This document shows, piece by piece, positions 1 through 64,000 of a stretch of 64,000 bases of DNA. Numbering within the stretch: position 1 is the first letter of the stretch; the number at the start of each line of letters is the position of its first letter. Source of the stretch: Escherichia phage L27; the sequence record LC473039.1. One strand, written 5' to 3'. The notes beneath the pieces were generated by a model. That model worked only from the letters and a program-made list of their open reading frames with translations, had not been told where the DNA came from and searched no databases. The translations under genes and the position numbers were made by a program.

Positions 1-30
1 AATAAAATCCTTAAACTAGGAGATTCAAAA

Positions 31-303
31 ATGTACACTACTAACAACGGTCGCACCTTAAACGTAACCCTACGCCACTATGTAAACGGTGTAATGCACT
101 TCGAGGATTTACAAGCTGAACAGCACATTTTGGATTGGCAACTTGCAGGATTCCAAAAAACTGCTACCGGATACGGGAAAAAGATTCCAACTAGCTGGAA
201 AGTATACTACGAAGGCCGTTTGCGTAGAATTTATCAAGATGTATACAGCAATAGCGCAACAAGTTACATCATGGTAAAAGGTAAAAAATTACACTTAGTA
301 TAA
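31..303 (+). CDS. hypothetical early protein (90 aa)
   Basis: ORF with AGGAGA RBS 8 nt upstream of ATG; first of a same-strand array of small genes. Confidence 0.6.
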   Translation: MYTTNNGRTLNVTLRHYVNGVMHFEDLQAEQHILDWQLAGFQKTATGYGKKIPTSWKVYYEGRLRRIYQDVYSNSATSYIMVKGKKLHLV

Positions 304-389
304 AGTACTTTACAAGGGGCTTATAGTTCGATAAAGTAAGCCCCAGATAAAGAGCTTTACCACTAAATCCTAAATTGGAGAACTTAAAA
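304..389 (+). promoter_or_regulatory. intergenic cassette type 1: hairpin (ggggctta...taagcccc) plus conserved leader/RBS
   Basis: near-identical copy at 1101-1185; shares 3' leader 'actaaatcctaaa(c/t)tggaga..aaaaatg' with the type 2 cassettes. Confidence 0.5.
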
Positions 390-794
390 ATGGCTATTAA
401 TAACCGTGAATTATCAATCTTAAAAGCACGTTTGACCGTTAACCGGATTAATGTTATTACGTCATCAGCACCCGATGAAACATTGCACAACATTATTGGG
501 AAGATTCAAAGTATTATCTTAGACGTTGAAAATGTAAAAAGCTCATTGGCTGACGTTGCAGCAGGTATCACGCTAGACGGCGCACAATATGAAATGTCAG
601 ACATGTTAGGCAAATCTAAGGTAATGAATAAAGAGTTAGATTTGAAAATATTCCGATTTGCTGTTAAAGTGTGGCTATCTGTCGAGTATGATGCTAACTT
701 TGCAATCGCTGACTTTTTCGCCACTTGGTTGCAGCGTAATTTGACTAATCATGACTTCCGTGATATCTGTGATGCAATTTATGCAGAACTCTAA
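390..794 (+). CDS. hypothetical early protein (134 aa)
   Basis: ATG at 390 after GGAGA RBS; track ORF 375 begins at an upstream TTG. Confidence 0.6.
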   Translation: MAINNRELSILKARLTVNRINVITSSAPDETLHNIIGKIQSIILDVENVKSSLADVAAGITLDGAQYEMSDMLGKSKVMNKELDLKIFRFAVKVWLSVEYDANFAIADFFATWLQRNLTNHDFRDICDAIYAEL

Positions 795-803
795 AAAATT
801 TTG

Positions 804-896
804 TTGACACTGGTTTTTTAGATAGATTAAATTACACATCAACGGGGAGGGAATGACCTTCCCCACTAAATAAAGTCCTAAACTGGAGATTCAAAA
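804..896 (+). promoter_or_regulatory. sigma70-like promoter (TTGACA-17-TTAAAT) followed by 5' stem-loop (ggggaggg..ccttcccc) and conserved RBS leader (type 2 cassette)
   Basis: TTGACA at 804-809; hairpin and leader repeated at 2062-2137, 2625-2700, 3222-3297, 3553-3627. Confidence 0.55.
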
Positions 897-1100
897 ATGG
901 CTATTATTAATGGTTTAACCATTGAAACTACACACATCAAAGATATCAAAGTTGGCGATATAGTCCTTTCCCACGGCGTAGAAAAAACTGTCACTGCAAA
1001 AGATATCAAAGAGGATTCTTTCATGGGTAGGACTCTCTTCGGTGATTCTTATTGCTTAGGCTATCTTGCAGTTTTAAAAGTTGTCAAAAATAACAAATAA
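897..1100 (+). CDS. hypothetical early protein (67 aa)
   Basis: ORF directly after conserved cassette. Confidence 0.55.
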   Translation: MAIINGLTIETTHIKDIKVGDIVLSHGVEKTVTAKDIKEDSFMGRTLFGDSYCLGYLAVLKVVKNNK

Positions 1101-1185
1101 AGTACTTTACAATGGGCTTACAGTTCGATAAAGTAAGCCCCAGATAAAGAGCTTTACCACTAAATCCTAAACTGGAGATTCAAAA
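1101..1185 (+). promoter_or_regulatory. intergenic cassette type 1 (second copy)
   Basis: about 90% identical to 304-389. Confidence 0.5.
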
Positions 1186-1749
1186 ATGAAATGCTATCAC
1201 GGAACTACCCTCAAAAACTTTGTAAACCTGCTGAATGGTGGCGACAAGCCGGAAGGAATCTGGAACTGCTCCTACATGGACGATTGTTTCTACGTTTACC
1301 CAATGAACAAGGTTATCAAAACGGAATGTCTGGAAGATGAGGAAGATTCTTACATCCGTGAACGCTGCATTCAAAGCGCTTTAGAGTCTGGGCTTATCAC
1401 GGCAGCTTTCCAAATGGAGACGCAGGAAGTGATTGTTATTGAAATGGATATCCCAGAGGAAGAGCTAGAGGATGATTATTCTTGTGACAACATGAGCGAA
1501 ATTGCCAGCTTTACCGGATACTTTGATAAAAATTGGATTGTTAGCATACACTCAACGAAATTTAGTGCGATGTATGCACCTTTCTTTGTACCAGATGCAA
1601 CTAACCGCAATTTAGGCTATGTTGACGATGATTTGTTAAGTATGGCGAAAATTGTACAGAATAGCGGTGATAGTTCCGTGTTTTGTGACTTGCTGGATAA
1701 AATCACGGCAAACATCACAGAACGCAATCTAAGCGACTTTTTAGGTTAA
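1186..1749 (+). CDS. hypothetical early protein (187 aa), acidic
   Basis: ORF after cassette; no recognisable motifs. Confidence 0.6.
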   Translation: MKCYHGTTLKNFVNLLNGGDKPEGIWNCSYMDDCFYVYPMNKVIKTECLEDEEDSYIRERCIQSALESGLITAAFQMETQEVIVIEMDIPEEELEDDYSCDNMSEIASFTGYFDKNWIVSIHSTKFSAMYAPFFVPDATNRNLGYVDDDLLSMAKIVQNSGDSSVFCDLLDKITANITERNLSDFLG

Positions 1750-1812
1750 TCAATACAAAGACACCAACTTCCAACTTAAGGCCCATACAGGGCCATTTAG
1801 AGGGCTTAAACC

Positions 1813-2046
1813 ATGCTTACAACCATTTATCTCATCCTTTCCATTTGTAACGGCCATTCATGCGATTTTAAAGGGCTTGAAGAGTTCACAGGAAGTAAAG
1901 AAAATGCTATTCAAGTTTGCCAGATAGCAAGACAAGACTACCCCGCCAGTGATGACATACAATGCTACTTTAAGACAGAAGATGAAGACGGCGTCTATTT
2001 TGATAGTGTCGATGGTCAGTATGAAATTATCATTGAAAAAGACTAG
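1813..2046 (+). CDS. hypothetical protein (77 aa) with hydrophobic N-terminus
   Basis: ORF; N-terminal MLTTIYLILSICNG looks like a signal or membrane segment. Confidence 0.5.
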   Translation: MLTTIYLILSICNGHSCDFKGLEEFTGSKENAIQVCQIARQDYPASDDIQCYFKTEDEDGVYFDSVDGQYEIIIEKD

Positions 2047-2061
2047 ACAAGCCTGATAAAA

Positions 2062-2137
2062 GTCTGTAAATTATCAATCAACGGGGAGGGAATGACCTTC
2101 CCCACTAAATAAAATCCTTAAACTAGGAGATTCTAAA
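2062..2137 (+). promoter_or_regulatory. type 2 cassette copy (-10-like gtaaatt, 5' hairpin, RBS)
   Basis: repeat of 827-896. Confidence 0.5.
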
Positions 2138-2479
2138 ATGGCTTATGTAACTGTAATTACCAATAAAGAAGATTCATCTTGGTCAACTCAGGTCAGCGAT
2201 AAGATGTCACCTATGCAGTGCCTAAAATACTTTGAGCAGTGGAACAAAGGCGAGGATGTAAGCCCCTTTCAAGTGATGCAAATCATCCATACGGATAACG
2301 AAGGGAATAAAACGACACTGAATAGCGAGTACTACGCAAATCGTTTTGAGAGTCGAGTTGAAACGATGAAGGGGCTGCGTGAGGCCGGATATGGGCACAT
2401 TGCCGCCTTGTTATGGGATAGCCTACTAAAAAATCAGCGTATCAGCTATGTAAAACCTGAAAAAATATTCATCAGTTAA
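2138..2479 (+). CDS. hypothetical early protein (113 aa)
   Basis: ORF after cassette. Confidence 0.6.
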   Translation: MAYVTVITNKEDSSWSTQVSDKMSPMQCLKYFEQWNKGEDVSPFQVMQIIHTDNEGNKTTLNSEYYANRFESRVETMKGLREAGYGHIAALLWDSLLKNQRISYVKPEKIFIS

Positions 2480-2506
2480 TCAATAACTTACAAAAAACTT
2501 TAAAAA

Positions 2507-2700
2507 AGTGTTGACAACTCCCCTTGACATTGGTAACTTTGTTCGAGGGGGTTTATCTAAAAGGGATTAACTTAAAAGATTCTTTATAGATAAACTTAAA
2601 AAATTGCTTGCAATCAGCTATCAAAACAAGTAAATTACTCATCAACGGGGAGGCAATAACCTCCCTACTAAATAAAGTCCTTAAACTAGGAGATTCAAAA
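2507..2700 (+). promoter_or_regulatory. tandem TTGACA promoter-like motifs plus type 2 cassette copy
   Basis: 'gttgacaactccccttgacattgg' then conserved hairpin ggggaggcaataacctccc and RBS. Confidence 0.5.
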
Positions 2701-3231
2701 ATGAACAAGTTTAAAGCTATCAACTATATTCGTTCAAATAGTGTCATGTCTAAGCCTGTTAAAGATACCTATGAATTCCGTTGCAATGGTGTACACTTTG
2801 CAACCATCACTAAATCAGAAAACGGGGCTTATTACGTTCATCGTCGTAATGTTTCGACCGTTGTAGTCTCTCACTTTATGCAAGCTGTAGCAGAATTATT
2901 ACCGTTATTCTTAGAGATTTATCTAGATGAGTGTAAAAACGTTCACAACCACGTTAAAAACCTTTTAAACGGTTATAAAATGGCTTATGAACGTTCTATC
3001 AAGTCCTTAAACAAGTTCTATAAAGCCCCTGAAAATACTGTATCAATAGCTTATGATGTAAGCGGTGAAATGGTCAGCCTCTCTAATGTAGAACAAATTA
3101 GCCTTTATGATTTACGTCCTAGCGGTTACTCTAAGACTCTTGGTGAAGGCTTATCCTTCAATATCAAGAACTTAGAAAAAACTTTAAAAGATATTGAAAA
3201 AGATATTGACGAGACAATCAAAAGTCTGTAA
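2701..3231 (+). CDS. hypothetical early protein (176 aa)
   Basis: ATG at 2701 directly after conserved RBS leader; track ORF 2608 starts upstream inside the cassette. Confidence 0.6.
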   Translation: MNKFKAINYIRSNSVMSKPVKDTYEFRCNGVHFATITKSENGAYYVHRRNVSTVVVSHFMQAVAELLPLFLEIYLDECKNVHNHVKNLLNGYKMAYERSIKSLNKFYKAPENTVSIAYDVSGEMVSLSNVEQISLYDLRPSGYSKTLGEGLSFNIKNLEKTLKDIEKDIDETIKSL

Positions 3232-3297
3232 ATTGTCAATCAACGGGGAGGCAATAACCTCCCTACTAAATAAAGTCCTTAAACTAGGAGATTCAAA
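3222..3297 (+). promoter_or_regulatory. type 2 cassette copy
   Basis: repeat. Confidence 0.5.
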
Positions 3298-3561
3298 ATG
3301 GAACACGTCGAACTGACCACAATTTTACAAATTGCAACCGACAAAGAGGATGTAGCATTATTCCACCGCATCGAAAGTGATTTGTTCAATGGTGAAATCG
3401 TTAAAGAATCTTACGAAGTTGTCGGATTCAAAGATGGTAAATCATTTGGATTCTTTGACCTCGACAAAGGCAAAGCGGTTACAAAATATGATGTTTTATC
3501 TTGTGAGATTCTGACAAAATACAACGAAAAAAGGCTTGCAACATACGCCAATATGCAGTAA
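3298..3561 (+). CDS. hypothetical early protein (87 aa)
   Basis: ORF after cassette. Confidence 0.6.
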   Translation: MEHVELTTILQIATDKEDVALFHRIESDLFNGEIVKESYEVVGFKDGKSFGFFDLDKGKAVTKYDVLSCEILTKYNEKRLATYANMQ

Positions 3562-3627
3562 ATTACTAATCAACGGGAGGCGATAACCTCCCCACTAAAT
3601 AAAACCCTTAAACTAGGAGATTCAAAA
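3553..3627 (+). promoter_or_regulatory. type 2 cassette copy
   Basis: repeat. Confidence 0.5.
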
Positions 3628-3876
3628 ATGGCAACTATCCGCGCTACTGTTAACGAGTTCGGTTTTTCCTCTCTGGATGTTAAATTTGACATTGCATGCA
3701 CTGATAACGCCTTTGAAATGGTGAAAGGTCTTATCAGTCAGACCATCAAAGATTATAATCCTTCGGATGAGTTCTGGGAGGAAACAAAACAAGAAGTTCT
3801 CAAGGATGGTTATACTTATCACTATTGGGGAGAAAAAATCGTCTCCCTGTACTACAACAAACAAGATTATAACTAA
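3628..3876 (+). CDS. hypothetical early protein (82 aa)
   Basis: ORF after cassette. Confidence 0.6.
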   Translation: MATIRATVNEFGFSSLDVKFDIACTDNAFEMVKGLISQTIKDYNPSDEFWEETKQEVLKDGYTYHYWGEKIVSLYYNKQDYN

Positions 3877-3915
3877 TCGACGCAGCGGGGCTATTTAGCC
3901 CCAGATACCTTCAAA

Positions 3916-3940
3916 GCCCCTTTTCATAGGGGCTTTTTTA
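3916..3940 (+). terminator. rho-independent terminator
   Basis: stem agcccct/aggggct followed by TTTTTT; an additional hairpin ggggctatttagcccc lies just upstream. Confidence 0.7.
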
Positions 3941-3944
3941 CGTC

Positions 3945-5610
3945 TTATCGAATCTCTATACAATCCTTTCCCTTTCCTTTCCAGAATCTTCCCACTGATT
4001 CAATAGAATCTATCTCATACCTTAAAAAGTAATAACTCTATAGCTTACTCTATAGCCCCTTATCAAATCAACTTAAATATAAGCCCATAACCCGAAAGGG
4101 AAGGGCAACCATTTAATTGGTATTGTTACCAATCCCTAAACGCTCTATAAAGCTCTATAACAGCCTTATCAACCTAACTTAAGGGATTGCATTAACTCAC
4201 CCTTAAAAGCTCTTTACAGGGCTTTATAGAGGCTTAAAAGAATCTTATAAGGGTGTAAGCTTTACCATATCGTTAGTTCCTTGTGAATATCTATAAATGG
4301 CTATGAGATAGGACTCTATCGAATCCTCTTGTTAGTGTCTTAAAAGTATGTTATAGGGACTTAAAAGTTACTTCAAAGTTACGTGAAAGAGGCTATAAAG
4401 TTACGTAAATGCTAGCCCCCTTAACATTTTCTTAACAATTTCTTAACAATCCCTACATAGTTATACTTGTTAGCCCCTTGTTAAATCTCTGTTAAGACCA
4501 TGTAAAAGCCTTGTAAGAACCTTTGACATAGCCTTAAAAGCTCCTGTAAAGCCCTATAAAGAGCTATCCATACAGTTGAGGGGTAAATACTAGGGAGAGA
4601 CTAAAAAGAACCTATAAAGAGCCTATAGAGAGCTTTTAAAAGGTATGTTTAAGGAATCACTAAGAAAGGGAAGGGAACGATAAGAAAAGAGTAGTGACCA
4701 TGTTAACAGCTTGTTAAAAAGATTAAACACTTGTTAGGAACTTGTTAATTATCTTAACAAAATAACCCTTAAAAATTAACTTCTTAGACCTTGTTAGATA
4801 TCTGTTAAGCATCTGTAAAGACTATTCAGCAACTGTTAAGAAACTGTTACACCCCTGTTAGTTCTGTTAAGAATCTGTTAAGACCTTTGAAGAGTTGTTA
4901 AAAAGGTGTTAGAACTGTTAAGAGATTGTTAATGATATTTTAAGATTTTGCAAAGTACTTGTAAGGGAGCTGTTAAGGGCTACCAAGCAGATATACATCC
5001 TAATCAGATATTTTTCAGTTCCTTCAAAGACCCTAAAAAATGACTTGATAGTCCTATTTTATAAAAATTTTAAAATTCTGAATAATTACCTATACAGTCT
5101 TTCTAAAATACAGGTAGAAACAGGCTTATAAGATACCTTGTTAGTGCCGTGTTAGACCTTGTGAGATAAGGTCTGTAAAGATATTCCTGTTAAGTTTGTT
5201 AAAACAGTCTATATAGAGGCTTAGTATTTCCTAGTGAACACCTATAGAGGGTATCATAGCTGACATAATGGGTTACTGTTAAGTAACACAGATAACCTAG
5301 AGATTAAGAGGTGTATAGGAGCTTCTAAGAGGGTATAGAGAGATGGTTAAGGTGATTGTATAGGTTGTTAAGAAGGCTTGTTAGAAGAATGTTTAGAAGG
5401 CTTATTAAAGGGCTAGTTAGAAGGGTTATACAGGGGGCTATTAAGACCACTAGATAATTACTAAGATACTATATAGTACTATATAACTGTATATATATAG
5501 AGAGTAAGATTAAGAAGGTTGTTAAGAAGGATAGATATTTTATTCACATATGATGGTGACCCAGAGGTTGGGACAACCGATAAAATTTTATAAAAAATAT
5601 AAATTTCGTA
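3945..5610. repeat. ORF-free AT-rich region dense in short degenerate words ((c/t)tgtta(a/g), ctataaag, gttagaagg)
   Basis: no ORF of 60 aa or more in any frame over about 1.7 kb; lies between convergent transcription units. Confidence 0.5.
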
Positions 5611-5620
5611 AATTTTACTC

Positions 5621-5646
5621 AATAAAAAGCCCCCAATTAAGGAGGC
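5621..5646 (-). terminator. rho-independent terminator (minus strand)
   Basis: minus-strand hairpin gcctcc/gggggc followed by TTTTTATT. Confidence 0.6.
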
Positions 5647-5658
5647 TCTTAAGATATT

Positions 5659-6207
5659 TTAAATCAGGTTTTCTAAAACTGTTTTTAGTGATGACTTGGT
5701 TGTCTGATAAAAATGAGTAAACCTATTGTTGTTATCGAATATCTGCATCATAACAGCATCTCCCTTGATTGGGTACACTCGGATATCATAGTGAAACCCA
5801 TTAAAGACAGCAGAACCATTACAGAACACACTGAAATCATCCACTGAGATATACTCTTCATGCCCTGTGATTTTTATACAGACACCTTTACTCGGTCTCT
5901 TAGGGTTGGTATCTTCCATCACAGACATGCTCTGTCCACCAAGAGATACCATCGTGACCACTTTACGGTTCTTCTGTTTAAAGTACATTTTAACTTTCTG
6001 TAAAGTGTCTTCATAGAACGGATAAGACCTCTCTACAAAGATTCCTTCTAATGGCTCTTTACCATTTTCAACTTCTCTGTTATGTCGTACTGCAAAGATA
6101 ATTTGTTCGAACCAGTCAAGATTTTCTTCGGAGAGTGCTTCTCGAATATCACTCCAGTCAAGGACTAGGTAGTTACCTTCAACTTCTTTTAAGTTATCTT
6201 TTTCCAT
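5659..6207 (-). CDS. hypothetical protein (about 183 aa)
   Basis: ORF; ATG at 6207 chosen because the track start at 6252 is a TTG that overlaps the upstream gene. Confidence 0.5.
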   Translation of the reverse strand: MEKDNLKEVEGNYLVLDWSDIREALSEENLDWFEQIIFAVRHNREVENGKEPLEGIFVERSYPFYEDTLQKVKMYFKQKNRKVVTMVSLGGQSMSVMEDTNPKRPSKGVCIKITGHEEYISVDDFSVFCNGSAVFNGFHYDIRVYPIKGDAVMMQIFDNNNRFTHFYQTTKSSLKTVLENLI

Positions 6208-6220
6208 AGCTATCACACCA

Positions 6221-6685
6221 TTATCGTAAAACTTGATAATCTGGTACTGCAAACTTGTTGTTATTGTTTTTAATGAGGTCTTCTTCTGTTACTAAGAATG
6301 TAAGACCACACAAGTGTGTATAGTGGCTATCATACTCAAATATTTTAAGTAGGTATTTACCATCATGATAAACAAACTCTACAACACCTTTTGCAACAAT
6401 CTTTCCAGTCTTGAAGTCTTTAAGGTGGTATACATTACCAACTTTAGGGACTGTTTTCACTTCAGGTTCTTTTAGTTTCTCACCAACTTCTACATCACCT
6501 AGTAAGTGAGAACTTTCAAACGCTACATATTGCATATAAGCTTCTGAGCATTCCCAGATAAAACAATGTACAAGAACCTTAGCAGCATGTCTTGAGCAAT
6601 TCAACTTATCACAAATATCTTTGTACATTTCATCTTTAGTTGAGTTGTCAAGCATTGCTTTTTGGACTACTTCTTTAATTTTCAT
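6221..6685 (-). CDS. hypothetical protein (154 aa)
   Basis: ORF in co-directional array. Confidence 0.55.
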   Translation of the reverse strand: MKIKEVVQKAMLDNSTKDEMYKDICDKLNCSRHAAKVLVHCFIWECSEAYMQYVAFESSHLLGDVEVGEKLKEPEVKTVPKVGNVYHLKDFKTGKIVAKGVVEFVYHDGKYLLKIFEYDSHYTHLCGLTFLVTEEDLIKNNNNKFAVPDYQVLR

Positions 6686-6737
6686 TTCGCTACCTTCTAA
6701 GTTTCTACAAAGGGGCTATCAAGTAACCCCTAAGTTA

Positions 6738-6962
6738 TTACTCAGACTTTTCAGTCTTCTTATCGGATTTCTTACTAGTCTTCTTCTCAGCTTTCTGCTC
6801 AGGTTCCTTCTCAGAAGTTGCCTTGATAACCATATCAAGAAGCTCTGATAAGTCGCTCTTCAGCAGAGTAACAGGCTGCTCATTGTAGAAGTTTTTGTCA
6901 AGATAAACTTTAAACTCTTCAATAGAAGGGAATCCAAAAATTGGTACAGGTGTCTTAATCAT
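6738..6962 (-). CDS. hypothetical protein (74 aa), Lys/Glu-rich C-terminus
   Basis: ORF. Confidence 0.45.
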   Translation of the reverse strand: MIKTPVPIFGFPSIEEFKVYLDKNFYNEQPVTLLKSDLSELLDMVIKATSEKEPEQKAEKKTSKKSDKKTEKSE

Positions 6963-7038
6963 TACTTAGTTTCTCCATAGGCATCTTTTAAGATTGCCTT
7001 GTTAATCATTTCAGCGATTGCAAAACGAACACATACAG

Positions 7039-7572
7039 CTATAATTGTAGGTTGCATTCTTTACTTACCTCTTCAAGTTTAACCTCAGAATCCTTAAGAC
7101 GTTTCTTATGAACTCTGAATCTCATTAGTGCGATGATGATACCAACTAAAGGGACAGCATACAAGTACCAAACATCATATACCTTTGCAGTAATCTGTGT
7201 AATGGTTAAGTCTTGAGCTATGGAACTGATTGCTGATACTGCCAGTAACATTACTAAGAAGAACGCCAATACTATAACAATACTTAGGCAGCCTCTGGCA
7301 TGGTGTTCATGCTTAATACACTTGTTCTTTTCGTCAACAACCCTGTTGTAGTCGTTTGTAAAGTCTCTGTAGAAAGCTTTCAAGTATTCTTTATTGTAGC
7401 CTTCAAAGCAACCTGTACCGTACCAATAATCACCACCAAAATGTGCTATGATACCGGTATCTCCGTTTGGTTTGGTTACTCTCAAAGAAGTATGATGACG
7501 AGTATCCTGATAATCTATCTTATATCTTTCTTCGTAAATCATTTTCCAACCCCTCTCAATCGTTTGTTCCAC
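7039..7572 (-). CDS. hypothetical membrane protein (177 aa)
   Basis: long hydrophobic stretch (LSIVIVLAFFLVMLLAVSAI...). Confidence 0.55.
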   Translation of the reverse strand: MEQTIERGWKMIYEERYKIDYQDTRHHTSLRVTKPNGDTGIIAHFGGDYWYGTGCFEGYNKEYLKAFYRDFTNDYNRVVDEKNKCIKHEHHARGCLSIVIVLAFFLVMLLAVSAISSIAQDLTITQITAKVYDVWYLYAVPLVGIIIALMRFRVHKKRLKDSEVKLEEVSKECNLQL

Positions 7573-7757
7573 TCAAGGTCAACAAGCCTTTGCAGGACTT
7601 TCCCTCTAGGTGTTACACCTTTTAAATCTGCATCATAGCAACGGTAAAAGTCACCTTCAGCGTGTTTACCATAGCATTTTCTGATATTCTGGCTTCTACG
7701 GTATTGTTCTAATAGAGACAGTCTGTAGTAATCTTCAACTGTAGTTAGTTTTTTCAT
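7539..7757 (-). CDS. hypothetical protein (72 aa)
   Basis: ORF. Confidence 0.45.
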   Translation of the reverse strand: MKKLTTVEDYYRLSLLEQYRRSQNIRKCYGKHAEGDFYRCYDADLKGVTPRGKVLQRLVDLEWNKRLRGVGK

Positions 7758-7840
7758 TCTTTCACCATGTCTCTTATCTATAAACTAAAAAGGGAACTAC
7801 CTCTCGATAGCTCCCATCATAATCAGTGTTGTATACTTGG

Positions 7841-8422
7841 TCAAGAGTGTTTTTTAGGCAGTAATGCACTGCGCTTGTTGCTCTCTTCACTCAACAGTGC
7901 AATGAAATCGTCACCTTTGCCTTTCCACGGGCTGAATGAAGGGATATGTTCACGGATAGCCTCAATCACTGTTTTAAGTGCTGTGTTCTTCATCCACCAA
8001 TCAGAATCTGCTGATGCTACCACGTAGTATCCACCGTCATCAGTTAAAATTGGCTCTGAAATACATGGTGAAATCAAAGTGGTGATGATTGAACCGTTGT
8101 TCATGTAGTATGTGCGTTTCATAACCTTTTCAAGAAGTTTGTGAAGGTCACCAAACAGTGTTACAAGTTCTTTGTGGTCAATGTCTTTTTCGAGGTTTGC
8201 TCGATACTTCAATAGAGCAGCATCAACCTCTCTGTCATTGAACTTGAAATATTGAACTTCTTCAACAAGGCAAACACTGATGTTGTTAACATTCATAGTC
8301 AACTTACAAACTTTTGCAGGAGAGTTGATACTTGGTTGAAAAAGTGCAACACACCCTTCAATGTTTCCAAAATGCTGCACTAATGTCACTTGTGGAGTGA
8401 TATTCTGTTGCTCTTCTGACAT
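7841..8422 (-). CDS. hypothetical protein (193 aa)
   Basis: ORF. Confidence 0.55.
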   Translation of the reverse strand: MSEEQQNITPQVTLVQHFGNIEGCVALFQPSINSPAKVCKLTMNVNNISVCLVEEVQYFKFNDREVDAALLKYRANLEKDIDHKELVTLFGDLHKLLEKVMKRTYYMNNGSIITTLISPCISEPILTDDGGYYVVASADSDWWMKNTALKTVIEAIREHIPSFSPWKGKGDDFIALLSEESNKRSALLPKKHS

Positions 8423-8766
8423 TACAGTTTCCTCATTAAATATTTTTTAAGTTGTGTGTTAGGTTTCTCAAAAACTTCTATAGAAGATATCTTAACAGAT
8501 TCACCACGCATACCAGTATGTTTGAATATGTAATACTCTAACATCCCTATGGACTTTGCTGGTAAGTCATACTTGACATATACCGTCACAGAATCTTCAA
8601 ACTCAACAACCTTTGTACCATCTTTGTAGTTAAACTCTTTAGGATGGTTGTAGTTGTCTATATCATACATTAAAAAGAGTCTTTTACGTTGTAAGTCAAG
8701 CTTATTTGTTAAAGACTCTTTGACATCTGAGAAGTTTTTGTACACTGTGACATGGAGCTTACTCAT
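8422..8766 (-). CDS. hypothetical protein (114 aa)
   Basis: ORF, start overlaps stop of next gene. Confidence 0.55.
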   Translation of the reverse strand: MSKLHVTVYKNFSDVKESLTNKLDLQRKRLFLMYDIDNYNHPKEFNYKDGTKVVEFEDSVTVYVKYDLPAKSIGMLEYYIFKHTGMRGESVKISSIEVFEKPNTQLKKYLMRKL

Positions 8767-9052
8767 CGTTAAACTCTCTGACGAAGAAATAGTTGACTTT
8801 GTTATTGCCTACCATAAGGTCAAAGCAGGTATTCTCAAAAGGCTTGTTGTAGGCATCATATGAAACATATGGGTCAGCTACTTGCTTAGTGCTTAACTTC
8901 TTACTTGATGGTTTTAAGAGGCCACCATACAGCTTCTTGATAGCCTCTTCTACAACAGACCAGATAATTTCGTCAGTAATTTCTTCGTACAGGTCAAGTT
9001 CACGCTCTAGTGAGAAGTCACAAATAGGGAAAACAACCTGTACTTTACTCAT
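8759..9052 (-). CDS. hypothetical protein (97 aa)
   Basis: ORF. Confidence 0.5.
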   Translation of the reverse strand: MSKVQVVFPICDFSLERELDLYEEITDEIIWSVVEEAIKKLYGGLLKPSSKKLSTKQVADPYVSYDAYNKPFENTCFDLMVGNNKVNYFFVREFNDE

Positions 9053-9447
9053 TAACGAATAACCTGTGTGACTTGAATTGCTTCGGTTACTGACAAGTCA
9101 CCCACTTTCTCTTCTTTGATAAAAGTGAAGGTGAGTTCAACAGGTTCTTGCTCTTCTTGCTCAACTGGAACACCATTAAGCTCATCAAAGATTGACTGAG
9201 TTGTCCAGTCTTCTCCACCATCTGGATAGTGGATTGCATAAAGAGGAAACTCTAAATTATACCAAGCAAAAACAGGACAACCGTCGGCATCATCTCGGCA
9301 TCTGTGGAGATATGTGTTTGTACCTTCAAAATGTAAATGAAGATTACCATTCTTCTCAAATAGAAGAGCATCTTGCAGGTCTAGCTCCTCATTTTCGCTG
9401 TAACGACTAACATCAACTTTAACGTGGATATGACTGTTATTATTCAT
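9052..9447 (-). CDS. hypothetical protein (131 aa)
   Basis: ORF. Confidence 0.55.
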   Translation of the reverse strand: MNNNSHIHVKVDVSRYSENEELDLQDALLFEKNGNLHLHFEGTNTYLHRCRDDADGCPVFAWYNLEFPLYAIHYPDGGEDWTTQSIFDELNGVPVEQEEQEPVELTFTFIKEEKVGDLSVTEAIQVTQVIR

Positions 9448-9838
9448 AAAAACCTCTCTCTGCTTGTTCGATTTTTGCTCTTAAAACTTCGCATCGTTCT
9501 ATGTGGTATCTGGCCTCATGCTCATGTGTTGCCAAAGTCCTTTCAAGAACTGTTTTATAGTAACTCGCAAGCTGCCCTCTTGTCAATGGGTGTTCTGAAA
9601 TAATATCAAGGCCACTTTCCCCTAGAGTATTAAACTGCCCGTGTTCATTTACATGGTAAGTCTCAAACTTGAACAGGCCGTTGTTAGCAGATTCAATAGG
9701 TGAGAGTTCAGCCAACTCAACAGTGAACATTGTGTGCACTCTATCACCAATTGTAACAATGTTGCTCCCAATGATTCTCACCATTGAGCCATTGCGAGTG
9801 TACTTAAAAGTCCCAAAGTCACTAGCCCAAAGTTTCAT
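9440..9838 (-). CDS. hypothetical protein (132 aa)
   Basis: ORF. Confidence 0.55.
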   Translation of the reverse strand: MKLWASDFGTFKYTRNGSMVRIIGSNIVTIGDRVHTMFTVELAELSPIESANNGLFKFETYHVNEHGQFNTLGESGLDIISEHPLTRGQLASYYKTVLERTLATHEHEARYHIERCEVLRAKIEQAERGFYE

Positions 9839-9852
9839 AGTTTTCTCCTTAG

Positions 9853-9879
9853 AAAATAAAAAAGGCTCCCGAAGGAGCC
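9853..9879 (-). terminator. rho-independent terminator (minus strand)
   Basis: perfect hairpin ggctcc-cgaa-ggagcc with T-run on minus strand, downstream of the lysozyme gene. Confidence 0.8.
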
Positions 9880-9889
9880 TATGAAGATA

Positions 9890-10354
9890 TTACTTTGGAT
9901 ATACGCTGTCAAGATAAATGTCAGCTTCCATTCTACGTCTGTTTTTCAGGCCGTTTGAAGTGACCTTCTTACCTTTGACTGTAACCTTGTTCCACCACTG
10001 CATAGCTTCTGCACAACCGACCTTATTACCATCGTTGTGGCGCTTGATAAATGTAGAGTCCTGCATAGCTGTGATGCCAATGTTGTATGTTTCACTTACC
10101 AGTGCATCAAACTCATTCTGAGAAGTTGGAACCTTGACGGCTTTGTTCACTGCTGCAACGAACTTCTCAACATCTGCGAGAAGATACTGTTCAGCTTGTT
10201 CAGCGGTAATCTTCATACCCATCTTAACAGGCTTCCCACCAATACGAATTGTCCCATACCCAATTGTGGGGATTCCAGCAGAATCTTCGTAAGCCTCTAG
10301 CTTAAGACCTTCAAAGAACTTAATAGCTTCTAAACCTTTTCTTGAGAGTTGCAT
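9890..10354 (-). CDS. endolysin, lysozyme (GH24, P22 gp19/T4 e-like)
   Basis: 154 aa; N-terminal motif EGLKLEAYEDSAGIPTIGYG matches the lysozyme catalytic Glu/Asp/Thr region as recalled. Confidence 0.85.
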   Translation of the reverse strand: MQLSRKGLEAIKFFEGLKLEAYEDSAGIPTIGYGTIRIGGKPVKMGMKITAEQAEQYLLADVEKFVAAVNKAVKVPTSQNEFDALVSETYNIGITAMQDSTFIKRHNDGNKVGCAEAMQWWNKVTVKGKKVTSNGLKNRRRMEADIYLDSVYPK

Positions 10355-10986
10355 TAGCCCTCCCCTGCTGGGTTAACTGTAACTGTTGCTGCATTAGATG
10401 TTACAGAACCACCTACACCAGTAACTACACAAGTGTAGCTTCCTGCATCTGCTTGTAGAGCACCAGACTTGCTATAGGTAGCATTTGTAGCTGAAGGGAT
10501 GTCAGAGCCATCTTTCTTCCACTGATAACCTGTTGCACCTGTTGCAATAACGCTTAGGGTAAGTGTGCCACCTTCATTTACTGTTTGATTGGTTGGTTGC
10601 TGGGTGATTACTGGTGGCTTGATAGCATCCTTCAACTTAGCATTCAACATTGAGAATGGTTTAACTCTTGCCAGCCATTCACAATAAACTGTATCAACGT
10701 CTTTACCATTGATAATTGCATATTGTAAGTCCATGAAGAAGTCAGACGTTCTCATTTGAGCACCAACGCTGTAAAGCAACTCATCACTAAATGGAACTTT
10801 GTAGTCTGGTTTGTAGTCAAACTTCTTAACTTCTGCAATATCAGCTTCAGGCCAATACGAACTATAGGTAAGTGGTAAAATAGCCTCTTGATATGTTCTA
10901 AAATCATATCTCTTACCAGCCTTTACATTCGCAACGAAGCCCTTCACAAACTCTTTGAAGTCTGGGTAAGTCTTTGCTTTAATCAT
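10354..10986 (-). CDS. hypothetical protein with C-terminal Ig-like domain (210 aa)
   Basis: C-terminal about 90 aa has Ig-like pattern (TLTLSV...YQWKKDG...SYTCVVTG...TVTV); N-terminal domain is paralogous to 10983-11354. Confidence 0.6.
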   Translation of the reverse strand: MIKAKTYPDFKEFVKGFVANVKAGKRYDFRTYQEAILPLTYSSYWPEADIAEVKKFDYKPDYKVPFSDELLYSVGAQMRTSDFFMDLQYAIINGKDVDTVYCEWLARVKPFSMLNAKLKDAIKPPVITQQPTNQTVNEGGTLTLSVIATGATGYQWKKDGSDIPSATNATYSKSGALQADAGSYTCVVTGVGGSVTSNAATVTVNPAGEG

Positions 10987-11354
10987 TTCTTTTTAGCCTC
11001 TAAATGTGCGTTTAGTCTAAAATAACCTTTGTGATGCGGAGATACATCACCAACAACAATACCTTTAACCTTATAACCTTTACCAATTACATACTGGATA
11101 TCCATAAGGAATCTTCCAAGACCAACAATATGGAACATTGGGTATAATAGATTCTCAGAATCTGGAATATTGATTTCAGGTTTGTAGGTACACTGTTCGC
11201 TTGTTGGTGTAATATCTTCTTCAGGCCATTTGCTGAGTCTCCATGTCAAAGGTGTTGGGATAACATCATTAAGGTTGTACCTTTCACCATTTTTCACGGA
11301 ATTGATATAGGATTGTAGGAAGCAATAAAAGTCTTTTGCACTCTTAGCTTTCAT
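10983..11354 (-). CDS. hypothetical protein (123 aa), paralog of N-domain of preceding gene
   Basis: shared motifs (DF..F...VK.G.RY, WPE.DI, YKP, LLY, F.MD.QY.I..G). Confidence 0.55.
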   Translation of the reverse strand: MKAKSAKDFYCFLQSYINSVKNGERYNLNDVIPTPLTWRLSKWPEEDITPTSEQCTYKPEINIPDSENLLYPMFHIVGLGRFLMDIQYVIGKGYKVKGIVVGDVSPHHKGYFRLNAHLEAKKK

Positions 11355-11401
11355 TAAATATCCTTATAAATAGTTAAAGGGGCTGATGCCCCTATCCACA
11401 C

Positions 11402-11992
11402 TTAAGCTTTGGTCTTAAGTAGGTTCTTAAGTTTTTTAAGATTCATACTCTCATCAAACTTAAAACCAAATCCATTGACATAATCAATGAAATCGGATTT
11501 CTTACTGAGTGACAATGCGTAACTCATATCAAAGTTCTTACTTGTTTCTGCGTCTGGACTAGAGTTCACATCAAATGAAATTACTGTAGGCTCTTGCTTA
11601 CTTTTTCTCATATTATCAACCAACAAACATGTATAGTTTGCTGGATAGAAATTTACACTACCGTCAACGTAGCTGTACTTATTATTATGGATAAGATTGG
11701 AAAATACCTTAAGGAATGTTTCTGAGTCGTGGCAAACAAGTTTGAATTGGCTGCTCTCTCCAAGCGCAACTAATGAGTACGGACTTTCACTATCGAAGTC
11801 ATAGTTTGGATTCGATGTCGTCACTGTTACACGCATCAAGTTATTAGCAATAGTCTTCTGTTTAAAGGAATTTGGAACATAGTGAAGACCTCTATCACAC
11901 TGATTAACTAATTCTTTCAATAGGTCATTTGCATATGGTGAGTTAATTGATACAGAGCCATCACTATTGTAATTAAAACTTACTGTTAACAT
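11402..11992 (-). CDS. hypothetical protein (196 aa)
   Basis: ORF. Confidence 0.55.
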   Translation of the reverse strand: MLTVSFNYNSDGSVSINSPYANDLLKELVNQCDRGLHYVPNSFKQKTIANNLMRVTVTTSNPNYDFDSESPYSLVALGESSQFKLVCHDSETFLKVFSNLIHNNKYSYVDGSVNFYPANYTCLLVDNMRKSKQEPTVISFDVNSSPDAETSKNFDMSYALSLSKKSDFIDYVNGFGFKFDESMNLKKLKNLLKTKA

Positions 11993-12219
11993 TTTTCAGT
12001 TCTCCTGCGGTTTATAATTTTGCTGCAATAGAGAAACGAAGTAAACTCACTGGAAGAAACCATTAAGTGTTGTTCACTAGATTGAGCCATTGCCCTGAAA
12101 TACATTCCAGTCAAAGCATCATAGTGACTATTCTTTCCAATTGAGGTTATATAGCCATGACTCTTTGCAGTTTGATATAAATCTATAATATCTGCGATTT
12201 CTAATTGGGAACTACACAT
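11986..12219 (-). CDS. hypothetical protein (77 aa)
   Basis: ORF. Confidence 0.45.
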   Translation of the reverse strand: MCSSQLEIADIIDLYQTAKSHGYITSIGKNSHYDALTGMYFRAMAQSSEQHLMVSSSEFTSFLYCSKIINRRRTEKC

Positions 12220-12383
12220 AGATAATCCTCTTGTCTTCTGTAATTTTGAAAGAACAGGTACAGACCAATTTCAGAGGACGAATAGTAGATTAATTCTACC
12301 CTTTTTGATTCCTTACAGTGATTGGTATTCTTACCTTTCTTCGGTTTATTTGATTTTCTCATTAAGTCTCCTTTGTAGAACAA
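12201..12383 (-). CDS. hypothetical basic protein (60 aa)
   Basis: short ORF at head of minus-strand block. Confidence 0.35.
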   Translation of the reverse strand: MFYKGDLMRKSNKPKKGKNTNHCKESKRVELIYYSSSEIGLYLFFQNYRRQEDYLCVVPN

Positions 12384-12458
12384 GGCAGACCTACAGCTTT
12401 AAGTAAGATGGTACAGTAATCCATACAACAAGTCAAGAACTATTGCAAGTTAAAAAAG

Positions 12459-12502
12459 TTGTTGACAAAGCACTTGACAAGGTATAGGCTTATAAATACT
12501 TA
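12459..12502 (+). promoter_or_regulatory. divergent-region promoter motif with tandem TTGACA ('gttgacaaagcacttgacaaggtatagg')
   Basis: similar motif at 54403-54433 in the other divergent region; exact -10 uncertain. Confidence 0.4.
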
Positions 12503-12611
12503 GAAGATAACTTAAAAGGTTCCTCTAAAAAGGCTATTTAAACAGATATCTTTCTGGATATCTATCTTTTATCTTAAAAGCCTTTTAAGAGGTCTTATAA
12601 GAGGCATACCA

Positions 12612-12983
12612 ATGAAAAACAGAACAAACAAAGGCCAGTTTAAAAAAGGCCAGTCTGGAAACCCATCTGGAAGACCAAAAGGCTCTCGTAACAAAAGCTC
12701 ACTCGTAAAAGCTCAACTGACCATTGATAATTCTGCTGAGTTCGCTGCAAAGCTGTTTGAGGCGATTGTTACAAGGGACGCTGCTAAGCTTGCAGAGTTC
12801 GGTTTGACGACTGACGATGTAAACCTGAAGTCGATGATGGAAGCTGGTAAAACTATCATGACCCACTCAGCAGGTGAGATGAAAGCGATTGCAGCAGACA
12901 CTAAGAAGACCCCTGATAATGGTGGTCAACAACAGACAGATAACAAACCAACGTTCTCTGCTGTAGCGACTCTCAAAAAATAA
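12612..12983 (+). CDS. hypothetical basic protein (123 aa) with N-terminal KKGQSGNPSGRPKG motif
   Basis: ORF with RBS; first gene of operon with the vWA protein. Confidence 0.6.
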   Translation: MKNRTNKGQFKKGQSGNPSGRPKGSRNKSSLVKAQLTIDNSAEFAAKLFEAIVTRDAAKLAEFGLTTDDVNLKSMMEAGKTIMTHSAGEMKAIAADTKKTPDNGGQQQTDNKPTFSAVATLKK

Positions 12984-13063
12984 TTTTAAAAGGTGTTGAC
13001 AGACTCTACAAAGTTGCTCTAAAGTCTGTCACATCAAACAACAATGAGAGAAGAGAGTAAAAT

Positions 13064-14479
13064 ATGAGCGAGTTATTTAAACATGCGCACCTTCATGCAG
13101 GTCGAACTGAAAATGGTGCTGTAAACCATACTTCATCAATGTCTGCTCTGGTAGACTTCTACAAAGCCGCTGGCTCAAGCCGTAGCAATGTAGAAATCTT
13201 ACCAGACCTGTTCTACAAAGCTTTGCGTGAGGATGTTGATGTTGCAGTTCGTATTTTACTGCATATGCGAGATGTACGAGAAGGTATGGGTGAGCGTAAA
13301 GCTTTCCGAACTGTTTTACTTCAAGCGATTGAAGATAAGGTTTTAGAACCTACACAGGTTCTTCGCATTATGGATAAGATTGCAGAACTTGGTCGTTTTG
13401 ATGACTTCAAAATCTTCGTAGGTACTCGTTTCGAGACAGATGCCTTCAAACATTTAGAAGCAGCATTACTAGACCCTGCAACAGCAGGTTTAGCAGCTAA
13501 GTGGTTGCCACGAGTAAAACCACGCCACAAACAGTTTGTAAAACGTTTCTGTAAGTTTGCAAACTTAAGCGAGAAGGAGTATCGCACACTGCTATCTGCA
13601 CTGTCTGATACGGTTGAGCAAAAAATCTCTGCTAATGAGTTTGGTAAGATTGACTACAGCAAGATTCCTTCACTCGCTGCTGCACGTTACCAAAAGCTCT
13701 TTAACCGTAAAGATGGAGAGCGTTACAAAGCTTACATCGAATCATTATCAAAGGGTGAGGTTAAGATTAATGCTGGTGCTGTTTACCCATATGATGTGAT
13801 TAAATCTATTAAGTATGGTAATGCAGATGTTGCTAATGAGCAGTGGAAAGCACTTCCAAACTGGATGGCAGAAGGTGAAAACATCTTGTGTATGACTGAT
13901 GTTTCAAGCTCAATGTCTTGGGTGAATCTTGGTTCAATCACTGCCCTTGATATTGGTGTATCACTTGCCTTGTATGTAGCAGAACGCAATACAGGTTGCT
14001 TTAAAGATGAGTTAATGGTCTATTCAACAAACCCTCATTTCATTGAACTGAGTGGTGATTTACGAAACCGTCATCGTCAGGTAATGCGTCATGTTGAATA
14101 TGGTTCAACTAACTTACAAGCAGCTTTTGACCGTATTCTTGAGGTAGGTAAGAGAAACAACTTGACTCAGAAAGATATGCCAAGTAAGCTTATTATCTTC
14201 TCTGATATGGAGTTTAATCAGGTTGATGGTGCAAATGGTCGTACAAACTTTGAAGCAATTCAGAGTAAGTACAAAAAAGCTGGATACGAAATGCCACAAC
14301 TAGTATTCTGGTACTTAGCAAACCGTAATGGTACTTGCGAAGTATCTGTTAAGGATAATGGTGTAGCAATGGTATCAGGGTTCTCTCCAGCCACTTTAAA
14401 AGCTCTGCTTGGTGGTGAGAAGTTTGACCCAATCAGTGTAATGCTCAAAGCGGTAATGATTGACCGTTATATCTGGTAA
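13064..14479 (+). CDS. vWA-domain protein with MIDAS-like motif; candidate Ro60/TROVE-like (or DUF2828-like) RNA-binding protein (471 aa)
   Basis: DxSxS motif (DVSSSMS) about residue 280 followed by vWA-like pattern (IIFSDMEFN, VSGFSP); overall architecture resembles Ro60/Rsr as recalled, not searched. Confidence 0.5.
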   Translation: MSELFKHAHLHAGRTENGAVNHTSSMSALVDFYKAAGSSRSNVEILPDLFYKALREDVDVAVRILLHMRDVREGMGERKAFRTVLLQAIEDKVLEPTQVLRIMDKIAELGRFDDFKIFVGTRFETDAFKHLEAALLDPATAGLAAKWLPRVKPRHKQFVKRFCKFANLSEKEYRTLLSALSDTVEQKISANEFGKIDYSKIPSLAAARYQKLFNRKDGERYKAYIESLSKGEVKINAGAVYPYDVIKSIKYGNADVANEQWKALPNWMAEGENILCMTDVSSSMSWVNLGSITALDIGVSLALYVAERNTGCFKDELMVYSTNPHFIELSGDLRNRHRQVMRHVEYGSTNLQAAFDRILEVGKRNNLTQKDMPSKLIIFSDMEFNQVDGANGRTNFEAIQSKYKKAGYEMPQLVFWYLANRNGTCEVSVKDNGVAMVSGFSPATLKALLGGEKFDPISVMLKAVMIDRYIW

Positions 14480-14497
14480 AAAGTTTTAAAAAGGGTA

Positions 14498-14526
14498 TTG
14501 ACAATGTGTTTGATACCCTTTAATAT
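14498..14526 (+). promoter_or_regulatory. strong sigma70-like promoter (TTGACA-17-TAATAT) upstream of tRNA cluster
   Basis: consensus -35, 17-nt spacer, near-consensus -10. Confidence 0.7.
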
Positions 14527-14644
14527 GTTCTACATAGAAACGAAACGAGAGCTTTTCTAAGATACTGAAAAATATTTTAAAAAAGTTCTTGACAATCACT
14601 AAAAAATAATGTTAAAGTGGTTACATAGAGTTTGAAAAGTTTAT

Positions 14645-14721
14645 CTCTGTTTAGCTCAGCTTGGTAGAGCGTTCCGTTTGGGGCGGTAAGGCCGGAGGTT
14701 CAAGTCCTCCAACAGAGACCA
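14645..14721 (+). tRNA. tRNA-Pro (anticodon TGG)
   Basis: hand-folded cloverleaf; 7-bp acceptor ctctgtt/aacagag, T-loop ttcaagt, CCA encoded. Confidence 0.7.
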
Positions 14722-14728
14722 AATTAAT

Positions 14729-14806
14729 GTTCCAGTAGACAAAATGGTATAGTCACCACTCTTTCAAAGTGGATATTTGAGGGTTCAAATCCCTTCTGGA
14801 ACGCCA
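14729..14806 (+). tRNA. tRNA-Glu (anticodon TTC)
   Basis: acceptor gttccag/ctggaac, anticodon loop ctttcaa, CCA encoded. Confidence 0.7.
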
Positions 14807-14810
14807 GTTT

Positions 14811-14889
14811 TGACAGAAGACCAATTACAGCAAACTTAATCTTATTCATCTGAAGGTAAATCGGACAAAGAAGAGACTTGGTCTGGTCA
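14811..14889 (+). ncRNA. structured RNA-like element A (Y-RNA-like family)
   Basis: terminal helix tgac/gtca + AGAA/UG internal loop + GACCAA/TTGGTC helix; conserved 'tacagcaa' box. Confidence 0.5.
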
Positions 14890-14898
14890 TTAAGAATT

Positions 14899-14975
14899 GC
14901 GGGTATAGAGAAAGGGCGTCTCACATGTCTCATTAGCATGGTATCGGCAGGTTCGACTCCTGCACCCGCCTCCAA
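14899..14975 (+). tRNA. tRNA-Met-like (anticodon CAT), 1:72 unpaired
   Basis: anticodon loop ctcatta, T-arm gcagg/ttcgact/cctgc, CCA encoded; first acceptor pair mismatched. Confidence 0.6.
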
Positions 14976-14978
14976 ATT

Positions 14979-15049
14979 TACAGAAGACCGTTTACAGCAA
15001 AATTGAATGAAATTTTTAGCGGAAAAATTGAAAGATACGGTCTGGTAAT
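14979..15049 (+). ncRNA. structured RNA-like element B (Y-RNA-like family)
   Basis: terminal helix ttac/gtaa + AGAA/UG loop + GACCGT/ACGGTC helix. Confidence 0.5.
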
Positions 15050-15058
15050 ACTAAACAT

Positions 15059-15132
15059 GGTTAGGAAGCACATAAGGTATGTGCGGTCGCCTGTTAAGCG
15101 AATGGCACAGGGTTCGAATCCCTGACTAACCG
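15059..15132 (+). tRNA. tRNA-Asn (anticodon GTT)
   Basis: T-arm caggg/ttcgaat/ccctg, anticodon loop ctgttaa; CCA not encoded. Confidence 0.65.
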
Positions 15133-15144
15133 CAAAATTTAAAT

Positions 15145-15232
15145 GTGTCGTTATCCCGTAGATGGTAGCGGTGGGGACTGTAAATCCCTTGTCATTGAGA
15201 CTCGGTAGGTTCGACTCCTACACGGCACACCA
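15145..15232 (+). tRNA. tRNA-Tyr (anticodon GTA), long variable arm
   Basis: anticodon stem-loop gggga/ctgtaaa/tccct, T-arm gtagg/ttcgact/cctac, acceptor gtgtcgt/acggcac. Confidence 0.65.
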
Positions 15233-15254
15233 ACACTTAGCGAGATACTTAGTT

Positions 15255-15683
15255 ATGAGAGATGAAGTATACAAATCACAACTTGGTATGAGTTTGGGAA
15301 CTGCACAAAACAGACTAGTAAAAGATTTGCTATTCGATTTTATATGTAAGACAAATCAAAATAGATGTTTTCAGTGCGGAAAAGAAATGACTAGGGATGA
15401 TTTCTCTATCGAGCATAAGATTCCGTGGAGACATAGTGAGAATGCAAAAGAGCTTTTCTTTTCACTAGATAATATTTCTTATAGTCATCTTAAATGTAAC
15501 ATGAAAGCAGCAAGACCAGCACAGATAAGTGAAAGAAAACATAAAACAATTAAACACGGAACTGCGTATAGTTATTTTAAAGGCTGTAGATGCGATGAGT
15601 GTAGGTTGGCTAAGAATGCTGAGAGTAGAAGAAACTATAGTCCAGAAAGACGTAGGAAGAAGTATCTAAGAAATGGCACATGA
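15255..15683 (+). CDS. HNH homing endonuclease (142 aa)
   Basis: CFQCG...SIEHKIPW...N...H..CN HNH motif; basic C-terminus; embedded in tRNA cluster. Confidence 0.75.
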   Translation: MRDEVYKSQLGMSLGTAQNRLVKDLLFDFICKTNQNRCFQCGKEMTRDDFSIEHKIPWRHSENAKELFFSLDNISYSHLKCNMKAARPAQISERKHKTIKHGTAYSYFKGCRCDECRLAKNAESRRNYSPERRRKKYLRNGT

Positions 15684-15687
15684 ATTT

Positions 15688-15763
15688 GGGGTATTAGTTT
15701 AGACGGGTAAAATACGGGATTGTCTCTCCTGAGCCGCGAGTTCGATTCTCGCATACCTCGCCA
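15688..15763 (+). tRNA. tRNA-Asp (anticodon GTC)
   Basis: acceptor ggggtat/atacctc, anticodon loop ttgtctc, CCA encoded. Confidence 0.75.
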
Positions 15764-15821
15764 ATTTTGAGAGGGCTATTTAGCCCCTCCCTTAAAGGGT
15801 TCTTACGAGTATCTTTTAAAG

Positions 15822-15903
15822 GAGCAGAAGACCAAATACAGCAAGAACGTATGAAAATTTCAAGCCAATTTAATTTTGAAAAATTTAAAACTTGGTCTGG
15901 CTC
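15822..15903 (+). ncRNA. structured RNA-like element C (Y-RNA-like family)
   Basis: terminal helix gagc/gctc + AGAA/UG loop + GACCAA/TTGGTC helix. Confidence 0.5.
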
Positions 15904-15910
15904 AACAAAT

Positions 15911-16047
15911 TTACAGAAGACCGTTTACAGCAAAACTTAAACAATCTATTTCTCGGTAAAGAAAAGGCGAAGGTTCGATTCCTTCACTCGGCAGATGTCG
16001 AGTTGGTGTAATGGTAGCACTTAAGATGATAAACAACGGTCTGGTAA
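15911..16047 (+). ncRNA. structured RNA-like element D with circularly permuted tRNA-like module (candidate YrlA-type Y RNA)
   Basis: same terminal helices as A-C; interior has T-arm gaagg/ttcgatt/ccttc, then acceptor-3' actcggc, 4-nt linker, acceptor-5' gtcgagt (7-bp complement) and D-arm gtgt/aatggta/gcac. Confidence 0.5.
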
Positions 16048-16189
16048 TTATCTTTGTAGATAAGTTATTAAGCTTACCTGTGAGTATGCGACCACAAAGG
16101 GTGAAAGGGTAAATTCTAGATTTAAACCCAACAAGGCACATCGCTACAGACCTTAAGCAAGTCTGGGTAGCTTATCTACAAAGATAATT
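16046..16189 (+). ncRNA. structured element F bounded by a 19-bp perfect inverted repeat
   Basis: aattatctttgtagataag (16046-16064) is the exact reverse complement of 16171-16189; about 106-nt interior with internal hairpins. Confidence 0.45.
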
Positions 16190-16193
16190 TAAT

Positions 16194-16269
16194 GGAAGTG
16201 TAGCAGAATGGTGATGCGGTAGACTTTTAATCTGACAGGCGATGGGTTCGAATCCCTCCACTTCTACCA
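16194..16269 (+). tRNA. tRNA-Lys (anticodon TTT), atypical T-stem
   Basis: acceptor ggaagtg/cacttct, anticodon loop cttttaa; T-stem has A.C and U.U mismatches. Confidence 0.55.
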
Positions 16270-16273
16270 AAAT

Positions 16274-16350
16274 GGTTCAGTCGCAGATAAGGTAATGCAA
16301 GGGTCTCATAAGCCCTATGAATGTGGGTTCGATTCCCATCTGAACCTCCA
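16274..16350 (+). tRNA. tRNA-Met or Ile2 (anticodon CAT)
   Basis: acceptor ggttcag/ctgaacc perfect, anticodon loop ctcataa, CCA encoded. Confidence 0.7.
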
Positions 16351-16367
16351 ATTTATAGGTGATACTT

Positions 16368-16853
16368 ATGATTTGTGCCAACAAAGATTGCAGAAATGAA
16401 GCCGTTAAAGGTGGAAAATTTTGCTCACGCTCTTGTTCTGCAAAAGTGAACAACAAGAAACACCCAAAGAGAAGTCAGGAAGGCTCTTGCCATTCATGCG
16501 GAAAGGTAACGCCAAAAGCGAGAAAATACTGTGACGAATGTATTGCAGGTGGAGTCATGAAAAAACATAAGACCCATCATGAAAAAAGCAAAGCCAAATC
16601 ACTGCACGTTAAAAAGTCTCGTGACAGACTGAAGAAGGCTTTAGTTGATTACAAGGGTGGTTGTTGTTCAATTTGTGGTTACAATAGGTGCATAAAGGCT
16701 CTAGAGTTTCACCACTTAGACCCTAAGACAAAAGACTTCACAGTAAGTAAAAAACACTACTCACTGGCTACAATGCAGTCTGAAGTTGATAAGTGTGTCT
16801 TGCTTTGTGCAAATTGCCACAGAGAAGTACACGAAGGGGTAACAATGCTGTGA
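16368..16853 (+). CDS. HNH homing endonuclease (161 aa), Cys-rich N-terminus
   Basis: CSICGYN...LEFHHLDP...CANCHREVH HNH motif; stop codon lies inside the first bases of tRNA-Ile. Confidence 0.75.
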   Translation: MICANKDCRNEAVKGGKFCSRSCSAKVNNKKHPKRSQEGSCHSCGKVTPKARKYCDECIAGGVMKKHKTHHEKSKAKSLHVKKSRDRLKKALVDYKGGCCSICGYNRCIKALEFHHLDPKTKDFTVSKKHYSLATMQSEVDKCVLLCANCHREVHEGVTML

Positions 16854-16922
16854 AAGCACATATGGATGTGCATTCGGCTGATAACCGAAAGGCAGAAGGT
16901 TCAAATCCTTCTCACAGTACCA
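16847..16922 (+). tRNA. tRNA-Ile (anticodon GAT)
   Basis: clean cloverleaf: D-stem gcac/gtgc, anticodon stem ttcgg/ccgaa, T-stem gaagg/ccttc, CCA encoded. Confidence 0.8.
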
Positions 16923-16937
16923 ATTTCAATAAAGTTG

Positions 16938-16966
16938 TTGACATTGAGATGTGACTACTTTATAGT
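16938..16966 (+). promoter_or_regulatory. sigma70-like promoter (TTGACA-17-TATAGT) inside tRNA cluster
   Basis: consensus -35 and good -10 with 17-nt spacer. Confidence 0.65.
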
Positions 16967-17170
16967 AACCTTAGTTTTCGTTGCGTAGCGTCTATTTTGC
17001 AAATTTAAAATAAATGCAAACGACAATGTTTTTCTGGCAGTAGCTTGATAGGCTAAACACCAGTGAGGTCTTCCAATCCCTCATCAAAGAATTTGGCGTA
17101 CTCGCCCACGGTATGATTAATAAGGTGGGCATCTTTAAGGGCTTTCTAAGAGAGTCTTTAAAGATAATTA

Positions 17171-17252
17171 CGGGGCGTATCTCAGCGGTCTTCTAAACCG
17201 CCGTTAACCGAGTAAGTGGAGTATGCGGGTTCGAGTCCTGCCGCCTCGACCA
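17171..17252 (+). tRNA. aberrant tRNA-like gene (possible anticodon TCT), D-arm missing or unrecognisable
   Basis: good T-arm and 7-bp acceptor (cggggcg/cgcctcg) with CCA; stem-loop gcggt/cttctaa/accgc; only about 7 nt where the D-arm should be. Confidence 0.4.
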
Positions 17253-17395
17253 ATTTAGTTAGCAGATTACTTAGACGACCTAAGCGGGTCTTCCTGTAGG
17301 GAGGTGGTCTGTATCTCATGTTTTCCAGAACATGTAAATAATCTGAGAAGGGGCTTTACAGTGTTGAGATAATACGGTAAGCTTCGAATTATAGT

Positions 17396-17478
17396 ATGGG
17401 ACGATGTTAAGACTCTAAGGCATGAGCAACGGCTTCCAACACCGTTTCAAAGGGGTTCAACTCCTCCGTCCCATGCCA
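17396..17478 (+). tRNA. tRNA-Trp-like (anticodon CCA) with about 8-nt insertion before D-stem
   Basis: perfect 7-bp acceptor atgggac/gtcccat, anticodon loop ttccaac, T-loop ttcaact, CCA encoded; expanded D region. Confidence 0.45.
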
Positions 17479-17491
17479 AAGTCTTATTAGG

Positions 17492-17581
17492 GGTAGGTAG
17501 CGGCTAATGGTAGCCAAACAGTCTTGAAAACTGTTGCCACTGTAGAGATACGGTGAGGGTTCGACTCCTTTACTTACCGCC
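17492..17581 (+). tRNA. tRNA-Ser (anticodon TGA), long variable arm
   Basis: anticodon stem acagt/actgt perfect, loop cttgaaa, 20-nt variable arm. Confidence 0.75.
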
Positions 17582-17735
17582 TAATAAGATTTTACACCGT
17601 CCATGCTTGCTCGCATTTTCGGTTTATCCCTCGTGTATTGTCGTACACTGATAAAGCACCTAGTAGGTGTCACGGAGAAGAGATAATATCAAGCTCTCCA
17701 AAGGTTCTAGTCACCGGATTAAACAAGACTATGCA

Positions 17736-17758
17736 AAGACCAAATTAGGTCTTTTTAG
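17736..17758 (+). terminator. terminator-like hairpin with T-run inside tRNA cluster
   Basis: aagacc-aaatta-ggtctt followed by TTTTT. Confidence 0.45.
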
Positions 17759-17835
17759 AGGGCTTCTAAGGTTATTACAGCTTGTTGTGGAACCTTGTTG
17801 CTTAGGTTCTTAGAAGTTCTCTAAAAAGATTTAAT

Positions 17836-17913
17836 GGGAGATTGACGGTAATTGGTAAACCTATCTCGCTTAGAACGAGATGTTTGAGGGTTCGAATCCC
17901 TTGTCTCCTACCA
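17836..17913 (+). tRNA. tRNA with Leu-type anticodon TAG but short variable arm
   Basis: anticodon stem tctcg/cgaga, loop cttagaa, T-arm gaggg/ttcgaat/ccctt, CCA encoded. Confidence 0.55.
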
Positions 17914-17920
17914 AATTAAT

Positions 17921-17996
17921 GCAGGTGTAGCAAAATGGTTATGCGGCTGACTCTTAATCAGTAAGACGATGGGTTCAATTCCCTCCACCTGTACCA
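17921..17996 (+). tRNA. tRNA-Lys (anticodon CTT), atypical T-stem
   Basis: anticodon stem gctga/tcagt, loop ctcttaa; same unusual T-stem as the TTT Lys tRNA. Confidence 0.55.
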
Positions 17997-18002
17997 GACA
18001 TT

Positions 18003-18078
18003 GGGGATGTAGTTTACATGGTTAAAACATAAGTTTTGCAAACTTAAGTACAGGGTTCAATTCCCTGCTTCTCCACCA
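18003..18078 (+). tRNA. tRNA-Ala (anticodon TGC)
   Basis: G3.U70 wobble pair present; D-stem gttt/aaac, anticodon stem taagt/actta perfect. Confidence 0.8.
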
Positions 18079-18084
18079 ATTAGT

Positions 18085-18159
18085 GCATCCATAGTTTAAA
18101 CGGGAAAATTGCAGTCTTCCAAACTGAGGTTGAGGGTTCGATTCCCTCTGGATGCTCCA
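18085..18159 (+). tRNA. tRNA-Gly (anticodon TCC)
   Basis: perfect acceptor gcatcca/tggatgc, T-arm gaggg/ttcgatt/ccctc. Confidence 0.75.
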
Positions 18160-18165
18160 AATAAA

Positions 18166-18242
18166 GCTGCTTTCGTATAATTGGCTATTACACATCCCTT
18201 GTAAGGATGGAAATGCAGGTTCGAGTCCTGTGAGCAGCACCA
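18166..18242 (+). tRNA. tRNA-Thr (anticodon TGT)
   Basis: anticodon stem catcc/ggatg perfect, loop cttgtaa, CCA encoded. Confidence 0.75.
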
Positions 18243-18245
18243 ATT

Positions 18246-18333
18246 CAGAGGTCAAGTGAAAGACCGCTGGTGTCAACTGAAGACCGTAACAAATTCCACG
18301 GAGTTGAGTTAGCGGCACAACTTCAGACCTCTT
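18246..18333 (+). ncRNA. structured RNA-like element E (truncated family member with nested helices)
   Basis: outer helix agaggtc/gacctct; inner mini-element 18275-18307 has caac/gttg + ccgt/acgg helices and 'gaagaccgt' box. Confidence 0.4.
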
Positions 18334-18337
18334 TCAC

Positions 18338-18412
18338 ACTCGCTTAGTTTATATGGTAAAACATCACCCTTACAAGATGAAGAAAAAGGTTCAAGTCCTT
18401 TAGTGAGTACCA
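18338..18412 (+). tRNA. tRNA-Val (anticodon TAC)
   Basis: D-stem gttt/aaac, anticodon loop cttacaa, T-arm aaagg/ttcaagt/ccttt. Confidence 0.7.
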
Positions 18413-18413
18413 T

Positions 18414-18491
18414 GTTCCAGTATCCCAATTGGCAGAGGATGCAAGCTCAAACCTTGTATTAGTGACGGTTCGAATCCGTCTTGGAACACCA
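18414..18491 (+). tRNA. tRNA with Leu-type anticodon CAA but short variable arm
   Basis: anticodon stem gcaag/cttgt, loop ctcaaac, T-arm gacgg/ttcgaat/ccgtc perfect. Confidence 0.55.
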
Positions 18492-18510
18492 ATTTTAAGA
18501 GGCTATTTAG

Positions 18511-19068
18511 ATGAGATATTTGAAGTATGCTTCATGGATTTTCCTAGCTTTACTAGAGCCATTTGCAGCAACCCTAGCAGTCATCTTAGCACCTTTCGTA
18601 GTCCCATTCTACAGTGAGAAGAAAGGGCATCTACCTTTTGGATTCAGATGGATGGAGACCTATGACAACCCGATTGATGGTGATGAAGGCCACGTTAAAA
18701 GATGGGCTAAGATTAGAAAGATTGGTAAGCTGGGTGTCTACATGCAGAGAGTTGGGTGGCTCTGGAGAAACAAAGCTTATAACTTCTCTTACCATGTATT
18801 AGGAAGAGATGTAAAAGATGTTACTAAGTGGAAAGGTAATATCAACGTAAGTTCTAACCCTGAAGATAATCAAACAGGTTATCTCCTAATGTGGAACAGA
18901 AATGCTTGGGGTTTATTTGCTTTTATCCCATCAATTAAAGTCTTTGGTAAACAGTTTTACTGGAGAATTTATATTGGATGGAAACTAAAAAGTGTTGTCC
19001 CAGAAGAAAGAGCATTCTCAAGGGAAAGAGTTATGTTGGCATTCTTTATTCATCCACTGAGAAAGTAA
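18511..19068 (+). CDS. hypothetical membrane protein (185 aa) inside tRNA cluster
   Basis: N-terminal hydrophobic segment (WIFLALLEPFAATLAVILAPFVVPF); ORF between tRNA genes. Confidence 0.55.
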   Translation: MRYLKYASWIFLALLEPFAATLAVILAPFVVPFYSEKKGHLPFGFRWMETYDNPIDGDEGHVKRWAKIRKIGKLGVYMQRVGWLWRNKAYNFSYHVLGRDVKDVTKWKGNINVSSNPEDNQTGYLLMWNRNAWGLFAFIPSIKVFGKQFYWRIYIGWKLKSVVPEERAFSRERVMLAFFIHPLRK

Positions 19069-19076
19069 AGATTTAA

Positions 19077-19152
19077 AGGGGATTAGTTTACAAGGTTAAA
19101 ACCTCGGTCTTTGAAATCGAAGAAGTTGGTTCAATTCCAACATCCCCCGCCA
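19077..19152 (+). tRNA. tRNA-Gln (anticodon TTG), A1.C72 mismatch
   Basis: anticodon loop ctttgaa, T-arm gttgg/ttcaatt/ccaac perfect. Confidence 0.65.
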
Positions 19153-19154
19153 AT

Positions 19155-19233
19155 GCTCCATTACTCCAATTGGCAGAGAGGCCAGACTTAAAATCTGTGT
19201 TATGTATCGGTTCGAATCCGATATGGAGTACCA
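19155..19233 (+). tRNA. tRNA with Leu-type anticodon TAA but short variable arm
   Basis: anticodon loop cttaaaa, T-arm atcgg/ttcgaat/ccgat perfect. Confidence 0.55.
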
Positions 19234-19238
19234 AATTT

Positions 19239-19314
19239 AGCGGTATAGCATAACTGGCAATGCAGCAGTCTCTGAAGCTGTCCTATTAAGGTTCAAATCC
19301 TTATGCCGCTGCCA
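19239..19314 (+). tRNA. tRNA-Gln (anticodon CTG)
   Basis: anticodon stem gcagt/gctgt (two G.U), loop ctctgaa, T-arm taagg/ttcaaat/cctta. Confidence 0.7.
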
Positions 19315-19345
19315 CTTCTAAGGGTTCTTACGAGAGTCCTTAAAT

Positions 19346-19421
19346 GTGGCCTTATCATAAATGGTAATGACCCATGCTGTGAACATGGTCTATACGGGTT
19401 CAAATCCCGTAGGTCACCCCA
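19346..19421 (+). tRNA. tRNA-His (anticodon GTG)
   Basis: D-stem tcat/atga, anticodon stem ccatg/catgg perfect, T-arm acggg/ttcaaat/cccgt perfect. Confidence 0.8.
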
Positions 19422-19426
19422 ATTTA

Positions 19427-19502
19427 TAGTCCAAGTAGCTTATATGGTAAAGCGCGTGTCTGAAAAACATGAGAAGAGGGTTCAAATCCCACTGGACTAC
19501 CA
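19427..19502 (+). tRNA. tRNA-Phe (anticodon GAA), boundaries approximate
   Basis: D-stem gctt/aagc, anticodon loop ctgaaaa; acceptor tagtcca/tggacta. Confidence 0.6.
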
Positions 19503-19518
19503 ATTTCAAAGGTGCTTA

Positions 19519-20253
19519 ATGAAAGAGATGACAGAACAAGGTAAGGAGATTTTTAATCTCTTAAAAACCGGTAAAGGGTTTTCTAACCCACTTATTACTG
19601 GTGCAGCAGTTCTCGGTGGAACCGTAGCTGCCTCTACATCACTTGTAAACTCTATTAGTTCTGTAACAGACCCTACAATGAAGGATAAACTTGTTGCTGC
19701 TGGACTTACAACAGTCCTTCTAAACAGCTTTACAACAAGCCTTACAAGCACTACAGCAACTACTAAGACCCTAACAGACTACGGTCAAAAGTCTATTGAT
19801 GAGTTTTCATCACGTATGCAGGTAGCAAAGGGATACTCCAATGTTATGGGTGCAGCAGGAGAACAAGTTGGTTGTACACCATTCAGTGGTATTATGGGTG
19901 TTGCTACAGAGTATGGTCAAAAAGCTATTGACACGATTAACAGTACACTGGATAGTGTTAATGATGTGTTAAGTGACTTACAAGATGCTATTGATAAGGG
20001 TCTTGATACTGTTTCTGATTTAGCTAACCAAGCTGTAAGTAAAATTAATGAAGGTATTTCAAAGATTACAGCTTATGCAGATGAAGTTGTGCAGATGATT
20101 GAAGAAGAAGCTGCACTTATTGCAGAGTACCTTAAAACGAATATCAATGGGTTCTTAGCAGGTATCTTACCAGACTGGTTTGATGATGCTTGCAAAACTG
20201 GTGTAATTGACACTATTGCAACACCAGAAATGAAGAACGCATTACAGAAATAA
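19519..20253 (+). CDS. hypothetical Ser/Thr-rich protein (about 245 aa) inside tRNA cluster
   Basis: ORF from ATG at 19519; the upstream part of the track ORF overlaps tRNA genes and is discounted. Confidence 0.5.
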   Translation: MKEMTEQGKEIFNLLKTGKGFSNPLITGAAVLGGTVAASTSLVNSISSVTDPTMKDKLVAAGLTTVLLNSFTTSLTSTTATTKTLTDYGQKSIDEFSSRMQVAKGYSNVMGAAGEQVGCTPFSGIMGVATEYGQKAIDTINSTLDSVNDVLSDLQDAIDKGLDTVSDLANQAVSKINEGISKITAYADEVVQMIEEEAALIAEYLKTNINGFLAGILPDWFDDACKTGVIDTIATPEMKNALQK

Positions 20254-20254
20254 T

Positions 20255-20347
20255 GGAAGATTAACCCTAAAAGGTAAGGGAGCAGTTTGCTAAACTGCCA
20301 GTAGCTGAGAAATCGGTGTACCAGTTCAAGTCTGGTATCTTCCTCCA
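20255..20347 (+). tRNA. tRNA-Ser (anticodon GCT), long variable arm
   Basis: perfect acceptor ggaagat/atcttcc, anticodon stem gcagt/actgc, 21-nt variable arm. Confidence 0.8.
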
Positions 20348-20351
20348 ATTT

Positions 20352-20427
20352 GAATCCGTGACAGAAATGGCTATGTGCCTGTCTGCAAAACAGGTTTATA
20401 AGGGTTCGAGTCCCTTCGGATTCTCCA
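20352..20427 (+). tRNA. tRNA-Cys (anticodon GCA)
   Basis: perfect acceptor gaatccg/cggattc, anticodon stem cctgt/acagg. Confidence 0.8.
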
Positions 20428-20465
20428 AGTTATTTTACTCTCTCTCAATTAAAAATAATAATAAT

Positions 20466-20526
20466 GCCCTGCTATCAGTATTCTTCCTTTCGCTACCGAA
20501 GAGTATTTTTAGACAGGGCTTTTTTA
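20466..20526 (+). terminator. rho-independent terminator at end of tRNA operon
   Basis: long hairpin gccctg...cagggc followed by TTTTTTT. Confidence 0.7.
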
Positions 20527-20590
20527 CAGAGTTATACTTTATAAGAAGCCTTATACAGTATGTCTCTGACGTACATTGTGGTTTCTCCTT

Positions 20591-20614
20591 GACGGTCTCT
20601 GTACCGTCTTTTTT
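20591..20614 (+). terminator. rho-independent terminator
   Basis: gacggt-ctctgt-accgtc followed by TTTTTT. Confidence 0.7.
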
Positions 20615-20650
20615 AAGGGGAAACATGATTAACTATTTGGAGAAAACATA

Positions 20651-20851
20651 ATGAGCGAGACCGTTTATAAAGAACTTTATGAAGCTAATAAGAAGCTAGA
20701 ATTTATGCAGAATACTATCATGGCAATTGCAGACAGATTGTCTGTAGCAACAGGTATTGATATTAAAGAAGCATCTATGGATGCACTTCTTGATGCTGTT
20801 GATGCAAAGTTCGAAGTTAAGAAAGAAGAGACTGCTACAGACTCTGAATAA
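20651..20851 (+). CDS. hypothetical protein (66 aa); possible small terminase subunit by position only
   Basis: small ORF immediately upstream of large terminase. Confidence 0.4.
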   Translation: MSETVYKELYEANKKLEFMQNTIMAIADRLSVATGIDIKEASMDALLDAVDAKFEVKKEETATDSE

Positions 20852-20872
20852 TTCTATTTGCGGAGGCGCTTA

Positions 20873-22474
20873 ATGGACTTAAATGCTGTTAAGCAGAAGC
20901 GAGTGGAAGATGTTAGGAAAGTCCTAGCTGGAGAGTTGGGGCTTTCTGATGAAGTAAAAGAAATTATCAAATCATTCGGTAAAGACCCCTCTAAATTCCT
21001 TCCAACTCAAATTCTGACTTTATTAAGATACACACCAGACCAAGTTAGACTTATCTTCAAATTGATGACTGATAAGAACTATGTAGCCCCTCAGCCGGGT
21101 TCTCAAGAGGTCTTTTTAAATACTAATGCTGACTTGGTTCTCTATGGTGGTGCTGCTGGTGCTGGTAAAACTGCTGCATTGTTAATGGACTCTTTAAGAT
21201 TTATTGAAGACCCTAACTATAATGCTGTATATTTCCGTCGAAATACAACACAGTTACAAGGTGGTTTATGGCCTGCTGCAAAGAAACTGTTTGGTAAGTT
21301 TGGTGGGATTCCTCACGAGCAGAAAATGACTATCACATTCCCTTCTGGGGCAACTATCAAGTTTACCTACCTAGAACTTGAAAAGCACGCTGAAGGTCAT
21401 CAGGGTATTGAATACTCAGCTATTTACTTTGACGAAGGTACACACTTCTCTGCTTCACAGATTTCATACCTACAGACTCGTCTGCGTTCTGGTGCTGAAG
21501 GCGACTCATACATGAAGATTTCCATGAACCCAGACAGAGACCACTTTATTTATGATTGGGTAGAGCCATTCTTAGATGAAGAAGGTTACCCAGACCCTGA
21601 GAAGTGTGGTCGTATCCGTTGGTATGTTATGAATGATGGTGTGATGGTTTCTGATTGGGAGAGAGACAAGATTCTTGAAATGTTCCCTCTTGAGATTCCT
21701 CAAACATACACCTTCATCTCTGGTACGATTGATGATAACCCAATTCTTGACTTCTTAGAGCCAAAGTATCGCGGTAAGCTTGAAAACAACACTCCTGTAA
21801 ACGTTGCAAGACTTCGTTTCGGTAACTGGAAGGCTCGTGCAGAAGGTTCAAACTACTGGCAAAGACAATGGTGTGAGATTGTTGATTCACTCCCAGAAGA
21901 TGTATTCGATGTTAGAGCATGGGACTTAGCAGCAACTTTACCATCTGAGATTAACCCTAATCCAGACTGGACAGCAGGTGTTAAGATGGGTAAATCTAAA
22001 AAAGACGGTTGCTATTATATCATTGATGTAGTAAGATTTAGAGATAGACCCTCTGGAGTCGAAACACAAATTAATTTGACTGCTGAAAGTGACGGTAAGC
22101 GAACTGGTATTTTTATCCCTCAAGACCCAGGCGCTGCTGGTAAATCCTACGCAACATCCCTCATCAGGAAACTTGCCGAGAAAGGTTATCGCGCAAGAGC
22201 TAAACCAACAAATAAAGATAAAGTTACCCGCTTTGCGGGATTTTCTGCTGCTTCTGAAGCTGGACTTGTAAAAGTCTTGAGAGGTAGTTGGAATGAAGCT
22301 TACTTCCAAGAGCTTGAAGGCTTTTGTGGTGATGGCAAAACTAAAGATGACCAAGTGGATGCTACCAGTGATGCTTTCAACAGTCTTAACGAAGTTAAAT
22401 TATTCAAGCCACCATCAATGGGTGCTCACACAGACTTAGTGAGAGGAAACCCATATGAGGGGCTTAGACGTTGA
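20873..22474 (+). CDS. terminase large subunit
   Basis: Walker A (GGAAGAGKT) near N-terminus, C-terminal nuclease-like region; ATG at 20873 after GGAGG RBS. Confidence 0.85.
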   Translation: MDLNAVKQKRVEDVRKVLAGELGLSDEVKEIIKSFGKDPSKFLPTQILTLLRYTPDQVRLIFKLMTDKNYVAPQPGSQEVFLNTNADLVLYGGAAGAGKTAALLMDSLRFIEDPNYNAVYFRRNTTQLQGGLWPAAKKLFGKFGGIPHEQKMTITFPSGATIKFTYLELEKHAEGHQGIEYSAIYFDEGTHFSASQISYLQTRLRSGAEGDSYMKISMNPDRDHFIYDWVEPFLDEEGYPDPEKCGRIRWYVMNDGVMVSDWERDKILEMFPLEIPQTYTFISGTIDDNPILDFLEPKYRGKLENNTPVNVARLRFGNWKARAEGSNYWQRQWCEIVDSLPEDVFDVRAWDLAATLPSEINPNPDWTAGVKMGKSKKDGCYYIIDVVRFRDRPSGVETQINLTAESDGKRTGIFIPQDPGAAGKSYATSLIRKLAEKGYRARAKPTNKDKVTRFAGFSAASEAGLVKVLRGSWNEAYFQELEGFCGDGKTKDDQVDATSDAFNSLNEVKLFKPPSMGAHTDLVRGNPYEGLRR

Positions 22475-22490
22475 TAGCTAGGTGAGAAGA

Positions 22491-23957
22491 ATGGCAGATA
22501 TTACAGAAACACAAGAAAGCTTACCACCATTTAGAATGGGTGAAGTAGGCTCTTTGGGTCTGAAGGTTAAGAATGGAAGAATCTATGAAGAACCTCGTCA
22601 GGCACTAAGGTTCCCTGAAAGTATTAAAACTTTCCAATTAATGATGCGTGACCCTGCTGTAGCAGCATCTGTAAATATTATTAAGATGTTTGTCAGAAAA
22701 GTCAACTGGAGATTCGTACCTCCAAAGGGAAAAGAGCAAGACCCTAAAATGCTTGAAAGAGCAGACTTCTTTAATTCTTTAATGGATGACATGGAGCATG
22801 ATTGGGCAGATTTTATTAATTCTGTAATGTCATTCTGCACTTATGGGTTCTGTGTTAATGAGAAGGTTTATAAGAAACGTCAGGGTAAAAAAGGAAAGTA
22901 CCAGTCAAAATTTGATGATGGTCTAATTGGATGGGCTAAGTTACCAATCAGAAACCAATCAACACTTGATAAGTGGTATTTTGACGAAGACTTTAGAAAA
23001 GTTACTGGTGTCAGACAGAATCTGAGAAATGTTTCACATATTGCTGGAGCAATTAATCTTGGAGAAAGACCACTAACAAGAAAACTTCCACGAGCTAAAT
23101 TCATGCTGTTTAAGTATGATGATGAATATGGAAACCCAGAAGGTCGTTCACCATTACTCAATGCTTATGTACCGTGGAAGTATAAAGTTCAGATTGAAGA
23201 GTACGAAGCTGTTGGTGTCTCAAGAGACTTGGTAGGTATGCCAAAGATTGGTTTACCACCAGATTATCTGGATGAAAATGCAGAACCTGAAAAGAAAGCT
23301 TTCGTACAATACTGCAAAACTGTTGTTAATGATATGATTGCTAACGACAGAGCAGGTTTAATCTGGCCTAGATATATCGACCCAGATACTAAAGAGGATA
23401 TCTTTGAGTTCTCATTAGTTTCTAGACAGGGTGCTAAAGCATATGATACAGGTTCTATTATTGACAGATATTCTAAGCAGATTATGATGGCATTTATGTC
23501 AGATGTTCTTGCTATGGGTCAGTCAAAATATGGTTCATTCTCTCTTGCAGATTCTAAGACAAGCTTATTAGCAATGTCAGTAGATATTCTGCTGAAGCAA
23601 ATTAAGAACGTAATTAACCGTGACTTAGTTGCACAGACTTATGCTCTTAATATGTGGGATGATGAAGAACATGTGCAAATCACATATGATGATATCGAAA
23701 CCCCAGACCTTGAAGTAATTGGTTCTTATATCCAGAAGACTGTTGCAGTAGGTGCTTTGGAAGTTGACAAAGAGCTATCTAACAAGCTTAGAGAGCATAT
23801 TGGTCTTCCTCCTGCTGATGAGTCTCAGCCAGTATCTGAAAAGCTTTCTCCAAATAGCCAAAGCCGCTCAGGAGATGGTTATAAGACCGCTGGAGAAGGT
23901 ACTGCAAAGACACCTTCAGCGAAAGACCCAAGCACAGCAAATAAGGCAAATAAATAA
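22491..23957 (+). CDS. portal protein
   Basis: 488-aa ORF directly after terminase; acidic/Ser-rich C-terminus; by position and size. Confidence 0.7.
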   Translation: MADITETQESLPPFRMGEVGSLGLKVKNGRIYEEPRQALRFPESIKTFQLMMRDPAVAASVNIIKMFVRKVNWRFVPPKGKEQDPKMLERADFFNSLMDDMEHDWADFINSVMSFCTYGFCVNEKVYKKRQGKKGKYQSKFDDGLIGWAKLPIRNQSTLDKWYFDEDFRKVTGVRQNLRNVSHIAGAINLGERPLTRKLPRAKFMLFKYDDEYGNPEGRSPLLNAYVPWKYKVQIEEYEAVGVSRDLVGMPKIGLPPDYLDENAEPEKKAFVQYCKTVVNDMIANDRAGLIWPRYIDPDTKEDIFEFSLVSRQGAKAYDTGSIIDRYSKQIMMAFMSDVLAMGQSKYGSFSLADSKTSLLAMSVDILLKQIKNVINRDLVAQTYALNMWDDEEHVQITYDDIETPDLEVIGSYIQKTVAVGALEVDKELSNKLREHIGLPPADESQPVSEKLSPNSQSRSGDGYKTAGEGTAKTPSAKDPSTANKANK

Positions 23958-24457
23958 TGGCTGAAGTTATCTCTATTTCAAATGCTACACGAGTGCATTC
24001 GTATAGGGGTGTCCTTATCATTACTGATAAGTTATCTGTAGAGGCTGGCTCAAGGGTCAGCCTTTCAGGTTATGTTAGTGATGGTGGAATCTCTGACGTT
24101 TTCACTATTTGCAGGTTACTTGATGCACCAATGAGTGGAAAACCGTTTATTTCAGGAAATTGTAGTGAAATTGTTAAAATTCCATTTGACAGTTCATGCC
24201 TTTTGGGTGTAAAGTTATATAACTGCGAGAATAAACGTGTCAATGTTAATAGCATTGAAGCCGCTTTCATTACCCTCGATACTGCATTTCAATCTCCAAT
24301 GACAGTTAATAAAGAAACAAACAGACTTGAATACATTTTTTCACAAAATGATTACAAAGTACTTGTCAAAGGTAAAGTATATGATATGATTGTAAATGTG
24401 GTAGATGAATCTGGTAACCATTCAACAGTCCTTAAACAAAAAGTAAGGTTTAATTAA
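23957..24457 (+). CDS. hypothetical head-module protein (166 aa)
   Basis: ORF, translationally coupled. Confidence 0.5.
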   Translation: MAEVISISNATRVHSYRGVLIITDKLSVEAGSRVSLSGYVSDGGISDVFTICRLLDAPMSGKPFISGNCSEIVKIPFDSSCLLGVKLYNCENKRVNVNSIEAAFITLDTAFQSPMTVNKETNRLEYIFSQNDYKVLVKGKVYDMIVNVVDESGNHSTVLKQKVRFN

Positions 24458-24789
24458 TGGGAACATTAACTATTGATGGTAAGAATAAAATCCTCGCCAC
24501 GCTAACCCCAACGACTATTATTTTACACAATGTAGACCCAACGGCAGACCCTACAGCAAATAAGGTTACTCAGCCAGTGGCTATTTATTTTTCTGAACCG
24601 GATAATGGCTTAATTGCCTCAGAAGACACAGTTAATATTACTGTTCCAGCTTCTGCAACGGTCTCACACTATAGCTTGTGGGATGCTAACGATAAATGCG
24701 TGGCAACTGGTGCTCTTAGCAAACCTCAATTCTTTGCTGAAGAAGGTATCTATGTTATCTCTTCAGTCTCTGTAGATTTAAACAAATAG
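24457..24789 (+). CDS. hypothetical head-module protein (110 aa)
   Basis: ORF. Confidence 0.5.
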   Translation: MGTLTIDGKNKILATLTPTTIILHNVDPTADPTANKVTQPVAIYFSEPDNGLIASEDTVNITVPASATVSHYSLWDANDKCVATGALSKPQFFAEEGIYVISSVSVDLNK

Positions 24790-24800
24790 GGTGAGTAAAA

Positions 24801-26147
24801 ATGAGTTCGAATATCTTCAGACTTGCTGATAGATTATTCAACCAACCTTTACTAGCCACTGAATCATTAGCTCACTCAGCAGCAACTTATGTGAATAACA
24901 GATTGCTGGGTGATGTCCAAGCAGCAGTAAACTTTGATAAACCCAAAGGTGAAGCAAGAAGTCTTTTAAAAGTAAAAGATGATATTGCTATTATCCCTAT
25001 TATGGGTGGTTTAACCCATCGTATGACATTCATTGATGCAATGTGTACTGGTGGTTTAAGCTCTTATGAAGGTTTACGTAGAGGCTTTGACGAAGCTTTA
25101 GCAGATGAGTCAATCAAGACTATTGTTCTGCATATTGATTCTGGTGGTGGTGAAGCTTCAGGTTGCTTTGAATTAGCACGTCACATTATGGCTTCAAGAG
25201 GCCAAAAGAAAATTATTGCTTATGTAGATGAGTTCGCTTGTTCCGCTGCATATGCTCTTGCATCTTCTGCTGAAGAAATTATTGCATCACCAGATGCAGA
25301 TGTTGGTTCTATCGGTGTAATCATGGTTCATCAGGAATTAACTAAGGCATTTGAAAAGAATGGCGTGACAATTAACGTCATCAAAGCTGGTGAGTTTAAA
25401 GGTATGGGTTCACCATTCCAAGCACTTTCAGAAGAAAGCAAAGAAAGACTTCAAAAGAGAATTAATGATACCTACGCAACCTTTACAGGTTTTGTAGCTG
25501 AATCTCGTAATCTCTCTGAAGAAGCTGTAAAGAATACTGAGGCGAATGTTTATTCTGCTCAGGAAGCTCTTGAACTTGGTTTAATTAACTCAATCATGTC
25601 TCAAGATGATTTCTTAAATTACTTACAAGGTTCTGAAGAGGCTCCTGTAAGTTTAAACGTTAACAATTCAGGTGAAGAAATGACTGAACAAGAAAAGCAA
25701 GAACTAGAAGCTTTGCGTCTTCAGGTTGCTCAAATGAAAGCTAAAGAACAGGAAGCTGCTTTGTCAGATTTGACTAATAAGATTTCTGCTTCTGCTGAAG
25801 CTTTTGGATTTGATGCAAAAGAAGCTGCAACGACTATTTTAGGTGCTGGTCTTGATAACCCTCTGAGTGTTCTGTTTATGAATGCTATGGAAGGTGCTAA
25901 CCAGAAACTTAATGAAACTATCGCGTCCCACGCTTCTGCAATGGAAGAAAAAGAATCAGAAATTACCAAGCTGAAAGAAACTGCTGGTGCTGTTCTTGAA
26001 CATTCCAACGCTATGGAAGAAATGGGTAATGACGGCGAAGCTGATTTGGTTGAAGAAGAAAAAGAACCAGCTAAGAATGCTTCCGAAGACACCGCTGAAC
26101 AACGCAAACTGGCTCTCCAGAATGCTCTAAAATCTCTTATCAAATAA
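24801..26147 (+). CDS. prohead protease (S49/SppA-like) fused to scaffold-like coiled-coil region
   Basis: N-terminal S49-type peptidase pattern; C-terminal Glu/Ala/Lys-rich helical region. Confidence 0.75.
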   Translation: MSSNIFRLADRLFNQPLLATESLAHSAATYVNNRLLGDVQAAVNFDKPKGEARSLLKVKDDIAIIPIMGGLTHRMTFIDAMCTGGLSSYEGLRRGFDEALADESIKTIVLHIDSGGGEASGCFELARHIMASRGQKKIIAYVDEFACSAAYALASSAEEIIASPDADVGSIGVIMVHQELTKAFEKNGVTINVIKAGEFKGMGSPFQALSEESKERLQKRINDTYATFTGFVAESRNLSEEAVKNTEANVYSAQEALELGLINSIMSQDDFLNYLQGSEEAPVSLNVNNSGEEMTEQEKQELEALRLQVAQMKAKEQEAALSDLTNKISASAEAFGFDAKEAATTILGAGLDNPLSVLFMNAMEGANQKLNETIASHASAMEEKESEITKLKETAGAVLEHSNAMEEMGNDGEADLVEEEKEPAKNASEDTAEQRKLALQNALKSLIK

Positions 26148-26158
26148 GGAACACAATA

Positions 26159-26536
26159 ATGGCATATCAAGGTTTTACTAAGTTAGGTAAAAGAGAACCT
26201 CTGAATGATATCATTCTTTGGGAACAGGTTACCCCAACAGGCCACTCTCGTAAAGAGTACACTCCACAGGCATCTACAGAATATCGTGTAGGTGAAGTTC
26301 TGAAAGCAGATGGTACTAAAGTTGCAGCAGGGGAAGAAGCTCAGGCTGATTCTGTATGTATCGTTAACTTCTATGCAGACCTACAACTGTCTTACCACGG
26401 TCAGTTGAAAGTTGTTGGTATTTACCGTGATGCAGAACTAAAAGACCTGCTTACTCTTGAGTCAGGTGTTGATGCTGCCGCAGTCAAGAAAGCTCTGGCT
26501 GCTAAAGGCATTGATTTCGTACCAACTGGCCTGTAA
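26159..26536 (+). CDS. putative head decoration protein (125 aa)
   Basis: small ORF between protease/scaffold and major capsid genes; by position only. Confidence 0.45.
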   Translation: MAYQGFTKLGKREPLNDIILWEQVTPTGHSRKEYTPQASTEYRVGEVLKADGTKVAAGEEAQADSVCIVNFYADLQLSYHGQLKVVGIYRDAELKDLLTLESGVDAAAVKKALAAKGIDFVPTGL

Positions 26537-26569
26537 TAACAATAATAAGACATTCTGGAGAATTTTACA

Positions 26570-27673
26570 ATGTTGACTAATTCTGAAAAAAGCAGATTTT
26601 TCCTTGCTGACCTGACTGGTGAAGTCCAGTCTATCCCAAATACTTATGGGTATATTTCCAACTTAGGTCTGTTCCGTTCAGCACCAATCACCCAAACTAC
26701 TTTCCTTATGGACTTGACTGATTGGGATGTTAGCTTGCTTGATGCGGTAGACCGTGATAGCCGTAAAGCAGAGACTAGCGCACCTGAGCGTGTTCGTCAA
26801 ATCAGCTTCCCAATGATGTACTTCAAAGAAGTTGAAAGCATCACTCCTGATGAAATTCAGGGTGTACGTCAGCCAGGCACTGCAAACGAACTGACTACTG
26901 AAGCAGTAGTACGTGCTAAGAAGCTGATGAAGATTCGTACCAAGTTCGATATTACTCGTGAGTTCCTGTTTATGCAAGCTCTGAAGGGTAAAGTTGTTGA
27001 TGCTCGTGGTACTCTGTACGCTGACCTGTACAAGCAGTTCGACGTTGAGAAGAAGACTGTTTACTTCGACCTTGACAACCCTAACGCTGACATCGACGCT
27101 TCTATTGAAGAACTGCGTATGCACATGGAAGACGAAGCTAAGACTGGCACTGTAATCAACGGTGAAGAAATTCACGTAGTTGTTGACCGTGTGTTCTTCA
27201 GCAAACTGGTTAAGCATCCTAAGATTCGTGACGCTTATCTTGCACAGCAGACTCCGCTGGCTTGGCAACAGATTACTGGTTCTCTGAGAACTGGTGGTAC
27301 TGACGGTGTTCAGGCTCACATGAACACTTTCTACTACGGTGGTGTTAAGTTTGTCCAGTACAACGGTAAGTTCAAAGACAAGCGTGGTAAGGTTCACACT
27401 CTGGTGAGCATTGACAGCGTAGCAGACACTGTTGGTGTTGGTCATGCTTTCCCTAACGTTTCTATGCTGGGTGAAGCAAACAACATCTTCGAAGTTGCAT
27501 ATGGTCCATGTCCTAAGATGGGTTATGCAAATACACTTGGTCAGGAACTGTACGTATTCGAATACGAAAAAGACCGTGACGAAGGTATTGACTTTGAAGC
27601 TCACTCTTACATGCTGCCATACTGTACTCGTCCTCAGTTGCTGGTAGATGTTCGTGCTGACGCCAAAGACTAA
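26570..27673 (+). CDS. major capsid protein
   Basis: 367-aa ORF with strong RBS and high-expression codon usage, downstream of protease. Confidence 0.7.
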   Translation: MLTNSEKSRFFLADLTGEVQSIPNTYGYISNLGLFRSAPITQTTFLMDLTDWDVSLLDAVDRDSRKAETSAPERVRQISFPMMYFKEVESITPDEIQGVRQPGTANELTTEAVVRAKKLMKIRTKFDITREFLFMQALKGKVVDARGTLYADLYKQFDVEKKTVYFDLDNPNADIDASIEELRMHMEDEAKTGTVINGEEIHVVVDRVFFSKLVKHPKIRDAYLAQQTPLAWQQITGSLRTGGTDGVQAHMNTFYYGGVKFVQYNGKFKDKRGKVHTLVSIDSVADTVGVGHAFPNVSMLGEANNIFEVAYGPCPKMGYANTLGQELYVFEYEKDRDEGIDFEAHSYMLPYCTRPQLLVDVRADAKD

Positions 27674-27694
27674 TATTCTTAAGGAGGGTTATTA

Positions 27695-28144
27695 ATGTGT
27701 TATACAGGCGACCCAGCCAATAACCCTCTTGATAGAGTAAGAATCCTCTGCACAGACACTAATAATGATGAAATTCTTATTGAACAGTCTGTGCTAGAGT
27801 GGTTCTATCTAGAATCTGGAAAGGATGAAAAGAAAGCAGCCATCAAAGCTCTTAAATATTTACTCTTTCAAGTAGCCAAGATGGGAGATGAGAAGGTTGG
27901 TGGTGTTTATTTACGTAACTCTTCCAGATTCAAATCTCTGAAAGCTGTTTATGACGACCTTGTTAAAAGCTCTGTTTCAGGACTACCCTATGCAGGTGGT
28001 ATTAATCAGTGCGACATTGATATGCGTCGTCAGAATCCTTGCTCTGTCAAGAAATACACAGAATATGGTGATGCTGCCAGATACGAAGGCAGAGATTACT
28101 GCAACCGTGTTAATGGCGTATTTATTATCGAGCGAGATGAATAA
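27695..28144 (+). CDS. hypothetical head-completion or connector protein (149 aa)
   Basis: ORF in head-tail joining region. Confidence 0.45.
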   Translation: MCYTGDPANNPLDRVRILCTDTNNDEILIEQSVLEWFYLESGKDEKKAAIKALKYLLFQVAKMGDEKVGGVYLRNSSRFKSLKAVYDDLVKSSVSGLPYAGGINQCDIDMRRQNPCSVKKYTEYGDAARYEGRDYCNRVNGVFIIERDE

Positions 28145-28626
28145 TGGTTAAAAGGGTTATTCACCCCGCTAGAGCAAAATTAGTCGGGGCTATGAAGAAC
28201 TTGCAAACGGCTAATGCTCAAGTTGGGTATTTTCAAGAACAAGGTCAACATAGCTCTGGTTTTTCTTATCCTGCTTTAATGTATTTACAAGAAGTTATTG
28301 GGGTTCCTTCAGCTTCTGGTAAAGTATATCGTAGGTTGTTTGAAATCACTATGATGCTAAACAAACAGACCTTGTTAGAGCAGACTAAGAAGAATCTATA
28401 TAAGCAACTTAGCAGTCTCAACACAGACCCTTCAAATACCTTAGAAGCATTTGCAAAGAATACTCAAAAGGTAATTAAAAGAGGTTTTGGTAATTCTGCT
28501 ATTCTCCCTCCTAACGCACCTTCCACAGTCAAGAAAAAAGGCTTTAACGCACCTCTTGTTGAGACAGGTGACTTAAGGGATAACCTTGCTTATAAAATTT
28601 CTACTAAGAAGGGTATTAAGAAATGA
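28144..28626 (+). CDS. hypothetical structural protein (160 aa)
   Basis: ORF. Confidence 0.45.
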   Translation: MVKRVIHPARAKLVGAMKNLQTANAQVGYFQEQGQHSSGFSYPALMYLQEVIGVPSASGKVYRRLFEITMMLNKQTLLEQTKKNLYKQLSSLNTDPSNTLEAFAKNTQKVIKRGFGNSAILPPNAPSTVKKKGFNAPLVETGDLRDNLAYKISTKKGIKK

Positions 28627-29024
28627 GACTCTTAAACAGACACAGCTTTGTAGTAAAGCGTAAAGTCTCTGAAGACGGTTATTATAACGATGATGGTGAT
28701 TGGGTAGCTTCACAAGATATTGTAGAGGTTAACTGTAAAGGTAATATTCAGCCATATATCAAAGGTTCTGTAAAGAATGGTACACAGATTGCTTTACCGG
28801 AAGGTATCAGGCTTACCGATACAAGAATCCTGTATACCACATATAAACTTAGAACTTCAGATGATGTAGAGTGGAATGAGTCTGACATTGTTATGATTGA
28901 TGGTCATGAGTATGAAGTATTTATGACTATGGATTGGTCACAGCAATTAGCCCATACGTCCCATTATGAATATATCATTATTAGAAGGGATAAAATGAAT
29001 GCAGTTAGAAACAGCAGAACTTGA
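28623..29024 (+). CDS. hypothetical structural protein (133 aa)
   Basis: ORF. Confidence 0.45.
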   Translation: MRLLNRHSFVVKRKVSEDGYYNDDGDWVASQDIVEVNCKGNIQPYIKGSVKNGTQIALPEGIRLTDTRILYTTYKLRTSDDVEWNESDIVMIDGHEYEVFMTMDWSQQLAHTSHYEYIIIRRDKMNAVRNSRT

Positions 29025-29598
29025 AAAAGGTCTAGTTAGAGCCTTAGTGGATGTTATTGGTCACAGACTAGCTCGTGATAAGAATAATAGACCAAATGTA
29101 ATTAGAGCTTACCCTTCTGATAACTCAAATGACAAAGGTTTAAAACCTGACCAACCATTTATCACTGTATATTGTCAAGATGCCGCAACACCTTATGGTT
29201 GGGTTCTTGATAAGTTTGTTGAGGATGATGTAGTTTGCTACAGAATTGCTTTTCAGATTCCTGTATTGATTACGGTAAATGGTAAAGGTGCTCACAGTAT
29301 TATGCTTGAGCTTAAACAACGATTAGAGATGAGTTCAGTCAGAGATTTAATCCTTGAAGAAACAGGAGCTACAGTACTAGACACTGGAGCAATCCCAAAT
29401 GATTACACTTATCTCAATACAGATTTCGAAAATTCTGCGCCTCTTGTTGTAACTCTTGTAAAAAATTCAGTCCTGAAAGATGAACGTGGAAGTATTATTG
29501 AGCGTGTCATTGTTGATGGCGAGTTGGTTTATGAAGAAGGACAAGAGCCACCAGAATATACTATCCATCTAGATGTAGACTCCAAAGGGGTAAAATAA
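28999..29598 (+). CDS. hypothetical tail-completion protein (199 aa)
   Basis: ORF directly upstream of sheath gene. Confidence 0.45.
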   Translation: MQLETAELEKGLVRALVDVIGHRLARDKNNRPNVIRAYPSDNSNDKGLKPDQPFITVYCQDAATPYGWVLDKFVEDDVVCYRIAFQIPVLITVNGKGAHSIMLELKQRLEMSSVRDLILEETGATVLDTGAIPNDYTYLNTDFENSAPLVVTLVKNSVLKDERGSIIERVIVDGELVYEEGQEPPEYTIHLDVDSKGVK

Positions 29599-30951
29599 AT
29601 GTGGAATCCAATTGTTAATGTAGATATTACATTGAACACCGCAGGAACTACAAGAGAAGGTTTTGGTTTGCCACTATTCTTAGCTTCAACAGATAACTTT
29701 GAAGAAAGAGTACGTGGCTACACTTCCTTAACTGAAGTTGCTGAAGATTTCGATGAGAGGTCTGCTGCATATAAGGCTGCTAAACAACTTTGGAGTCAGA
29801 CTCCTAAAGTAACTCAGCTTTATATTGGTAGACGTACTATGCAGTACACTGTATCAATTCCTAATACTGTTACCGAAAGTACAGACTACTCAATTACTGT
29901 AGCTGTTGGTGGTGGAATTTCTCAACCATATCAGTACACATCAAAAAGCTCAGATACTGCTGAGAAAGTTTTGCAACAGCTTAAAACACAGATTGAAGCT
30001 GACCCAACAATCAAAGATAAGGTTTCTGTGAACGTAACTGGTAGTGGTGCTTCTGCCACAATGATTATTACCAAAGCTGGTGATAATGACTTTGTGAAAG
30101 TAACAACCACAGCACAGACTGTATATATTGCAAGTACAACTGCCGATACAGCAGCAACTGCTCTGGCAGCTATCGAAGCTTACTCTACTGACTGGTATTT
30201 CATTGCAGCAGAAGACAGAACTCAACAGTTTGTCTTAGCAATGGCTTCTGAGATTCAGGCTCGCAAGAAAATCTTCTTTACAGCTAACTCCGATGTATCA
30301 GCACTACAAGGTACAGAATTAAACAGTGCAAACGATGTTCCAGCACAGCTTGCTAAGAGTATGTATACTCGTACAGTTTGCTTGTGGCATCACGCAGCAG
30401 CAGAAGACTATCCAGAGATGGCATACATTGCTTATGGCGCTCCATATGATGCAGGGTCAATTGCTTGGGGTAATGCTCAGTTGACTGGTGTAGCTGCTTC
30501 TCTACAGCCAGCTAATAAGAGACCTCTGACAAGTATTCAGAAGTCTGCTTTAGATGCACGTCACTGTAACTTTATTGACCTTGATGGTGGTGTTCCAGTG
30601 GTTCGTAGAGGGATTACTTCTGGTGGGGAATGGATTGATATCATCCGTGGTGTTGACTGGTTAGAATCAGACCTGAAAACTTCTCTGAGAGACTTGCTAA
30701 TTAACCAGAAGGGTGGTAAGATTACTTATGATGATACTGGTATTACCCGTATTCGTCAAGTCATTGAAACCTCTCTGCAAAGAGCAGTCAACAGAAACTT
30801 CCTGTCATCTTACACAGTTAATGTTCCTAAAGCCTCTCAAGTTGCTTTGGCAGACAAGAAAGCTCGTATCCTGAAAGATGTTACCTTCGCAGGTATCTTA
30901 GCAGGGGCTATCTTGGATGTTGACTTGAAAGGTACAGTGGCTTACGAATAA
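29599..30951 (+). CDS. tail sheath protein
   Basis: 450 aa, position before tube and tape measure; C-terminal region resembles sheath proteins as recalled. Confidence 0.65.
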   Translation: MWNPIVNVDITLNTAGTTREGFGLPLFLASTDNFEERVRGYTSLTEVAEDFDERSAAYKAAKQLWSQTPKVTQLYIGRRTMQYTVSIPNTVTESTDYSITVAVGGGISQPYQYTSKSSDTAEKVLQQLKTQIEADPTIKDKVSVNVTGSGASATMIITKAGDNDFVKVTTTAQTVYIASTTADTAATALAAIEAYSTDWYFIAAEDRTQQFVLAMASEIQARKKIFFTANSDVSALQGTELNSANDVPAQLAKSMYTRTVCLWHHAAAEDYPEMAYIAYGAPYDAGSIAWGNAQLTGVAASLQPANKRPLTSIQKSALDARHCNFIDLDGGVPVVRRGITSGGEWIDIIRGVDWLESDLKTSLRDLLINQKGGKITYDDTGITRIRQVIETSLQRAVNRNFLSSYTVNVPKASQVALADKKARILKDVTFAGILAGAILDVDLKGTVAYE

Positions 30952-30966
30952 TAGAGGTAAATTGGA

Positions 30967-31413
30967 ATGGCTATGTATCAGCAATATTCCCCTAAAGACG
31001 TTGTGTGTAGCTGGAACGGCATTGCTATTGAAGGCTTTGCTCCAGATTCATTCTTACGTCTACAGAGAACATCACCACTTATTACACCAGTTGTAGGTGC
31101 AGGTGGTCAGGTTGCTCTGACAAGAAATGCAGACAAGACAGGTACTATTGAGATTGAGCTAATGCAGACTTCTCTCTCTAATCAGATGCTTTCTGCAATT
31201 CAAGCTAAACAAGACAATATGGAACTTGAAGAAGATATCTCTTCTAACTTCGTAATCTACGACCCATCAGGCTCTGTTCTGGCAACTGGTATTAATGCTT
31301 GGTTGCAGGAATTACCACAGATTGAACTTGGTCGTGACCAGAACTCTAAAACTTGGATTTTTGGTTGTGAGAAGCTAGACTACACTTCTACAATTCCAGC
31401 GTCAAGTGTTTAA
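30967..31413 (+). CDS. tail tube protein
   Basis: 148-aa ORF directly after sheath. Confidence 0.6.
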   Translation: MAMYQQYSPKDVVCSWNGIAIEGFAPDSFLRLQRTSPLITPVVGAGGQVALTRNADKTGTIEIELMQTSLSNQMLSAIQAKQDNMELEEDISSNFVIYDPSGSVLATGINAWLQELPQIELGRDQNSKTWIFGCEKLDYTSTIPASSV

Positions 31414-31425
31414 TAAATCCTATAA

Positions 31426-31457
31426 GGGGGAGACTTTAAAAGGTCTTCCCCTTTTTT
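31426..31457 (+). terminator. rho-independent terminator or attenuator after tube gene
   Basis: ggggagac...gtcttcccc hairpin followed by TTTTTT. Confidence 0.65.
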
Positions 31458-31486
31458 GTTTCTTTTAAAAGTATTAAGGAATCACA

Positions 31487-31885
31487 ATGAAAACAGAATC
31501 TAGAGTAATTAATGGCAAGAAAGTAAATATCGTTCTGCTTGGGGCAAGAGATGGTATTAAGATGTCTATGAAGTTGGGTAAGATTGTTGTTCCAACTTTT
31601 GCACAGATGCTGTCAAGTCTGACTGACAAGGGTAAGAAAGAAGCTCCAACGGTTCCATTTAAAGAACTTGTTGAAGCTTGTTTTGACAGAATTGAAGAAA
31701 TTAACCTTGAAGAAATGGCTACCCTGTTATTTCAAGGGGCAACTGTTGATGACTTCCCACTTAATATTGATACGTACTTCCAAGCAAACTATGGTGAATT
31801 TATTGATTACTTAGCATTTGCGCTGGAGGCAAACTTCGGAAGTTTTTTCGAAGCAAGCATTTTCAAAAGCCTAACTTCTCAGTAA
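31487..31885 (+). CDS. putative tail assembly chaperone (132 aa)
   Basis: position immediately upstream of tape measure. Confidence 0.5.
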   Translation: MKTESRVINGKKVNIVLLGARDGIKMSMKLGKIVVPTFAQMLSSLTDKGKKEAPTVPFKELVEACFDRIEEINLEEMATLLFQGATVDDFPLNIDTYFQANYGEFIDYLAFALEANFGSFFEASIFKSLTSQ

Positions 31886-31887
31886 AC

Positions 31888-32126
31888 ATGGGTAACACTC
31901 TACAGACACCACTAACTGATGCTGCTGTAGAGGCAACCTATGAAGAAGCAGACGAGATGAAATTTGTGCTTGCTATTTATGGTATGGAAGGGTGTAAAGA
32001 AACACTTGACCAACTCTTTGCTATGACATTCTCTGATTTATTATCATTGAGACAATTTCTTGAGATTCAGAGGTCGTATAAAGAGGAAATCGCTTACAAC
32101 GAACTTAGAAGAGCAGGAAAAATGTA

Positions 32127-32127
<1 letters not shown>
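31888..32127 (+). CDS. putative tail assembly chaperone (79 aa)
   Basis: position upstream of tape measure. Confidence 0.45.
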
Positions 32128-40122
<7,995 letters not shown>

Positions 40123-40124
40123 TA

Positions 40125-41312
40125 ATGGCGGTAGGTGAAATTCAAATTAGTGCCTTGCCTCAAGCAGCCTTACCAATTGACCTTAGTGATATCTTCCATC
40201 TTAAGCAGGGTATTGAGGATAAGAGATGTACTCTTGAGCAATTACTTGCTCCACACTCAAGCCTAAGAAATAACCCTCATGGTGTTACTAAAACACAAAT
40301 TGGTTTAGATAACGTCATCAATGCTCTTCAGTTAGTTGCTGCAAATAACTTATCAGACGTTACTAATGTAGCTCAGGCAAGAGCAAATCTACAGATTATG
40401 TCTTCAGAAGAGGTTAATAATCTTGTTCAACAGCATATTCAGGACAAGAGCAACCCACACAATACAACTAAGGCACAGGTAGGGTTGAGCAATGTCCAGA
40501 ACTGGACAACATCGAACCTTTATAACGAAGATGCAGACAAGTACGCTACAGCAAGAGCAGTAAATAACTTGTACAAGGCTGTTCAGGCTTCCTATCCAGT
40601 AGGTACTATCCATCTTTCCATGAACTCTGCAAACCCTTCTACGTATTTAATTTGTGGAGGAACTTGGGAGTTAGTTTCAAAAGGTAGGGCATTGGTTGGT
40701 TATGACTCTGACACAAGACCAGCAGGCTCTGTATTTGGTGCTTCAACTGTCACTTTGTCAGTTAATAACATGCCACAACACTCACACTCTGTGTCTCTTA
40801 GTGGTGGTGGTCATGCTCATAATGCAACTGTGTCAATTTCAGCTTTTGACTATGGAACTAAGACTACCAACTCTTTTGACTATGGAACTAAGACCACTAA
40901 CACAACTGGTAACCATAACCATGTTGGTAGTGGGTCAACAAGTTCTGCTGGTGCTCATAACCACAGATTGACCTATGAATCAGGTGGTGGTTTATCGGAA
41001 AGACCTGCAATGGTTTGGTCTTCAAGGAATGACCAATCATGGTACTCAGCAGATGCTGTCTGTGAAGTAGCTGGTGCACACACTCACTCTTTCAGTGTTA
41101 CCACTAACACAACTGGTAACCACAACCATACGGTTGGTATTGGTGCTCACAGCCACACAGTTGGTATTGGTTCACATACACACAATGGTACTGTAACAGT
41201 TTCTTCTTCTGAGCATACGCATAGCGGGAACACTAATAGTGTTGGTGGTGGACAAGCTTTCAACATTGAGCAGCCATCCTTTGTACTGTATGTATGGCAG
41301 AGAACAGCTTAA
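40125..41312 (+). CDS. tail fiber protein with His-x-His repeat tip
   Basis: tail-fiber repeats (NPHGVTKTQIGLDNV / NPHNTTKAQVGLSNV), Gly/Ser/Thr-rich HxH repeats, in-frame 27-bp tandem duplication (40846-40899). Confidence 0.75.
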   Translation: MAVGEIQISALPQAALPIDLSDIFHLKQGIEDKRCTLEQLLAPHSSLRNNPHGVTKTQIGLDNVINALQLVAANNLSDVTNVAQARANLQIMSSEEVNNLVQQHIQDKSNPHNTTKAQVGLSNVQNWTTSNLYNEDADKYATARAVNNLYKAVQASYPVGTIHLSMNSANPSTYLICGGTWELVSKGRALVGYDSDTRPAGSVFGASTVTLSVNNMPQHSHSVSLSGGGHAHNATVSISAFDYGTKTTNSFDYGTKTTNTTGNHNHVGSGSTSSAGAHNHRLTYESGGGLSERPAMVWSSRNDQSWYSADAVCEVAGAHTHSFSVTTNTTGNHNHTVGIGAHSHTVGIGSHTHNGTVTVSSSEHTHSGNTNSVGGGQAFNIEQPSFVLYVWQRTA

Positions 41313-41358
41313 TTTCTTTACAGGGGCTTTGTAGCCCCTTTTAAGAGGAAAATTTATA

Positions 41359-43719
41359 ATGGTAGATTACAAGTTGAGTGAATTAAACTCGATTGACACA
41401 ATTCGTTCAGATGACCTTCTCCATGTCAGAGTTAAAAAGAGACCTGAGATGTTGGGTGATGAAGACCGTCGAATGACCTATCAAGACTTCTTAGCATCTT
41501 TTAAACTTGAAAGATTTGTTCAGATTGCTGGTAGTACTATGACGGGTGACTTAGGGATTGTTAAGTTACTTTATGGTGGTAAGGCAGTCTTTGACCCAAC
41601 AGGCTCTTCTGAGATTACTGTTGGGGATGTTTTAAAGACTTTTAAAATTAACGCAAATGGCCTTAAACTAACTATTGCAGATGCTTCAAGGTCGGCAACT
41701 GTTTATCATACTCTGAATAAGCCAAGCCCTAATGAACTTGGGATGAGAACTAATGAAGAGAATGATGCAAGATACGCAAGGCTTGCTGTTACAAATAACT
41801 TCAGCCTTAGGCAAGCAATTGTAACTGATGGTGAGCAGTTAACCCTTAAGAAAACAACCAATGCAGGTGCTTCATATATTCAAGGTAGGGATGCTAATAA
41901 CCAGCAAACTTGGTATGTTGGACAAGGAAATGCAAGCAATACTAATGTTTATTTGTACAATCATGCTACTGGCTCAATGTTGACACTTGATGCAACAGCG
42001 TCATTTAACAAGACACTAAGAATTATGGGTCAAGTTCAACCATCTGACTTCTCTAACTTAGATGCTAGGTACTTCACCCAGACAGTAGCTAACCAGAGAT
42101 TTGCACAGTTAGCTGCTAATAACACTTTTAGTGGTGCAAACACATTCACTAATTCCGTCAGTGTGAACTCTGATGCTGCTGCTATCATTCTCAAAAATAA
42201 AACTGTTAATGATAATTTGTTCATCCTAGCAAGAGACAGTGAAAACAATAATTTGTGGTATATTGGTAAAGGTGATACAAACTCTAATGTCACATTATAT
42301 GATTATAAGGGTGGTACTGCTATTAAATTAGACTCATCTGGTGTAACATTCAATAAGGTTGTAAAAATCATTGGTCAAGTTCAACCTTCTGATTGGGCTA
42401 ACATTGACTCTAGATACATTCCAGCAGCTACTTTGAATAATCTTGCTAAACTTAATGTGGCAAACACTTTCGTGAATGTGCAGACTATCGTATCAAATAA
42501 CGAAGGTTTAGTATTAAGAAACTTGACACAGGGGCAACCACTATATATCCGTGGTGTGGATACCGCGAACGTATCGAGGTGGTGGTTAGGTGTAGGTGGT
42601 GCAAACTCTAATGTGGTAACCTTAAACAATAGTTACTCTGGTACTCAAATTGCCCTTGAACCATCAGTAATTGTTGCGAATAAGAATTTAGCCATTACTG
42701 GCCAAGTTCAACCATCTGATTGGTCTAACTTAGATGCCAGATATTACACGCAATCTACCGCAAACTCTAGGTATATGCTCGCTAATTCCTCTGGAGGTGG
42801 TACAGAGGTGGGTGATGGTGATGGTATTGCTTGGAATGCTAAAACTGGTCTGTATAATGTATATACTAAATCTGGTGGTTCAACACAACTAGTTTATCAG
42901 ATGTTTGTTGGTGGTGGCTCAACACCAACTGCACAGTTGAAGTTTAGCTACAGGAATGGTGGTTTTTGGTATAGGTCAGCAAGAGATGGGTATGGATTTG
43001 AGAAGGCTTGGGCTAAAATCTATACAGACCAAGATAAACCAACCCCTTCAGAGATTGGTGCATACACTAAAGCAGAAACTGACCAGAAAATTGCAACAGC
43101 AATTAGTGACTCCACAGACCTTAATAAAATCTATCCAGTAGGTATTGTAACGTGGTTTAACAGTAATGTTAACCCTAATACAGCACTTCCTGGGTTAACT
43201 TGGACGTACCTGAACAATGGTGTCGGTAGGACTATCAGAATCGCAGCAGCAAACGGTTCAGATGTTGCTACAACTGGTGGTTCAGATTCTGTGACGTTAG
43301 CTGTTGGTAACTTACCATCACACACTCATAGTTTCTCTGCTACCACTTCATCTTTTGATTATGGTACGAAGGGCACTAATAGTACTGGTGGTCACACACA
43401 CTCTGGTAGTGGTTCTACCAGCACAAATGGTGAGCACAGCCACTACATCGAGGCATGGAATGGTACTGGTGCAGGTGGTAATAGGACATCATCATATGCC
43501 GTAGCATATAGGGTGGGTGGGAGTAACACTAATGCGGCAGGGAACCACAGTCATACTTTCTCTTTTGGGACTAGCGGTGCTGGTGACCATTCCCACTCTG
43601 TAGGCATTGGTGCTCACAGCCACACAGTTAGTGGTAACACTGGTGGTACAGGTTCTGGTTCAGCATTTAGTGTTACTAACCAGTTCTACAAGTTAATGGC
43701 TTGGGTGAGAACTGCTTAA
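41359..43719 (+). CDS. long tail fiber protein with three internal repeats and His-x-His repeat tip
   Basis: three copies of '(I/T)GQVQPSD(F/W)(S/A)N(L/I)D(A/S)RY'; C-terminal HxH repeats and C-terminal motif shared with 40125-41312. Confidence 0.75.
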
Positions 43720-43798
43720 TCCCTTGTTGACTGATTGTTAAGATGGTGTTAATATTCTTTATGGGTATTCTCACCATCTTGGCTGATGAGGTGATTAA

Positions 43799-43996
43799 AT
43801 GCCTACAATCCTAGCAATTCTTATAAAAAATCTAGGTAGCTTCTTCTGGAAACTCATTTTATCCCTTCTAAGTGAATACATGATTGAGAAAGTGTTCTTT
43901 AGGCTTGCAAGATACCTTGCGAGTAAAACAGACACACCTATTGATGATGAGTTCGTAGATAACTTAGAAAAAGCTTTTAAGGGGGAGAATAAATGA
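43799..43996 (+). CDS. hypothetical small membrane protein (65 aa)
   Basis: hydrophobic N-terminus; ORF after fiber. Confidence 0.45.
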   Translation: MPTILAILIKNLGSFFWKLILSLLSEYMIEKVFFRLARYLASKTDTPIDDEFVDNLEKAFKGENK

Positions 43997-44364
43997 AGTG
44001 GCTAGAGGAAGCTTTTAAAAATAATATTGGTGCAATTGTAGTTGGTATTTTTAGTGTTATTGGGATGTATACCACTATGCAAGTTTCAAGTGGTAAGCAA
44101 GAAGTGTCTATCACAACAAAGCTACAGCAGTTAGATAATTATTCCAAAAGTAATTATTCAGCTATTCGTGATTTACAGTCTGATATGAGGCTACTTCAGT
44201 TAGGGATGGAGAACCAGAAAGTCCAGTTAGAGAATGTTAAGGGTGAGAACGCAAAACTTACTAAGACCCTTGATAAATTCTCTGATAGCGTGAACAATCT
44301 GGCTCAATCAGTATCAGCCCTCCAAGCTATTACTGAGAAGAACACAAAGAATACTGAAAAGTAA
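43993..44364 (+). CDS. hypothetical membrane/coiled-coil protein (123 aa)
   Basis: N-terminal TM-like segment then heptad-like region. Confidence 0.45.
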   Translation: MKWLEEAFKNNIGAIVVGIFSVIGMYTTMQVSSGKQEVSITTKLQQLDNYSKSNYSAIRDLQSDMRLLQLGMENQKVQLENVKGENAKLTKTLDKFSDSVNNLAQSVSALQAITEKNTKNTEK

Positions 44365-44371
44365 AGTTTAA

Positions 44372-44398
44372 GGCTCCCGTAAAAAAGGAGCCTTTTTT
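44372..44398. terminator. bidirectional rho-independent terminator between convergent blocks
   Basis: perfect hairpin ggctcc...ggagcc flanked by A-run and T-run. Confidence 0.8.
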
Positions 44399-44401
44399 GT
44401 T

Positions 44402-45301
44402 TTATTTACCTACTGACAAAGGTGCTTCAATCTTTCCTGCATGTTGGTAATTGTTAATACCACCAATAAAGTCACTTGCAGTGAGATGTTTTAAGTCACT
44501 TAAAGTGTTAAGTGGTACACCAATCTCAAAAGTAGGTGCATGGAACTCTTCATTGTTCATCAGTTCATAAACCTGCTTCATGTGGTTCTGATAAATCTGA
44601 GTATCTCCAAAGACACCTATCAAGTATCGTGGAGTATATCCAGTCATCTTACAAAGAACTTCCAGAATAAAACCATAAGATGCAATGTTAAACGGAAGCC
44701 CTAAAAAGGTGTCTACAGAACGCTGATACCATTGTAAGTCAACTTCACCCTCGTTAGTGATATAAATCTGAAACAGAACATGACAAGGTGCTAAAGCCAT
44801 TGAGTTTGCTGCAATATCTGCTGCATTCCAAGCATTAACAAGCATGTAACGGTCTGTGATATCACCTTTCATCTTCGTTACTAAGGTCTCTAACTGGTCT
44901 ACAACACAACCATTATGACCCTCAAAGTTTCTCCACTGAACCCCGTAGATTCTCCCACCTGCATCTTCTAACCAGTCTTGTTCAGAAGAATAATTAGAAC
45001 TCAACCAGCGTTTAAAATCATCTGACCAGATAGTCCAGCGTTCCCCATCATTTTCACCCCAAGTTCGATAACGAAGTTCACCAAGTTTATTCTCACCATT
45101 CAGGAACCATAAAGCTTCCCCAATAACTTGCCGTGTAAACACCTGTTTAGATGTTAAGAGTGGGAAACCAGTACGCATATCAAAACGAAACTGAGGTGGA
45201 GCAAATGCAGAGATAACATCTCCAGTTCGTGTAGTACGCAGTTCACCAACGGATAAAACATGGTTCAGGATATTTTTGTAACTCAAATCAGCTTGTGACA
45301 T
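44402..45301 (-). CDS. thyA: thymidylate synthase
   Basis: active-site motif 'LAPCHVLFQ' and 'DRYMLVNAWN' ThyA signature. Confidence 0.9.
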   Translation of the reverse strand: MSQADLSYKNILNHVLSVGELRTTRTGDVISAFAPPQFRFDMRTGFPLLTSKQVFTRQVIGEALWFLNGENKLGELRYRTWGENDGERWTIWSDDFKRWLSSNYSSEQDWLEDAGGRIYGVQWRNFEGHNGCVVDQLETLVTKMKGDITDRYMLVNAWNAADIAANSMALAPCHVLFQIYITNEGEVDLQWYQRSVDTFLGLPFNIASYGFILEVLCKMTGYTPRYLIGVFGDTQIYQNHMKQVYELMNNEEFHAPTFEIGVPLNTLSDLKHLTASDFIGGINNYQHAGKIEAPLSVGK

Positions 45302-45302
45302 A

Positions 45303-45848
45303 TCAAAAGTGTCCTTTTACTTGTGGAACATAAATCTCAAAGGTTGCTTTACCATCATCTGAGGGTCTTGACTGCACCTTTGCAAATATACGGCTATCAT
45401 ACAACTTATCGAAGAAGTTTTCAAAAGGTAAATACACAGTGGCCTCTTCAGTAACTTTATGGAAAACTGTATGGAAAACTACACCAGCATACGGCAAAGC
45501 ATCGACAAGAACACCTGCACCACCAATTACAAAGACATCTTCATCAATAGAGCTATCAAGATATTTCAAAAATGCTCCAAAGGTTTCTTTACTAGCCTTA
45601 GCATACATTACATCGTCTTTGTCAAAGTCTATACCCAAATATGGAACAGAGTTCGTTAAGACGAGGTTTGTACGTTCTGGTAAAGGTTTACTGCCCAGAG
45701 TCTTAAAAGTCTCATTACCCATGACTACTAAGTTGTCTTTAGTGAGTCTCTTAAACTCTTGCATATCTTGCTTATGTCGAGGCCACGGCATACCAGTTGG
45801 AGTACCAAACTCCCCATTTTCACCACTTGCAAAGATTAATTTAATCAT
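45303..45848 (-). CDS. folA: dihydrofolate reductase
   Basis: 'LVVMGNETFKTLGSKPLPERTNLVLT' matches DHFR signature; adjacent to thyA. Confidence 0.8.
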   Translation of the reverse strand: MIKLIFASGENGEFGTPTGMPWPRHKQDMQEFKRLTKDNLVVMGNETFKTLGSKPLPERTNLVLTNSVPYLGIDFDKDDVMYAKASKETFGAFLKYLDSSIDEDVFVIGGAGVLVDALPYAGVVFHTVFHKVTEEATVYLPFENFFDKLYDSRIFAKVQSRPSDDGKATFEIYVPQVKGHF

Positions 45849-46105
45849 TTTGTAAACCCTTTCTTAATGAACCAGTTGATAACATTCTTCACAGATTTAT
45901 TGCTGTGGTAGATTAAGTGTGGTGTGGGTTGGTATAAACCATAAGCCCAGAAAGCAATGATTTCATTACACCCTGTACACCTTGTACTCTCTTCAGCAAT
46001 ATGACCGTTGACTATTTCACTTACCTCACCTTGTAAGTCTGTACACCCGCAATGTGGACATCGGATAGGTGTTCCATCAGACTCATAGCAGTGTTCAATT
46101 TTCAT
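45845..46105 (-). CDS. hypothetical Zn-ribbon protein (86 aa)
   Basis: CPHCGC...CTGC paired Cys motifs. Confidence 0.5.
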   Translation of the reverse strand: MKIEHCYESDGTPIRCPHCGCTDLQGEVSEIVNGHIAEESTRCTGCNEIIAFWAYGLYQPTPHLIYHSNKSVKNVINWFIKKGFTK

Positions 46106-46621
46106 TTATTTAACCTCAAAAACTGGCTCAAGAACCAATATAAAGTCTACACAGTCATCCTCTTCATCCAGAATACCATCAAAGTTCTTAGGAACGAAGT
46201 CGAAGAGGCTCATAACAAAACAGTCAGAAGTGACCTTGATAGTTCCTCCCATGTTCTCTACAGTTAACACTGTACGACTTTCTTTTACCTCCCTCAGAAG
46301 ATTACCCACAAAGTCATCTAAGAAGTACTTCATCAGTGACTTAAAACCTTTAGGGTAATCTGTACCAGAGTATGTTTCAATCTGAGGCACAAGCTTAACA
46401 TTTATACTAGTCTTTGTTAAGAACGTTTTAGAGAACATACTATCAGGTAGCTTACAAACAGTCTTTCCAGTACCTTCATGTTCAATCTCAACAAAACCAG
46501 CTTCATCGCCACATGTAACTATTTTAAAAGATGCTTCATTAACATACTGTGAAGCCATAAACTTCTTAAGCATCTCTTTAAGGAAATCTGCATGAGCATC
46601 TTGTAAGTAGATATCAATCAT
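46106..46621 (-). CDS. hypothetical protein (171 aa)
   Basis: ORF. Confidence 0.55.
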   Translation of the reverse strand: MIDIYLQDAHADFLKEMLKKFMASQYVNEASFKIVTCGDEAGFVEIEHEGTGKTVCKLPDSMFSKTFLTKTSINVKLVPQIETYSGTDYPKGFKSLMKYFLDDFVGNLLREVKESRTVLTVENMGGTIKVTSDCFVMSLFDFVPKNFDGILDEEDDCVDFILVLEPVFEVK

Positions 46622-46634
46622 AGTTAATCACCTA

Positions 46635-46994
46635 TTATGGGAACAGACATTTGATGTCATCGTTTTTGAAAACAAAACTTGTGTAGTTGTGACCATCAAC
46701 ATCCAACCAAACAGCCTGAACATCTACACCATCAAGATTCTGGTAAAGCTCTTTGATGAAGTGGTCTTTTACAATCTGACTGCTAGTGGTTTCCAGCTTA
46801 ATGTTCGAGATTGCTGAGCCTACAGCCATATAGCCCATGACACGTTTCTTCTCAGTATGCTTAATCTTACCATCTTTGTAAGCCATAATGAGATTGGAGA
46901 GAATCTTTACACCATAATACTTTTCAAGGTGAGTAGGGACACCATAAAAGCCTAATGCGAAGTTTTCAGAGTGGATAATGTTTTCACGTTTCAT
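46635..46994 (-). CDS. hypothetical protein (119 aa)
   Basis: ORF. Confidence 0.5.
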   Translation of the reverse strand: MKRENIIHSENFALGFYGVPTHLEKYYGVKILSNLIMAYKDGKIKHTEKKRVMGYMAVGSAISNIKLETTSSQIVKDHFIKELYQNLDGVDVQAVWLDVDGHNYTSFVFKNDDIKCLFP

Positions 46995-46995
46995 A

Positions 46996-47325
46996 TTAAT
47001 CTGCCAACCTTAAATTGAAATTAACACCAAATTTTTCACATACTTCCAACATATACTCAAGGGAAACATTCCCGGTGAGGTGGATTATGTTGGATACACG
47101 AGCCTGAGAGATACCACAAATTTTAGCAACTTGCTCTTGAGAAAGACCTCTGGATTTAATCTCTCTCTTAAAACGATGTGCAACGAAGTCTCTCATTTCG
47201 TCTACATCCATTGGACAAATATAACTCTCCATTTCAGCCTCTCTATCAGCCTCCCAATCATCTTGTGGGGCATAAGGGTCAAAAACCTCATTCATCTTTC
47301 TTCTTCCGTTTGCGTGAAGTGTCAA
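46996..47325 (-). CDS. putative HTH DNA-binding protein (109 aa)
   Basis: 'EQVAKICGISQARVSNIIH' helix-turn-helix-like segment. Confidence 0.5.
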   Translation of the reverse strand: MTLHANGRRKMNEVFDPYAPQDDWEADREAEMESYICPMDVDEMRDFVAHRFKREIKSRGLSQEQVAKICGISQARVSNIIHLTGNVSLEYMLEVCEKFGVNFNLRLAD

Positions 47326-47500
47326 TCAGTGAATCTATGTTTGTAGCCCTAACCTTTTCACGTTCATCGTTAAGATAATCATCAAGAGCCTTTTCAATCT
47401 GTGAATCATCTTGACAGATAACTGTAAAGACTGTAAAGCCGTCTGTATCGTCAATTATCTTACCATAACCGCTTCTGGGATGTAACTTTTTAAGAGCCAT
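47288..47500 (-). CDS. hypothetical protein (70 aa)
   Basis: ORF. Confidence 0.4.
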   Translation of the reverse strand: MALKKLHPRSGYGKIIDDTDGFTVFTVICQDDSQIEKALDDYLNDEREKVRATNIDSLIDTSRKRKKKDE

Positions 47501-47501
47501 A

Positions 47502-47885
47502 TCAAATACCTGTGCAGCTTCTGTTTTCTAAGAAATATTCAACACCGTACATAGCTTTTTGCATCAAATCTTCTTTAAACTGGATACGATGGTTAAGCAT
47601 AGCCTGTACATCAATATCATCATGGTGCTTCTCTTTAATATTTGCAGATTGCAGGAAATACTCTGCAAGAACGCGATATTGATAGTCAGTCACCTTATCA
47701 GTCATCTCTGTCAAAGACTCTTCAGAGATTGGTTTAAGTAACTCACCATTAGCCAGAGCAACACCTTTAACAATCTGGCAAGTGTCTTCTGGAACACCTG
47801 ATAAGTCCACATTTGGAAGTTCTGTTGCATTGACTGGTAAATTCATTGCCATAACCATTGCAGCAGCTAATAAAATCTTTTTCAT
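47502..47885 (-). CDS. hypothetical secreted/periplasmic protein (127 aa)
   Basis: N-terminal signal-peptide-like segment MKKILLAAAMVMAMNLPVNA. Confidence 0.55.
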   Translation of the reverse strand: MKKILLAAAMVMAMNLPVNATELPNVDLSGVPEDTCQIVKGVALANGELLKPISEESLTEMTDKVTDYQYRVLAEYFLQSANIKEKHHDDIDVQAMLNHRIQFKEDLMQKAMYGVEYFLENRSCTGI

Positions 47886-48004
47886 AATGACCTCAAAGTT
47901 ATATTAAATTTTGTATTACGTTGAGTATAAAAATAAGCTATAACACCTGAATTGTCAACAGATTTTATAGCTTATTTGGCAGATTTTTTATAAGGCTACT
48001 GCCA

Positions 48005-48075
48005 TCCTTCCATACCAAACCACACCACACCAAACCCTGCCAAACCAGAGCCTACTAGACCATACCAAACCAAAC
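48005..48075. repeat. low-complexity C/A-rich tract (CCAAACC-type repeats)
   Basis: 'ccataccaaaccacaccacaccaaaccctgccaaaccagagcc...ccataccaaaccaaac' in a 440-bp intergenic gap. Confidence 0.6.
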
Positions 48076-48168
48076 ATCACTTAAAAACCCTTTTAAAAGA
48101 CTCTTAAGTGATGCTGGTGAGTACCCGTTGGTTTATGCTGCTCAGTATACTCACCAAATTTTCTATGT

Positions 48169-48324
48169 CAACAACTTTTATATAAAAGCCCTGATAACTA
48201 AATGTGTTACAAAACAGAAGATTGTGAACAAGAAACCCATTGCAAAGGGTGTGTTCAAAAGCTTACTTGTGATGTAAGACAATACAAAGACGACTAATAC
48301 AAATAGGATGATTGTGCTTAACAT
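48169..48324 (-). CDS. possible small hydrophobic protein (51 aa)
   Basis: ATG 3 nt after ligase stop; highly hydrophobic; below track threshold; no clear RBS. Confidence 0.3.
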
Positions 48325-48327
48325 AGT

Positions 48328-49428
48328 TTACTCATAATCCCTAATAACTAGCCCAACAGGGAACTGTAAAGACCCTTTACGAGTCATCTTCTGGAACTGA
48401 ACCGTTAAAGGTTTCCCGATAAACTCTTCAGGATGCTCAGCAAGATACTGTTTCTTCTCATGAGTAGTCTTCCATGAGACATCTACAAAGACATTAGGAA
48501 GAGTCTCTACAACGAACTTGCCATGACCACGTTTATCGGTCTTTACACCAGTCACTTTAAACTCTTCAGTGTGCATCTTCTTGTGCTTAATCAAGAAGTA
48601 TGAACGGTGACAACACTCGTAGAAAGATTCTTCAGAGATTGAGCGGTACATTGCACCTTCAAACTTAGCTTCAACCCACTTATCATGAGCTTCATCAAAC
48701 TCTTCCCAAGAGTTAACACGACGAGACTTGACAGGAACAACTTTACATCCGTCTCTAAAGTCATTCAATGGTGAAGTCTCAATAATATCTCTACGCTCAG
48801 GCCACGTCTTAGTGCTGTCACAGATATCGTACCAGTAGAACTGGAGTAGATGTCGGTCTGGATTGTCAGCATTCTTAATCATAGATACAATATCTTCTAA
48901 GTCCCAACCATGAGCATAAATCTCTCCATCAAAGTCTTCAACTTGTGGATGTAATTTAAGCAACAAAAGTAAGTCTGGGATTAGTTCTGCTGGAACGTTG
49001 TAAACAGTATTCTCACGAGAATAAGCTGTGAAACTGACTGAATCAGCATCTCTTGAAATTCTACAACGTACACCATCAAGTTTTGGTTGAGCATCAGCAG
49101 GGAATATCAAATACTTTGCATGACTAACCTTTGCAGCATCATGAGCAAGCTGTACACCTACCTTCTCAGTATTCTGTGCAGACTCTTTCGTGTAAGCATA
49201 GCCTTTACGGTCAACTTGCTTCTTGTACTTAGCAGCAACTTCAAAGAGAGCTTGCTGTTCAGCATTACGCTCATTCTTTTTGCCGATGTTTTTAGGTTCT
49301 GCTGTATACTCTTCAAACATCATCTTGCCATTTTCTTTACCATAGGTTGTAATAACTTTGTCACCTACAGCAGTACATGACCAGACGTTAAAAGAGCCAT
49401 CTTTATTTTGTTTGTATAGAATTGTCAT
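48328..49428 (-). CDS. ATP-dependent DNA ligase
   Basis: adenylation motif I 'PKLDGVRC' (KxDG). Confidence 0.85.
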   Translation of the reverse strand: MTILYKQNKDGSFNVWSCTAVGDKVITTYGKENGKMMFEEYTAEPKNIGKKNERNAEQQALFEVAAKYKKQVDRKGYAYTKESAQNTEKVGVQLAHDAAKVSHAKYLIFPADAQPKLDGVRCRISRDADSVSFTAYSRENTVYNVPAELIPDLLLLLKLHPQVEDFDGEIYAHGWDLEDIVSMIKNADNPDRHLLQFYWYDICDSTKTWPERRDIIETSPLNDFRDGCKVVPVKSRRVNSWEEFDEAHDKWVEAKFEGAMYRSISEESFYECCHRSYFLIKHKKMHTEEFKVTGVKTDKRGHGKFVVETLPNVFVDVSWKTTHEKKQYLAEHPEEFIGKPLTVQFQKMTRKGSLQFPVGLVIRDYE

Positions 49429-49507
49429 TTATTTCTAGCCTCACAAGCTATGCAGCCTTTTGAATAGAATGAGTGCCAAGCGCACCCACCAAAATCTTCT
49501 TCAATGA

Positions 49508-49756
49508 TTAAATTGAATTTATTGCTTTCATGTATCTTTCGTAATAGTCTAAACATTTTTTATCCATATCAGCTATATACTGTTCATAGTCATCCTCTAT
49601 CCGTGGTTTCACAAAGGATGCTTTTGCCTTGTAATAGTACTCCACGTATGAGTAATTATTCATCCAAGATTTGAATAATAATATATTTTCAGGACGCCTC
49701 GGAGGAATCTTCAAACTGTTTTCATATAGGGTTTTCATCTCTTTAGTTATCTTCAT
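49508..49756 (-). CDS. hypothetical protein (82 aa)
   Basis: ORF. Confidence 0.45.
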   Translation of the reverse strand: MKITKEMKTLYENSLKIPPRRPENILLFKSWMNNYSYVEYYYKAKASFVKPRIEDDYEQYIADMDKKCLDYYERYMKAINSI

Positions 49757-49959
49757 TTTCTCTTACCACCAATCTCTACGTCAATAACTTGAACATCGCC
49801 AGCAACATCAAACTTATGAATGATGCTTTCCACAGTGTAAGTCCAACCATCAATGCGAACCAACTCACCTTCTCGTGGGACGATTGGATTACGTTGAGCT
49901 ATGGTTGTAGTGGAGTGAACAACATCATAACGATAGATATAGTTTACTAATACTTCCAT
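49753..49959 (-). CDS. hypothetical protein (68 aa)
   Basis: ATG at 49959 with GAGG RBS; longer track ORF would overlap the upstream gene. Confidence 0.45.
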   Translation of the reverse strand: MEVLVNYIYRYDVVHSTTTIAQRNPIVPREGELVRIDGWTYTVESIIHKFDVAGDVQVIDVEIGGKRK

Positions 49960-49969
49960 CGTGAAAACC

Positions 49970-50227
49970 TCACTCAATAACCGTGGTATGTGATTGACCA
50001 TTTTTGCCATAGCTATAAGATGTTGTTGTTTGAGAGTTGGGGCATCTGACAACAACAATATCCCTGCTTATAGCGTCACCATTGAGTTTGTAGATTTTGC
50101 AGTCTTGCATCTCTGGAGGGAGGCTGTAAGAAGCATCTTTGTTTTCATAAGAAGGGTTGCAGCCAGCCAGAAAAATTACTCCAAGTGCAACCATTGCTTT
50201 CACACAACTCTTAACCTTATTGTTCAC
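49970..50227 (-). CDS. putative lipoprotein (85 aa)
   Basis: signal peptide with lipobox-like LAGC; GTG start with GAGAGG RBS. Confidence 0.55.
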   Translation of the reverse strand: MNNKVKSCVKAMVALGVIFLAGCNPSYENKDASYSLPPEMQDCKIYKLNGDAISRDIVVVRCPNSQTTTSYSYGKNGQSHTTVIE

Positions 50228-50359
50228 GATAGTCTACCTCTCTGTATGTTTTTAAATAGTGAGTGATGAGTTCTGGTAATTCACTACGTTTAACGTTTGA
50301 ACGAAGAAGTGTCCAGTCAAAACCTTTACCAACCCTTCCCCAGAGACTGTACATTTTCT

Positions 50360-50593
50360 TCATAGCAACTCCAGAATATCAATACGTTCACCCTTAAGGA
50401 CTCCGGTGCGGTCTCTTGCAATCTTACCGTCAACGATAAGGATATGCGCGACCTTTAAAGCCTCACGATTAAAACCTTTTAAGAACTTACTAGGCATCAC
50501 CACAATAAGCATCTCTTGAATCAACTCTGGAGTATAGCAATTGTCGTGAAGTTGCTGAATAACGTCTGCAAGTGTCATTTTTGATGTCTCCAA
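50360..50593 (-). CDS. hypothetical protein (77 aa)
   Basis: ORF. Confidence 0.45.
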   Translation of the reverse strand: METSKMTLADVIQQLHDNCYTPELIQEMLIVVMPSKFLKGFNREALKVAHILIVDGKIARDRTGVLKGERIDILELL

Positions 50594-50784
50594 TACTCAA
50601 TATCAATAAGTTCTTGTGCAATGCTTTTCAGATTACCTTTCAAGAAAACCTTCTCAGAACCTGAAAGAGATGAATTATCGATTAGCCTGTTCATTCTCTC
50701 AAACAACTTCTGCTTACGGTTCTTGATAGTTTCCTTTGAAGCACCTTTCATCATCGCTGCATGGGTTCTTCCACGGTGGCTCAT
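50575..50784 (-). CDS. hypothetical basic protein (69 aa)
   Basis: ORF. Confidence 0.4.
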   Translation of the reverse strand: MSHRGRTHAAMMKGASKETIKNRKQKLFERMNRLIDNSSLSGSEKVFLKGNLKSIAQELIDIEYWRHQK

Positions 50785-50835
50785 AAGTCCTCCTATACAA
50801 GATATAGTATAAGGTACTCTTCCCTGAGCACCTTG

Positions 50836-51369
50836 TCAACTTAGTTTTGCAAACTCTCCGTGGAGTTTAATAGCAGCTTCACAGTAAGCTTTATGGGCTT
50901 CTTCAGGTGTGTCATGGTGACCTAAAAACATCTTCTTACCTTTATAACTTATCTGTGCGACCCACTTACCAGACTTCTTCTTAAGACTTACACCCTTGTA
51001 CCCAGATTTATTGGTGACTGGTTTACCTTTATTCCAAGCACTTTGAAAATCATCTGCTTCCCTTAAGTTTACAATCCTGTTGTCAAGTGAGTCTCCGTTG
51101 ATATGGTCAATGATACCTTTTGGCATCTTGCCATACACGTAAAGCCATGCGAGTCTGTGTGCTTTATGTGCTTTCTTGTCAAAATAGATACTAATCTGTT
51201 TATGACCACTTGAATCAGTCTGGATATTACCTGCCACCTTTCCTGCATAATTACTGTTAAAAACACTAACAGCTCTTGATTTACCTTCTCTACGAAGCCA
51301 AGTAAAGACCCCTGTTTCGGGGTCATAGTGCAGCAGCTCCTTTAAACGTTTTTGTAAAATTAAATCCAT
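50836..51369 (-). CDS. HNH homing endonuclease with AP2-like DNA-binding domain
   Basis: 'IDHINGDSLDNRIVNL' HNH_3-type motif and 'YKGVS...KWVAQISYKGKKMFLGHH' AP2-like region; immediately downstream of intron-containing polymerase gene. Confidence 0.75.
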   Translation of the reverse strand: MDLILQKRLKELLHYDPETGVFTWLRREGKSRAVSVFNSNYAGKVAGNIQTDSSGHKQISIYFDKKAHKAHRLAWLYVYGKMPKGIIDHINGDSLDNRIVNLREADDFQSAWNKGKPVTNKSGYKGVSLKKKSGKWVAQISYKGKKMFLGHHDTPEEAHKAYCEAAIKLHGEFAKLS

Positions 51370-51372
51370 TAA

Positions 51373-51929
51373 TCAATGTACCTCATACCAGCTCTTACCA
51401 ACCTTTGCTGTACCAGTTACAAGTGTTTCTTTCCTCAAACCTAAGTTTTTTGAAGCTTGTCCATACATCCAGTCAGCAATTGCTTTCATATCCTGTGTCA
51501 TACCCTCTGGACATTCCCAACTATTTTCATCGTGATATGCCAGAAGTAACCTTGCTCCGATAGCTGGTTTTCGAGCATTCAGTTTTGTCAGGCCATCTTC
51601 ACAGGCTTTTCTTGCTGCTAGGTTGATGGCCTCATTCTGAATCTGTGCTTCCGAACTCATCAGGAGGTAGTTCAGTAGTTTATGTGGAGATTTGCACCAT
51701 ATCCATGCTCCAGCGACCCTGATATAACCACCTTTAGCAATTGAAGAATTCTTCCCAAAAACCTCTTCCAGAGCCTTTTTAGACGCCTTAAAATCGGCTT
51801 CTAAGCTATCAAGTAACTTCTTAATCTTTGGAAGACGCATATAGTAAGTTTGTTTAGTCAATGCACCTTCTTCCGTAGATGATGCTTTGATAGTTTTTGC
51901 AAACTTCTCGTCACCTGCACCGAACAATA
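51373..51929 (-). CDS. DNA polymerase (family A, T7-like), exon 2
   Basis: contains motif B continuation 'FGAGDEK' and motif C 'YHDENSWECPEG'; joins in frame to exon 1 after removal of intron. Confidence 0.8.
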
Positions 51930-52197
51930 CATCTGGTCAATACACTCGCAAGGTGTACCAGTTCTCTTATGAACTTCTCCGCATTTCTACGGAGTGTCGG
52001 ACTATATCACGTAGTAGTAATACTACCGTTGCACTTGGGAATGGTCATTAGCTTACCACCCTACTCTACTCAGTTCATACATTAAGTACGCTTTTCGATA
52101 GTCTCTGAACGTTCCTCTTAAGAGGCTTCGCTGCTGATTACCATATCTTTACAGACTTAGGCTTCCAGCAATTCACAACGTTTTACATGCGCCACTG
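51930..52197 (-). mobile_element. group I intron (268 nt, ORF-less) in DNA polymerase gene
   Basis: conserved P (tgctggaagc), Q (aatcagcag), R (gttcagagactatc), S (gatatagtcc) elements in correct order; P1 with U.G at 5' splice site; terminal G before exon 2. Confidence 0.8.
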
Positions 52198-54340
52198 ACG
52201 CATAGATACCATTCTTAGCCTTCTTACGACCTTTTGTAATCTCGTGAAGAAGTTCCTCATCCTGTGTCTCCCTACAACGAACAATATCTTCTTCCTTGTT
52301 CAGACCAAAGTAAATACTGTTCAGTGTATGTGCATCAGTCCCTGTGTAGACTTCATAGAGGTCGTTCTCAGCATCATAACGAAGATACTTGTCAGTTTCT
52401 GGATTAAGATACTTATCGAGATGCTTGCAATAGTATCTGCCATCCTCTTGCTTAGTGAACTCTACTGACTCTTTACCCTCAGTTACTGCTTTGGTGAAGT
52501 CTTCATCACCCATAAAGTTACAAAGAAGAACAAGCTGTGCAGAGTTCTGGTCAACTGAAACGATGTTAGTCCCCTCCTCACAAATCCACACCTCCCTCAT
52601 AGGTGCTCCATAGACAGCAGCACCAGACGGTACGTTTACAATACCATACTGTGTCATACGTCCAGTTGAAGTACCGAACACCATCGCACCAGCACTAAGG
52701 CGACCATCAGGACGAATCTGGTTCAACCAACCTTTTTCATCATCCTTTGAGTTCTCAATAGTTCTGCGTCGGTGCATCAAAGTGTAGTACTTAGCAATCT
52801 TCTGTCCAAGCTCACCTTCAATCGTATCATAAGATGATTCAGTAAGTTTTGGTGAAGTACGGATTAAGCAAGGCTCAAGCAAATCTGTGTACTTCTTCAC
52901 AGACCAGTTATGCTCAATGTACTGTACACCTTCATGTTCAACATAACTCAAACCACACCGCTCAACCATTTCCTGCCACTTAGGATGCTTTGTAATCATC
53001 TTTTTATTGTCTTTGAAACGACAAACTTTGACAGGGCGACCATCTGAGTCTTTCTTGTAGTTCCAGTCATCTGGAATCCAACCAACTGATTTCAAGTAGT
53101 CTTTAACAACTGCTACCTGAGTCATACGAGAAACTTCGAACTCAATTGGTGTATATGGTGCATCAATCAAACCTGTGTAGCGACTTGACTCAAGTTCAAA
53201 GTGGTTAACAACGTGACTGTTATAGTACTTCACAGTTTTGACTGTTTTTACTGGTTTCCAGTCTTTGCATTTCTTACCAATCTTTGCGTTCAACTCATTG
53301 CAAATTGCACGAGCATCCTTCATTGCTACAAAACCCTCCTTGTACTCTTCACCAGTTACAGAGTTGGTTGGCGTATAGCAATTTCTCTTTTCAATGTTAA
53401 AAATCTTTGTAGTTGGCTTACCAAATGGCTTGATTTCGTATGTCTGCATCTCACCGTTACGCACCTGCTGACGATACTTTGTCTTAGGATACTTGGTAAT
53501 TCTCTTCAGTCCATCTACATGACCAAATGTTTCAACATACTCATTCCAAGCTTTTGCAAACTCTTCTCCAGTAACTTTACCTTTGGTCTTAATAGTTGGA
53601 GGTAGATGTGGTTCAACCTCTGAAGCAAGCTCATTAGTCAACTTGTCAAGTTCCTTCACATGGAACTCCATAAGCTCCTTATCAGCTTTCCAACCATTAA
53701 TAGCTTGTTGACTCATCCAGAAAGATGTTTCTTTAGCTCGCATGTAGGTTTCATAAGTGTCTATGCCACACTTCTTAAGCTTGAGATACTCATTATCAAG
53801 TGCCCGTTTAGTTTTGGCGTTAATACGGATATCTTCTACAACACGAGTGAAGATTTCTGCATTCCACACACCCCAATACTCAATCTCTGGCTTACGAACA
53901 CCAACACGAGCACCCCATGCAGCCAAACCATGAGCACCTTTATAACCTTTTGGAGTTGGTCTATCCATCCACTGAACACGAGACTGGATAAGAGAATCCT
54001 GAAAGAAATTACTCCACGGTTTACACTTTGGATTATCAAAGTTCCATAAATCCGGTGCAATGTGATTGAAAACCCACCAGTCATAACCGAGACCGTTATG
54101 GATGCAAAGACGTTTTGCCTTTAACGCAAACTCAACACCTTCACGCAAACCCCCCTTAATGTACTTGGTATACTTGTGACCGAGGATAGGCTCATCTGTA
54201 AAGACCCATACAGGTGGCTCTTCATCGTCAGATTTATAGTCTGCGAAAGCCATTACGTGCACTTTAGTGAACTCAAGGAGTAAACCATCAGTTTCTGTAT
54301 CACCAACCAAATGTAAGTTTTTAAAATCTACGTTTTCCAT
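52198..54340 (-). CDS. DNA polymerase (family A, T7-like), exon 1
   Basis: 3'-5' exo motif 'DTETDGL', T7 gene 5-like segments, motif B start 'KKAKNGIYA'; track ORF continues 13 codons into the intron to an in-frame stop. Confidence 0.8.
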
Positions 54341-54402
54341 TTTTTACTCCCTCTAAAACCATTAACCTCATACATTACTGCAAAAAATTATAAAAAGCAA
54401 GT

Positions 54403-54433
54403 TGACAATGTACTTGACAAGGTGTTAATCTTT
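54403..54433 (+). promoter_or_regulatory. divergent-region promoter motif with tandem TTGACA
   Basis: 'gttgacaatgtacttgacaaggtgttaatc' resembles 12459-12490. Confidence 0.4.
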
Positions 54434-54598
54434 GCGAAGTGGGTTTTTACTTAAAAGGTTACTTAACAGTTTAACTATACAGATACTTTAAAACTCTTAA
54501 AAGATTATTTAATAGCTTTTAAAAAGCTTTAAAGTATAACGTATAGAATACGTTAAGATAAAAGATTAAAACTTAATAGTTACTTAAAAGAGGCTTAC

Positions 54599-55021
54599 AT
54601 GCAGAAAATGTTTGTTCACCCAGACATAGCTGACTTTGTTAGAGCTTTGCAGAAGTTGGAAGAACTTGACATTGCTGCTCAACGGGAATATGCTCACCAT
54701 CACAGGAGAATGGTTGATATACAACATGAAATAGAGTTGTCTGAAAACTATGAAGATGACTTAAAATGCTCTGTATTTGAGCATATGAAAGATGTTGCTA
54801 CAGCTAGACGTAAAGCCAAAGACACAGTTGCTTTACTAGATTCTCTTAAAAAGAGGTTGCAAAGTGGTACAGACCTGTGTAATCTAGCGTCACTGATTAA
54901 CGATGTTGAAACTTCTTGGGATAGGCACTATTATCCACGTTCTGAAAAGACACTTGACTTTTCTTCATCAGAAAACTTAAAATGTTCTAGAAAGAAACTT
55001 AACCAACTGAGAGAGAAATAA
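54599..55021 (+). CDS. hypothetical protein (140 aa)
   Basis: ORF. Confidence 0.55.
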   Translation: MQKMFVHPDIADFVRALQKLEELDIAAQREYAHHHRRMVDIQHEIELSENYEDDLKCSVFEHMKDVATARRKAKDTVALLDSLKKRLQSGTDLCNLASLINDVETSWDRHYYPRSEKTLDFSSSENLKCSRKKLNQLREK

Positions 55022-55022
55022 T

Positions 55023-55823
55023 ATGAATATTGATGTAGAAAAGATGCTTGAAGAAAAAGGTATTGACGAAGCGTTCTTAATCAATGCCGTAGAAAGCATG
55101 GCTATGATTCTTCGTGGGAACAACTACACAGAACAGTTTATGCCTGCAAGTTATAACCTACCTGAAGACAAGTCTGATAACGGTGCTTTTGCAGAACAGG
55201 TTAACATGATGCTTTGCGACAAAACACTTGCTCTGGCATCTATTGCGGTTGGTGTTGATGCTCTTGCAGAGTTCATTTTTTATGAGATGCAGAGAAATGA
55301 CTATATCAGGATGTCAGACGAAGATAAGGAACTGTTGCTGACTAAGGACACTGATTTCATTATTGATACACTTATCTCATCAACAAGTGCTGTTATGGCT
55401 GTTCTTGAGAAGCGTATGGAAGAGAAACTTTCACGATATGAAAAACTTGAATGGGGCGTAGAAGAATTAAGCCCACGAATCAAAGAAATTATCCAGCAAA
55501 CTAAAGAGTCTTTGGAAGAAGCTGTTGAAAATGACTCTGTAGCTGATATAGAACCTCTTCAGGTGAAAGTTGCACTGATGATTCCAGCTATCTCTACGAT
55601 GATGAATATTGTTGCACTAATCCAACTTTCACAGATGATGGGTGTGAGTATTGAGTTCATTGAAGAGATGACTGGTGGCGTCAGTATGCAAGCAATCAAT
55701 GATGTTTTGGTGAACATTGGTGCTTCAATCATTGAAGAGAAACTACGCATTAACTTCGGTGATGATTTTGTGAAGCAAATCTCAGCTATGGCTGAAAAAG
55801 AGTCTGCTGAGCAACTGCACTAA
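55023..55823 (+). CDS. hypothetical protein (266 aa)
   Basis: ORF. Confidence 0.55.
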   Translation: MNIDVEKMLEEKGIDEAFLINAVESMAMILRGNNYTEQFMPASYNLPEDKSDNGAFAEQVNMMLCDKTLALASIAVGVDALAEFIFYEMQRNDYIRMSDEDKELLLTKDTDFIIDTLISSTSAVMAVLEKRMEEKLSRYEKLEWGVEELSPRIKEIIQQTKESLEEAVENDSVADIEPLQVKVALMIPAISTMMNIVALIQLSQMMGVSIEFIEEMTGGVSMQAINDVLVNIGASIIEEKLRINFGDDFVKQISAMAEKESAEQLH

Positions 55824-55842
55824 GTCTTTATAAATCTTACAA

Positions 55843-55865
55843 GCCTCCTTAGTTGGGGGCTTTTT
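55843..55865 (+). terminator. rho-independent terminator
   Basis: gcctcc...gggggc hairpin followed by TTTTT; near-identical hairpin occurs inverted at 5629-5646. Confidence 0.65.
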
Positions 55866-55884
55866 AGTAATTAAGGGAGATAAA

Positions 55885-56628
55885 ATGAGTAATATTATTG
55901 CATTCACTGGAAAGGCACGTTCTGGAAAAGACACCTCGTGTTCTATTGTGAAGAACATCTTAGAGGATGAGTATGGCTACAATGTTGTAGTAATGGCCTA
56001 TGCAGACAACCTTAAGCTATCTGCATCAAAGATATTTGACCTGACTTGGAATGACCTGTATGGTGAAACTAAAGAGACTCCACAGGTTTTTGATTTATCA
56101 TATCCTGAACTGATGTTCAAAGTTACAGAAGCTATGGAGTTTACCTTCAAAGACGAACGTTACCATATGGATTTTAAGCTTATGTCAGAATTGACAGGAC
56201 GCTTAATCATGGAGCTTAAGAAGGTTGCTAAACCGACTCTATTAACACGTCTGGGATTTAGTAAAAAGTATAAATTCTCATCAAGGCAAATTCAACAGAT
56301 TTGGGGTACTGAAGTTATCCGTAAAGTTATGGGTGACAAATTCTGGGCTAAAGACCTCGAAAAACGAATGGCAAATTTCTTTGACGTTTGCTCACTTAGA
56401 AATCAAGAAGGTGTTGTTTTAATCAGTGACTTAAGGTTTGACTCTGAAGCTGAGTGGTTGAGCAGATTTGCACACCAAATTGTTGAAGTAAAAAGAGACA
56501 ATGTGGATAAGGTTTCATCACATGTTTCAGAAAATGGGATTTCTACCAAATATGCGCGTGACATTATCCATAATAATGGTACTCTTGCAGACCTTGAAAG
56601 CAAGTTAAGAGCTATCCTGAAAATTTAA
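55885..56628 (+). CDS. deoxynucleoside monophosphate kinase
   Basis: N-terminal P-loop 'IIAFTGKARSGKDT' resembles T4 gp1 as recalled. Confidence 0.7.
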   Translation: MSNIIAFTGKARSGKDTSCSIVKNILEDEYGYNVVVMAYADNLKLSASKIFDLTWNDLYGETKETPQVFDLSYPELMFKVTEAMEFTFKDERYHMDFKLMSELTGRLIMELKKVAKPTLLTRLGFSKKYKFSSRQIQQIWGTEVIRKVMGDKFWAKDLEKRMANFFDVCSLRNQEGVVLISDLRFDSEAEWLSRFAHQIVEVKRDNVDKVSSHVSENGISTKYARDIIHNNGTLADLESKLRAILKI

Positions 56629-56636
56629 AAGAGAGA

Positions 56637-56837
56637 ATGAAGATGAGAGTAAAAGATAATTTTAAAGTTATTGACCATCGTTTAGTGGAACTCTCATCTC
56701 TTTCCGATGAGGTAATGATTGAACGTCTTAAGAGAGTTGAATCACGAAGGAAAGAGATTGCAGATGAAATTCATGAACTGGACAAGATTGAAAACGGATT
56801 GAAGGCAGAACTACAACGAAGAGGTGCTAATGTCTAA
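56637..56837 (+). CDS. hypothetical protein (66 aa)
   Basis: ORF, stop overlaps primase start (ATG...TAA). Confidence 0.45.
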   Translation: MKMRVKDNFKVIDHRLVELSSLSDEVMIERLKRVESRRKEIADEIHELDKIENGLKAELQRRGANV

Positions 56838-58815
56838 AGGTCGTAAATTGAAAGAAGCTGGTCAGTTTATTGGTCATTGTGCATGTCCACGTTGTGGTTC
56901 ATCAGATGCTGGTTCAATCTACCACCATGACGATGATTCTTATTCGATGACTTGCTTTAGCTGTAACAAAGGTTTCCCAGAGTGGGATTTTGATAAAGGA
57001 CAAATCGTGAGCACTTATTCTACTGGTTCAGATAATAAAAACCGTACTTTCCGTGGAATGGATTTAGATGATGTAAAAGAAAACCTAGAAGCAATGGACT
57101 TGAAAGACAGGAAAATTCCTGCAAAAGTCCTTGAACGCTTAGGCATTAAGGTTGACATTGATAGTGATGGTGAAATTGATGCACATTTCTATCCAACTTA
57201 CAAACGTAATGAAGATGGCAAGCTAGAACATGTTGGCTACCGTGTTCGTCACCGTTACCCAGAAGACCACCCAAAAGAACACCTACGTGGTAAGCTAAAA
57301 GACTTTTCAGGTGGTGTTGGAGATATTAAAGGTGAACTGGCAATGTTCGGTTCATGGATTGCTCCAGAAGGTGGTAACCGTTTATTCATCTGGGAAGGTG
57401 AGATGGAATGTGCTACAGCAATCTACATGACTTCTCTGGCAATTAAAGATAAGTCTCGTCGCAAGAATTACTGTCACGTATCTGTTCCATCAGGTGCAAA
57501 CATTAAGTCTATCAAAGACAACTATCAGTACATCACATCATTTGATGAGATTTACTTGTGCTTTGATAATGATGAAGCAGGTGCTAAAGCTACCAAAGAG
57601 GCTGCTGGTATCCTACCTATTGAGAAGGTTCGTTTATTCCAGTATCCAGAAGGTGTAAAAGACCTTAATGAATGGTGGACAAAGTTCTATAAAGAGAAAG
57701 ATACAGTTCTGGAAGGATTTAAGCAGCGTATCTACAACGCACCTCGTTACTGCCCTGCTGGTATCAAGAACTTCGCAGATGGTTTTGAGGCAATGAAGAA
57801 TCGTGGTCAGATTCCATTGATTCCTTTCCCAGAATCTTTCGGAGATTTGAACAGGTTGACTTATGGTGGTTATGGTTTAGGTGAGATTACAACTATTGCA
57901 GCACCATCTTCAGTAGGTAAGTCAGCTTACACTCGTGAGATGATTTATTCAGCTTGGAAAGAAACCGATTACAATATTGGTGTAATTCCTGTAGAAGATA
58001 CCTATGAAGAGTTGATGGAGATGCTCTGTGCAATCCACCTGAGCAAACAGATTTCTGAGATTCCTTATGATGAACGCGATTGGGATGAATTGAAGGAAGC
58101 ACATGCAGAACTGTCTAAAGGTCGTCGTATCCACATAGTAGACCATCAAGGGGCAATTGACCAAGATAACCTGCTGGAATTTGTTGACTATCTTGTTAAC
58201 AGCTTGGACTGTAAGATTATAATTCTTGACCCTATTACGTTGGCTCTGTCACGTTCAGATACTGATGAAGAGGAAGTTTTATCTGAGCTATTGCGTCGTT
58301 GTAAACGCTACCAGTATGCACAGGTAAACGTCTGTCACGTTCGTAAAAGTGCAGGTGGTCAGAAGGCTAACTCTGAAGGTGGAGATATCTCTGAAGAGGA
58401 TATTAAAGGTTCTGGTGCGTATTTCCAGATTTCCATGAACAACATTCTGTTAATGCGTAACAAGGTTGACCCAGACCCTGTTAAGAAAAACTTGACAAAA
58501 ATCAAGTTAACTAAATGTCGTCGTCACGGTAAGTCAACGGGTATTGCTGGTCATACTTGGTACAATCCAGATACAGGGCGTCTTATCAAAGCATCTGGTT
58601 GCGGAGTTGACATTGATGGCGCAGCAGAAAATATTCGCCAACAGTTTGGTATTGGTGAAGCTGAAGACCATTACGATGACTCTTTACCACATTATGAGGA
58701 TGAAGTGTTTGACCGTGATACTGGTGAAGTCTATACTGAAGAGCAGCGTCAAAGCTCAACGATTCCACCTGTATTAAGTGAGGATGCAGATGACTGCCCA
58801 TTCGAAACTGAGTGA
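56830..58815 (+). CDS. DNA primase-helicase (T7 gp4-like)
   Basis: N-terminal Cys4 zinc ribbon, TOPRIM-like 'LCFDNDEAG', helicase Walker A 'APSSVGKS' and Walker B 'IIILDP'. Confidence 0.85.
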   Translation: MSKGRKLKEAGQFIGHCACPRCGSSDAGSIYHHDDDSYSMTCFSCNKGFPEWDFDKGQIVSTYSTGSDNKNRTFRGMDLDDVKENLEAMDLKDRKIPAKVLERLGIKVDIDSDGEIDAHFYPTYKRNEDGKLEHVGYRVRHRYPEDHPKEHLRGKLKDFSGGVGDIKGELAMFGSWIAPEGGNRLFIWEGEMECATAIYMTSLAIKDKSRRKNYCHVSVPSGANIKSIKDNYQYITSFDEIYLCFDNDEAGAKATKEAAGILPIEKVRLFQYPEGVKDLNEWWTKFYKEKDTVLEGFKQRIYNAPRYCPAGIKNFADGFEAMKNRGQIPLIPFPESFGDLNRLTYGGYGLGEITTIAAPSSVGKSAYTREMIYSAWKETDYNIGVIPVEDTYEELMEMLCAIHLSKQISEIPYDERDWDELKEAHAELSKGRRIHIVDHQGAIDQDNLLEFVDYLVNSLDCKIIILDPITLALSRSDTDEEEVLSELLRRCKRYQYAQVNVCHVRKSAGGQKANSEGGDISEEDIKGSGAYFQISMNNILLMRNKVDPDPVKKNLTKIKLTKCRRHGKSTGIAGHTWYNPDTGRLIKASGCGVDIDGAAENIRQQFGIGEAEDHYDDSLPHYEDEVFDRDTGEVYTEEQRQSSTIPPVLSEDADDCPFETE

Positions 58816-59071
58816 TAGTTATAAAAGAGAGGGGTTCACACCCTTCTTTGAAGAAAAAAGTTTAAATAAATTTCAGGAAGAGTGTTTGACAAAGATTGAT
58901 AGGTTCTATAGAATGCTCCACATGAAATGCAACGGGGAAGTTGAGATAAAAGAAGATTTCCACCAAAGCATGATTACAGTCATCATTGCGCTGCCTCAGT
59001 ATAATATTAGTTGGCTGTTTATAATTAAAGAAAATGTGTTTGAATATCAAGTATATCGGAGAATATCATGA
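58790..59071 (+). CDS. hypothetical protein (93 aa)
   Basis: ORF overlapping 3' end of helicase in another frame. Confidence 0.35.
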   Translation: MTAHSKLSDSYKREGFTPFFEEKSLNKFQEECLTKIDRFYRMLHMKCNGEVEIKEDFHQSMITVIIALPQYNISWLFIIKENVFEYQVYRRIS

Positions 59072-59217
59072 AACACTCTAAAGCGTTTGAAAAAGTTTTT
59101 GGGGATTCCTTAAAAGCCACTGCTGGAAAACCAGCAAAATACTATGAAGAAAAACGTGTAAGAGCTGGAAAAACTGCACGCAAAGCAGCTTCTAAAGATA
59201 AGCACAACTTCCAGTAA
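59068..59217 (+). CDS. possible small basic protein (49 aa)
   Basis: ATG with GGAGA RBS, ATGA overlap with preceding ORF; below track threshold. Confidence 0.35.
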   Translation: MKHSKAFEKVFGDSLKATAGKPAKYYEEKRVRAGKTARKAASKDKHNFQ

Positions 59218-59289
59218 TTAGTATTTGACAATAGAGTATCAACAAACTAGAATTGGTACTCTTCATAAATTGAGATAGAGGTTTAAATA

Positions 59290-60147
59290 ATGTCTAAAGT
59301 TGTTAAAATGAAAGCTCCGGTAGAGAAGTACAATGGTACTGAACGTCAAACTCTGCGTTACCTGCTGAAAGATGTCTGGTTTTATTACCTGAACACTTCA
59401 CCACGTCCGGGCAAAGGTAAATCTGTTGACAAGAAATTCCCAGGAAAAGATTGTAACTACAGCGTATCAATTCTGGCAGAAGACGGTAACAAGCTCTTTA
59501 AAGAGTTTACTAAGTCTAAGAAAAATCCAGAAGGCTGGGATAAAGTCACTACTGAAGCAGTTGATGCAGACGACTTCGAAGAGAAGTTTGGTTGTAAACC
59601 ACCTTTTGAAGCAGACACTTACTACATCTTGAAAGTAAGTCGTGCAGCAGCTTATAAAGATGGTGCTGTATGGACAGCTAAACAGTCATTCCCTGTTATG
59701 CTTATTGAAGAAGTAAATGGTAAGCGTGTAGCTGTTAAACAGCCAATGAAGAAAATCAAAGCTCAAGCATCTGATAAACATGAAGATGACAAGAACTATG
59801 ATGTAATTCACCCAGATATTGCAGTTGGTAACGGTTCTTTTGGTAGTGTGATTCTTTCTACTCACTTCTACACTTTTGAGAACAATGTTCTGACAAAACC
59901 TATTCAGGAACAGTTTATCATTGATACTCTTGTACCTTACACTGGTGGTAACGGCGCTAATGGTGAACCTGAACTGGATGAAGATGAACTGGCTATGCTT
60001 GGTCTTGATGGTGTTGAAGATAATGGTGAAATCACTGAAGAAGACGCAAAAGACCACAAACCTTCGAATGATTCTGATGATGGTGACGATGAAGACTTGC
60101 CAGACCCAGATGACGAAGAAGATGAAGACTTCGATACAGAAGACTAA
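59290..60147 (+). CDS. single-stranded DNA-binding protein (T7 gp2.5-like)
   Basis: 285 aa with strongly acidic C-terminal tail ending DEDFDTED; position in replication module. Confidence 0.65.
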   Translation: MSKVVKMKAPVEKYNGTERQTLRYLLKDVWFYYLNTSPRPGKGKSVDKKFPGKDCNYSVSILAEDGNKLFKEFTKSKKNPEGWDKVTTEAVDADDFEEKFGCKPPFEADTYYILKVSRAAAYKDGAVWTAKQSFPVMLIEEVNGKRVAVKQPMKKIKAQASDKHEDDKNYDVIHPDIAVGNGSFGSVILSTHFYTFENNVLTKPIQEQFIIDTLVPYTGGNGANGEPELDEDELAMLGLDGVEDNGEITEEDAKDHKPSNDSDDGDDEDLPDPDDEEDEDFDTED

Positions 60148-60209
60148 TCTCTAAAAGTTACTTTAAAGCCCTGTACTTAGTATGGGGCTTTTTCATATGG
60201 AGAGTCACA

Positions 60210-61250
60210 ATGGAGAAGTATACGCTAACAAAACTTCCCGATTCAGTTACACATGTCTTTATTGACTCTGACAGTATTGCCTATAAAGGTGCTTGTGTAG
60301 TTGAGAAAGCAAAGTATAAATATGTCAATAAACTCACAGCAGAAGAATCTGATTCGTTTGATAATGCGAAAGATGCTGCAAGATGGTTAGCAGACCAGAG
60401 AATCCTTGTGGAAGAGCTTGGCCTGACATTTGATGAAGATGAATGGGAAAGACAGACTTGGAAAGAAGCTAAGAGTGAAAAAGAAGCTATCATGGCTACT
60501 CAACAGGTGCTTCAAGAATGGCTTAAGGTTGTTGGTAAAGAAAGAACTTGGGTAGGTTACTTAACAGAGAAGGGTGTACATAAACATAAAGACATTAAAG
60601 GTCTTGAGCACCAATATCAAGGTAACCGTAAAGGTGCTGTCACACCAACACACTTGGTCGCTTGTCGTGAATATCTTCTGTCAAGACCAGAGTTCAAACT
60701 AATTCTTGATGGATTTGAAGCTGACTCTATCGTTATTGCTAAAGCTGAAAAGATGGGAAAAAAGGCTGCCTTAATGAGTATTGATAAAGACCTTCGCCAA
60801 GCTGAAGGGACTTACTGCATTGATATGACCTATGAAAAGTCGCCTTTGATTTTCATTGCTGATAACAACGTTGGTGAAATTTGGGATTGTCCAATAAAAT
60901 CGACACCAAAAGCTAAGAAGACAGTTGGGGTAGGTTTTAAATTTCTTTGTTACCAAGCTGTGGCTGGTGATAATGCGGATAATTATTTCGGTTTAAAGGG
61001 TGTTGGTAAGGTTACTATAATGAAAGCCCTTGAAGGTAAAAATACTTATAAAGAGTGCCTTGATGCTATCTATGAACTTTATGCTAAGAAAGAGTCATAC
61101 ACTTATGTATCATGGGATGGTCAAACAATTACCAGAACACCTTTAGAGTTGATGCAGCAACACTTTTTCTTAGCTTATCAGGAAAGAAACAAGAAAGACG
61201 ATTTCACTTTTAAGAAATATAATTGGGAGCCTTGTATGAATGAAGATTAA
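60210..61250 (+). CDS. 5'-3' exonuclease / flap endonuclease
   Basis: H3TH-like motif 'AVAGDNADNYFGLKGVGKVT'. Confidence 0.75.
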   Translation: MEKYTLTKLPDSVTHVFIDSDSIAYKGACVVEKAKYKYVNKLTAEESDSFDNAKDAARWLADQRILVEELGLTFDEDEWERQTWKEAKSEKEAIMATQQVLQEWLKVVGKERTWVGYLTEKGVHKHKDIKGLEHQYQGNRKGAVTPTHLVACREYLLSRPEFKLILDGFEADSIVIAKAEKMGKKAALMSIDKDLRQAEGTYCIDMTYEKSPLIFIADNNVGEIWDCPIKSTPKAKKTVGVGFKFLCYQAVAGDNADNYFGLKGVGKVTIMKALEGKNTYKECLDAIYELYAKKESYTYVSWDGQTITRTPLELMQQHFFLAYQERNKKDDFTFKKYNWEPCMNED

Positions 61251-61737
61251 AGGATTTGGTAATTGCCCCATCTATGGTCATTGGGTATCTTTATGTGGGG
61301 AAGTTGACCCCACTAAACATTTTGGCTTTGTCTATTTAGTACACTGTAAGAAGACTGGACAATATTATATCGGAAGGAAACAGTTTAATAGCGTGACCAA
61401 AAGAAAAGTTGCTGGCAAGACTCGGAAGAAGGTAGTCACTAAGGAAAGTGATTGGAGGACTTATGAGACTTCTTCTGAGTATATTAAAAAAGATATTGAA
61501 AGCTTTGGAAAGGAGTCTTTTGACTTTTACATTATCCAAACCTACTACACAAAAGGTGGCCTAGTCTATGGTGAAGCAAACCTTCAACATAAATTCGATG
61601 TAATGACAAAAAGGATTGACTCGAAGCTCAGACTCTTCTACAATGCCAATATTGCAGCAATTAAGTTTATTACTAAAGAAACTTATGAAGATGCTGAAAA
61701 AAGAATCCATAAGGTAATGAAAGCAAATTGTGCTTAA
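61240..61737 (+). CDS. putative GIY-YIG endonuclease
   Basis: 'FVYLVHCKKTGQYYIGRK' fits GIY-x10-YIG. Confidence 0.55.
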   Translation: MKIKGFGNCPIYGHWVSLCGEVDPTKHFGFVYLVHCKKTGQYYIGRKQFNSVTKRKVAGKTRKKVVTKESDWRTYETSSEYIKKDIESFGKESFDFYIIQTYYTKGGLVYGEANLQHKFDVMTKRIDSKLRLFYNANIAAIKFITKETYEDAEKRIHKVMKANCA

Positions 61738-61758
61738 CAACTATTGAGAGAGAATAAA

Positions 61759-62007
61759 ATGTTTAACAAAAGCAAAGCTGTGAGCCATGTAGCAAAAGTT
61801 GACAGCAAGATTGAAGAACTTGAGCGCATCCTTGCAAATGCTAGAGAATCAATAATTAAAGAAGTCGAAGCTGTTGAATCACAAATGCAGCACCTAATGC
61901 TTAAACGTCAAGAGCTACGTGAGCATCTAGAATATATTGAAACACGAGAGCTAAAGGTTAACAAATATTTTAAGGAGTCCGAATGTTTAACTCAAGAGAA
62001 TCAGTAA
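61759..62007 (+). CDS. hypothetical coiled-coil protein (82 aa)
   Basis: ATG at 61759 after GAGAGAG RBS. Confidence 0.45.
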   Translation: MFNKSKAVSHVAKVDSKIEELERILANARESIIKEVEAVESQMQHLMLKRQELREHLEYIETRELKVNKYFKESECLTQENQ

Positions 62008-62738
62008 AAAACTGGAACCTTCGTTGTGGAAACACTCAAAAGCAACCTTACAGTGATGAGTATTGGGAATCTTTAAAATCTCAATCTCTGTGTATGCTTG
62101 AAGAAGCAAAAGAGCTTGTAAAAGCAATTGAAGAGAAAGACCCCATTGAGACACTGGATGCTCAGGCAGATTTACAATATGTTCTTGACGGTTTGATTTA
62201 CCTGTCACAACATGACCATAATGGTGCTATGAAAGCTGTTTGCCATAATAATGACCTGAAGTACACAGATGACTATGAAGAAGCTTTAAAACGTCTTGCA
62301 GATATTGAGAAGCGTACTGGTCAAGAGTGTATTATCAGAATGTCAGTAGTTGATGGTAAAGAATGGTATGCCATTGTTCGTGTAGCAGATGGGAAGATTA
62401 TGAAGCAATCGAATCTCCCTAAAGTACAGCTTGGTGAATACATTGTAGAACTTGAAAGCCAAGAACTTTTTGTGGTAGTATCTGAGACATGCGTTATCTG
62501 CAAAGGTATTGTAGGTAGCTTAAAGGATTTGGGTGTAGATGGTTTTGTAGAAGTTAATCCAATTACCTCTAAAGCAGATAAAGACTTCTGTAAAGAGAAT
62601 GGACTATGGATTGCAGATATTGTCTACTATGATGGTGAGCAGTTCCATGTAACCTCATACCCGAAACTGAATTATGATGCTAATAACCTGAAGTGTTGGT
62701 TAAAAGGGGTTGGTTATAATGGATTCACAGAACATTAA
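61983..62738 (+). CDS. hypothetical protein (251 aa) with C-terminal CxxC motif
   Basis: 'SETCVICKG' CxxC, possible redoxin-like fold; N-terminal acidic helical region. Confidence 0.5.
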   Translation: MFNSRESVKNWNLRCGNTQKQPYSDEYWESLKSQSLCMLEEAKELVKAIEEKDPIETLDAQADLQYVLDGLIYLSQHDHNGAMKAVCHNNDLKYTDDYEEALKRLADIEKRTGQECIIRMSVVDGKEWYAIVRVADGKIMKQSNLPKVQLGEYIVELESQELFVVVSETCVICKGIVGSLKDLGVDGFVEVNPITSKADKDFCKENGLWIADIVYYDGEQFHVTSYPKLNYDANNLKCWLKGVGYNGFTEH

Positions 62739-63042
62739 TAAAGAATGTGTGGCTCAGAAGAGCCACTTCTCAAACTACAATATTTCTATGACGGTGTTTA
62801 TGTATGACCCGTTACTTGAGAAGTATGGTGAGACTCCAGATACACTTCTGGATAATGAACAAGTTTTAAAAGCAGTCCTGTACAAATATGGGATTGATGT
62901 CGAGAAAGAGTATTCTTTTGAAATCTGCCAACACAGGAATACTTTCGGTAAAGTCGTGATGGCTCCGCTCTTTATGGGTGTAGAAAGGACTGACTATGGT
63001 TGGCTGTATCTGAAAAGAAACTTGGAGAAATACCGTGTCTAA
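62710..63042 (+). CDS. hypothetical protein (110 aa)
   Basis: ORF. Confidence 0.45.
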   Translation: MVIMDSQNINKECVAQKSHFSNYNISMTVFMYDPLLEKYGETPDTLLDNEQVLKAVLYKYGIDVEKEYSFEICQHRNTFGKVVMAPLFMGVERTDYGWLYLKRNLEKYRV

Positions 63043-63370
63043 AACAAAAAAGCTATCTTATGATGACATTATCTCAGGTGCTAAGTTAGGTGTTGACAGT
63101 ATCGGACAAGATATCAAGCACGGAGACACAGTTATGTACTGTGATGACCGAAGAGGCAGAAGTGCAATATTGTTTGGAAGAATTCTTTGCAAGATACGAG
63201 GTAATTACGTTGTTGCAGACATGGATGAGAGCACTGCACAAGAGCTTGAAGCAATTATGAATGGTAATACACCATCGTGGTTCCTGAACTGTATGCACAC
63301 TTCTTCAGTCACAAAGGTAAGTGATAAGTTTTACGATATGTGGCAGAATGAGCAAATTTTCAAGATTTAA
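63035..63370 (+). CDS. hypothetical protein (111 aa)
   Basis: ORF. Confidence 0.45.
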   Translation: MSKTKKLSYDDIISGAKLGVDSIGQDIKHGDTVMYCDDRRGRSAILFGRILCKIRGNYVVADMDESTAQELEAIMNGNTPSWFLNCMHTSSVTKVSDKFYDMWQNEQIFKI

Positions 63371-63376
63371 ACTACG

Positions 63377-63398
63377 GAGCCTCTTCGGAGGCTCTTTT
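63377..63398 (+). terminator. terminator or attenuator hairpin upstream of nrdA
   Basis: gagcctc-ttcg-gaggctc followed by TTTT. Confidence 0.6.
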
Positions 63399-63416
63399 CA
63401 CCTGTAGGATTCAAAA

Positions 63417-64000
63417 ATGATTAAGACAATTAAAAAATCAAACGGTACAGTAGTAAGCTTTGACCCAGAAAGACTGAATAAATGGGCATCATGGGCAGAT
63501 AAACGTGGAATTATCTGGTCAGAAGTCACTATGGAAGCTATGAAACGTGTTTATGAAGGTTGCACTACAAAAGAGATGCACCAAGCCATGATTGATGTTT
63601 GTGTTGATAAACAAACTCAAGAGTACTCAGATATGGCTGGGCGGCTACTTTTGGGCATTATCTACAAAGAAGCCTTTGGAGGCTTTACTAAGGTTCCTAC
63701 GCTGATTACCTTCGTTAAAAATATGGAGAGAGCAGGACTTTGGGAGAAGATGGATTATTCACAGGAAGAGCTTGAATACCTGCAAGGTTACATCGTGCAC
63801 TCAAAAGATATCTCTTACGGTTATGCAGTATTGAAACAGTTCAGAGACAAGTATGGTATCCGTGATATTAAAACAGGAAGACTTTTTGAGTCACCACAAT
63901 TTATGTTTATGGGTATGGCTATGAAAGCCTTTGAGAAGCAACCAAAGCACCGTAGACTGCAAGATGTTATCAAGCTGTACACTTACCTATCTGACCTGAA
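63417..64000 (+). CDS. nrdA: ribonucleotide reductase large subunit, 5' part (runs off window)
   Basis: N-terminal ATP-cone-like segment 'IKKSNGTVVSFDPERLNKW'; ORF open to window end. Confidence 0.65.
   Translation, partial: MIKTIKKSNGTVVSFDPERLNKWASWADKRGIIWSEVTMEAMKRVYEGCTTKEMHQAMIDVCVDKQTQEYSDMAGRLLLGIIYKEAFGGFTKVPTLITFVKNMERAGLWEKMDYSQEELEYLQGYIVHSKDISYGYAVLKQFRDKYGIRDIKTGRLFESPQFMFMGMAMKAFEKQPKHRRLQDVIKLYTYLSDL

Follow-up and report, generated by a model that had tools for sequence, protein, structure and literature searches.

Reiterated promoter and stem-loop cassettes in the small-gene array of a Felixounavirus are probably expression modules of the PeSL type

The window (the whole 64,000-nt stretch analysed) is a genome segment of a Felixounavirus, subfamily Ounavirinae, with ∼90% identity to Escherichia phage mio. 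It begins with an array of small genes in which two types of intergenic cassette recur. Both types are predicted from their sequence to be σ70-type promoters joined to a G/C stem-loop, and they are probably self-contained expression modules of the PeSL (promoter-early stem-loop) type, one per small accessory early gene, which recombine among themselves. PeSLs were defined and studied experimentally in T4-like phages (Arbiol et al. 2010, PMC2839356; Comeau et al. 2014, PMC4122927). What is new here is PeSL-like architecture and behaviour in the Ounavirinae, the repeats themselves having already been listed, without interpretation, for phage Felix O1. In the paper on the Felix O1 genome (Whichard et al. 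2010, PMC3185647) these elements appear simply as direct repeats, one of 57 bp that corresponds to the core of type 1 and one of 39 bp that covers the type 2 promoter as far as ATCAAC. The repeats were not recognised as promoters, the five promoters predicted in that paper lying elsewhere, and neither their hairpins nor a role in recombination was noted.

A preliminary description of this DNA had placed a cassette before each of eight small genes and had suggested modular gene duplication. Eight genes do have a cassette directly 5′ of them, but region 1–3880 holds nine genes, the one at 1813–2046 having no cassette. Duplication of the genes is contradicted by their products. No mutual similarity was found when all nine proteins were compared with each other (best E ∼1), a Pfam search with them gave no match and they belong to nine different PHROGs, all without known function. 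The array genes are unrelated ORFans, not duplicates, and it is the regulatory cassette that recurs. The array extends past the left edge of the window, with about six further cassette-led genes upstream in relatives. The short hairpin preceding gene 1813–2046 has the counterpart GCCCC-GCATA-GGGGC in Michonne. The array closes on the right with two structures, first a hairpin that looks like the inner stem of type 1 and then a canonical intrinsic terminator, which together (3887–3940) fold at −29.7 kcal/mol (z −5.1), and the annotation of AYO145A has a terminator at the matching position.

The two cassette types were found by reading the sequence and with a repeat finder, and both share a leader, Shine-Dalgarno (SD) site and ATG, in agreement with the common 3′ leader described before. 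Type 2 consists of an A-tract, TTGACA, 17 nt, TAAATT, 10 nt and the hairpin. Type 1 consists of TTTACA, 17 nt and TAnnnT, with the hairpin occupying the space from the −35 to the predicted start. The window contains two type 1 copies (C1 and C3, 96% identical across 82 nt) and, as previously counted, five complete type 2 copies, besides a sixth leader cut by the window edge (Table 1). The edge copy was typed by its sequence and by comparison with the corresponding site in AYO145A, mio and Felix O1; homologues of its gene in relatives carry a complete type 2 cassette upstream. Pattern searches of all 64 kb located cassettes at the array sites only (1–3630), against a chance expectation of 0.00–0.04 matches, and profile searches of the window gave two type 1 and five type 2 matches. 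A third promoter-with-hairpin element, in which a stem encloses the −10, is marked as a promoter in the AYO145A annotation, and no ORF lies between it and position 2701.

Table 1. Coordinates of the cassettes, related elements and genes of the array (all on the + strand; starts are predicted).
Feature	Span	−35	−10	Start	Hairpin	SD	ATG	Remarks
Edge-cut type 2 cassette	1-30						31	3′ leader and SD; gene 31-303
C1, type 1	300-389	TTTACA 309-314	TAAAGT 332-337	A345	inner 316-344; outer inverted repeat 301-313 with 348-360	GGAG 377-380	390	
C2, type 2	795-896	TTGACA 804-809	TAAATT 828-833	A841	844-864	885-888	897	A-tract 794-799
C3, type 1	1097-1185	1106-1111	1129-1134	A1142	1114-1141		1186	
C4, type 2	2044-2137	TAGACA 2044-2049	2067-2072	A2080	2083-2103		2138	
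C5, type 2	2601-2700	TTGCAA 2608-2613	2631-2636	A2644	2647-2666		2701	
C6, type 2	3200-3297	TTGACG 3206-3211	3229-3234	A3242	3245-3264		3298	−35 within upstream gene
C7, type 2	3530-3627	TTGCAA 3536-3541	3559-3564	A3572	3575-3592		3628	
Third promoter-with-hairpin element	2511-2553	TTGACA 2511-2516	TAACTT 2534-2539		CTCCCCT 2518-2524 / AGGGGG 2546-2551			17-nt spacing
Intercistronic hairpin	1780-1794				GGCCC-ATACA-GGGCC			before gene 1813-2046; no promoter, no cassette
Array-end hairpin	3887-3906				GGGGCTATTTAGCCCC-AGATA			type 1 inner stem-like
Array-end intrinsic terminator	3913-3940				stem 3913-3934			T-run to 3940; downstream of hairpin 3887-3906
Nine small ORFan genes	31-303, 390-794, 897-1100, 1186-1749, 1813-2046, 2138-2479, 2701-3231, 3298-3561, 3628-3876							

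The promoter assignment draws on ∼180 distinct copies from roughly 35 related loci, which are related through descent and gene conversion, and the conservation counts are not those of independent events. Across these copies conservation is highest in the promoter hexamers and in the distance between them, while the spacer sequences are variable. In type 2 (100 distinct copies) conservation in per cent is T99 T82 G94 A71 C60 A62 for the −35, with an A-tract upstream, and T97 A99 A89 A86 T71 T100 for the −10; the hexamers are separated by a variable 17-nt spacer and a fixed 10 nt (consensus nnnnATCAAC) separates the −10 from the hairpin. The earlier picture of a −10-like GTAAATT abutting the hairpin therefore needs correcting, the −10 being TAAATT. 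A C-A start motif lies 7–8 nt past the −10, and from the predicted start the hairpin begins at about +4, 2–4 nt from the predicted 5′ end, a geometry that agrees with the proposal that the hairpin sits at the 5′ end of the transcript. In type 1 (77 distinct copies) TTTACA is invariant, the spacing is again 17 nt and −10 positions 1, 2 and 6 (T, A and T) are invariant even though they sit in the hairpin loop, where other positions vary. That type 1 too is a predicted promoter, with its hairpin upstream of its own start, was absent from the preliminary description. The −10 or −35 holds the stop codon of unrelated upstream genes, namely TAG in the −35 of C4 and the TAA of the −10 in C6 and C7. 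Five cassettes pass a generic promoter scan, C2 with a 10/12 match, and two were marked as promoters by the annotators of AYO145A. Promoter activity and start sites are predictions; a literature search for transcription starts, 3′ ends or half-lives in any Felixounavirus found none.

Folding likewise bears out the view of the cassettes as modules of promoter, hairpin and ribosome-binding site (RBS). With stems of 6–8 bp, leaders of type 2 have folding energies between −13.6 and −18.8 kcal/mol (z −2.6 to −3.5), and a further fold of C2 gave −15.2 kcal/mol (z −3.9). For the type 1 elements the values are −22.5 and −24.3 kcal/mol, the latter for C1 (z −4.2), which forms a 64-nt hairpin whose 6+5+9 bp make up ∼20 bp in three helical segments. 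Type 1 pairing is 96% versus 32–56% with the partners slid, and GC-to-UA changes occur at two pairs. Of the 35 distinct hairpin segments of type 2, about 30 fold, and several stem sequences are represented among them. Their covariation is weak (seven cells changed on both sides, a score reached by 19 of 500 shuffles), their G-run/C-run stems pair well even when slid, and the structure is largely maintained through sequence identity. G-U outnumbers A-C by 135 to 20 in type 1 and by 82 to 39 in type 2. This excess favours the sense RNA strand, and the stem-loop is kept in nearly all copies. No U-tract follows the cassette hairpins, the tails being ACTAAATAAAG and AGATAAAGAG, and a scan for terminator-like sites picked up none of these hairpins. 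Rfam covariance models gave no match to any cassette at E up to 1.

Each cassette would equip its gene with a host σ70 promoter of its own, a G/C stem-loop and a uniform leader containing the RBS. Host RNA polymerase would start at the C-A step 7–8 nt past the −10, and type 2 mRNA would begin pppAAC with the hairpin at once after. We infer for the hairpins a role as 5′ stabiliser, 3′ barrier or attenuator. The type 2 hairpin should hinder RppH and 5′-end-dependent RNase E, lengthening the life of the mRNA, and is plausible as a 5′ stabiliser because the geometry of −10 and hairpin puts it near the predicted 5′ end. Protection by 5′ stem-loops is reviewed in PMC3997798, where the work of Emory, Bouvet, Arnold, Bricker and Belasco on ompA and papA is listed. 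As in those 5′ UTR stabilisers, a stable hairpin lies a few unpaired nucleotides from the (here predicted) 5′ triphosphate end and is followed by a single-stranded AU-rich leader and RBS; there is no sequence relation to them, and no cassette match was found in 5,426 E. coli genomes. The type 1 hairpin would be absent from the RNA of its own promoter because it fills the space from the −35 to the predicted start. It and the hairpin of the 2511–2553 element, both lying between −35 and start, would form only in read-through RNA from the upstream gene and might act as insulators, being either weak attenuators or 3′ barriers to exonucleases.

The array genes vary in presence and absence among relatives. 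When the array region was compared with eight relatives, no indel of ∼90 nt or more began or ended outside the cassettes and intergenic stretches, although these account for ∼20% of the region, and insertions or deletions of a whole gene had both ends within cassettes. Breakpoints would also shift to intergenic DNA through selection against intragenic indels alone. The junction cassettes of gene gains and losses are chimeras, the one in Felix O1 changing parent within GTAAATT, and relatives show tandem duplications of cassette plus gene (Michonne) and of cassette alone. C5 and C6 are 98% identical, while each is 84–91% identical to its positional counterparts in other phages. Judged from such comparisons, cassettes within one genome homogenise each other and are often closer than same-position copies between phages. 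The 60–100 nt of near-identical intergenic sequence would permit homologous recombination leading to gene deletion, insertion, duplication or exchange, and recombination from cassette to cassette would always restore an intact promoter and RBS. That genes are gained, lost and exchanged among relatives at breakpoints in the cassettes had not been mentioned in the preliminary description.

The likeness to PeSLs covers both architecture and behaviour. The cassettes are reiterated intergenic motifs with an AT-rich tract, a σ70-like promoter of 17-nt spacing (TTTACW/TAYWAT being one variant), a stable Gn-loop-Cn stem-loop in or beside the promoter, an upstream stop codon at the 5′ end and an SD and start codon at the 3′ end. 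They cluster in a variable region upstream of ORFans and they bound indels and replacements between close relatives. PeSL stem-loops lie between −35 and −10, overlap the −10 or lie past it; the register varies here too, and in Erwinia phage copies the −35 or −10 is located in the hairpin loop. However, the phage is one of the Ounavirinae and not a T4-like myovirus, membership being by architecture and behaviour and not by lineage or by demonstrated sequence homology to PeSLs. The cassettes also differ in that the whole 35–45 nt 5′ UTR is conserved, that the type 2 hairpin lies past the predicted start and hence is part of the predicted mRNA, and that type 1 has an additional outer inverted repeat around the whole promoter. 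Terminator activity was shown for one PeSL. Such a role is doubtful here because the hairpins lack the U-run that follows the G/C hairpin of intrinsic terminators and because the array has a canonical terminator at its end. The label ‘early’ given previously to the array fits three of five homologous genes. RT-PCR in Felix O1 showed homologues 20, 21 and 22 to peak 5 min after infection, whereas two genes with type 2 cassettes, 19 and 23, peak at 25 min.

It is unlikely that the stem-loops are mainly RNA processing sites and that most transcription comes from a few upstream promoters. On polycistronic read-through transcripts RNase III would then cleave the long hairpin of type 1, much as it does at the early R sites of T7, and RNase E would cut the AU-rich linker ACUAAAUAAAG 3′ of the type 2 hairpin, both cuts freeing monocistronic mRNAs ending in protective hairpins. 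Structured elements lie between successive early genes in T7 as well (R0.3 to R1.3), where they would give messages with hairpins at their ends, and their ∼20 bp is matched by the type 1 hairpin with its internal loops, the size and folding energy of which (see C1 above) favour processing. A GC-to-UA change occurs in the outer helix in nine sequences, the promoterless conserved hairpin before gene 1813 has another stem sequence in Michonne, and the sense-strand G-U excess implies that RNA spanning the whole element, that is read-through, exists. However, in T7 the early genes depend on common upstream promoters, whereas here every cassette has its own promoter signature, and processing leaves unexplained why the −35 and −10 letters, 17 nt apart, are invariant, those of TA...T in the type 1 loop among them. 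RNase III substrates need longer stems than 6–8 bp. The type 2 stems are too short in comparison with the roughly two helical turns (∼20 bp) of R sites, which makes the RNase III processing first envisaged for them unlikely. The type 1 middle helix never varies and so lends no covariation support, and the outer stem contains the upstream stop codon (301–303 in C1), so that terminating ribosomes would melt it.

It is improbable that the palindromes are DNA operators for a phage regulator timing or shutting off the array, or that the leader is RNA targeted by a RegA- or RegB-like translational repressor or nuclease. The G/C inverted repeats could serve as operators, as could TAAAGTACTTTA overlying the −35 of type 1 and ATAAAGAGCTTTA (+3 to +16). 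In type 1 a perfect palindrome of 12 bp does lie over the −35, with a near-palindrome just past the predicted start, both nearly invariant, GATAAAG and the SD GGAG are invariant across genera, and the differing timing of the Felix O1 genes would suit such control. In the type 1b subfamily, however, the upstream palindrome is broken (ATAGATTTCTTTAC) but a compensating change allows it still to pair with the downstream repeat, which favours hairpin pairing over two independent operators. The asymmetry of G-U over A-C points to RNA and not to recognition of duplex DNA, the SD mini-stem shows no covariation and a candidate regulator was not identified. Integron-like site-specific recombination, with the hairpins read by a dedicated recombinase or structure-specific nuclease, is very improbable, although small ORFans are separated by structured repeats, these repeats bound whole-gene indels and PeSL mini-circles have been reported in T4-like phages. 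The crossover points vary by event, one lying in the −10 and another in hairpin and leader, which fits general homologous recombination in shared sequence and not a fixed site. Furthermore, two duplication junctions fall outside the shared sequence, and no integrase-like gene was seen among the array genes, to which the search was limited.

Besides their probable role as PeSL-type expression modules, the cassettes may carry a further control in their conserved transcribed part, which is made up of the 5′ hairpin with GGAG, a linker rich in AU and a small stem in which CCU pairs with the SD GGAG/AGGA. This part is conserved in phages of Escherichia, Salmonella and Citrobacter, with a modified form in Erwinia phages. 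We consider it rather unlikely that it is an operator for a putative phage-encoded post-transcriptional regulator shutting off the whole array; a RegA-like repressor or a RegB-like GGAG-specific nuclease could be candidates. If it were, a gene captured between two cassettes would automatically gain a promoter, an RBS and shut-off control.

Bases 1-4500 matched 256 phage records, nearly all of them Felix O1-like myoviruses (genus Felixounavirus, subfamily Ounavirinae), the top match being Escherichia phage mio with 90.6% identity across the full length. The region is annotated in mio and AYO145A as a single-strand run of small 'hypothetical protein' genes closed by a rho-independent terminator. 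The two cassette types and eight cassette-led genes of the preliminary description were borne out by the sequence, the ORF list and a repeat finder, except that the genes within 31-3876 total nine, eight of them with a cassette ahead. Pattern and profile searches revealed no cassettes in the rest of the 64 kb, chance matches being expected at about zero. The cassette array is real and well beyond chance, and it extends past the left window edge, as mio and AYO145A have about six further cassette-led genes upstream.

Cassettes and associated features of the array (plus strand)
Feature	Position	ATG	Predicted start	Remarks
Type 2, cut by window start	1-30			assigned from leader and homologous position in three relatives
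Type 1, C1	300-389	390	A345	96% identical to C3 over 82 nt
Type 2, C2	795-896	897	A841	complete
Type 1, C3	1097-1185	1186	A1142	96% identical to C1 over 82 nt
Small hairpin	1780-1794			ahead of gene 1813, whose upstream region differs from cassettes
Type 2, C4	2044-2137	2138	A2080	complete; TAG 2044-2046 is upstream stop codon and first letters of -35
Third promoter-in-hairpin element	2511-2553			TTGACA, 17 nt, TAACTT within CTCCCCT/AGGGGG stem; layout as type 1
Type 2, C5	2601-2700	2701	A2644	complete
Type 2, C6	3200-3297	3298	A3242	complete; TAA 3229-3231 is upstream stop codon and first letters of -10
Type 2, C7	3530-3627	3628	A3572	complete; TAA 3559-3561 is upstream stop codon and first letters of -10
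Canonical terminator	3913-3940			closes the array

Gene duplication had been proposed as one possible source of the array. It was rejected, as the nine array proteins are mutually unrelated (best pairwise E ∼1 in an all-against-all BLASTP) and fall into nine different PHROGs of unknown function; within the window it is not the genes that recur. No Pfam domains were found in the nine proteins. A known RNA family was rejected as no cassette has an Rfam match, and a host-derived or REP-like origin as nothing similar to the cassettes was found in 5,426 E. coli genomes.

Cassette copies were gathered from the window, from IMG/VR contigs and from five annotated relatives: AYO145A, mio, Felix O1, Citrobacter phage Michonne and Erwinia phage M7. 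The 250-290 public genomes with matches contain roughly 2,800 copies in all. A 14-mer scan of IMG/VR gave many single chance matches and loci were kept only if the cassette profile matched. When 100 distinct type 2 copies were aligned at the first hairpin base, the conserved positions were found to have the layout of a sigma-70 promoter, namely an A-tract, a -35 TTGACA (T99, T82, G94, A71, C60 and A62 of 100), a spacer of 17 nt in which every base is variable, a -10 TAAATT (T97, A99, A89, A86, T71 and T100 of 100) and then a constant 10 nt with ATCAAC at its end. The -35 and -10 are retained even where they lie inside unrelated upstream genes or overlap their stop codons. By the usual promoter geometry transcription would start 7-8 nt past the -10, on the A of a conserved C-A step, so that the hairpin would begin at about +4 of the predicted transcript.

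The type 2 hairpins have folding energies of -11 to -15 kcal/mol, and whole leaders give z of -2.6 to -3.5 against shuffles. Of 35 distinct hairpin segments, about 30 form a fold. The stem variants are GGGGAGGG/CCTTCCCC, GGGAGG/CCTCCC, GGGAAGG/CCTTCCC, GGGGC/GCCCC, GGGC/GCCC and GGGA/TCCC. Covariation was assessed on a MAFFT alignment in which pairing was 91%; copies of unequal length, shifted in register, blurred the signal in part. Because only 7 cells are altered on both sides and the G/C runs pair even when slid, formal covariation is weak and the structure is treated as conserved, short of proof by covariation. A mini-stem sequestering the SD is present in all copies but, at only about -2.7 kcal/mol and with covariation absent, is unproven as a functional structure. 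The leader exists as TCCT-TAAACT-AGGA or TCC-TAAACT-GGA (46-59 of alignment A2; e.g. window 2115-2128 and 879-890), versions that differ in two bases, a T and an A, which are found only together and add 1 bp to a small stem covering part of the SD. An analogous CCTT...AAGG is retained in Erwinia phage leaders. The T/A pair represents two haplotypes only and is not proof of structure.

In the type 1 alignment (77 distinct copies from three genera) TTTACA is invariant, as are letters 1, 2 and 6 (T, A, T) of the -10 lying 17 nt past it. The hexamer forms include TAAAGT, TATCTT, TAAGAT, TAGTAT and TAATCT, and the other loop positions are variable. The inner stem GGGGCTTA/TAAGCCCC (variant GGGGTTATC/GATAGCCCC; GGTGTTTAGA/TCTAAGCACC in Erwinia phages) spans from just past the -35 to the base preceding the predicted start, and an outer inverted repeat, ATAAAGTACTTTAC ... 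ATAAAGAGCTTTAC, lengthens it; the resulting hairpin measures 64 nt, with about 20 bp (-24.3 and -22.5 kcal/mol, z ∼-4.2). The alignment cells are 96% paired, against 32-56% with the partners slid. One inner and one outer pair show GC-to-UA double changes and the loop-closing pair occurs as several pair types, while the middle helix is invariant and hence uninformative for covariation. Two independent palindromic operators would be an alternative reading of type 1 but, given the compensating change in type 1b, are less likely than one long hairpin. Since its 5' arm precedes the predicted start, this long type 1 hairpin would form only in upstream read-through RNA or in DNA. The earlier proposal of a hairpin at the 5' end of the transcript is plausible for type 2 but inapplicable to type 1.

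In type 1, G-U pairs numbered 135 and A-C juxtapositions 20; in type 2 the figures were 82 and 39. These counts do not represent independent events. The G-U excess is more consistent with pairing in sense-strand RNA than with a DNA cruciform or an antisense RNA. As for intrinsic terminators, sequence reading and a terminator scan detected no U-run after any cassette hairpin. Because the hairpins have no U-run and the array has its own canonical terminator, efficient intrinsic termination at the cassettes seems unlikely.

The third promoter-in-hairpin element carries a promoter annotation in AYO145A. It is a strong promoter-like site with an A-rich tract ahead. The next ∼150 nt contain no ORF; at the matching position Michonne has one of 46 aa. 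The element could be a tandem promoter of gene 2701, be left over from a lost gene, or mark where a small RNA starts. In Erwinia phage cassette copies the -35 or -10 sits in the hairpin loop, and one such hairpin carries a T-run and is a genuine terminator. The intercistronic hairpin ahead of gene 1813, GGCCC-ATACA-GGGCC, is promoterless; at the same place Michonne (∼7130-7150) has GCCCC-GCATA-GGGGC, the structure being retained with a different sequence.

Gene content differs between relatives. Gene 897 is absent from many and gene 3298 from several, and Felix O1 is without genes 897, 1186 and 1813. Genes 1186 (1186-1749) and 3628 (3628-3876) each have two alleles with ∼55-60% protein identity between flanking genes that are 90-99% identical, which suggests whole-gene replacement between cassettes. 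In global alignments with eight relatives every indel of at least ∼90 nt had both ends in cassette or intergenic segments, which make up ∼20% of the region, and each junction consists of one intact cassette of chimeric make-up. At the point where Felix O1 is without gene 3298, its cassette matches window C6 through GTAAATT and then C7; where 897-1813 are missing its cassette has the C2 promoter and the C4 leader. Crossover zones vary by event, as expected from homologous recombination in shared sequence. From hairpin to ATG, window C5 and C6 share 98% identity with each other, compared with only 84-91% for each against the same-position cassettes of AYO145A and mio, in which different cassette pairs are the near-identical ones; judged from these identities, cassettes homogenise within one genome. 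Michonne (L004, KT001916) contains at 3204-3633 a perfect 430-bp tandem duplication of a cassette and its 258-nt gene, which may stem from a genuine unequal exchange or be an artefact of assembly. At its junction, CTTTACA is fused without a gap to the next cassette's ATG. One IMG/VR contig has a 90-bp cassette duplicated without a gene.

The closest described system is the promoter-early stem-loop element (PeSL) of T4-like phages. In these elements an early promoter, present in many copies, is combined with a Gn-loop-Cn stem-loop that takes one of five registers, and the 3' end carries an SD and ATG. PeSLs are grouped ahead of ORFans in hyperplastic regions, bound indels of close relatives and yield mini-circles (PMC2839356, PMC4122927). 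For PeSL211/210, read-through was measured with the stem-loop placed between a strong promoter and lacZ. All sequence-level features of this definition are found in the window cassettes although the phage belongs to a different lineage, the Ounavirinae. The cassettes are best interpreted as modules of the PeSL type, made up of promoter, stem-loop and RBS, in a Felix O1-like phage. Each accessory gene would receive its own early promoter from its cassette, and the cassettes would double as joints where genes are shuffled. The stem-loop may serve as a 5' stabiliser, a 3' barrier, an attenuator or a processing site. Protection by 5'-terminal stem-loops is established for E. coli mRNAs (references 92-95 in PMC3997798) and its geometry agrees with the predicted type 2 leader. 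Type 2, with the hairpin within the predicted mRNA, and type 1, with it just outside, form a natural pair for the study of stem-loop function.

This reading would extend the idea of standard cassettes that both express accessory genes and act as shuffling joints past the T4-like phages, to the Ounavirinae, the Felix O1 group, which is widely used for typing and biocontrol of Salmonella and E. coli. It would account for the differing small early gene sets of phages otherwise ∼90% identical. It also points to promoter-leader modules that are compact and portable, and to natural places for adding or deleting genes in the engineering of Felix O1-like phages. The Felix O1 genome paper gives two of the elements only as direct repeats, one of 57 bp (the type 1 core) and one of 39 bp (the type 2 promoter), places its five predicted promoters elsewhere and calls temporal control unknown; its RT-PCR table lists genes 16, 20, 21 and 22 at 5 min and 17, 19 and 23 at 25 min (PMC3185647). 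Likely promoters can now be assigned where that paper had none. Promoters and repeats are undiscussed in the wV8 genome paper, and no start-site or RNA-seq study of Felix O1-like phages was found in the published literature.

Between the array and the minus-strand genes, 3880-5650 contains ∼1.75 kb without an ORF of at least 60 aa. It is dense in short repeats (CTGTTAAG, CTTGTTAR and, in reverse, TTCTTAACAA) 11-12 nt apart in both orientations, with further motifs CTTAAAAG and CTATAAAG, and looks like an iteron-type protein-binding or origin-like region. Michonne has a similar repeat run at ∼10870-10980. The 147 kb record of Staphylococcus phage SA1 (GU169904) gave seven type 2 cassette matches, the best ∼93% identical, and was also matched by the type 1 query, which suggests that this record includes Felix O1-like sequence.

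Follow-up and report, generated by a model that had tools for sequence, protein, structure and literature searches.

The largest gene-free region of Escherichia phage L27 is very probably the collapsed terminal-repeat junction of a Felix O1-like phage and carries a helically phased array of TGTTA words

The widest gene-free gap of Escherichia phage L27 was analysed in a window of 64 kb, by which we mean the whole stretch of DNA under study. The region is very probably the concatemer junction of a Felixounavirus myovirus with short exact direct terminal repeats and unit-length packaging. By alignment with relatives, positions 4415–4984 are one collapsed copy of the direct terminal repeat (DTR) of 570 bp, 3941–4414 is the unique DNA just inside the right genome end, and 4985–5619 is the unique DNA just inside the left genome end. 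The assembly runs through the genome ends; therefore, the DTR is single in the window, as expected of a collapsed assembly. In virion DNA it would stand at both ends. The original prediction, made from the letters of the sequence, had named a packaging or terminus region among its options, and this option is correct by homology to relatives with measured ends. Within the repeat, the TGTTA(A/G) words are probably protein binding sites that form an array.

Results

Positions 3877–5658, all the DNA between the stop of an 82-aa gene at 3876 and the stop of a 197-aa minus-strand gene at 5659, are free of start-to-stop ORFs of at least 60 aa. The biggest ORFs inside are 41, 47, and 56 aa long, and the maximum stop-free run is 69 codons. 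This is the widest gene-free gap within the window, and the earlier claim that about 1.7 kb holds no ORF of at least 60 aa was borne out. Terminator-like hairpins were found at both edges of the gap and face inward, at 3918–3940 on the plus strand and at 5644–5620 on the minus strand, in agreement with the earlier claim that the terminators of the flanking blocks bound the region. The second of them adjoins the minus-strand gene at 5659–6252. Both gene blocks are transcribed outward to the physical ends and stop at the terminators; therefore, the DNA between them is gene-free and looks 'convergent'. A BLAST search matched the region with 256 phage records at 80–95% identity, nearly all of them Felixounavirus or relatives. 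Since this identity is kept across so many records, the region is not assembly noise. A first guess, a T5-like injection-stop region, was dropped because the BLAST matches are Felixounavirus.

The boundaries of the repeat were placed by alignment. The phage Pr103Blw has terminal repeats of 581 bp, annotated from PhageTerm, and the first and last bases of its record align to 4415 and 4984, respectively. Position 1 of the HP1 record (Mooglevirus) also aligns to 4415, and the HP1 repeat is 570 bp. The window segment 4415–4984 aligns over its full length with the annotated repeats of both phages. The records of Ro111lw and SeKF_63 begin at 4415 as well, and that of pEP20 begins at 4984 in reverse orientation. 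The 'DTR' feature of UAB_69 is 2 nt wider per side (4413/4986 vs 4415/4984). The DTR of UAB_Phi87 was determined as 608 bp by Bal31 digestion and run-off sequencing (PMC4837284); its record is not opened at its ends and was left out of the direct boundary alignment. The large terminase subunit (TerL) at 20858–22474 matches phrog_979 with E = 7.8e-234 and is 99–100% identical to Felixounavirus TerL. The DTR of the window and those of other Ounavirinae are homologous, with 76–94% identity over the repeat, and share the same boundaries, flanking genes, and terminase, so that the relation is one of membership and not of analogy. At 570 bp, the DTR stands at the short end of the range among relatives, 570–638 bp, and its short length is due to gain or loss of 11-bp and 22-bp units.

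The conservation among 15 relatives peaks at both boundaries, with 0.96–0.98 across the left one and 0.91–0.94 across the right one. The terminal sequences are essentially invariant in these 15 relatives, which belong to three genera. A GCTAGC palindrome at 4411–4416, the sole copy in the window, straddles the left cut. The sequence TTACG...TA/GCC at the left boundary (the slash marks the cut) is retained in Kolesnikvirus too, and Erwinia phage Fifi318 has AAGCAGATATACA and GATTTTGCAAAG unchanged. The DTR of Kolesnikvirus, the Erwinia-type phages, was predicted by motif homology alone at 34314–34752 of L023, with a length of 439 bp. Exactly the predicted 439-bp segment is carried at positions 1–439 of the SPARTY and vEam_PM_21 records, with a second copy elsewhere in the record, and five other records agree with the predicted boundaries within 1–9 nt. 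The features of the region are collected in Table 1.

Table 1. Features assigned in the gene-free region, by position in the 64-kb window
Feature	Position	Strand	Remark
Terminator(s) of the plus-strand small-gene block (physical right end)	3879..3940	+	Hairpin 3918-3932, then T run
Right-end sub-terminal unique flank, variable	3941..4414		Counterpart of the 457 bp of Pr103Blw from the last gene to the right DTR copy
Conserved AAAGTTACGTAAATGCTA, adjoining the left DTR boundary from outside	4397..4414		Conservation among 15 relatives 0.98 (4397-4436)
Direct terminal repeat, 570 bp	4415..4984	+	Placed by homology to relatives whose ends were measured
Triple consensus TGTTAAG repeat at exact 11-bp spacing	4420..4450	-	Minus-strand reading TTGTTAAGAAATTGTTAAGAAAATGTTAAGGGGGC
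Run of five TGT(T/A)A repeats at exact 11-bp spacing	4466..4516	+	Sites 4468, 4479, 4490, 4501, 4512
Second word family in the mid-DTR: CTTAAAAG, CTGTAAAG, CTATAAAG, CTATAGAG	4530..4640	+	Spacing 10-11 bp
TGTTA cluster, four plus-strand and two minus-strand copies	4699..4760	+	4701, 4712, 4732, 4743 (+); 4708, 4759 (-)
Main array, 14 TGT(T/A)A repeats	4790..4977	+	Best period 10.45 bp, R = 0.90
Conserved left-end sub-terminal block	4985..5236		Conservation 0.89-0.94
Variable left-end flank	5237..5619	+	Conservation dips at 5237-5316 and 5397-5436
Terminator of the minus-strand gene block (physical left end)	5620..5658	-	Hairpin 5644-5630, then T run

The terminal repeat as such is already known for the genus, and the anatomy of its internal word arrays appears to be undescribed. 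In the literature, the descriptions of Ounavirinae DTRs give length and position only, and none was found that describes internal word arrays. These arrays had been noticed in the original prediction; the positions agree, and the words are far above chance abundance. In comparison with the rest of the window on both strands, TGTTA is 12-fold enriched, with 30 plus-strand copies in the region. The word CTGTTAAG is 61-fold enriched (9 copies in the region vs 10 elsewhere), and TATAGAG occurs six times in the region and once elsewhere. The relaxed word TGT(T/A)A has 37 copies on the plus strand of the ORF-free region, made up of 30 TGTTA and 7 TGTAA, and 9 on the minus strand. TGTTA arrays lie at 4468–4512, 4701–4743, and 4792–4971, and sparser copies at 5139–5197, 5366–5379, and 5520. 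The CTATA(A/G)AG sites are at 4145, 4393, 4554, 4612, 4623, and 5242, and GTTAGAAGG-type words at 5362–5423 and 5516.

The words keep a helical phase. The self-similarity of the region peaks at lags of 11, 21, 32, and 42 bp, with z values of 11.7, 7.0, 4.2, and 2.9 against shuffles, which corresponds to a period of about 10.6 bp. The DTR contains 24 TGT(T/A)A words on one strand; most are separated by 11 bp, and they keep a 10.4-bp phase through 55 turns of the helix. The spacing between neighbours is 11 bp in 14 of 23 cases and never 12 bp; the other nine spacings are of 9, 20, 33, 49, and 156 bp. The array at 5362–5423 in the left-end flank is spaced at 12 bp. The word arrays are kept in related phages: the TGTTA cores are conserved at 0.88–0.93 vs 0.74–0.80 for the spacers, and a best period of 10.35–10.55 bp with R = 0.66–0.80 was obtained in all 15 relatives, whose DTR lengths are 570–638 bp (the 99th percentile of the null for R is at most 0.63). 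The indel lengths cluster at 11–12, 22–25, and 32 bp. In Kolesnikvirus, the word GTTAAGA is 100-fold enriched and fills the junction, which is otherwise unalignable.

Each end of the repeat has its own arrangement. The triple repeat at the left end points to the left terminus, begins 6 nt from it, and is kept in 15 of 15 relatives with at most one or two spacer changes. The polarity of the array switches at about 4455–4466, and the five repeats that follow are opposite in orientation to the triple. The conservation of the TGTTA cluster at 4699–4760 is 0.92–0.96. The main array is built of blocks of two or three repeats at 11 bp, with block offsets of 9, 20, or 33 bp, and its last repeat, TGTTAAGGGCTACC, ends at the right terminus.

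The two sub-terminal flanks differ in composition. The top strand of the right-end flank is C-rich (GC skew –0.32), and that of the variable left-end flank is G-rich (GC skew +0.43). The words of the right-end flank are CTATA(A/G)AG, CTTAAAAG, and CTGTAAAG; most copies of TATARAG are minus-strand. The conservation of this flank dips to 0.47–0.69 at 3997–4036, 4117–4156, and 4277–4396. On the left-end side, the conserved block opens with AAGCAGATATACA directly beyond the right DTR boundary, and an AT-rich stretch lies within it at 5050–5090. The variable left-end flank holds GTTAGAAGG and TGTTAAGAAGG words every 12–13 bp (5362–5423 and 5516–5530), together with TATAGAG words. The word TTAGAAG is found in Kolesnikvirus at the mirror position and orientation.

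The arrays were compared with the sites of known DNA-binding regulators. The repeats bound by ArcA, the oxygen-sensing regulator of the host, are built on a TGTTA core, for which TGTAA and TGTCA can stand in, and are arranged 11 bp apart from centre to centre, with two to five per site and cooperative binding (PMC4173790; PMC3798270). At putP, a 12-bp spacing is not tolerated by phosphorylated ArcA (ArcA-P) (PMC3798270). An 18-bp ArcA weight matrix was made from 115 E. coli ArcA boxes, and its scores correlated with the published ones at r = 0.994. The cut-off was 9.1 bits, the score of the weakest genuine ArcA box, and the published range is 9.1–21 bits. The region holds 23, 14, and 7 boxes of at least 9.1, 12, and 15 bits, respectively, vs 2.8, 0.6, and 0.1 in dinucleotide shuffles. 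The density is 13.7 boxes per kb, and elsewhere in the window it is 1.0 per kb; in Kolesnikvirus it is 14.2 per kb at the junction vs 0.46 per kb. Two invariant boxes in the triple repeat score 22.7 and 22.5 bits and exceed every listed E. coli site; the best box of the triple repeat in the 15 relatives scores 22.7–23.4 bits. In Kolesnikvirus the arrangement recurs in another sequence, with scores of 20.3, 19.7, and 15.1 bits at 34320–34342 of L023. The five repeats next to the triple score 9.5–17.9 bits, and seven ArcA boxes of the main array score 10–17.7 bits.

The ratio of T to A at the fourth core position is 0.78:0.20 in the phage repeats vs 0.76:0.19 in ArcA boxes. Beyond the five core bases, the phage repeats lack the A/T-rich flank and spacer preferences of ArcA; the terminal triple repeat is the exception. 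C at –1 stands at 0.36 in the phage repeats vs 0.03 in ArcA boxes, and G at +6 at 0.45 vs 0.08. The non-core log-odds of the two correlate at r = –0.33, and the mean non-core score is –1.0 bits for the phage repeats, +3.5 bits for real ArcA sites, and –1.6 bits for random sequence. The CTATAAAG-type and GTTAGAAGG-type word families are not accounted for by ArcA. The words of other host regulators with direct repeats of 10–11 bp, namely TGTTTA for PhoP, CTGTCAT for PhoB, CTGTTCATAT for TorR, GTAAA for CpxR, and YTTAAK for PmrA, all fit worse than that of ArcA. The PmrA word is a near miss to the phage word, with five of six positions on either strand. A search of the available literature found no paper that ties ArcA to Felix O1-like phages.

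Discussion

The proposed function starts from the cut sites. Terminase would cut replicated concatemers at two invariant boundaries, ...GCTA/GCCCCC... and ...GGGCTACC/AAGCAGATATACA, and each boundary has an outward-pointing TGTTAAGGG repeat that lies 3–5 nt inward of the cut, with conserved DNA on the outer side. The protein that binds the array would recognise head-to-tail direct repeats and may be of the winged-helix (OmpR/PhoB) type. Since about 24 sites share one face through 55 turns of the helix, the bound protein would cover the repeat and form a nucleoprotein array with polarity. Such an array would serve to mark and organise the junction, be it for its recognition, for bringing repeat copies into synapsis, or for its cutting.

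The iteron-type arrays offered by the original prediction survive in their protein-binding part, through the greater conservation of cores than of spacers and the helical phase. The origin or partition part did not stand, and an iteron origin was rejected. The units are cores of 5–8 bp every 11 bp and not iterons of 17–22 bp, no initiator-like or ParB-type gene adjoins the region, where the neighbouring proteins match only families of unknown function, and transcription converges. It is improbable that the region is or contains a replication origin in which the arrays are initiator iterons and the AT-rich stretch is the unwinding element. Dense, helically phased direct repeats do adjoin a conserved AT-rich segment, phosphorylated ArcA is known to bind E. 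coli oriC, and the secondary origins of T7, where the phiOL and phiOR promoters are annotated, adjoin its terminal repeat. However, both gene blocks are transcribed into the region, its DNA is split between two ends in the physical genome, the sharpest conservation falls on the measured cut sites and not on the AT-rich stretch, and no DnaA-box-like word is prominent among the enriched k-mers. We give very little credence to the proposal that untranslated RNA, of one or more kinds, is encoded here, or that the region works through intrinsic DNA shape (static curvature) and not through a bound protein. A long conserved non-coding stretch would suit an RNA, and a strong 10.5-bp periodicity is elsewhere often a sign of curvature. 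On the other hand, the Rfam 15 scan gave four sub-threshold matches only, the best with 25.8 bits against a gathering threshold of 50, and the top two (25.8 and 24.8 bits) overlap a terminator. Promoter-like sites number 15 vs 12.1 expected from shuffles, both bounding terminators face inward, and the folding z of the best-conserved block, 4985–5236, is –0.35 on both strands. The untranslated RNA of the original prediction is thus not supported. The predicted curvature, from the Bolshoy–Trifonov wedge model with approximate wedge parameters, is 8.1 degrees per turn in the DTR vs a window mean of 7.5, and 5.5–6.7, which is below average, in the TGTTA array. With the region within about 1 SD of the window mean, intrinsic curvature was rejected as the main explanation. 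Moreover, the conservation is of the specific bases T, G, T, T, A, beyond a phasing of A/T.

Granted a bound protein, the question is which protein it would be. Host ArcA-P is the best-defined candidate because the core word and the prevailing 11-bp spacing match ArcA sites, and that ArcA is indeed the binder of the TGTTA array is a tentative reading. Equally tentative is its evolutionary form, in which the DTR of Felixounavirus, Mooglevirus, Suspvirus, and Kolesnikvirus may have evolved into a super-array of 24–30 ArcA sites on one face. In that case, phosphorylated ArcA would coat the repeat in the low-oxygen gut, with the strongest sites 6 nt from the left genome end. Since the positions that flank the core mismatch ArcA, a phage-encoded binder is equally likely. 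It is a credible prospect, short of an even chance, that a small terminase subunit or an end-binding or packaging-accessory factor reads the TGTTAAG arrays, and that the likeness to ArcA reflects a shared head-to-tail geometry. The identity of the terminal-repeat junction would be unaltered. The extended consensus YTGTTAAG(A) departs from the ArcA consensus WTGTTAAWW, with flanking positions that score at chance, and the word is kept across genera alongside the phage lineage. At either end, the distance from the last repeat to the cut is short and fixed, as a protein that positions terminase would require. Terminase recognition sites elsewhere, such as the R elements of lambda cosB, the P1 pac hexamers, and SPP1 pacL/pacR, are multi-site arrays. 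Felix O1-like phages are routinely grown aerobically and thrive so, and ArcA-P is low under aerobic growth. Against a phage protein, no candidate was recognised: in PHROGs and Pfam, the matches of two small ORFs upstream of TerL were all to families of unknown function, and neither a small terminase subunit nor a helix-turn-helix protein was recognised adjoining TerL with these databases. A tblastn search with approximate ArcA, PhoB, and OmpR queries gave no match in the 64 kb (E > 0.6), out of a genome about 23 kb longer than the window. If the phage encodes the binder, the match to one host regulator in the 5-bp core, the T>A variant ratio, and the 11-bp spacing would be pure chance.

The junction of Pseudomonas phage PAK_P2, a distant relative with a host outside the Enterobacterales, is without a comparable array. 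This fits a host factor and a phage factor alike and therefore does not discriminate between them. A scan of IMG/VR for three consensus repeats at 11-bp spacing gave at least 120 contigs and did not discriminate, since most of these had one match by chance in AT-rich DNA. Dense repeat clusters were seen in a few uncultured contigs, which are without cultured relatives.

The junction identity has practical uses. The largest 'empty' stretch of Felix O1-like genomes is accounted for as the collapsed terminal repeat with both sub-terminal flanks; therefore, the small hypothetical genes that several GenBank records place in it are probably spurious. Genome records can be re-opened at their true ends by the two invariant boundary strings, which worked predictively for Kolesnikvirus. 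The TGTTA array on one face is a concrete, mutable target for the study of terminase-junction recognition. Phages of the Felix O1 type are widely used in Salmonella typing, biocontrol, and therapy. If the ArcA reading is true, ArcA might be an architectural cofactor for repeat synapsis or terminase cutting, and packaging might be coupled to the respiratory state of the host. Replicating phage DNA might also be a decoy that titrates ArcA-P and derepresses the TCA cycle and respiration of the host. To our knowledge, this would be the first virulent phage that wires its genome ends to the oxygen/redox sensor of the host. Growth, packaging, or metabolic takeover could then differ between aerobic culture and the anaerobic gut, and such a difference would bear on predicting therapeutic performance.

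Comparison with known systems

The ArcA-P sites of E. coli (Park et al. 2013; Park and Kiley 2014) are like the phage array in the TGTTA core, with TGTAA as a common variant, and in direct repeats that are mostly 11 bp apart in the phage, with blocks of two or three and further blocks helically phased. The phage box scores of 9.5–22.7 bits are within or above the published range. However, the phage array has 24–30 repeats in 570 bp without an underlying promoter, whereas the promoter sites of E. coli have two to five repeats. The 9- and 20-bp spacings of the phage are also unlike the 11 bp of ArcA, where 22 bp is also seen.

The concatemer junction of T7 is likewise ORF-free DNA around a short exact terminal repeat (160 bp) with a 7-bp word in one orientation. 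CCTAAAG has 13 copies on the plus strand and none on the minus strand, distributed across the repeat and both of its flanks. The T7 words CCTAAAG, CATAAAG, CTTAAAG, and CTATAGAG resemble the type of the mid-DTR words. On the other hand, the T7 word differs from TGTTA and recurs at 12–13 bp, out of helical phase, in contrast to 11 bp (10.4 on average) here. The T7 arrays extend over about 450 bp vs about 1.6 kb here, the polarity switch is absent, and the T7 junction has no ArcA-box-like sequence of 12 bits or more. T7 is a podovirus and Felix O1-like phages are myoviruses; the two are unrelated, and they share neither word nor spacing. We know of no proven function for the T7 arrays, so that the analogy supplies no mechanism.

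The terminase sites of lambda (cosB, with IHF), P1 (pac hexamers), and SPP1 (pacL/pacR) are short repeated words that adjoin the cleavage point, with 3–7 repeats in 100–200 bp in cos or headful systems. The array described here exceeds those several-fold in size and is part of an exact-DTR system. For a host DNA-binding protein that aids terminase there is a precedent; architectural roles are known for IHF at lambda cos and for ArcA at psi, a recombination site of pSC101.

Terminal-repeat junction

The window belongs to a Felix O1-like myovirus. Its 3900-5700 segment is matched at 80-95% identity by 256 phage records, nearly all of them Felixounavirus and relatives, its TerL (20858-22474) is 99-100% identical to Felixounavirus TerL, and it carries 24 tRNA genes. 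Felixounaviruses package their DNA with short exact direct terminal repeats (PMC4837284; PMC8303462). The repeats are 608 bp in UAB_Phi87, as determined by Bal31 digestion and run-off sequencing (PMC4837284), and 581 bp in Pr103Blw, as determined by PhageTerm (PMC8303462). Short terminal repeats were only deduced in the original description of Felix O1, whose genome was opened at rIIA (PMC3185647). In alignments, record position 1 of both Pr103Blw and HP1 (Mooglevirus) falls at window 4415 and the final base of Pr103Blw at 4984. The records of Ro111lw and SeKF_63 also start at 4415, that of pEP20 opens at 4984 and runs in reverse, and the 'DTR' (direct terminal repeat) feature of UAB_69 is wider by 2 nt at each side. 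The genome ends are therefore joined within the window. The right end of the Pr103Blw record has 457 bp between its last gene and the repeat, and the left end 631 bp between the repeat and a minus-strand first gene; the sum of these layouts explains the 1.7-kb gap. The blocks described as convergent in the original prediction are the gene blocks at the two ends, with outward transcription in each, and among the roles it proposed, the packaging or terminus region was the correct one. This identity is already known for Felixounavirus and is ordinary as such. This junction was also seen, at 88% identity, at 135380-137117 of GU169904.1, a 147-kb record named 'Staphylococcus phage SA1', and this points to a chimera or contamination in the database record.

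The predicted lack of ORFs over about 1.7 kb was borne out. No ORF of at least 60 aa lies between 3876 (stop of an 82-aa plus-strand gene) and 5659 (stop of a 197-aa minus-strand gene); the biggest inside are 41, 47, and 56 aa, the stop-free run is 69 codons at most, and no larger gap without genes exists in the 64-kb window. For the bounding terminators, terminator-like hairpins were likewise found on both sides. Small 'hypothetical protein' genes, 1-4 per record, are annotated inside the junction in several GenBank records (UAB_69, FG1m, FM4b, Sl26), for instance CDSs of 25 and 49 aa in UAB_69 (1654-1731 and 1800-1949 of its locus L004). Because of the repeat structure and the lack of any ORF of at least 60 aa across the junction in the window, these are probably spurious calls.

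No GATC occurs in the 64-kb window, where base composition and a second-order Markov model each predict about 220 sites. CCGG, CGCG, GCGC, GGCC, and CTAG were also depleted, and CCWGG occurred only 4 times. The absence of GATC and the depletion of the other sites suggest that sites for Dam or for restriction enzymes cutting GATC have been strongly selected against.

Features of the junction, and ArcA-box-like clusters in uncultured viral contigs (window positions unless a contig is named)
Feature	Position	Strand	Remark
Terminator-like hairpin	3918-3940	+	points into gap
Right-end sub-terminal DNA	3941-4414		alignment with relatives
Terminal repeat, single collapsed copy	4415-4984		one copy in window
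Perfect triple at 11 bp	4420-4450	-	3 of the 6 minus-strand copies; adjoins left end
Left-end sub-terminal DNA	4985-5619		alignment with relatives
Terminator-like hairpin	5644-5620	-	points into gap
Second word family CTATAAAG, CTTAAAAG, CTGTAAAG	right flank and middle of repeat
Third word family GTTAGAAGG	left flank		12-bp spacing
IMG/VR clusters	L077 7385-7527; L043 6292-6403, 8662-8818; L079; L119 2245-2292; L140 7318-7362

Boundaries and their prediction in Kolesnikvirus

The junction is kept among 15 aligned relatives from three genera (77-94% identity to the window). Conservation is highest at the left boundary (0.96-0.98 over 4397-4476) and is 0.89-0.94 at the right boundary and the following 250 bp (4917-5236); both flanks are low in parts. 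The left terminal sequence, GCTA followed at the cut by GCCCCCTTAACATTTTCTTAACAA, and the right one, TGTTAAGGGCTACC followed at the cut by AAGCAGATATACA, do not vary among these relatives other than by a few substitutions that lie between the last two repeats of the TGTTA type. Read outward, each end closes with a TGTTAAGGG repeat that lies 3-5 nt before the cut. GCTAGC, a palindrome that the window has only once (4411-4416), spans the left boundary, and the two published start calls, 4415 and 4413, are symmetrical about its centre. The symmetry of these calls, which were made by differing methods, would fit a 2-nt staggered cut.

The Erwinia phage Fifi318 (Kolesnikvirus) has a TerL of 69% identity and the same synteny of small plus-strand genes, a 1.4-kb gap, and a minus-strand lysis block. 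From the boundary motifs alone, its repeat was predicted as 439 bp (34314-34752 of the Kolesnikvirus locus L023). The prediction was confirmed by the independent records of SPARTY and vEam_PM_21, which have exactly this segment at record positions 1-439 and a second copy elsewhere in the record, and five more records agree within 1-9 nt. The two genera share GATTTTGCAAAG and AAGCAGATATACA without any difference, while the interior of their repeats can hardly be aligned (49% identity). By this conservation, GATTTTGCAAAG and AAGCAGATATACA would be the best candidates for terminase recognition and cleavage signals. As for the terminase itself, the match of the TerL ORF (20858-22474) to the 642-position PHROG TerL profile begins only at position 81, and a conserved 66-aa ORF (20651-20851, phrog_4397, function unassigned) precedes it. 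The N-terminal region of TerL may be separately encoded, or the start may be mis-set.

Word arrays

The words listed in the original prediction lie at the positions given there and are strongly enriched against the rest of the window: TGTTA 12-fold, CTGTTAAG 61-fold, and TATAGAG with 6 copies versus 1. The self-similarity check that it proposed gave peaks at lags 11, 21, 32, and 42 (z = 11.7 at lag 11). Of the TGT(T/A)A words in the repeat, 24 are plus-strand and 6 minus-strand, and the polarity flips at about 4460. Neighbour spacings within the repeat are 11 bp (14 times), 20 bp (3), 9 and 33 bp (2 each), and 49 and 156 bp (1 each). Therefore, groups of 2-3 repeats at 11-bp spacing make up the array, and the offsets between groups keep them in phase. 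A period of 10.4 bp fits best (R = 0.73 over 500 bp), with R = 0.90 for the array at 4790-4975. All 15 relatives keep this phasing, at periods of 10.35-10.55 bp with R of 0.66-0.80 (99th percentile of the null, 0.63 at most), even though their repeats vary from 570 to 638 bp, and the indel lengths cluster at 11-12, 22-25, and 32 bp. Conservation is higher in the TGTTA core (0.88-0.93) than in the spacers (0.74-0.80), and a wedge model predicted no special intrinsic curvature. The phase kept in all relatives, the core conservation, and the lack of predicted curvature point to base-specific protein binding on one helix face, not to DNA shape alone. In the Kolesnikvirus junction, GTTAAGA is 100-fold enriched with lags of 11, 22, 33, and 44 bp; the word is retained though the DNA is otherwise unalignable.

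The iteron-type arrays of the original prediction are supported as far as protein binding is concerned, on phase and core conservation. As a replication origin they are not: the unit size is wrong, no initiator-like gene adjoins the region, transcription converges, and conservation is centred on the cut sites. The proposed untranslated RNA found no support, with no Rfam match, no excess of promoters, and ordinary folding.

The CTATAAAG/CTTAAAAG/CTGTAAAG and GTTAGAAGG families are left unexplained by the present readings. The left-flank word TTAGAAG occurs in Kolesnikvirus in mirror position and orientation. The 57-bp repeats between early genes of Felix O1 hold CTTAAAAG and CTGTAAAG inside a hairpin (PMC3185647), and these words are of the same family as those at window 4200-4640 (right-end flank and mid-repeat). 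Words of the CTTAAAAG/CTGTAAAG type may function elsewhere in the genome too.

Candidate binding proteins

Direct TGTTA repeats 11 bp apart are the signature of ArcA-P, the phosphorylated form of the host oxygen/redox-sensing response regulator ArcA. Published descriptions give a 10-bp repeat element with a TGTTA core and functional variants TGTAA and TGTCA, 11 bp or sometimes 22 bp centre to centre, with 2-5 repeats per site; binding is cooperative and phosphorylation-dependent, and putP with 12-bp spacing is not bound by ArcA-P (PMC4173790; PMC3798270). Of the 128 E. coli boxes that have been published, 115 were used to build an 18-bp matrix, whose scores correlated with the published ones (r = 0.994). 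This matrix found 23, 14, and 7 boxes of at least 9.1, 12, and 15 bits in the region, versus means of 2.8, 0.6, and 0.1 in dinucleotide shuffles, and the density at 9.1 bits or more was 13.7 versus 1.0 per kb in the rest of the window. The triple repeat at the left terminus scores 22.7 and 22.5 bits (published range 9.1-21), and the best left-terminus box in the 15 relatives scores 22.7-23.4 bits. The Kolesnikvirus junction has 14.2 boxes per kb versus 0.46 in the rest of the locus, with 20.3, 19.7, and 15.1 bits at its left terminus. The T7 junction contains no box of at least 12 bits, and a comparable array was not found in the junction of Pseudomonas phage PAK_P2.

However, several properties speak against ArcA. 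ArcA preferences are not followed by the phage repeats at positions beyond the core: C at -1 has a frequency of 0.36 in phage repeats versus 0.03 in ArcA boxes, and G at +6 of 0.45 versus 0.08. The log-odds of the non-core positions correlate at r = -0.33, their mean score being -1.0 bits in the phage versus +3.5 in real ArcA sites and -1.6 in random sequence. The 9- and 20-bp spacings are non-canonical for ArcA, Felix O1-like phages grow aerobically, and a literature search found no ArcA link to them. Binding of the array by a phage protein is about as likely as binding by ArcA, and that protein may be the missing small terminase subunit; a weak search detected no ArcA-like or helix-turn-helix protein in the window. 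As judged from these motifs, ArcA would be a specific and testable candidate, albeit a doubtful one.

Dense ArcA-box-like TGTTAA clusters spaced at 11 bp, in which boxes reach as much as 24 bits, were also seen in a few unrelated uncultured IMG/VR contigs. One contig has the inverted layout (minus- then plus-strand copies) of the repeat's left end, and L077 holds 31 boxes of at least 12 bits in 10 kb. Megablast with L077 and L043 gave no cultured relative of either.

Comparison with T7

The one-face, polar TGTTA direct-repeat array over the whole repeat, the repeats pointing outward at both cut sites, and the word kept across a subfamily, with its match to ArcA boxes, seem to be undescribed. 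The T7 concatemer junction, rebuilt from the ends of the T7 record, carries 13 CCTAAAG copies in a single orientation across the 160-bp repeat and both of its flanks, recurring every 12-13 bp. It is the same kind of object as the Felix O1-type junction. However, the latter is about three times larger and, unlike T7, has helical phase and a polarity switch.

Follow-up and report, generated by a model that had tools for sequence, protein, structure and literature searches.

A predicted Hex-Dec capsid decoration protein and a conserved CapBD-only paralog encoded beside the endolysin gene of a Felix O1-like phage

Analysis of a 64,000-nucleotide stretch of DNA from Escherichia phage L27 (record LC473039.1; hereafter the window) drew our attention to two neighbouring genes upstream of the endolysin gene, here called ORF-A and ORF-B. 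We consider it likely that ORF-B encodes Hex-Dec, the decoration protein of capsid hexamers, and that ORF-A encodes a conserved paralog which is made up of the capsid-binding domain (CapBD) alone and has not been found in virions. The window is part of the genome of a Felix O1-like myophage of the genus Felixounavirus, because it has 94-96% nucleotide identity to Felixounavirus genomes and carries a 24-gene tRNA array. Taken together, the result is an ordinary one, and its single modest lead is ORF-A. The positions of the features discussed below are collected in Table 1.

Table 1. Features of the ORF-A/ORF-B locus and the gene of its capsid partner (positions in the window)
Feature	Position	Strand	Description
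ORF-A	10983..11354	minus	123 aa; CapBD only; phrog_4463
ORF-B	10354..10986	minus	210 aa; predicted Hex-Dec / Hoc-like hexamer-centre capsid decoration protein, single-Ig form
ORF-B CapBD, residues 1-118	10633..10986	minus	from alignment to solved chains; contains R79 and R107
ORF-B Ig-like domain (single I-set/Ig_3), residues 124-206	10369..10617	minus	Pfam, AF2, Foldseek
Endolysin, GH24 / T4-lysozyme type	9890..10354	minus	PF00959, E=9e-41; last gene of the A-B-lysin unit
ATGA overlap, ORF-A stop / ORF-B start	10983..10986	minus	from sequence
GC-rich hairpin, GGGGC-loop-GCCCC, then T-rich	11379..11392	minus	immediately 5' of the ribosome-binding site of ORF-A
Intrinsic-terminator-like hairpin and T-run	9863..9880	minus	directly 3' of the endolysin gene; closes the three-gene unit
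Major capsid protein (MCP) gene	26570..27667	plus	tblastn with Felix O1 MCP, 98% identity

The region between positions 10354 and 11354 holds exactly two ORFs, both on the minus strand, and no rival ORF longer than 45 aa lies opposite them on the plus strand. The overlap of ORF-A with ORF-B has the form typical of translationally coupled genes, and comparison of the junctions in six relatives located it in Felixounavirus and Mooglevirus. Downstream, the start codon of the endolysin gene overlaps the stop codon of ORF-B (TAATG). The position of ORF-B beside the endolysin gene is a case of conserved synteny, the order A-B-lysin being common to Felix O1, Meda, Sf14, SUSP1, EC6, Moogle and L009. 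In the seven phages compared, the hairpin upstream of ORF-A keeps its stem and varies in its loop, and the same sequence is included in the terminator table of the Felix O1 paper. At the other end of the unit, a terminator is annotated at the same place, after the endolysin gene, in phage Meda. About 16 kb separate the MCP gene from ORF-B.

According to the original prediction, two neighbouring genes have an N-terminal domain of about 120 aa in common, and only the copy proximal to the lysozyme gene carries an Ig-like domain. Both points were borne out. Pairwise BLASTP gave a significant alignment of ORF-A with ORF-B (36% identity over 101 aa, E=3e-16), and each of the two proteins matches the PHROG family of the other at ~1e-16. 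The family alignment shows 35 positions, as far as L118, at which the residue is invariant or almost invariant (at least 90%) in both families. Given the BLASTP E value, the crossed PHROG matches and these 35 common positions, the likeness is far beyond chance; it covers an N-terminal domain of about 118 aa, and the two genes are real paralogs. The same alignment contains 35 further positions that are fixed in a family-specific manner.

In ORF-B three Pfam families scored above their cut-offs over the C-terminal region, namely Ig_3 (44.3 bits, cut-off 30), I-set (34.5, cut-off 23.7) and Ig_2 (32.1, cut-off 27). This domain is modelled by AF2 with a pLDDT of about 95-96, and Foldseek matches it to crystal structures of Ig C2/I-set domains (for example 3bfo_A, TM 0.90, rmsd 1.6 Å). 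ORF-A has no Pfam match and the protein stops at residue 123. The number of Ig copies in Hex-Dec relatives ranges from 1 to 4 (PMC12609058), and nucleotide matches in relatives run about 250, 500 or 750 bp longer than our 1701-base query. Set against the three Ig repeats of P0096, the single Ig domain of the window combines sequence from the first, middle and last repeats in a mosaic, which suggests that the one-copy form arose by collapse through recombination between repeats.

The identity of ORF-B follows from its match to two solved proteins. With phmmer, ORF-B hits Hex-Dec of phage Bas63 (9NCF chain S) at E=1.5e-224 and gp20 of phage Sf14 (9C2D chain S) at E=4.6e-157, residues 1-205 aligning on residues 1-206 of the solved chains. 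The CapBD is ~97% identical to that of 9NCF chain S (4 differences in 123 residues, counted by eye) and 89% identical to that of 9C2D. The family match is phrog_3995 (E=1.8e-124) and the equivalents of ORF-B are Felix O1 gp36, Sf14 gp20 and Bas63 Hex-Dec. The CapBD has been resolved by cryo-EM in both Bas63 and Sf14, where the protein binds as a monomer in the middle of each of the 60 hexamers that adjoin pentamers in the T=9 head (PMC12609058, PMC11821841). In the Sf14 structure R79 and R107 of gp20 make salt bridges with Asp221 of the MCP (PMC11821841). Both arginines are present in ORF-B, and residue 221 of the MCP encoded in the window is Asp (codon 27230-27232), so that all residues for these contacts appear to be in place here, the contacts themselves being known from the Sf14 structure only. 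Within the Hex-Dec family R79 is invariant and R107 nearly invariant, and the ORF-B CapBD evolves with a dN/dS of 0.02-0.04. The Felix O1 orthologue, gp36, has been detected in CsCl-purified virions with 44% coverage. Taken by its sequence, ORF-B is thus the Hex-Dec / Hoc-like capsid decoration protein that has already been solved and published. Its location at hexamer centres, established in the relatives, is expected to hold in this phage because the CapBD is ~97% identical to that of Bas63. The CapBD of ORF-B was modelled by AF2 with a pLDDT of 36-73, and the Sf14 authors noted a mismatch between the AlphaFold CapBD and their density. The domain has been described as having two pseudo-symmetric lobes (PMC12609058).

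It had also been suggested that the two genes may encode duplicated virion factors exposed at the surface, or factors that bind the cell envelope. The first suggestion holds for ORF-B as a capsid decoration protein and is not supported for ORF-A, which is absent from proteomes and capsid models and has lost Arg79. The second does not agree with the cryo-EM of the orthologues, by which ORF-B is a decoration protein of the capsid.

ORF-A falls in its PHROG family with E=9e-80, and its equivalents are Felix O1 ORF37 (NP_944851.1), Sf14 gp21 and SUSP1 agp126. It also matches the solved Hex-Dec chains, over the CapBD only (E=1.7e-12 for 9ncf_S and E=1e-11 for 9c2d_S). The best AF2 model of ORF-A has a moderate pLDDT of 69.8 (47-55 for the four others), and a Foldseek search with it returned 9ncf_S and 9c2d_S as the only matches at E<=1e-3, with TM 0.59-0.63. 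In the aligned set all A-type proteins end near residue 122-124; full-length cluster representatives have 120-124 aa and the shorter ones have internal gaps or truncations. The equivalent of Arg79 is Gly in 20/20 aligned A-type sequences and in the divergent P0098. The equivalent of Arg107 is Gln or His in the ORF-A family and Arg in P0098 alone, because of which the loss appears to be universal among A-type proteins for the Arg79 equivalent only.

Matches covering at least 80% of ORF-A were found in 232 of the 252 matching phage records, which span three genera. Felixounavirus, Mooglevirus, Suspvirus and a more divergent metagenomic phage all keep ORF-A next to the Hex-Dec and endolysin genes; in the 87-kb contig of the last of these, which retains the order 195aa-A-B-lysin, A is 45% and the CapBD of B 58% identical to the copies in the window. 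The ORF-A/Hex-Dec pair therefore seems to have been neighbours at least since the split from this lineage. A word-indexed homologue search gave Ounavirinae sequences only, and a full profile search with A and the CapBD of B gave 12 representative clusters among 1.84 billion; consequently neither search supplied an informative characterised relative of ORF-A. We interpret ORF-A as an old tandem duplicate of the CapBD that has no display domain.

In the explanation that we favour, the CapBD of ORF-B (~118 aa, largely helical) would insert as a monomer into the centre of MCP hexamers, its sites, as in the solved relatives, being restricted to the 60 hexamers of the T=9 shell that adjoin pentamers. 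Arg79 and Arg107 would hold it there by salt bridges to MCP Asp221, and the single C-terminal Ig domain would point outward, as the shortest form of an array that varies from 1 to 4 copies between relatives. By analogy with T4 Hoc, the Ig domain probably serves for weak adhesion to surfaces or mucus, or for particle aggregation. ORF-A has lost the Arg79 anchor and has not been detected in mature virions. As a tentative guess, ORF-A may be a non-structural or sub-stoichiometric helper that acts during head assembly, either at the hexamer-centre site or on Hex-Dec; it might transiently occupy or protect hexamer centres, or modulate the loading of Hex-Dec. It is possible, if doubtful, that ORF-A stands for a class of anchor-only paralogs of decoration proteins, that is late-expressed CapBDs with a remodelled contact surface and a job of their own at hexamer centres. 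Candidate jobs would be transient or low-copy occupation of hexamers in the procapsid or at facet centres, gating of the place and time of Hex-Dec loading, or diversion of a host factor that would recognise the CapBD, with ORF-A as the decoy. Also conceivable are a cryptic structural role on the 20 hexamers at three-fold positions and a regulatory one outside the virion.

A structural role of this kind is the core of an alternative that we regard as unlikely, in which both paralogs are virion decoration proteins, ORF-B on the 60 pentamer-adjacent hexamers and ORF-A capping the 20 facet-centre hexamers, which lie on true three-fold axes and to which Hex-Dec would be unable to bind. Of the readings considered, this one comes closest in concrete terms to the original idea of a duplicated virion factor. 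Such a division of labour would fit with the CapBD fold and the 35 core residues kept by ORF-A, and with its late transcription together with ORF-B, Felix O1 ORF36 and ORF37 being both maximally transcribed at 60 min by RT-PCR. Moreover, icosahedral averaging would reduce the signal of a monomer that sits on such an axis. The data on virions point the other way. The 17 proteins identified in Felix O1 virions (coverage cut-off of at least 25%; ORF-A is 14 kDa) do not include ORF37, even though smaller proteins of 9.7-13.7 kDa were detected, and, going by what the text of the VpaE1 paper states, ORF-A is not among the three VpaE1 virion proteins added to the Felix O1 set. Likewise ORF-A is neither listed nor modelled in the Sf14 or Bas63 capsids in the available portions of the two structure papers, whose text does not mention it, and no density was reported on the Bas63 hexamers left free by Hex-Dec (PMC11821841, PMC12609058). 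Other sources were silent on the matter: 'gp21' in the Sf14 supplement refers to SPP1 gp21 only, gp21 is not mentioned in the Sf14 tRNA paper, the wV8 proteome paper, which deals with tail-fibre bands only, contains nothing on ORF-A, and the HIDEN-SEQ and transposon-essentiality preprints include no Felix O1-like phage. The absence of ORF-A from proteomes is negative evidence and not a proof of absence. A further argument against a decoration role is that ORF-A is decayed in SP116 and that about 19 records have no match to it.

Also improbable in our judgement is a role of ORF-A as a chaperone or other dedicated partner of Hex-Dec, with which it would form a heterodimer through the related CapBD folds, keeping Hex-Dec soluble or unbound until heads mature and having no action of its own on the capsid. 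Neighbours with an ATGA overlap are typical of translationally coupled products made in a fixed ratio, the pair has been retained side by side since before the lineages split, and the two-lobed build of the CapBD would suit such a pairing. However, SP116, with its ORF-A remnant, keeps an intact Hex-Dec gene. This alternative overlaps with the helper part of our preferred explanation, from which present evidence does not separate it. The remnant in SP116 and the records that have no match also bear on whether the gene is needed, as does a CRISPRi-ART screen in which SUSP1 agp125 and agp126 were both called 'Not Fit'. Isolates in which ORF-A is not intact include SP116, REP5/6/8/11 and fKMPT1. 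By these three observations ORF-A would be dispensable in the laboratory, with the reservation that false negatives are likely in the screen because the endolysin was also called 'Not Fit'.

There is very little probability that ORF-A is a decaying leftover of the duplication, or that it supplies only the 5' portion of an A-B fusion protein, produced by a -1 frameshift at the AAAAAG that directly precedes its stop codon. Decay could be read from the SP116 remnant and from the faster evolution of ORF-A compared with the ORF-B CapBD (dN/dS 0.13-0.19, at dS of about 0.6-1.2, versus 0.02-0.04). These low ratios nevertheless tell against decay, as does the ORF itself, which is intact at 122-124 aa across three genera and in the lineage that is only 45% identical, and in which 35 family-specific residues are fixed. 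We thus discarded the view of ORF-A as a pseudogene. With its purifying selection, these fixed residues, its late transcription and its coupling-type overlap with ORF-B, we take it to be a functional gene. A fusion was suggested by the -1 frame of ORF-B and by the junction GCT AAA AAG AAA TGA with its slippery-like run of Lys codons. We rejected it as well, since Sf14 and Moogle lack the AAAAAG run (GCTAAGAAATGA) and SUSP1 has ORF-B in the +1 frame, so that a frameshift fusion would not be conserved.

Equally hard to maintain is a role of the two genes in a lysis cassette, as holin, spanin or endolysin regulator. The idea draws on their adjacency upstream of the endolysin gene, the TAATG overlap with it and the single hairpin-bounded unit that the genes form. 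It was abandoned on several grounds. Both proteins are hydrophilic (GRAVY -0.45 and -0.33) and not hydrophobic overall, which makes the holin or spanin type unlikely, and the orthologues of ORF-B are capsid proteins in the solved relatives. In addition, the Felix O1 paper reports no holin adjacent to the lysin, and the timing differs, ORF35 (the lysin) belonging to the 25-min class of the Felix O1 RT-PCR and ORF36 and ORF37 to the 60-min class. Finally, the notion that the pair are tail proteins, as given in most GenBank records and in PHROGs ('tail protein', 'HK97 major tail subunit'; ORF-B matches phrog_158, phrog_853 and phrog_3575, 'major tail protein'), has next to no chance of being right and was dismissed, as the matches to phrog_158, 853, 3575 and 9239 are confined to residues 96-210, on and around the Ig domain and not the bulk of the CapBD, and cryo-EM puts the orthologues on capsid hexamers; the 'tail protein' label of the ORF-B family is incorrect, and the Bas63 authors likewise state that this annotation of Hex-Dec is wrong (PMC12609058).

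With ORF-B as Hex-Dec and ORF-A as its CapBD-only paralog, little is new about ORF-B: a solved decoration protein has been re-identified and the 'tail protein' label of many Felix O1-like records is again found to be wrong. The CapBD is a compact, high-occupancy and modular capsid anchor that occurs naturally with an I-set domain, a Big_2 domain or no display domain, and it might serve as a handle for display on Felix O1-type phages in therapy, in the way that T4 Hoc and T5 pb10 have been used. ORF-A, which is conserved and transcribed late, belongs to a phage group that is employed in the typing and biocontrol of Salmonella and E. coli. How decoration proteins tell quasi-equivalent hexamers apart is a question raised in the Sf14 and Bas63 papers (PMC11821841, PMC12609058); should ORF-A control why only 60 of the 80 hexamers carry decoration, it would be relevant to this discrimination.

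The closest known system is Hex-Dec of Bas63 (JohannRWettstein; 9NCF chain S), the orthologue of ORF-B, which has the same Ig family and the same position by the endolysin gene. It differs in having four Ig domains instead of one, and by its published mechanism it plugs the centres of the facet-edge hexamers as a monomer (PMC12609058). Sf14 gp20 (Mooglevirus; 9C2D/9C3A chain S), in whose CapBD R79 and R107 are kept, has three Ig domains where ORF-B has one. Sf14 gp21, the orthologue of ORF-A, is encoded immediately upstream of gp20 with the same ATGA overlap; it is unmentioned in the main text of the structure paper, and ORF-A thus has no characterised counterpart there. T4 Hoc, like ORF-B, is a non-essential monomer at hexamer centres with a small capsid-binding domain and outward Ig-like domains. 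The order of the parts is reversed, the Ig domains being N-terminal and the binding domain C-terminal in Hoc, and the CapBD first in ORF-B. For T4 Hoc, no paralog with the binding domain alone is known to us. Two 'Hoc-like head decoration' families, phrog_2973 and phrog_4069, match ORF-B in its Ig region, over residues 126-210 only, and no Hoc chain is among the 60 best PDB sequence matches of ORF-B. The Bas63 authors found the Hex-Dec CapBD to be larger than the Hoc domain and topologically distinct, with minimal sequence conservation (PMC12609058). ORF-B, by these comparisons, would work like Hoc and is not a member of the T4 Hoc family. T5 pb10 (5LXK, 8ZVI) resembles ORF-B in its N-terminal capsid-binding domain, its one C-terminal Ig-like domain and its location at hexamer centres. 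The sequence likeness (E=1.8e-13 and 4.5e-13 for the pb10 chains) does not extend beyond the Ig domain (residues 131-207), with no detectable match between the capsid-binding domains. The same anchor of about 120 aa recurs in the distant metagenomic proteins P0100-P0104, found with the profile of A and the CapBD of B at E values from 1.7e-10 to 1.4e-4. P0100 and P0101 carry Big_2, P0102 carries an I-set domain and P0104 has a Lys/Ser-rich tail with no Pfam domain, and because these distant members bear other display modules the CapBD anchor can be regarded as modular.

The two neighbouring genes that the original prediction described as paralogs with a common N-terminal domain, only the lysozyme-proximal copy carrying an Ig-like domain, occupy exactly the interval it proposed; we call them ORF-A (without Ig) and ORF-B (with Ig). 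Pairwise alignment of the two proteins was significant (BLASTP, 36% identity over 101 aa, E=3e-16) and each matched the PHROG family of the other (~1e-16). When 20 A-type and 9 B-type sequences were aligned, 35 positions, extending up to L118, were invariant or nearly so (at least 90%) in both families. Pfam matches to Ig_3, I-set and Ig_2, each above its gathering threshold, were found at residues 124-204 of ORF-B and in that copy alone. AlphaFold2 (AF2) modelled this domain with a pLDDT of ~95-96, and a Foldseek comparison of the model gave 693 PDB matches (E<=0.001). Each of the 50 listed includes an Ig-type domain, the best being 3bfo_A (TM 0.90, rmsd 1.6 A). The prediction was thus correct in all particulars.

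Features of the ORF-A/ORF-B locus and other features of the window
Feature	Coordinates	Strand	Description
ORF-A	11354..10983	minus	123 aa
ORF-B	10986..10354	minus	210 aa
ORF-B capsid-binding domain (CapBD)	10633-10986	minus	residues 1-118
ORF-B Ig-like domain	10369-10617	minus	
A/B junction	10983-11000	minus	GCT AAA AAG AAA TGA
Endolysin	10354..9890	minus	154 aa; PF00959, E=9e-41
GC-rich hairpin	11392-11379	minus	GGGGC-loop-GCCCC then T-rich; immediately 5' of ORF-A ribosome-binding site
Terminator-like hairpin and T-run	9880-9863	minus	3' of endolysin
DUF5681 homolog	12612-12983	plus	123 aa; homologs so annotated
DUF2828 homolog	13064-14479	plus	471 aa; homologs annotated DUF2828 or 'RNA-binding protein'
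tRNA array	14645-20427	plus	24 tRNA genes, including tRNA-Lys(ttt) and tRNA-Lys(ctt)
Major capsid protein (MCP)	26570-27667		98% identity with Felix O1 MCP

Start and stop codons share bases at both gene boundaries, as ATGA between ORF-A and ORF-B and as TAATG between ORF-B and the endolysin gene. The hairpin upstream of ORF-A keeps its stem while its loop varies among the seven phages compared, and the same sequence is found in the terminator table of the Felix O1 paper. No promoter-like site was found between this hairpin and the ORF-A ATG, and the strand opposite the two genes contains nothing beyond ORFs of at most 45 aa. At the A/B junction ORF-B lies in the -1 frame beside a run resembling a Lys slippery site. 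An A-B frameshift fusion was rejected because Sf14 and Moogle lack the AAAAAG run and in SUSP1 the two reading frames are related in another way; the junction is therefore probably just translational coupling. Elsewhere, the window carries a tRNA array typical of Felix O1-like phages and, beside it, a divergently transcribed pair of genes, the shorter of which has a SUSP1 homolog (agp130) scored 'Fit' in a CRISPRi-ART screen.

ORF-B belongs to the published Hex-Dec family of hexamer-centre decoration proteins and shows every feature of it that could be tested here. The 1.7-kb region shares 94-96% identity with many genomes of the genus Felixounavirus, among them those of pSJ21, Meda and Felix O1. 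The protein matched chain S of 9NCF ("Immunoglobulin-like domain protein", 460 aa, E=1.5e-224) and chain S of 9C2D/9C3A ("putative tail protein", 372 aa, E=4.6e-157), which are cryo-EM structures of the Bas63 (PMC12609058) and Sf14 (PMC11821841) capsids. In these phages the Hoc-like decoration protein, named Hex-Dec in Bas63 and gp20 in Sf14, binds hexamer centres through its CapBD in monomeric form, and does so only on the pentamer-adjacent hexamers of the T=9 shell; its Ig-like domains project outward and are unresolved in the maps (PMC12609058, PMC11821841). MCP Asp221 of Sf14 forms salt bridges with gp20 Arg79 and Arg107 (PMC11821841); both arginines are found in ORF-B and position 221 of the window MCP is Asp. 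The Felix O1 orthologue, gp36 (ORF36), was detected in CsCl-purified virions with 44% coverage, and the location of its gene outside the morphogenesis module was already pointed out in 2010. According to the Bas63 authors the "tail protein" label is a mis-annotation (PMC12609058); the tail-family PHROG matches of ORF-B sit on or around its Ig domain (residues 96-210), which is consistent with this. AF2 with a shallow alignment performed poorly on the ORF-B CapBD (pLDDT 36-73); cryo-EM shows it to be well ordered, and the Sf14 authors reported that an AlphaFold CapBD disagreed with their density (PMC11821841). By analogy with these relatives, the ORF-B CapBD would plug hexamer centres and display the Ig-like domain, which may promote weak adhesion or aggregation, as has been suggested for T4 Hoc (PMC11821841, PMC12609058).

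Felixounaviruses carry one to four Ig-like domains (PMC12609058), and the matches that our DNA search gave in related genomes span ~250, 500 or 750 bp more than the 1701-base query. The one-Ig form of the window is also present in Meda, EC6, SP116 and many metagenomic sequences. Relative to a three-Ig homolog (P0096) the window Ig is a mosaic, in which residues 125-152 are closest to repeat 1 (24/28), residues 153-198 to repeat 2 (42/46) and residues 199-210 to the last repeat (10/12). These small numbers suggest that the Ig array may have collapsed through recombination between repeats. A profile of the A and B CapBDs retrieved only 12 clusters from 1.84 billion representative proteins, and in the distant members the anchor is joined to Big_2 (P0100, P0101), I-set (P0102) or a Lys/Ser-rich tail (P0104). 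This indicates that the CapBD is a rare, modular capsid anchor.

ORF-A is the only part of the locus without an existing explanation in the literature searched. Its family, phrog_4463, is annotated "unknown function", and by sequence it matched nothing in the PDB other than the CapBDs of 9NCF_S (E=1.7e-12) and 9C2D_S (1e-11). A moderate AF2 model (pLDDT 69.8, pTM 0.70) gave the same two chains as the only significant Foldseek matches (TM 0.59-0.63). ORF-A is a CapBD superfamily member without a characterised counterpart, and two features that define Hex-Dec proteins, the anchoring arginines and the Ig domain, are missing from it.

At least 80% of ORF-A is covered in 232 of the 252 matching phage records (74-99% identity; Felixounavirus, Mooglevirus and Suspvirus), and at every inspected locus it lies directly 5' of Hex-Dec. 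Orthologues include Felix O1 ORF37, Sf14 gp21, SUSP1 agp126, Moogle gp89, EC6 gp018 and VpaE1 ORF40c. Kolesnikvirus-type phages such as phiEa21-4 gave a single match, to a Hex-Dec-like gene. The 195aa-A-B-lysin order is kept in a metagenomic contig (ENA ERZ28599557 scaffold_93, 87 kb; 3368-5726) from a much more divergent, apparently unclassified Felix O1-like phage. Protein identity with the window across this block is 45-61% (A 45%, B CapBD 58%), and its A and B are 36% identical, about equal to the 38% of the window, indicating that the duplication predates the split of these lineages. A stretch of GU169904.1 (Staphylococcus phage SA1, 141752-143704) shares 94% identity with this Felix O1-like segment and probably reflects contamination or chimeric assembly.

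The dN/dS of ORF-A against EC6, Sf14, Moogle and SUSP1 was 0.13-0.19 (Nei-Gojobori), compared with 0.02-0.04 for the B CapBD and 0.04-0.11 for the endolysin. Another 35 positions are fixed differently between the A and B families. A-type proteins invariably have Gly in place of Arg79, and they have Gln or His in place of Arg107, apart from the divergent P0098, which has Arg there. At the sequence level, these rates, family-specific positions and replaced arginines point to a functional ORF-A gene with constraints of its own.

By RT-PCR in Felix O1, ORF36 and ORF37 fall in the 60-min peak class together with structural genes, and ORF35 (endolysin) and ORF38 in the 25-min class. The 17 virion proteins of Felix O1 do not include ORF37, even though detection extended to proteins of 9.7-13.7 kDa, and in VpaE1 the only virion proteins reported in addition to the Felix O1 set are gp54, gp58 and gp68. 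Sf14 gp21 is missing from the structural protein table and unmentioned in the text (PMC11821841), and the Bas63 text mentions no paralog and reports no density on undecorated hexamers (PMC12609058). In Salmonella phage SP116 (2305-2498 of its locus, corresponding to window 10986-11354) Hex-Dec is intact, but only a remnant of ORF-A persists, its start codon gone and ~180 nt deleted; ORF-A gave no match in ~19 Ounavirinae records. CRISPRi-ART scored SUSP1 agp126 (paralog) as "Not Fit" along with agp125 (Hex-Dec) and agp124 (lysin), which is weak evidence of dispensability for agp126 because the lysin scored likewise. Tail, lysis and pseudogene readings were rejected. We tentatively consider that ORF-A might be a non-structural or sub-stoichiometric helper in head assembly, acting either on Hex-Dec or at hexamer centres; such a helper role would fit its late expression, its coupling to ORF-B, a fold kept with an altered contact surface, its apparent absence from mature particles and its apparent dispensability. 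The main rival readings, in which ORF-A cryptically caps the 20 facet-centre hexamers or serves as a Hex-Dec chaperone, appear rather unlikely.

In all, the finding is an ordinary one, mostly explained already, with ORF-A as one modest uncharacterised lead. ORF-B resembles T4 Hoc and T5 pb10 in the way it works, but only the Ig module is common to it and either protein, and its domain order is the reverse of that of Hoc.

Follow-up and report, generated by a model that had tools for sequence, protein, structure and literature searches.

The window analysed here, 64,000 nucleotides of Escherichia phage L27, carries at positions 13064–14479 of the plus strand a gene for a protein of 471 aa, running from ATG to TAA, in which the Pfam families DUF2828 and DUF7788 are combined and a predicted helical ring domain is followed by a vWA/MIDAS domain. 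This gene, referred to below as Ro60-like, forms the upstream edge of a cluster of 24 tRNAs (14645–20427, +; determined by ARAGORN) in which Y-like RNA elements are embedded, the first tRNA starting at 14645, 166 nt past the stop codon. This region of the window is 98% identical to Felix O1-like phages, including Salmonella phages BPS17L1 and UAB_Phi87, and the same stretch is present in 250 of 252 matching phage records.

Upstream of the Ro60-like gene lies a gene of 123 aa (12612–12983, +) that matches Pfam DUF5681 (E 7e-14). An earlier reading of this DNA made from the letters alone, termed here the sequence-only reading, had counted it as a possible member of a Ro60/Y-RNA module. The reading frame exists, but its membership did not stand: by tblastn, DUF5681 is found beside the Ro60-like gene only in loci of the Ounavirinae (Felix-like phages) and in none of 70 distant loci (65 metagenomic loci and five other distant phages), and we therefore rejected it as a component of a conserved module. 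A consensus scan for sigma-70-like promoters gave one match before the Ro60-like gene (TTGACA, 18 nt, TAAAGT; 12996–13025, +; 10 of 12 positions) and two ahead of the tRNA/Y-like RNA cluster, within 14498–14618 of the same strand (14498–14526 and 14589–14618; 10 of 12 positions each). Promoter-like and terminator-like sites are, however, no commoner in 12300–20900 than in shuffled sequences, so that the picture of transcription units drawn from them is one of consensus matches only.

Fold and family of the Ro60-like protein

Searches with Pfam place the protein in DUF7788 (148.9 bits against a cut-off of 27.1, E 2e-43) and DUF2828 (100.7 bits against a cut-off of 29, E 1e-28), and both families are matched by all 51 relatives in our family alignment (51 sequences, 40–89% identity). 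The MIDAS motif DVSSSMS occupies residues 279–285 (D279–S285; 13898–13918, +), and the five MIDAS positions D279, S281, S283, T349, and D381 are all invariant in this alignment. An AlphaFold2 model built from the 51 sequences (pLDDT 90.1, pTM 0.89) is helical over residues 28–263 and continues into an alpha/beta vWA fold. The sequence-only reading had described this open reading frame as one with about 270 aa of helical sequence ahead of a MIDAS-like DxSxS motif and a vWA-like segment, and the description agrees well with the model, where the helical stretch before the motif is of about 265 aa.

The reading had also seen the architecture of Ro60/Rsr in this arrangement, and had proposed structure prediction with a comparison to Ro60 as well as profile searches against TROVE and DUF2828. 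Like solved structures of Ro60, the predicted structure has a closed ring of HEAT-like helical repeats with a vWA domain at the C-terminal end. When the model was compared with the PDB by Foldseek, the best 11 matches were all Ro60 relatives, namely Xenopus and human Ro60, Deinococcus Rsr and the Ro60 of Thermus phage phiLo (509–555 aligned columns, E 4e-8 to 2e-6), after which isolated vWA domains followed at E >4e-3. When the family profile was aligned by hhalign with 28 canonical TROVE-type Ro60s, the probability was 90.9% (E 1.1e-6) over 205 columns, which span the last ring helices (AVYPYDV against RVHPINV) and the whole vWA domain; VSGF is conserved, and the family consensus DVSGSM aligns with an identical DVSGSM in canonical Ro60. 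The proposed architecture is supported. As for the profile searches, DUF2828 was matched above its cut-off, whereas Pfam TROVE (PF05731) was matched neither by the 471-aa protein at E up to 1 nor by the 51 relatives at E up to 10, and vWA_Ro60 was matched weakly by nine of the 51. As a positive contrast, gp220 of phage Bxz1 and gp106 of Streptomyces phage Jada match TROVE at E 9e-50 and 1.5e-36, respectively.

Sequence searches against PDB chains gave nothing relevant with the single sequence and reached the Ro60 vWA region at a non-significant E of 0.57 with the profile; as these were uninformative, comparison at the level of the fold was required. The N-terminal 217 residues of the family profile were left unaligned to the canonical Ro60s by hhalign, and together with the missing TROVE match this means that the N-terminal half is Ro60-like by predicted structure only. 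Judged by the predicted architecture and by sequence comparison, the protein is a Ro60 with a demonstrably homologous C-terminal half, and its home is the DUF2828/DUF7788 lineage, distinct from the canonical TROVE lineage.

The names given to this family are diverse. PHROG 850, which holds the L27 protein, is labelled “RNA-binding protein”, and GenBank entries of family members are named “vWFA protein”, “RNA-binding protein”, or “hypothetical protein”. The label “Ro-like RNA binding protein” has already been given to family members by annotators of actinobacteriophages. Proteins of cluster L mycobacteriophages, such as LeBron gp53 (31% identity), belong to the same DUF2828/DUF7788 family, whereas the “Ro-like” proteins of Bxz1-type and Streptomyces phages are canonical TROVE plus vWA_Ro60 proteins, unlike that of L27; one annotation label therefore hides two lineages. 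An orthologue of the L27 protein is gp130 of Bas63 (Escherichia phage JohannRWettstein), which is 98% identical, likewise 471 aa in length, and encoded between a DUF5681 gene and a tRNA-Pro. Since gp130 was described as structurally similar to Ro60 in the PhageMaP preprint of 2024 (PMC11482910), the reading of the protein as Ro60-like is correct but not new.

Y-like RNA elements in the tRNA cluster of L27

Four small elements lie among the tRNAs on the strand of the Ro60-like gene (+), 0.33–1.6 kb downstream of it. They share a closing helix and fold alike, an outer stem of 4 bp leading through an AGA/G internal loop into a stem of 7–8 bp (AGACCRN/NYGGUCU), after which comes single-stranded UACAGCAA. 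Element A (14811–14889, +) lies between tRNA-Glu and tRNA-Met and was determined by a repeat and pattern search, by its fold, and by a match to covariance model R1 (E 1.6e-5); its outer stem UGAC/GUCA is followed by the AGA/G internal loop, a stem AGACCAA/UUGGUCU, and then UUACAGCAA. Element B (14978–15048, +), between tRNA-Met and tRNA-Asn, was found by pattern, fold, and an R1 match at E 3e-9, and has an outer stem UUAC/GUAA, the AGA/G loop, a stem AGACCGU/ACGGUCU, and again UUACAGCAA. Element C (15822–15903, +), recognised by pattern, fold, and conservation between tRNA-Asp and tRNA-Lys, combines an outer stem GAGC/GCUC and the AGA/G loop with a stem AGACCAA/UUGGUCU and then AUACAGCAA. Between the same two tRNAs lies element D (15911–16047, +), determined by fold and covariation, where the same closing helix and UUACAGCAA enclose a V stem-loop, a perfect T arm (15969–15985), an acceptor-like stem-loop with a 7-bp stem (15986–16003), and a D arm (16006–16020). 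Elements A–C are about 70–80 nt in size and D is about 137 nt.

The outer stems of 4 bp vary between the copies with their complementarity kept. The pattern CAGAAGACCNNNTACAGCAA occurs four times in the window, a number reached by none of 100 shuffled sequences (mean 0.31), so the repeated Y-RNA-like elements that the sequence-only reading placed about 330 bp downstream of the gene are not a chance finding, and the first of them indeed starts at 14811, 332 nt past the stop codon. Thermodynamic z-scores are −2.05 for D and weak, −0.6 to −1.6, for the short elements A–C. A search of the window and 13 related loci against Rfam 15, which may hold no YrlA model, returned only tRNA fragments (the T-arm of D) at either threshold.

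A comparable arrangement is known from bacterial Ro60 (Rsr) with the Y RNAs YrlA/YrlB and Yrn1: the protein is again a ring plus a vWA domain, and its RNAs are encoded on its own strand no further than 4 kb away (Chen et al., 2014; PMC4201824). In YrlA, a tRNA-like domain with the order V, T arm, acceptor-like stem-loop, and D arm is held inside a 5′/3′ helix (PMC4201824), and the tRNA-like domain of element D, enclosed by its helix, has exactly this order. The permuted V-T-acceptor-D order within a new helix is thus an architecture shared with YrlA and not that of a broken tRNA. Shorter companion RNAs without a tRNA-like domain are present in L27 just as YrlB is in bacteria (PMC4201824). Two differences should be mentioned. 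Bacterial YrlA carries a conserved GNCGAA(N0-1)G, presumably its contact with Ro60, near its 5′ end, instead of which the L27 RNAs carry UACAGCAA beside the helix; and, unlike bacterial rsr, the L27 gene encodes a protein that fails the TROVE model of Pfam and lies in a phage tRNA operon rather than in an rsr-rtcBA operon. The Ro60 of Thermus phage phiLo (PDB 9KOP, 9L5Y), only 15–16% identical to the L27 protein, is named as a TROVE domain in the PDB, and its partners Yrl1 and Yrl2 carry CGAA (PMC12135203); the main text of the phiLo paper makes no mention of a tRNA-like domain (PMC12135203). For Bas63, the PhageMaP authors guessed that Y RNAs are to be found among the tRNA genes nearby (PMC11482910). 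The RNAs were not identified there, and the candidates in L27 are four unannotated spacers rather than annotated tRNAs.

All four elements are kept at the same positions in genomes of Felixounavirus, Mooglevirus, and Suspvirus, and the outer stem of element B shows a compensatory change in relatives, from UUAC/GUAA to UUGC/GCAA. For element D, eight orthologues were compared over the 27 pairs of a hand-drawn structure, and all 216 of the 216 cells were standard pairs, whereas sliding the 3′ partners by 1–3 columns left 37–51% paired; compensatory changes occur throughout the acceptor-like stem of these orthologues. We further aligned the D elements with YrlA-like RNAs of mycobacteriophage LeBron, Klebsiella phage FBKp34, and a metagenomic virus, 14 sequences in all. 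In this alignment RNAalifold predicted 21 pairs, 11 of them with compensatory double changes, and the compensatory changes across distant phages sit in the closing and acceptor-like helices. Where YrlA has GNCGAA(N0-1)G, all 14 have U(A/U)CAGCAA, with CAGCAA invariant.

The RNA signature beside the gene in distant phages

By tblastn, the family protein was found in 709 phage records, with hosts including Escherichia, Salmonella, Vibrio, Campylobacter, Listeria, Staphylococcus, Enterococcus, Bacillus, and Mycobacterium. As a distant set we used 65 metagenomic viral loci whose protein is 39–46% identical to that of L27. In an unbiased k-mer count with the opposite strand and the far flanks as background, the most enriched 8-mer within 1 kb of the gene and on its strand was TACAGCAA, with 55 occurrences against 2.2 expected, although the 65 loci are phylogenetically related and enrichment counts of this kind overstate the number of independent events.

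We then described the element as a helix of 7 bp or more, ending 2–3 nt before CAGCA and closing 20–200 nt downstream. Near the gene and on its strand this descriptor gave 64 matches in the 65 loci (0.48 per kb), compared to eight on the opposite strand (0.06 per kb), 0.10 per kb in the far flanks, and 7.6 in shuffled sequences. The matches comprise 60 different sequences, in which 44 different stems occur, and their consensus reads (U)AGG-NNNN-UU(A/U)CAGCAA(A)C ... NNNN-CCU(G), with a T-loop in ten of them. A helix-plus-CAGCA element was found in 43 of the 65 loci, the other 22 having none under this strict descriptor. A covariance model trained only on the D elements of Ounavirinae (Felix-like phages) recovered elements B and A of the window, and also matched distant phages over its full length, with 34 of the 35 matches lying on the strand of the gene; examples are loci L084 (4e-10) and L031 (8e-10), FBKp34 (2e-8), Cronobacter phage S13 (9e-5), and LeBron (1e-3). 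The RNA motif with its covarying helices stands beside the gene in phages of Proteobacteria, Campylobacterota, and Actinobacteria.

Among 60 distant loci, 42 are free of any tRNA or tmRNA within 4 kb and only 18 have one, so that the constant neighbour of the gene is the Y-like RNA and not a tRNA cluster, and the idea that the tRNA cluster itself is the partner is weakened. We also considered UACAGCAA as a promoter element. This was rejected, since it is strand-specific relative to the gene and flanked by covarying helices, and since it occurs inside tRNA-shaped scaffolds and is shared across hosts with different promoter types.

A candidate Ro60 particle and a possible second lineage

Particles of Ro60 and Y RNA have been conserved all the way from bacteria to humans, in whom Ro60 is a major autoantigen; their function is poorly defined, and to our knowledge work on phage versions has been confined to the canonical TROVE lineage. 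Given the fold, the C-terminal homology, the linkage of gene and RNA, the conserved motif, and the covariation, we consider it likely that the L27 protein is a divergent ring of the Ro60 superfamily with an intact MIDAS that assembles with the adjacent small RNAs A–D, a proposal in which we infer the binding, the route of processing, and the downstream target. The protein would assemble with three short Y-like RNAs (A–C) and one YrlA-like RNA (D). Canonical Ro60 binds a bulged helix with GGUCCGA or CGAA on its outer rim and takes the ends of single-stranded RNA into its central cavity. In L27 the counterpart of the bulged helix would be the closing helix with its AGA/G internal loop and the single strand of UACAGCAA next to it, recognised by the ring. 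The RNAs lie on the strand of the gene inside the early tRNA operon and would probably be freed by tRNA-processing enzymes that cut the flanking tRNAs, and for A and B these tRNAs would supply the processing sites for release. The variable module, which is a loop or, in D, a tRNA mimic, may stay free to engage or recruit a second factor. By analogy with the Rsr/Y RNA/PNPase complex, with solved complexes of Ro60 and Y RNA, and with the Ro60/Yrl/PNPase of Thermus phage phiLo, such a particle would most likely redirect or restrain host RNA decay or tRNA-directed enzymes during infection.

A different view is that the protein acts alone as a protein-binding inhibitor whose vWA/MIDAS domain grips an acidic residue of a partner such as Ppl, and that the RNAs are unrelated to it. 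The vWA/MIDAS domains of midasin, NorD, and integrins, which are protein-binding modules that typically grip an acidic residue of the partner, are the next-best structural matches of the L27 protein, and its own MIDAS site is intact and invariant. Canonical Ro60 also keeps its MIDAS, however, so this is no argument against RNA binding. In experiments on Bas63, deletion of gp130 cripples the phage on a host with the Ppl defence gene, complementation restores growth, and gp130 by itself, either plasmid-borne or inserted in the T7 genome, is enough to rescue T7 on the Ppl host (PMC11482910). As this rescue occurs without the phage Y-like RNAs, the anti-Ppl activity, at least, does not need them, and here the protein may act alone or make use of RNAs of the host. 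Still, a protein acting wholly on its own would leave unexplained both the Ro60 fold of the entire protein and the same-strand covarying motif beside its gene across phages of Proteobacteria, Campylobacterota, and Actinobacteria, and we regard this view as unlikely.

The motif might also be mainly a cis-acting operator, through which the protein binds its own mRNA leader and autoregulates translation, the free copies being decoys or secondary sites. An element or a bare motif stands directly before the ribosome-binding site of the gene in several distant phages (the KVP40-like loci L029 and L030, as well as L031, L034, and L036), which makes autoregulation a further possibility, and TACAGCAA occurs inside the Ro60-like coding region at 13655 and within 15 of the 65 distant genes. 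Yet the leader of the L27 gene itself holds no such element, the four copies in L27 all lie downstream, among tRNAs and behind separate promoter-like sites, and the tRNA-like domain of D would be left without a role. As the principal purpose of the motif we find this improbable, and since an operator would in any case need the protein to bind the motif, it overlaps with the particle proposed here. A further view takes the elements for by-products of the tRNA cluster (decayed tRNAs, processing spacers, or punctuation for RNase P or RNase E) with no dedicated protein partner. It would suit their position between tRNAs, the T and D arms of element D, and the two phages in which the motif lies inside an otherwise complete, overlong tRNA-shaped gene, but it is very improbable given that 42 of 60 distant loci are without a tRNA within 4 kb and yet the element is present in 43 of 65, that the elements show conservation and compensatory changes instead of decay, and that the permuted domain is a design shared with YrlA.

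Returning to a Ro60-like protein with dedicated RNA partners, further support comes from the comparison of the two protein lineages. Next to the phage Ro60 genes of the canonical TROVE type, Bxz1 gp220 and gp106 of Streptomyces phage Jada, lie YrlA-type RNAs with GGCCGA or GGGUCGGA beside the closing helix, and CAGCAA is absent from both loci. LeBron, which has the same host as Bxz1, encodes a DUF2828-type protein and carries three helix-plus-CAGCAA elements downstream of gp53, one of them YrlA-like. The motif therefore tracks the lineage of the protein and not the host, as would be expected if protein and RNA ligand had co-evolved.

DUF2828/DUF7788 proteins are found in more than 700 phage genomes from at least three bacterial phyla, and in its Pfam description the family extends to eukaryotes. 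More tentatively, and with somewhat less than even confidence, we suggest that they represent a second large Ro60 lineage with an RNA code of its own, a helix followed by UACAGCAA instead of the CGAA type, whose partner RNAs arose from tRNAs by circular permutation and whose particle serves phages in general as a means of countering host defence directed at RNA or tRNA. Unpermuted intermediates of such a process may be seen in FBKp34 and Cronobacter phage S13, where the helix and motif replace the anticodon arm in overlong, otherwise complete “tRNA” genes. The class of RNA partner, its signature, and its breadth seem to be undescribed in the literature searched, in which a full-text search for “DUF2828” found only incidental mentions in plant and tardigrade papers; DUF2828-type phages may nonetheless be among the 22 phages with YrlA that appear in the lists of Chen et al. 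(2014; PMC4201824).

If this proposal is true, a much commoner lineage of phage proteins now filed under “DUF2828”, “vWFA protein”, or “hypothetical protein” would also be Ro60, and a concrete molecular explanation could be put forward for the anti-Ppl phenotype of Bas63 gp130. The two motifs of the two lineages, present at times in phages of the same host, would amount to a natural experiment in protein-RNA co-evolution, and a plausible evolutionary path would lead from tRNA to Y RNA. There would also be a recognisable class of RNA partners that is at present missed or mislabelled as small ORFs or odd tRNAs. In Bas63, the elements corresponding to those of L27 are partly covered by the small minus-strand ORFs bas63_0137 and bas63_0138.

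Overlong tRNA-shaped genes carrying the motif

A set of overlong tRNA-shaped genes was found in Klebsiella phage FBKp34 (locus L008, 9003-9116) and Cronobacter phage S13 (locus L011, 5896-6016 and 6026-6138), two phages that carry a homologue of the Ro60-like gene, hereafter the DUF2828 gene. These genes are 113-121 nt in length and annotated as tRNA-Asp, tRNA-Ser or tRNA-OTHER. In each of them the acceptor stem is normal, as are the D and T arms, and the anticodon arm gives way to a hairpin of 7 bp with U(A/U)(A/U)CAGCA after it. They are the unpermuted topological counterpart of YrlA-like RNAs, from which they differ in that their ends lie at the acceptor stem and a loop closes the motif helix.

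Motif and conserved elements around the DUF2828 gene

In two KVP40-like Vibrio phages (L029, L030) and loci L031, L034 and L036, the motif UACAGCAA, either joined to its helix or bare, precedes the DUF2828 gene, directly upstream of its Shine-Dalgarno sequence; this position points to autoregulation, or to processing out of the leader, in these phages. TACAGCAA also occurs within the Ro60-like coding sequence itself (window 13655-13662), where it spans the Y-S-K codons of the conserved segment IDYSK, as well as inside the coding sequence of DUF2828 homologues at 15 of the 65 distant metagenomic loci; it may be a coincidence of codon usage or may mark a site of binding within the mRNA that encodes the protein. 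The TTGACA promoter-like site ahead of the Ro60-like gene overlaps a perfect inverted repeat of 9 bp, TGACAGACT ... AGTCTGTCA (window 12997-13031), which could be an operator.

One group of metagenomic viral contigs carries a 60-nt Y-like RNA with a conserved element of ~230 nt directly after it (L033, ~5860-6090; L037, ~5480-5710; also L040, L042 and L044). This element starts with GGAUAGGUACAGCAAAAAGUAC and includes the 7-mer UAGACGC, which is 9-fold enriched around the DUF2828 gene. The element of this group had no match in Rfam and may be a larger structured RNA.

Annotations and neighboring RNA genes

Y-like RNA elements are overlapped by small minus-strand ORFs annotated as “hypothetical protein” in UAB_Phi87 (Phi87_09 and Phi87_08; locus L001, 9491-9667 and 10058-10315) and Bas63 (bas63_0137 and bas63_0138; locus L006, 20749-20901 and 20913-21023), which are probably annotation artefacts.

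The tRNA cluster of the window contains two plus-strand HNH-type endonuclease ORFs of 173 aa (15162-15683) and 164 aa (16359-16853), the first overlapping the 3′ part of tRNA-Tyr. Because gaps of just 5 nt and 1 nt separate the corresponding tRNAs in Bas63, both ORFs look like mobile homing-endonuclease insertions. A further plus-strand tRNA missed by ARAGORN (window 17171-17249; Rfam match of 31.7 bits) lies between tRNA-Ile and tRNA-Ser, and relatives have an annotated tRNA-Arg (TCT) between the same neighbors.

Phage-encoded tmRNA genes were present in two metagenomic viral contigs (L067, 1806-2210; L083, 7710-8199), on the same strand as the DUF2828 gene and at most 2.3 kb from it; the window itself gave weak, sub-threshold tmRNA-like matches at 16933-17169. 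A group I intron (RF00028) was detected on the minus strand at window 51977-52209, scoring 64.9 bits against a gathering score of 50.
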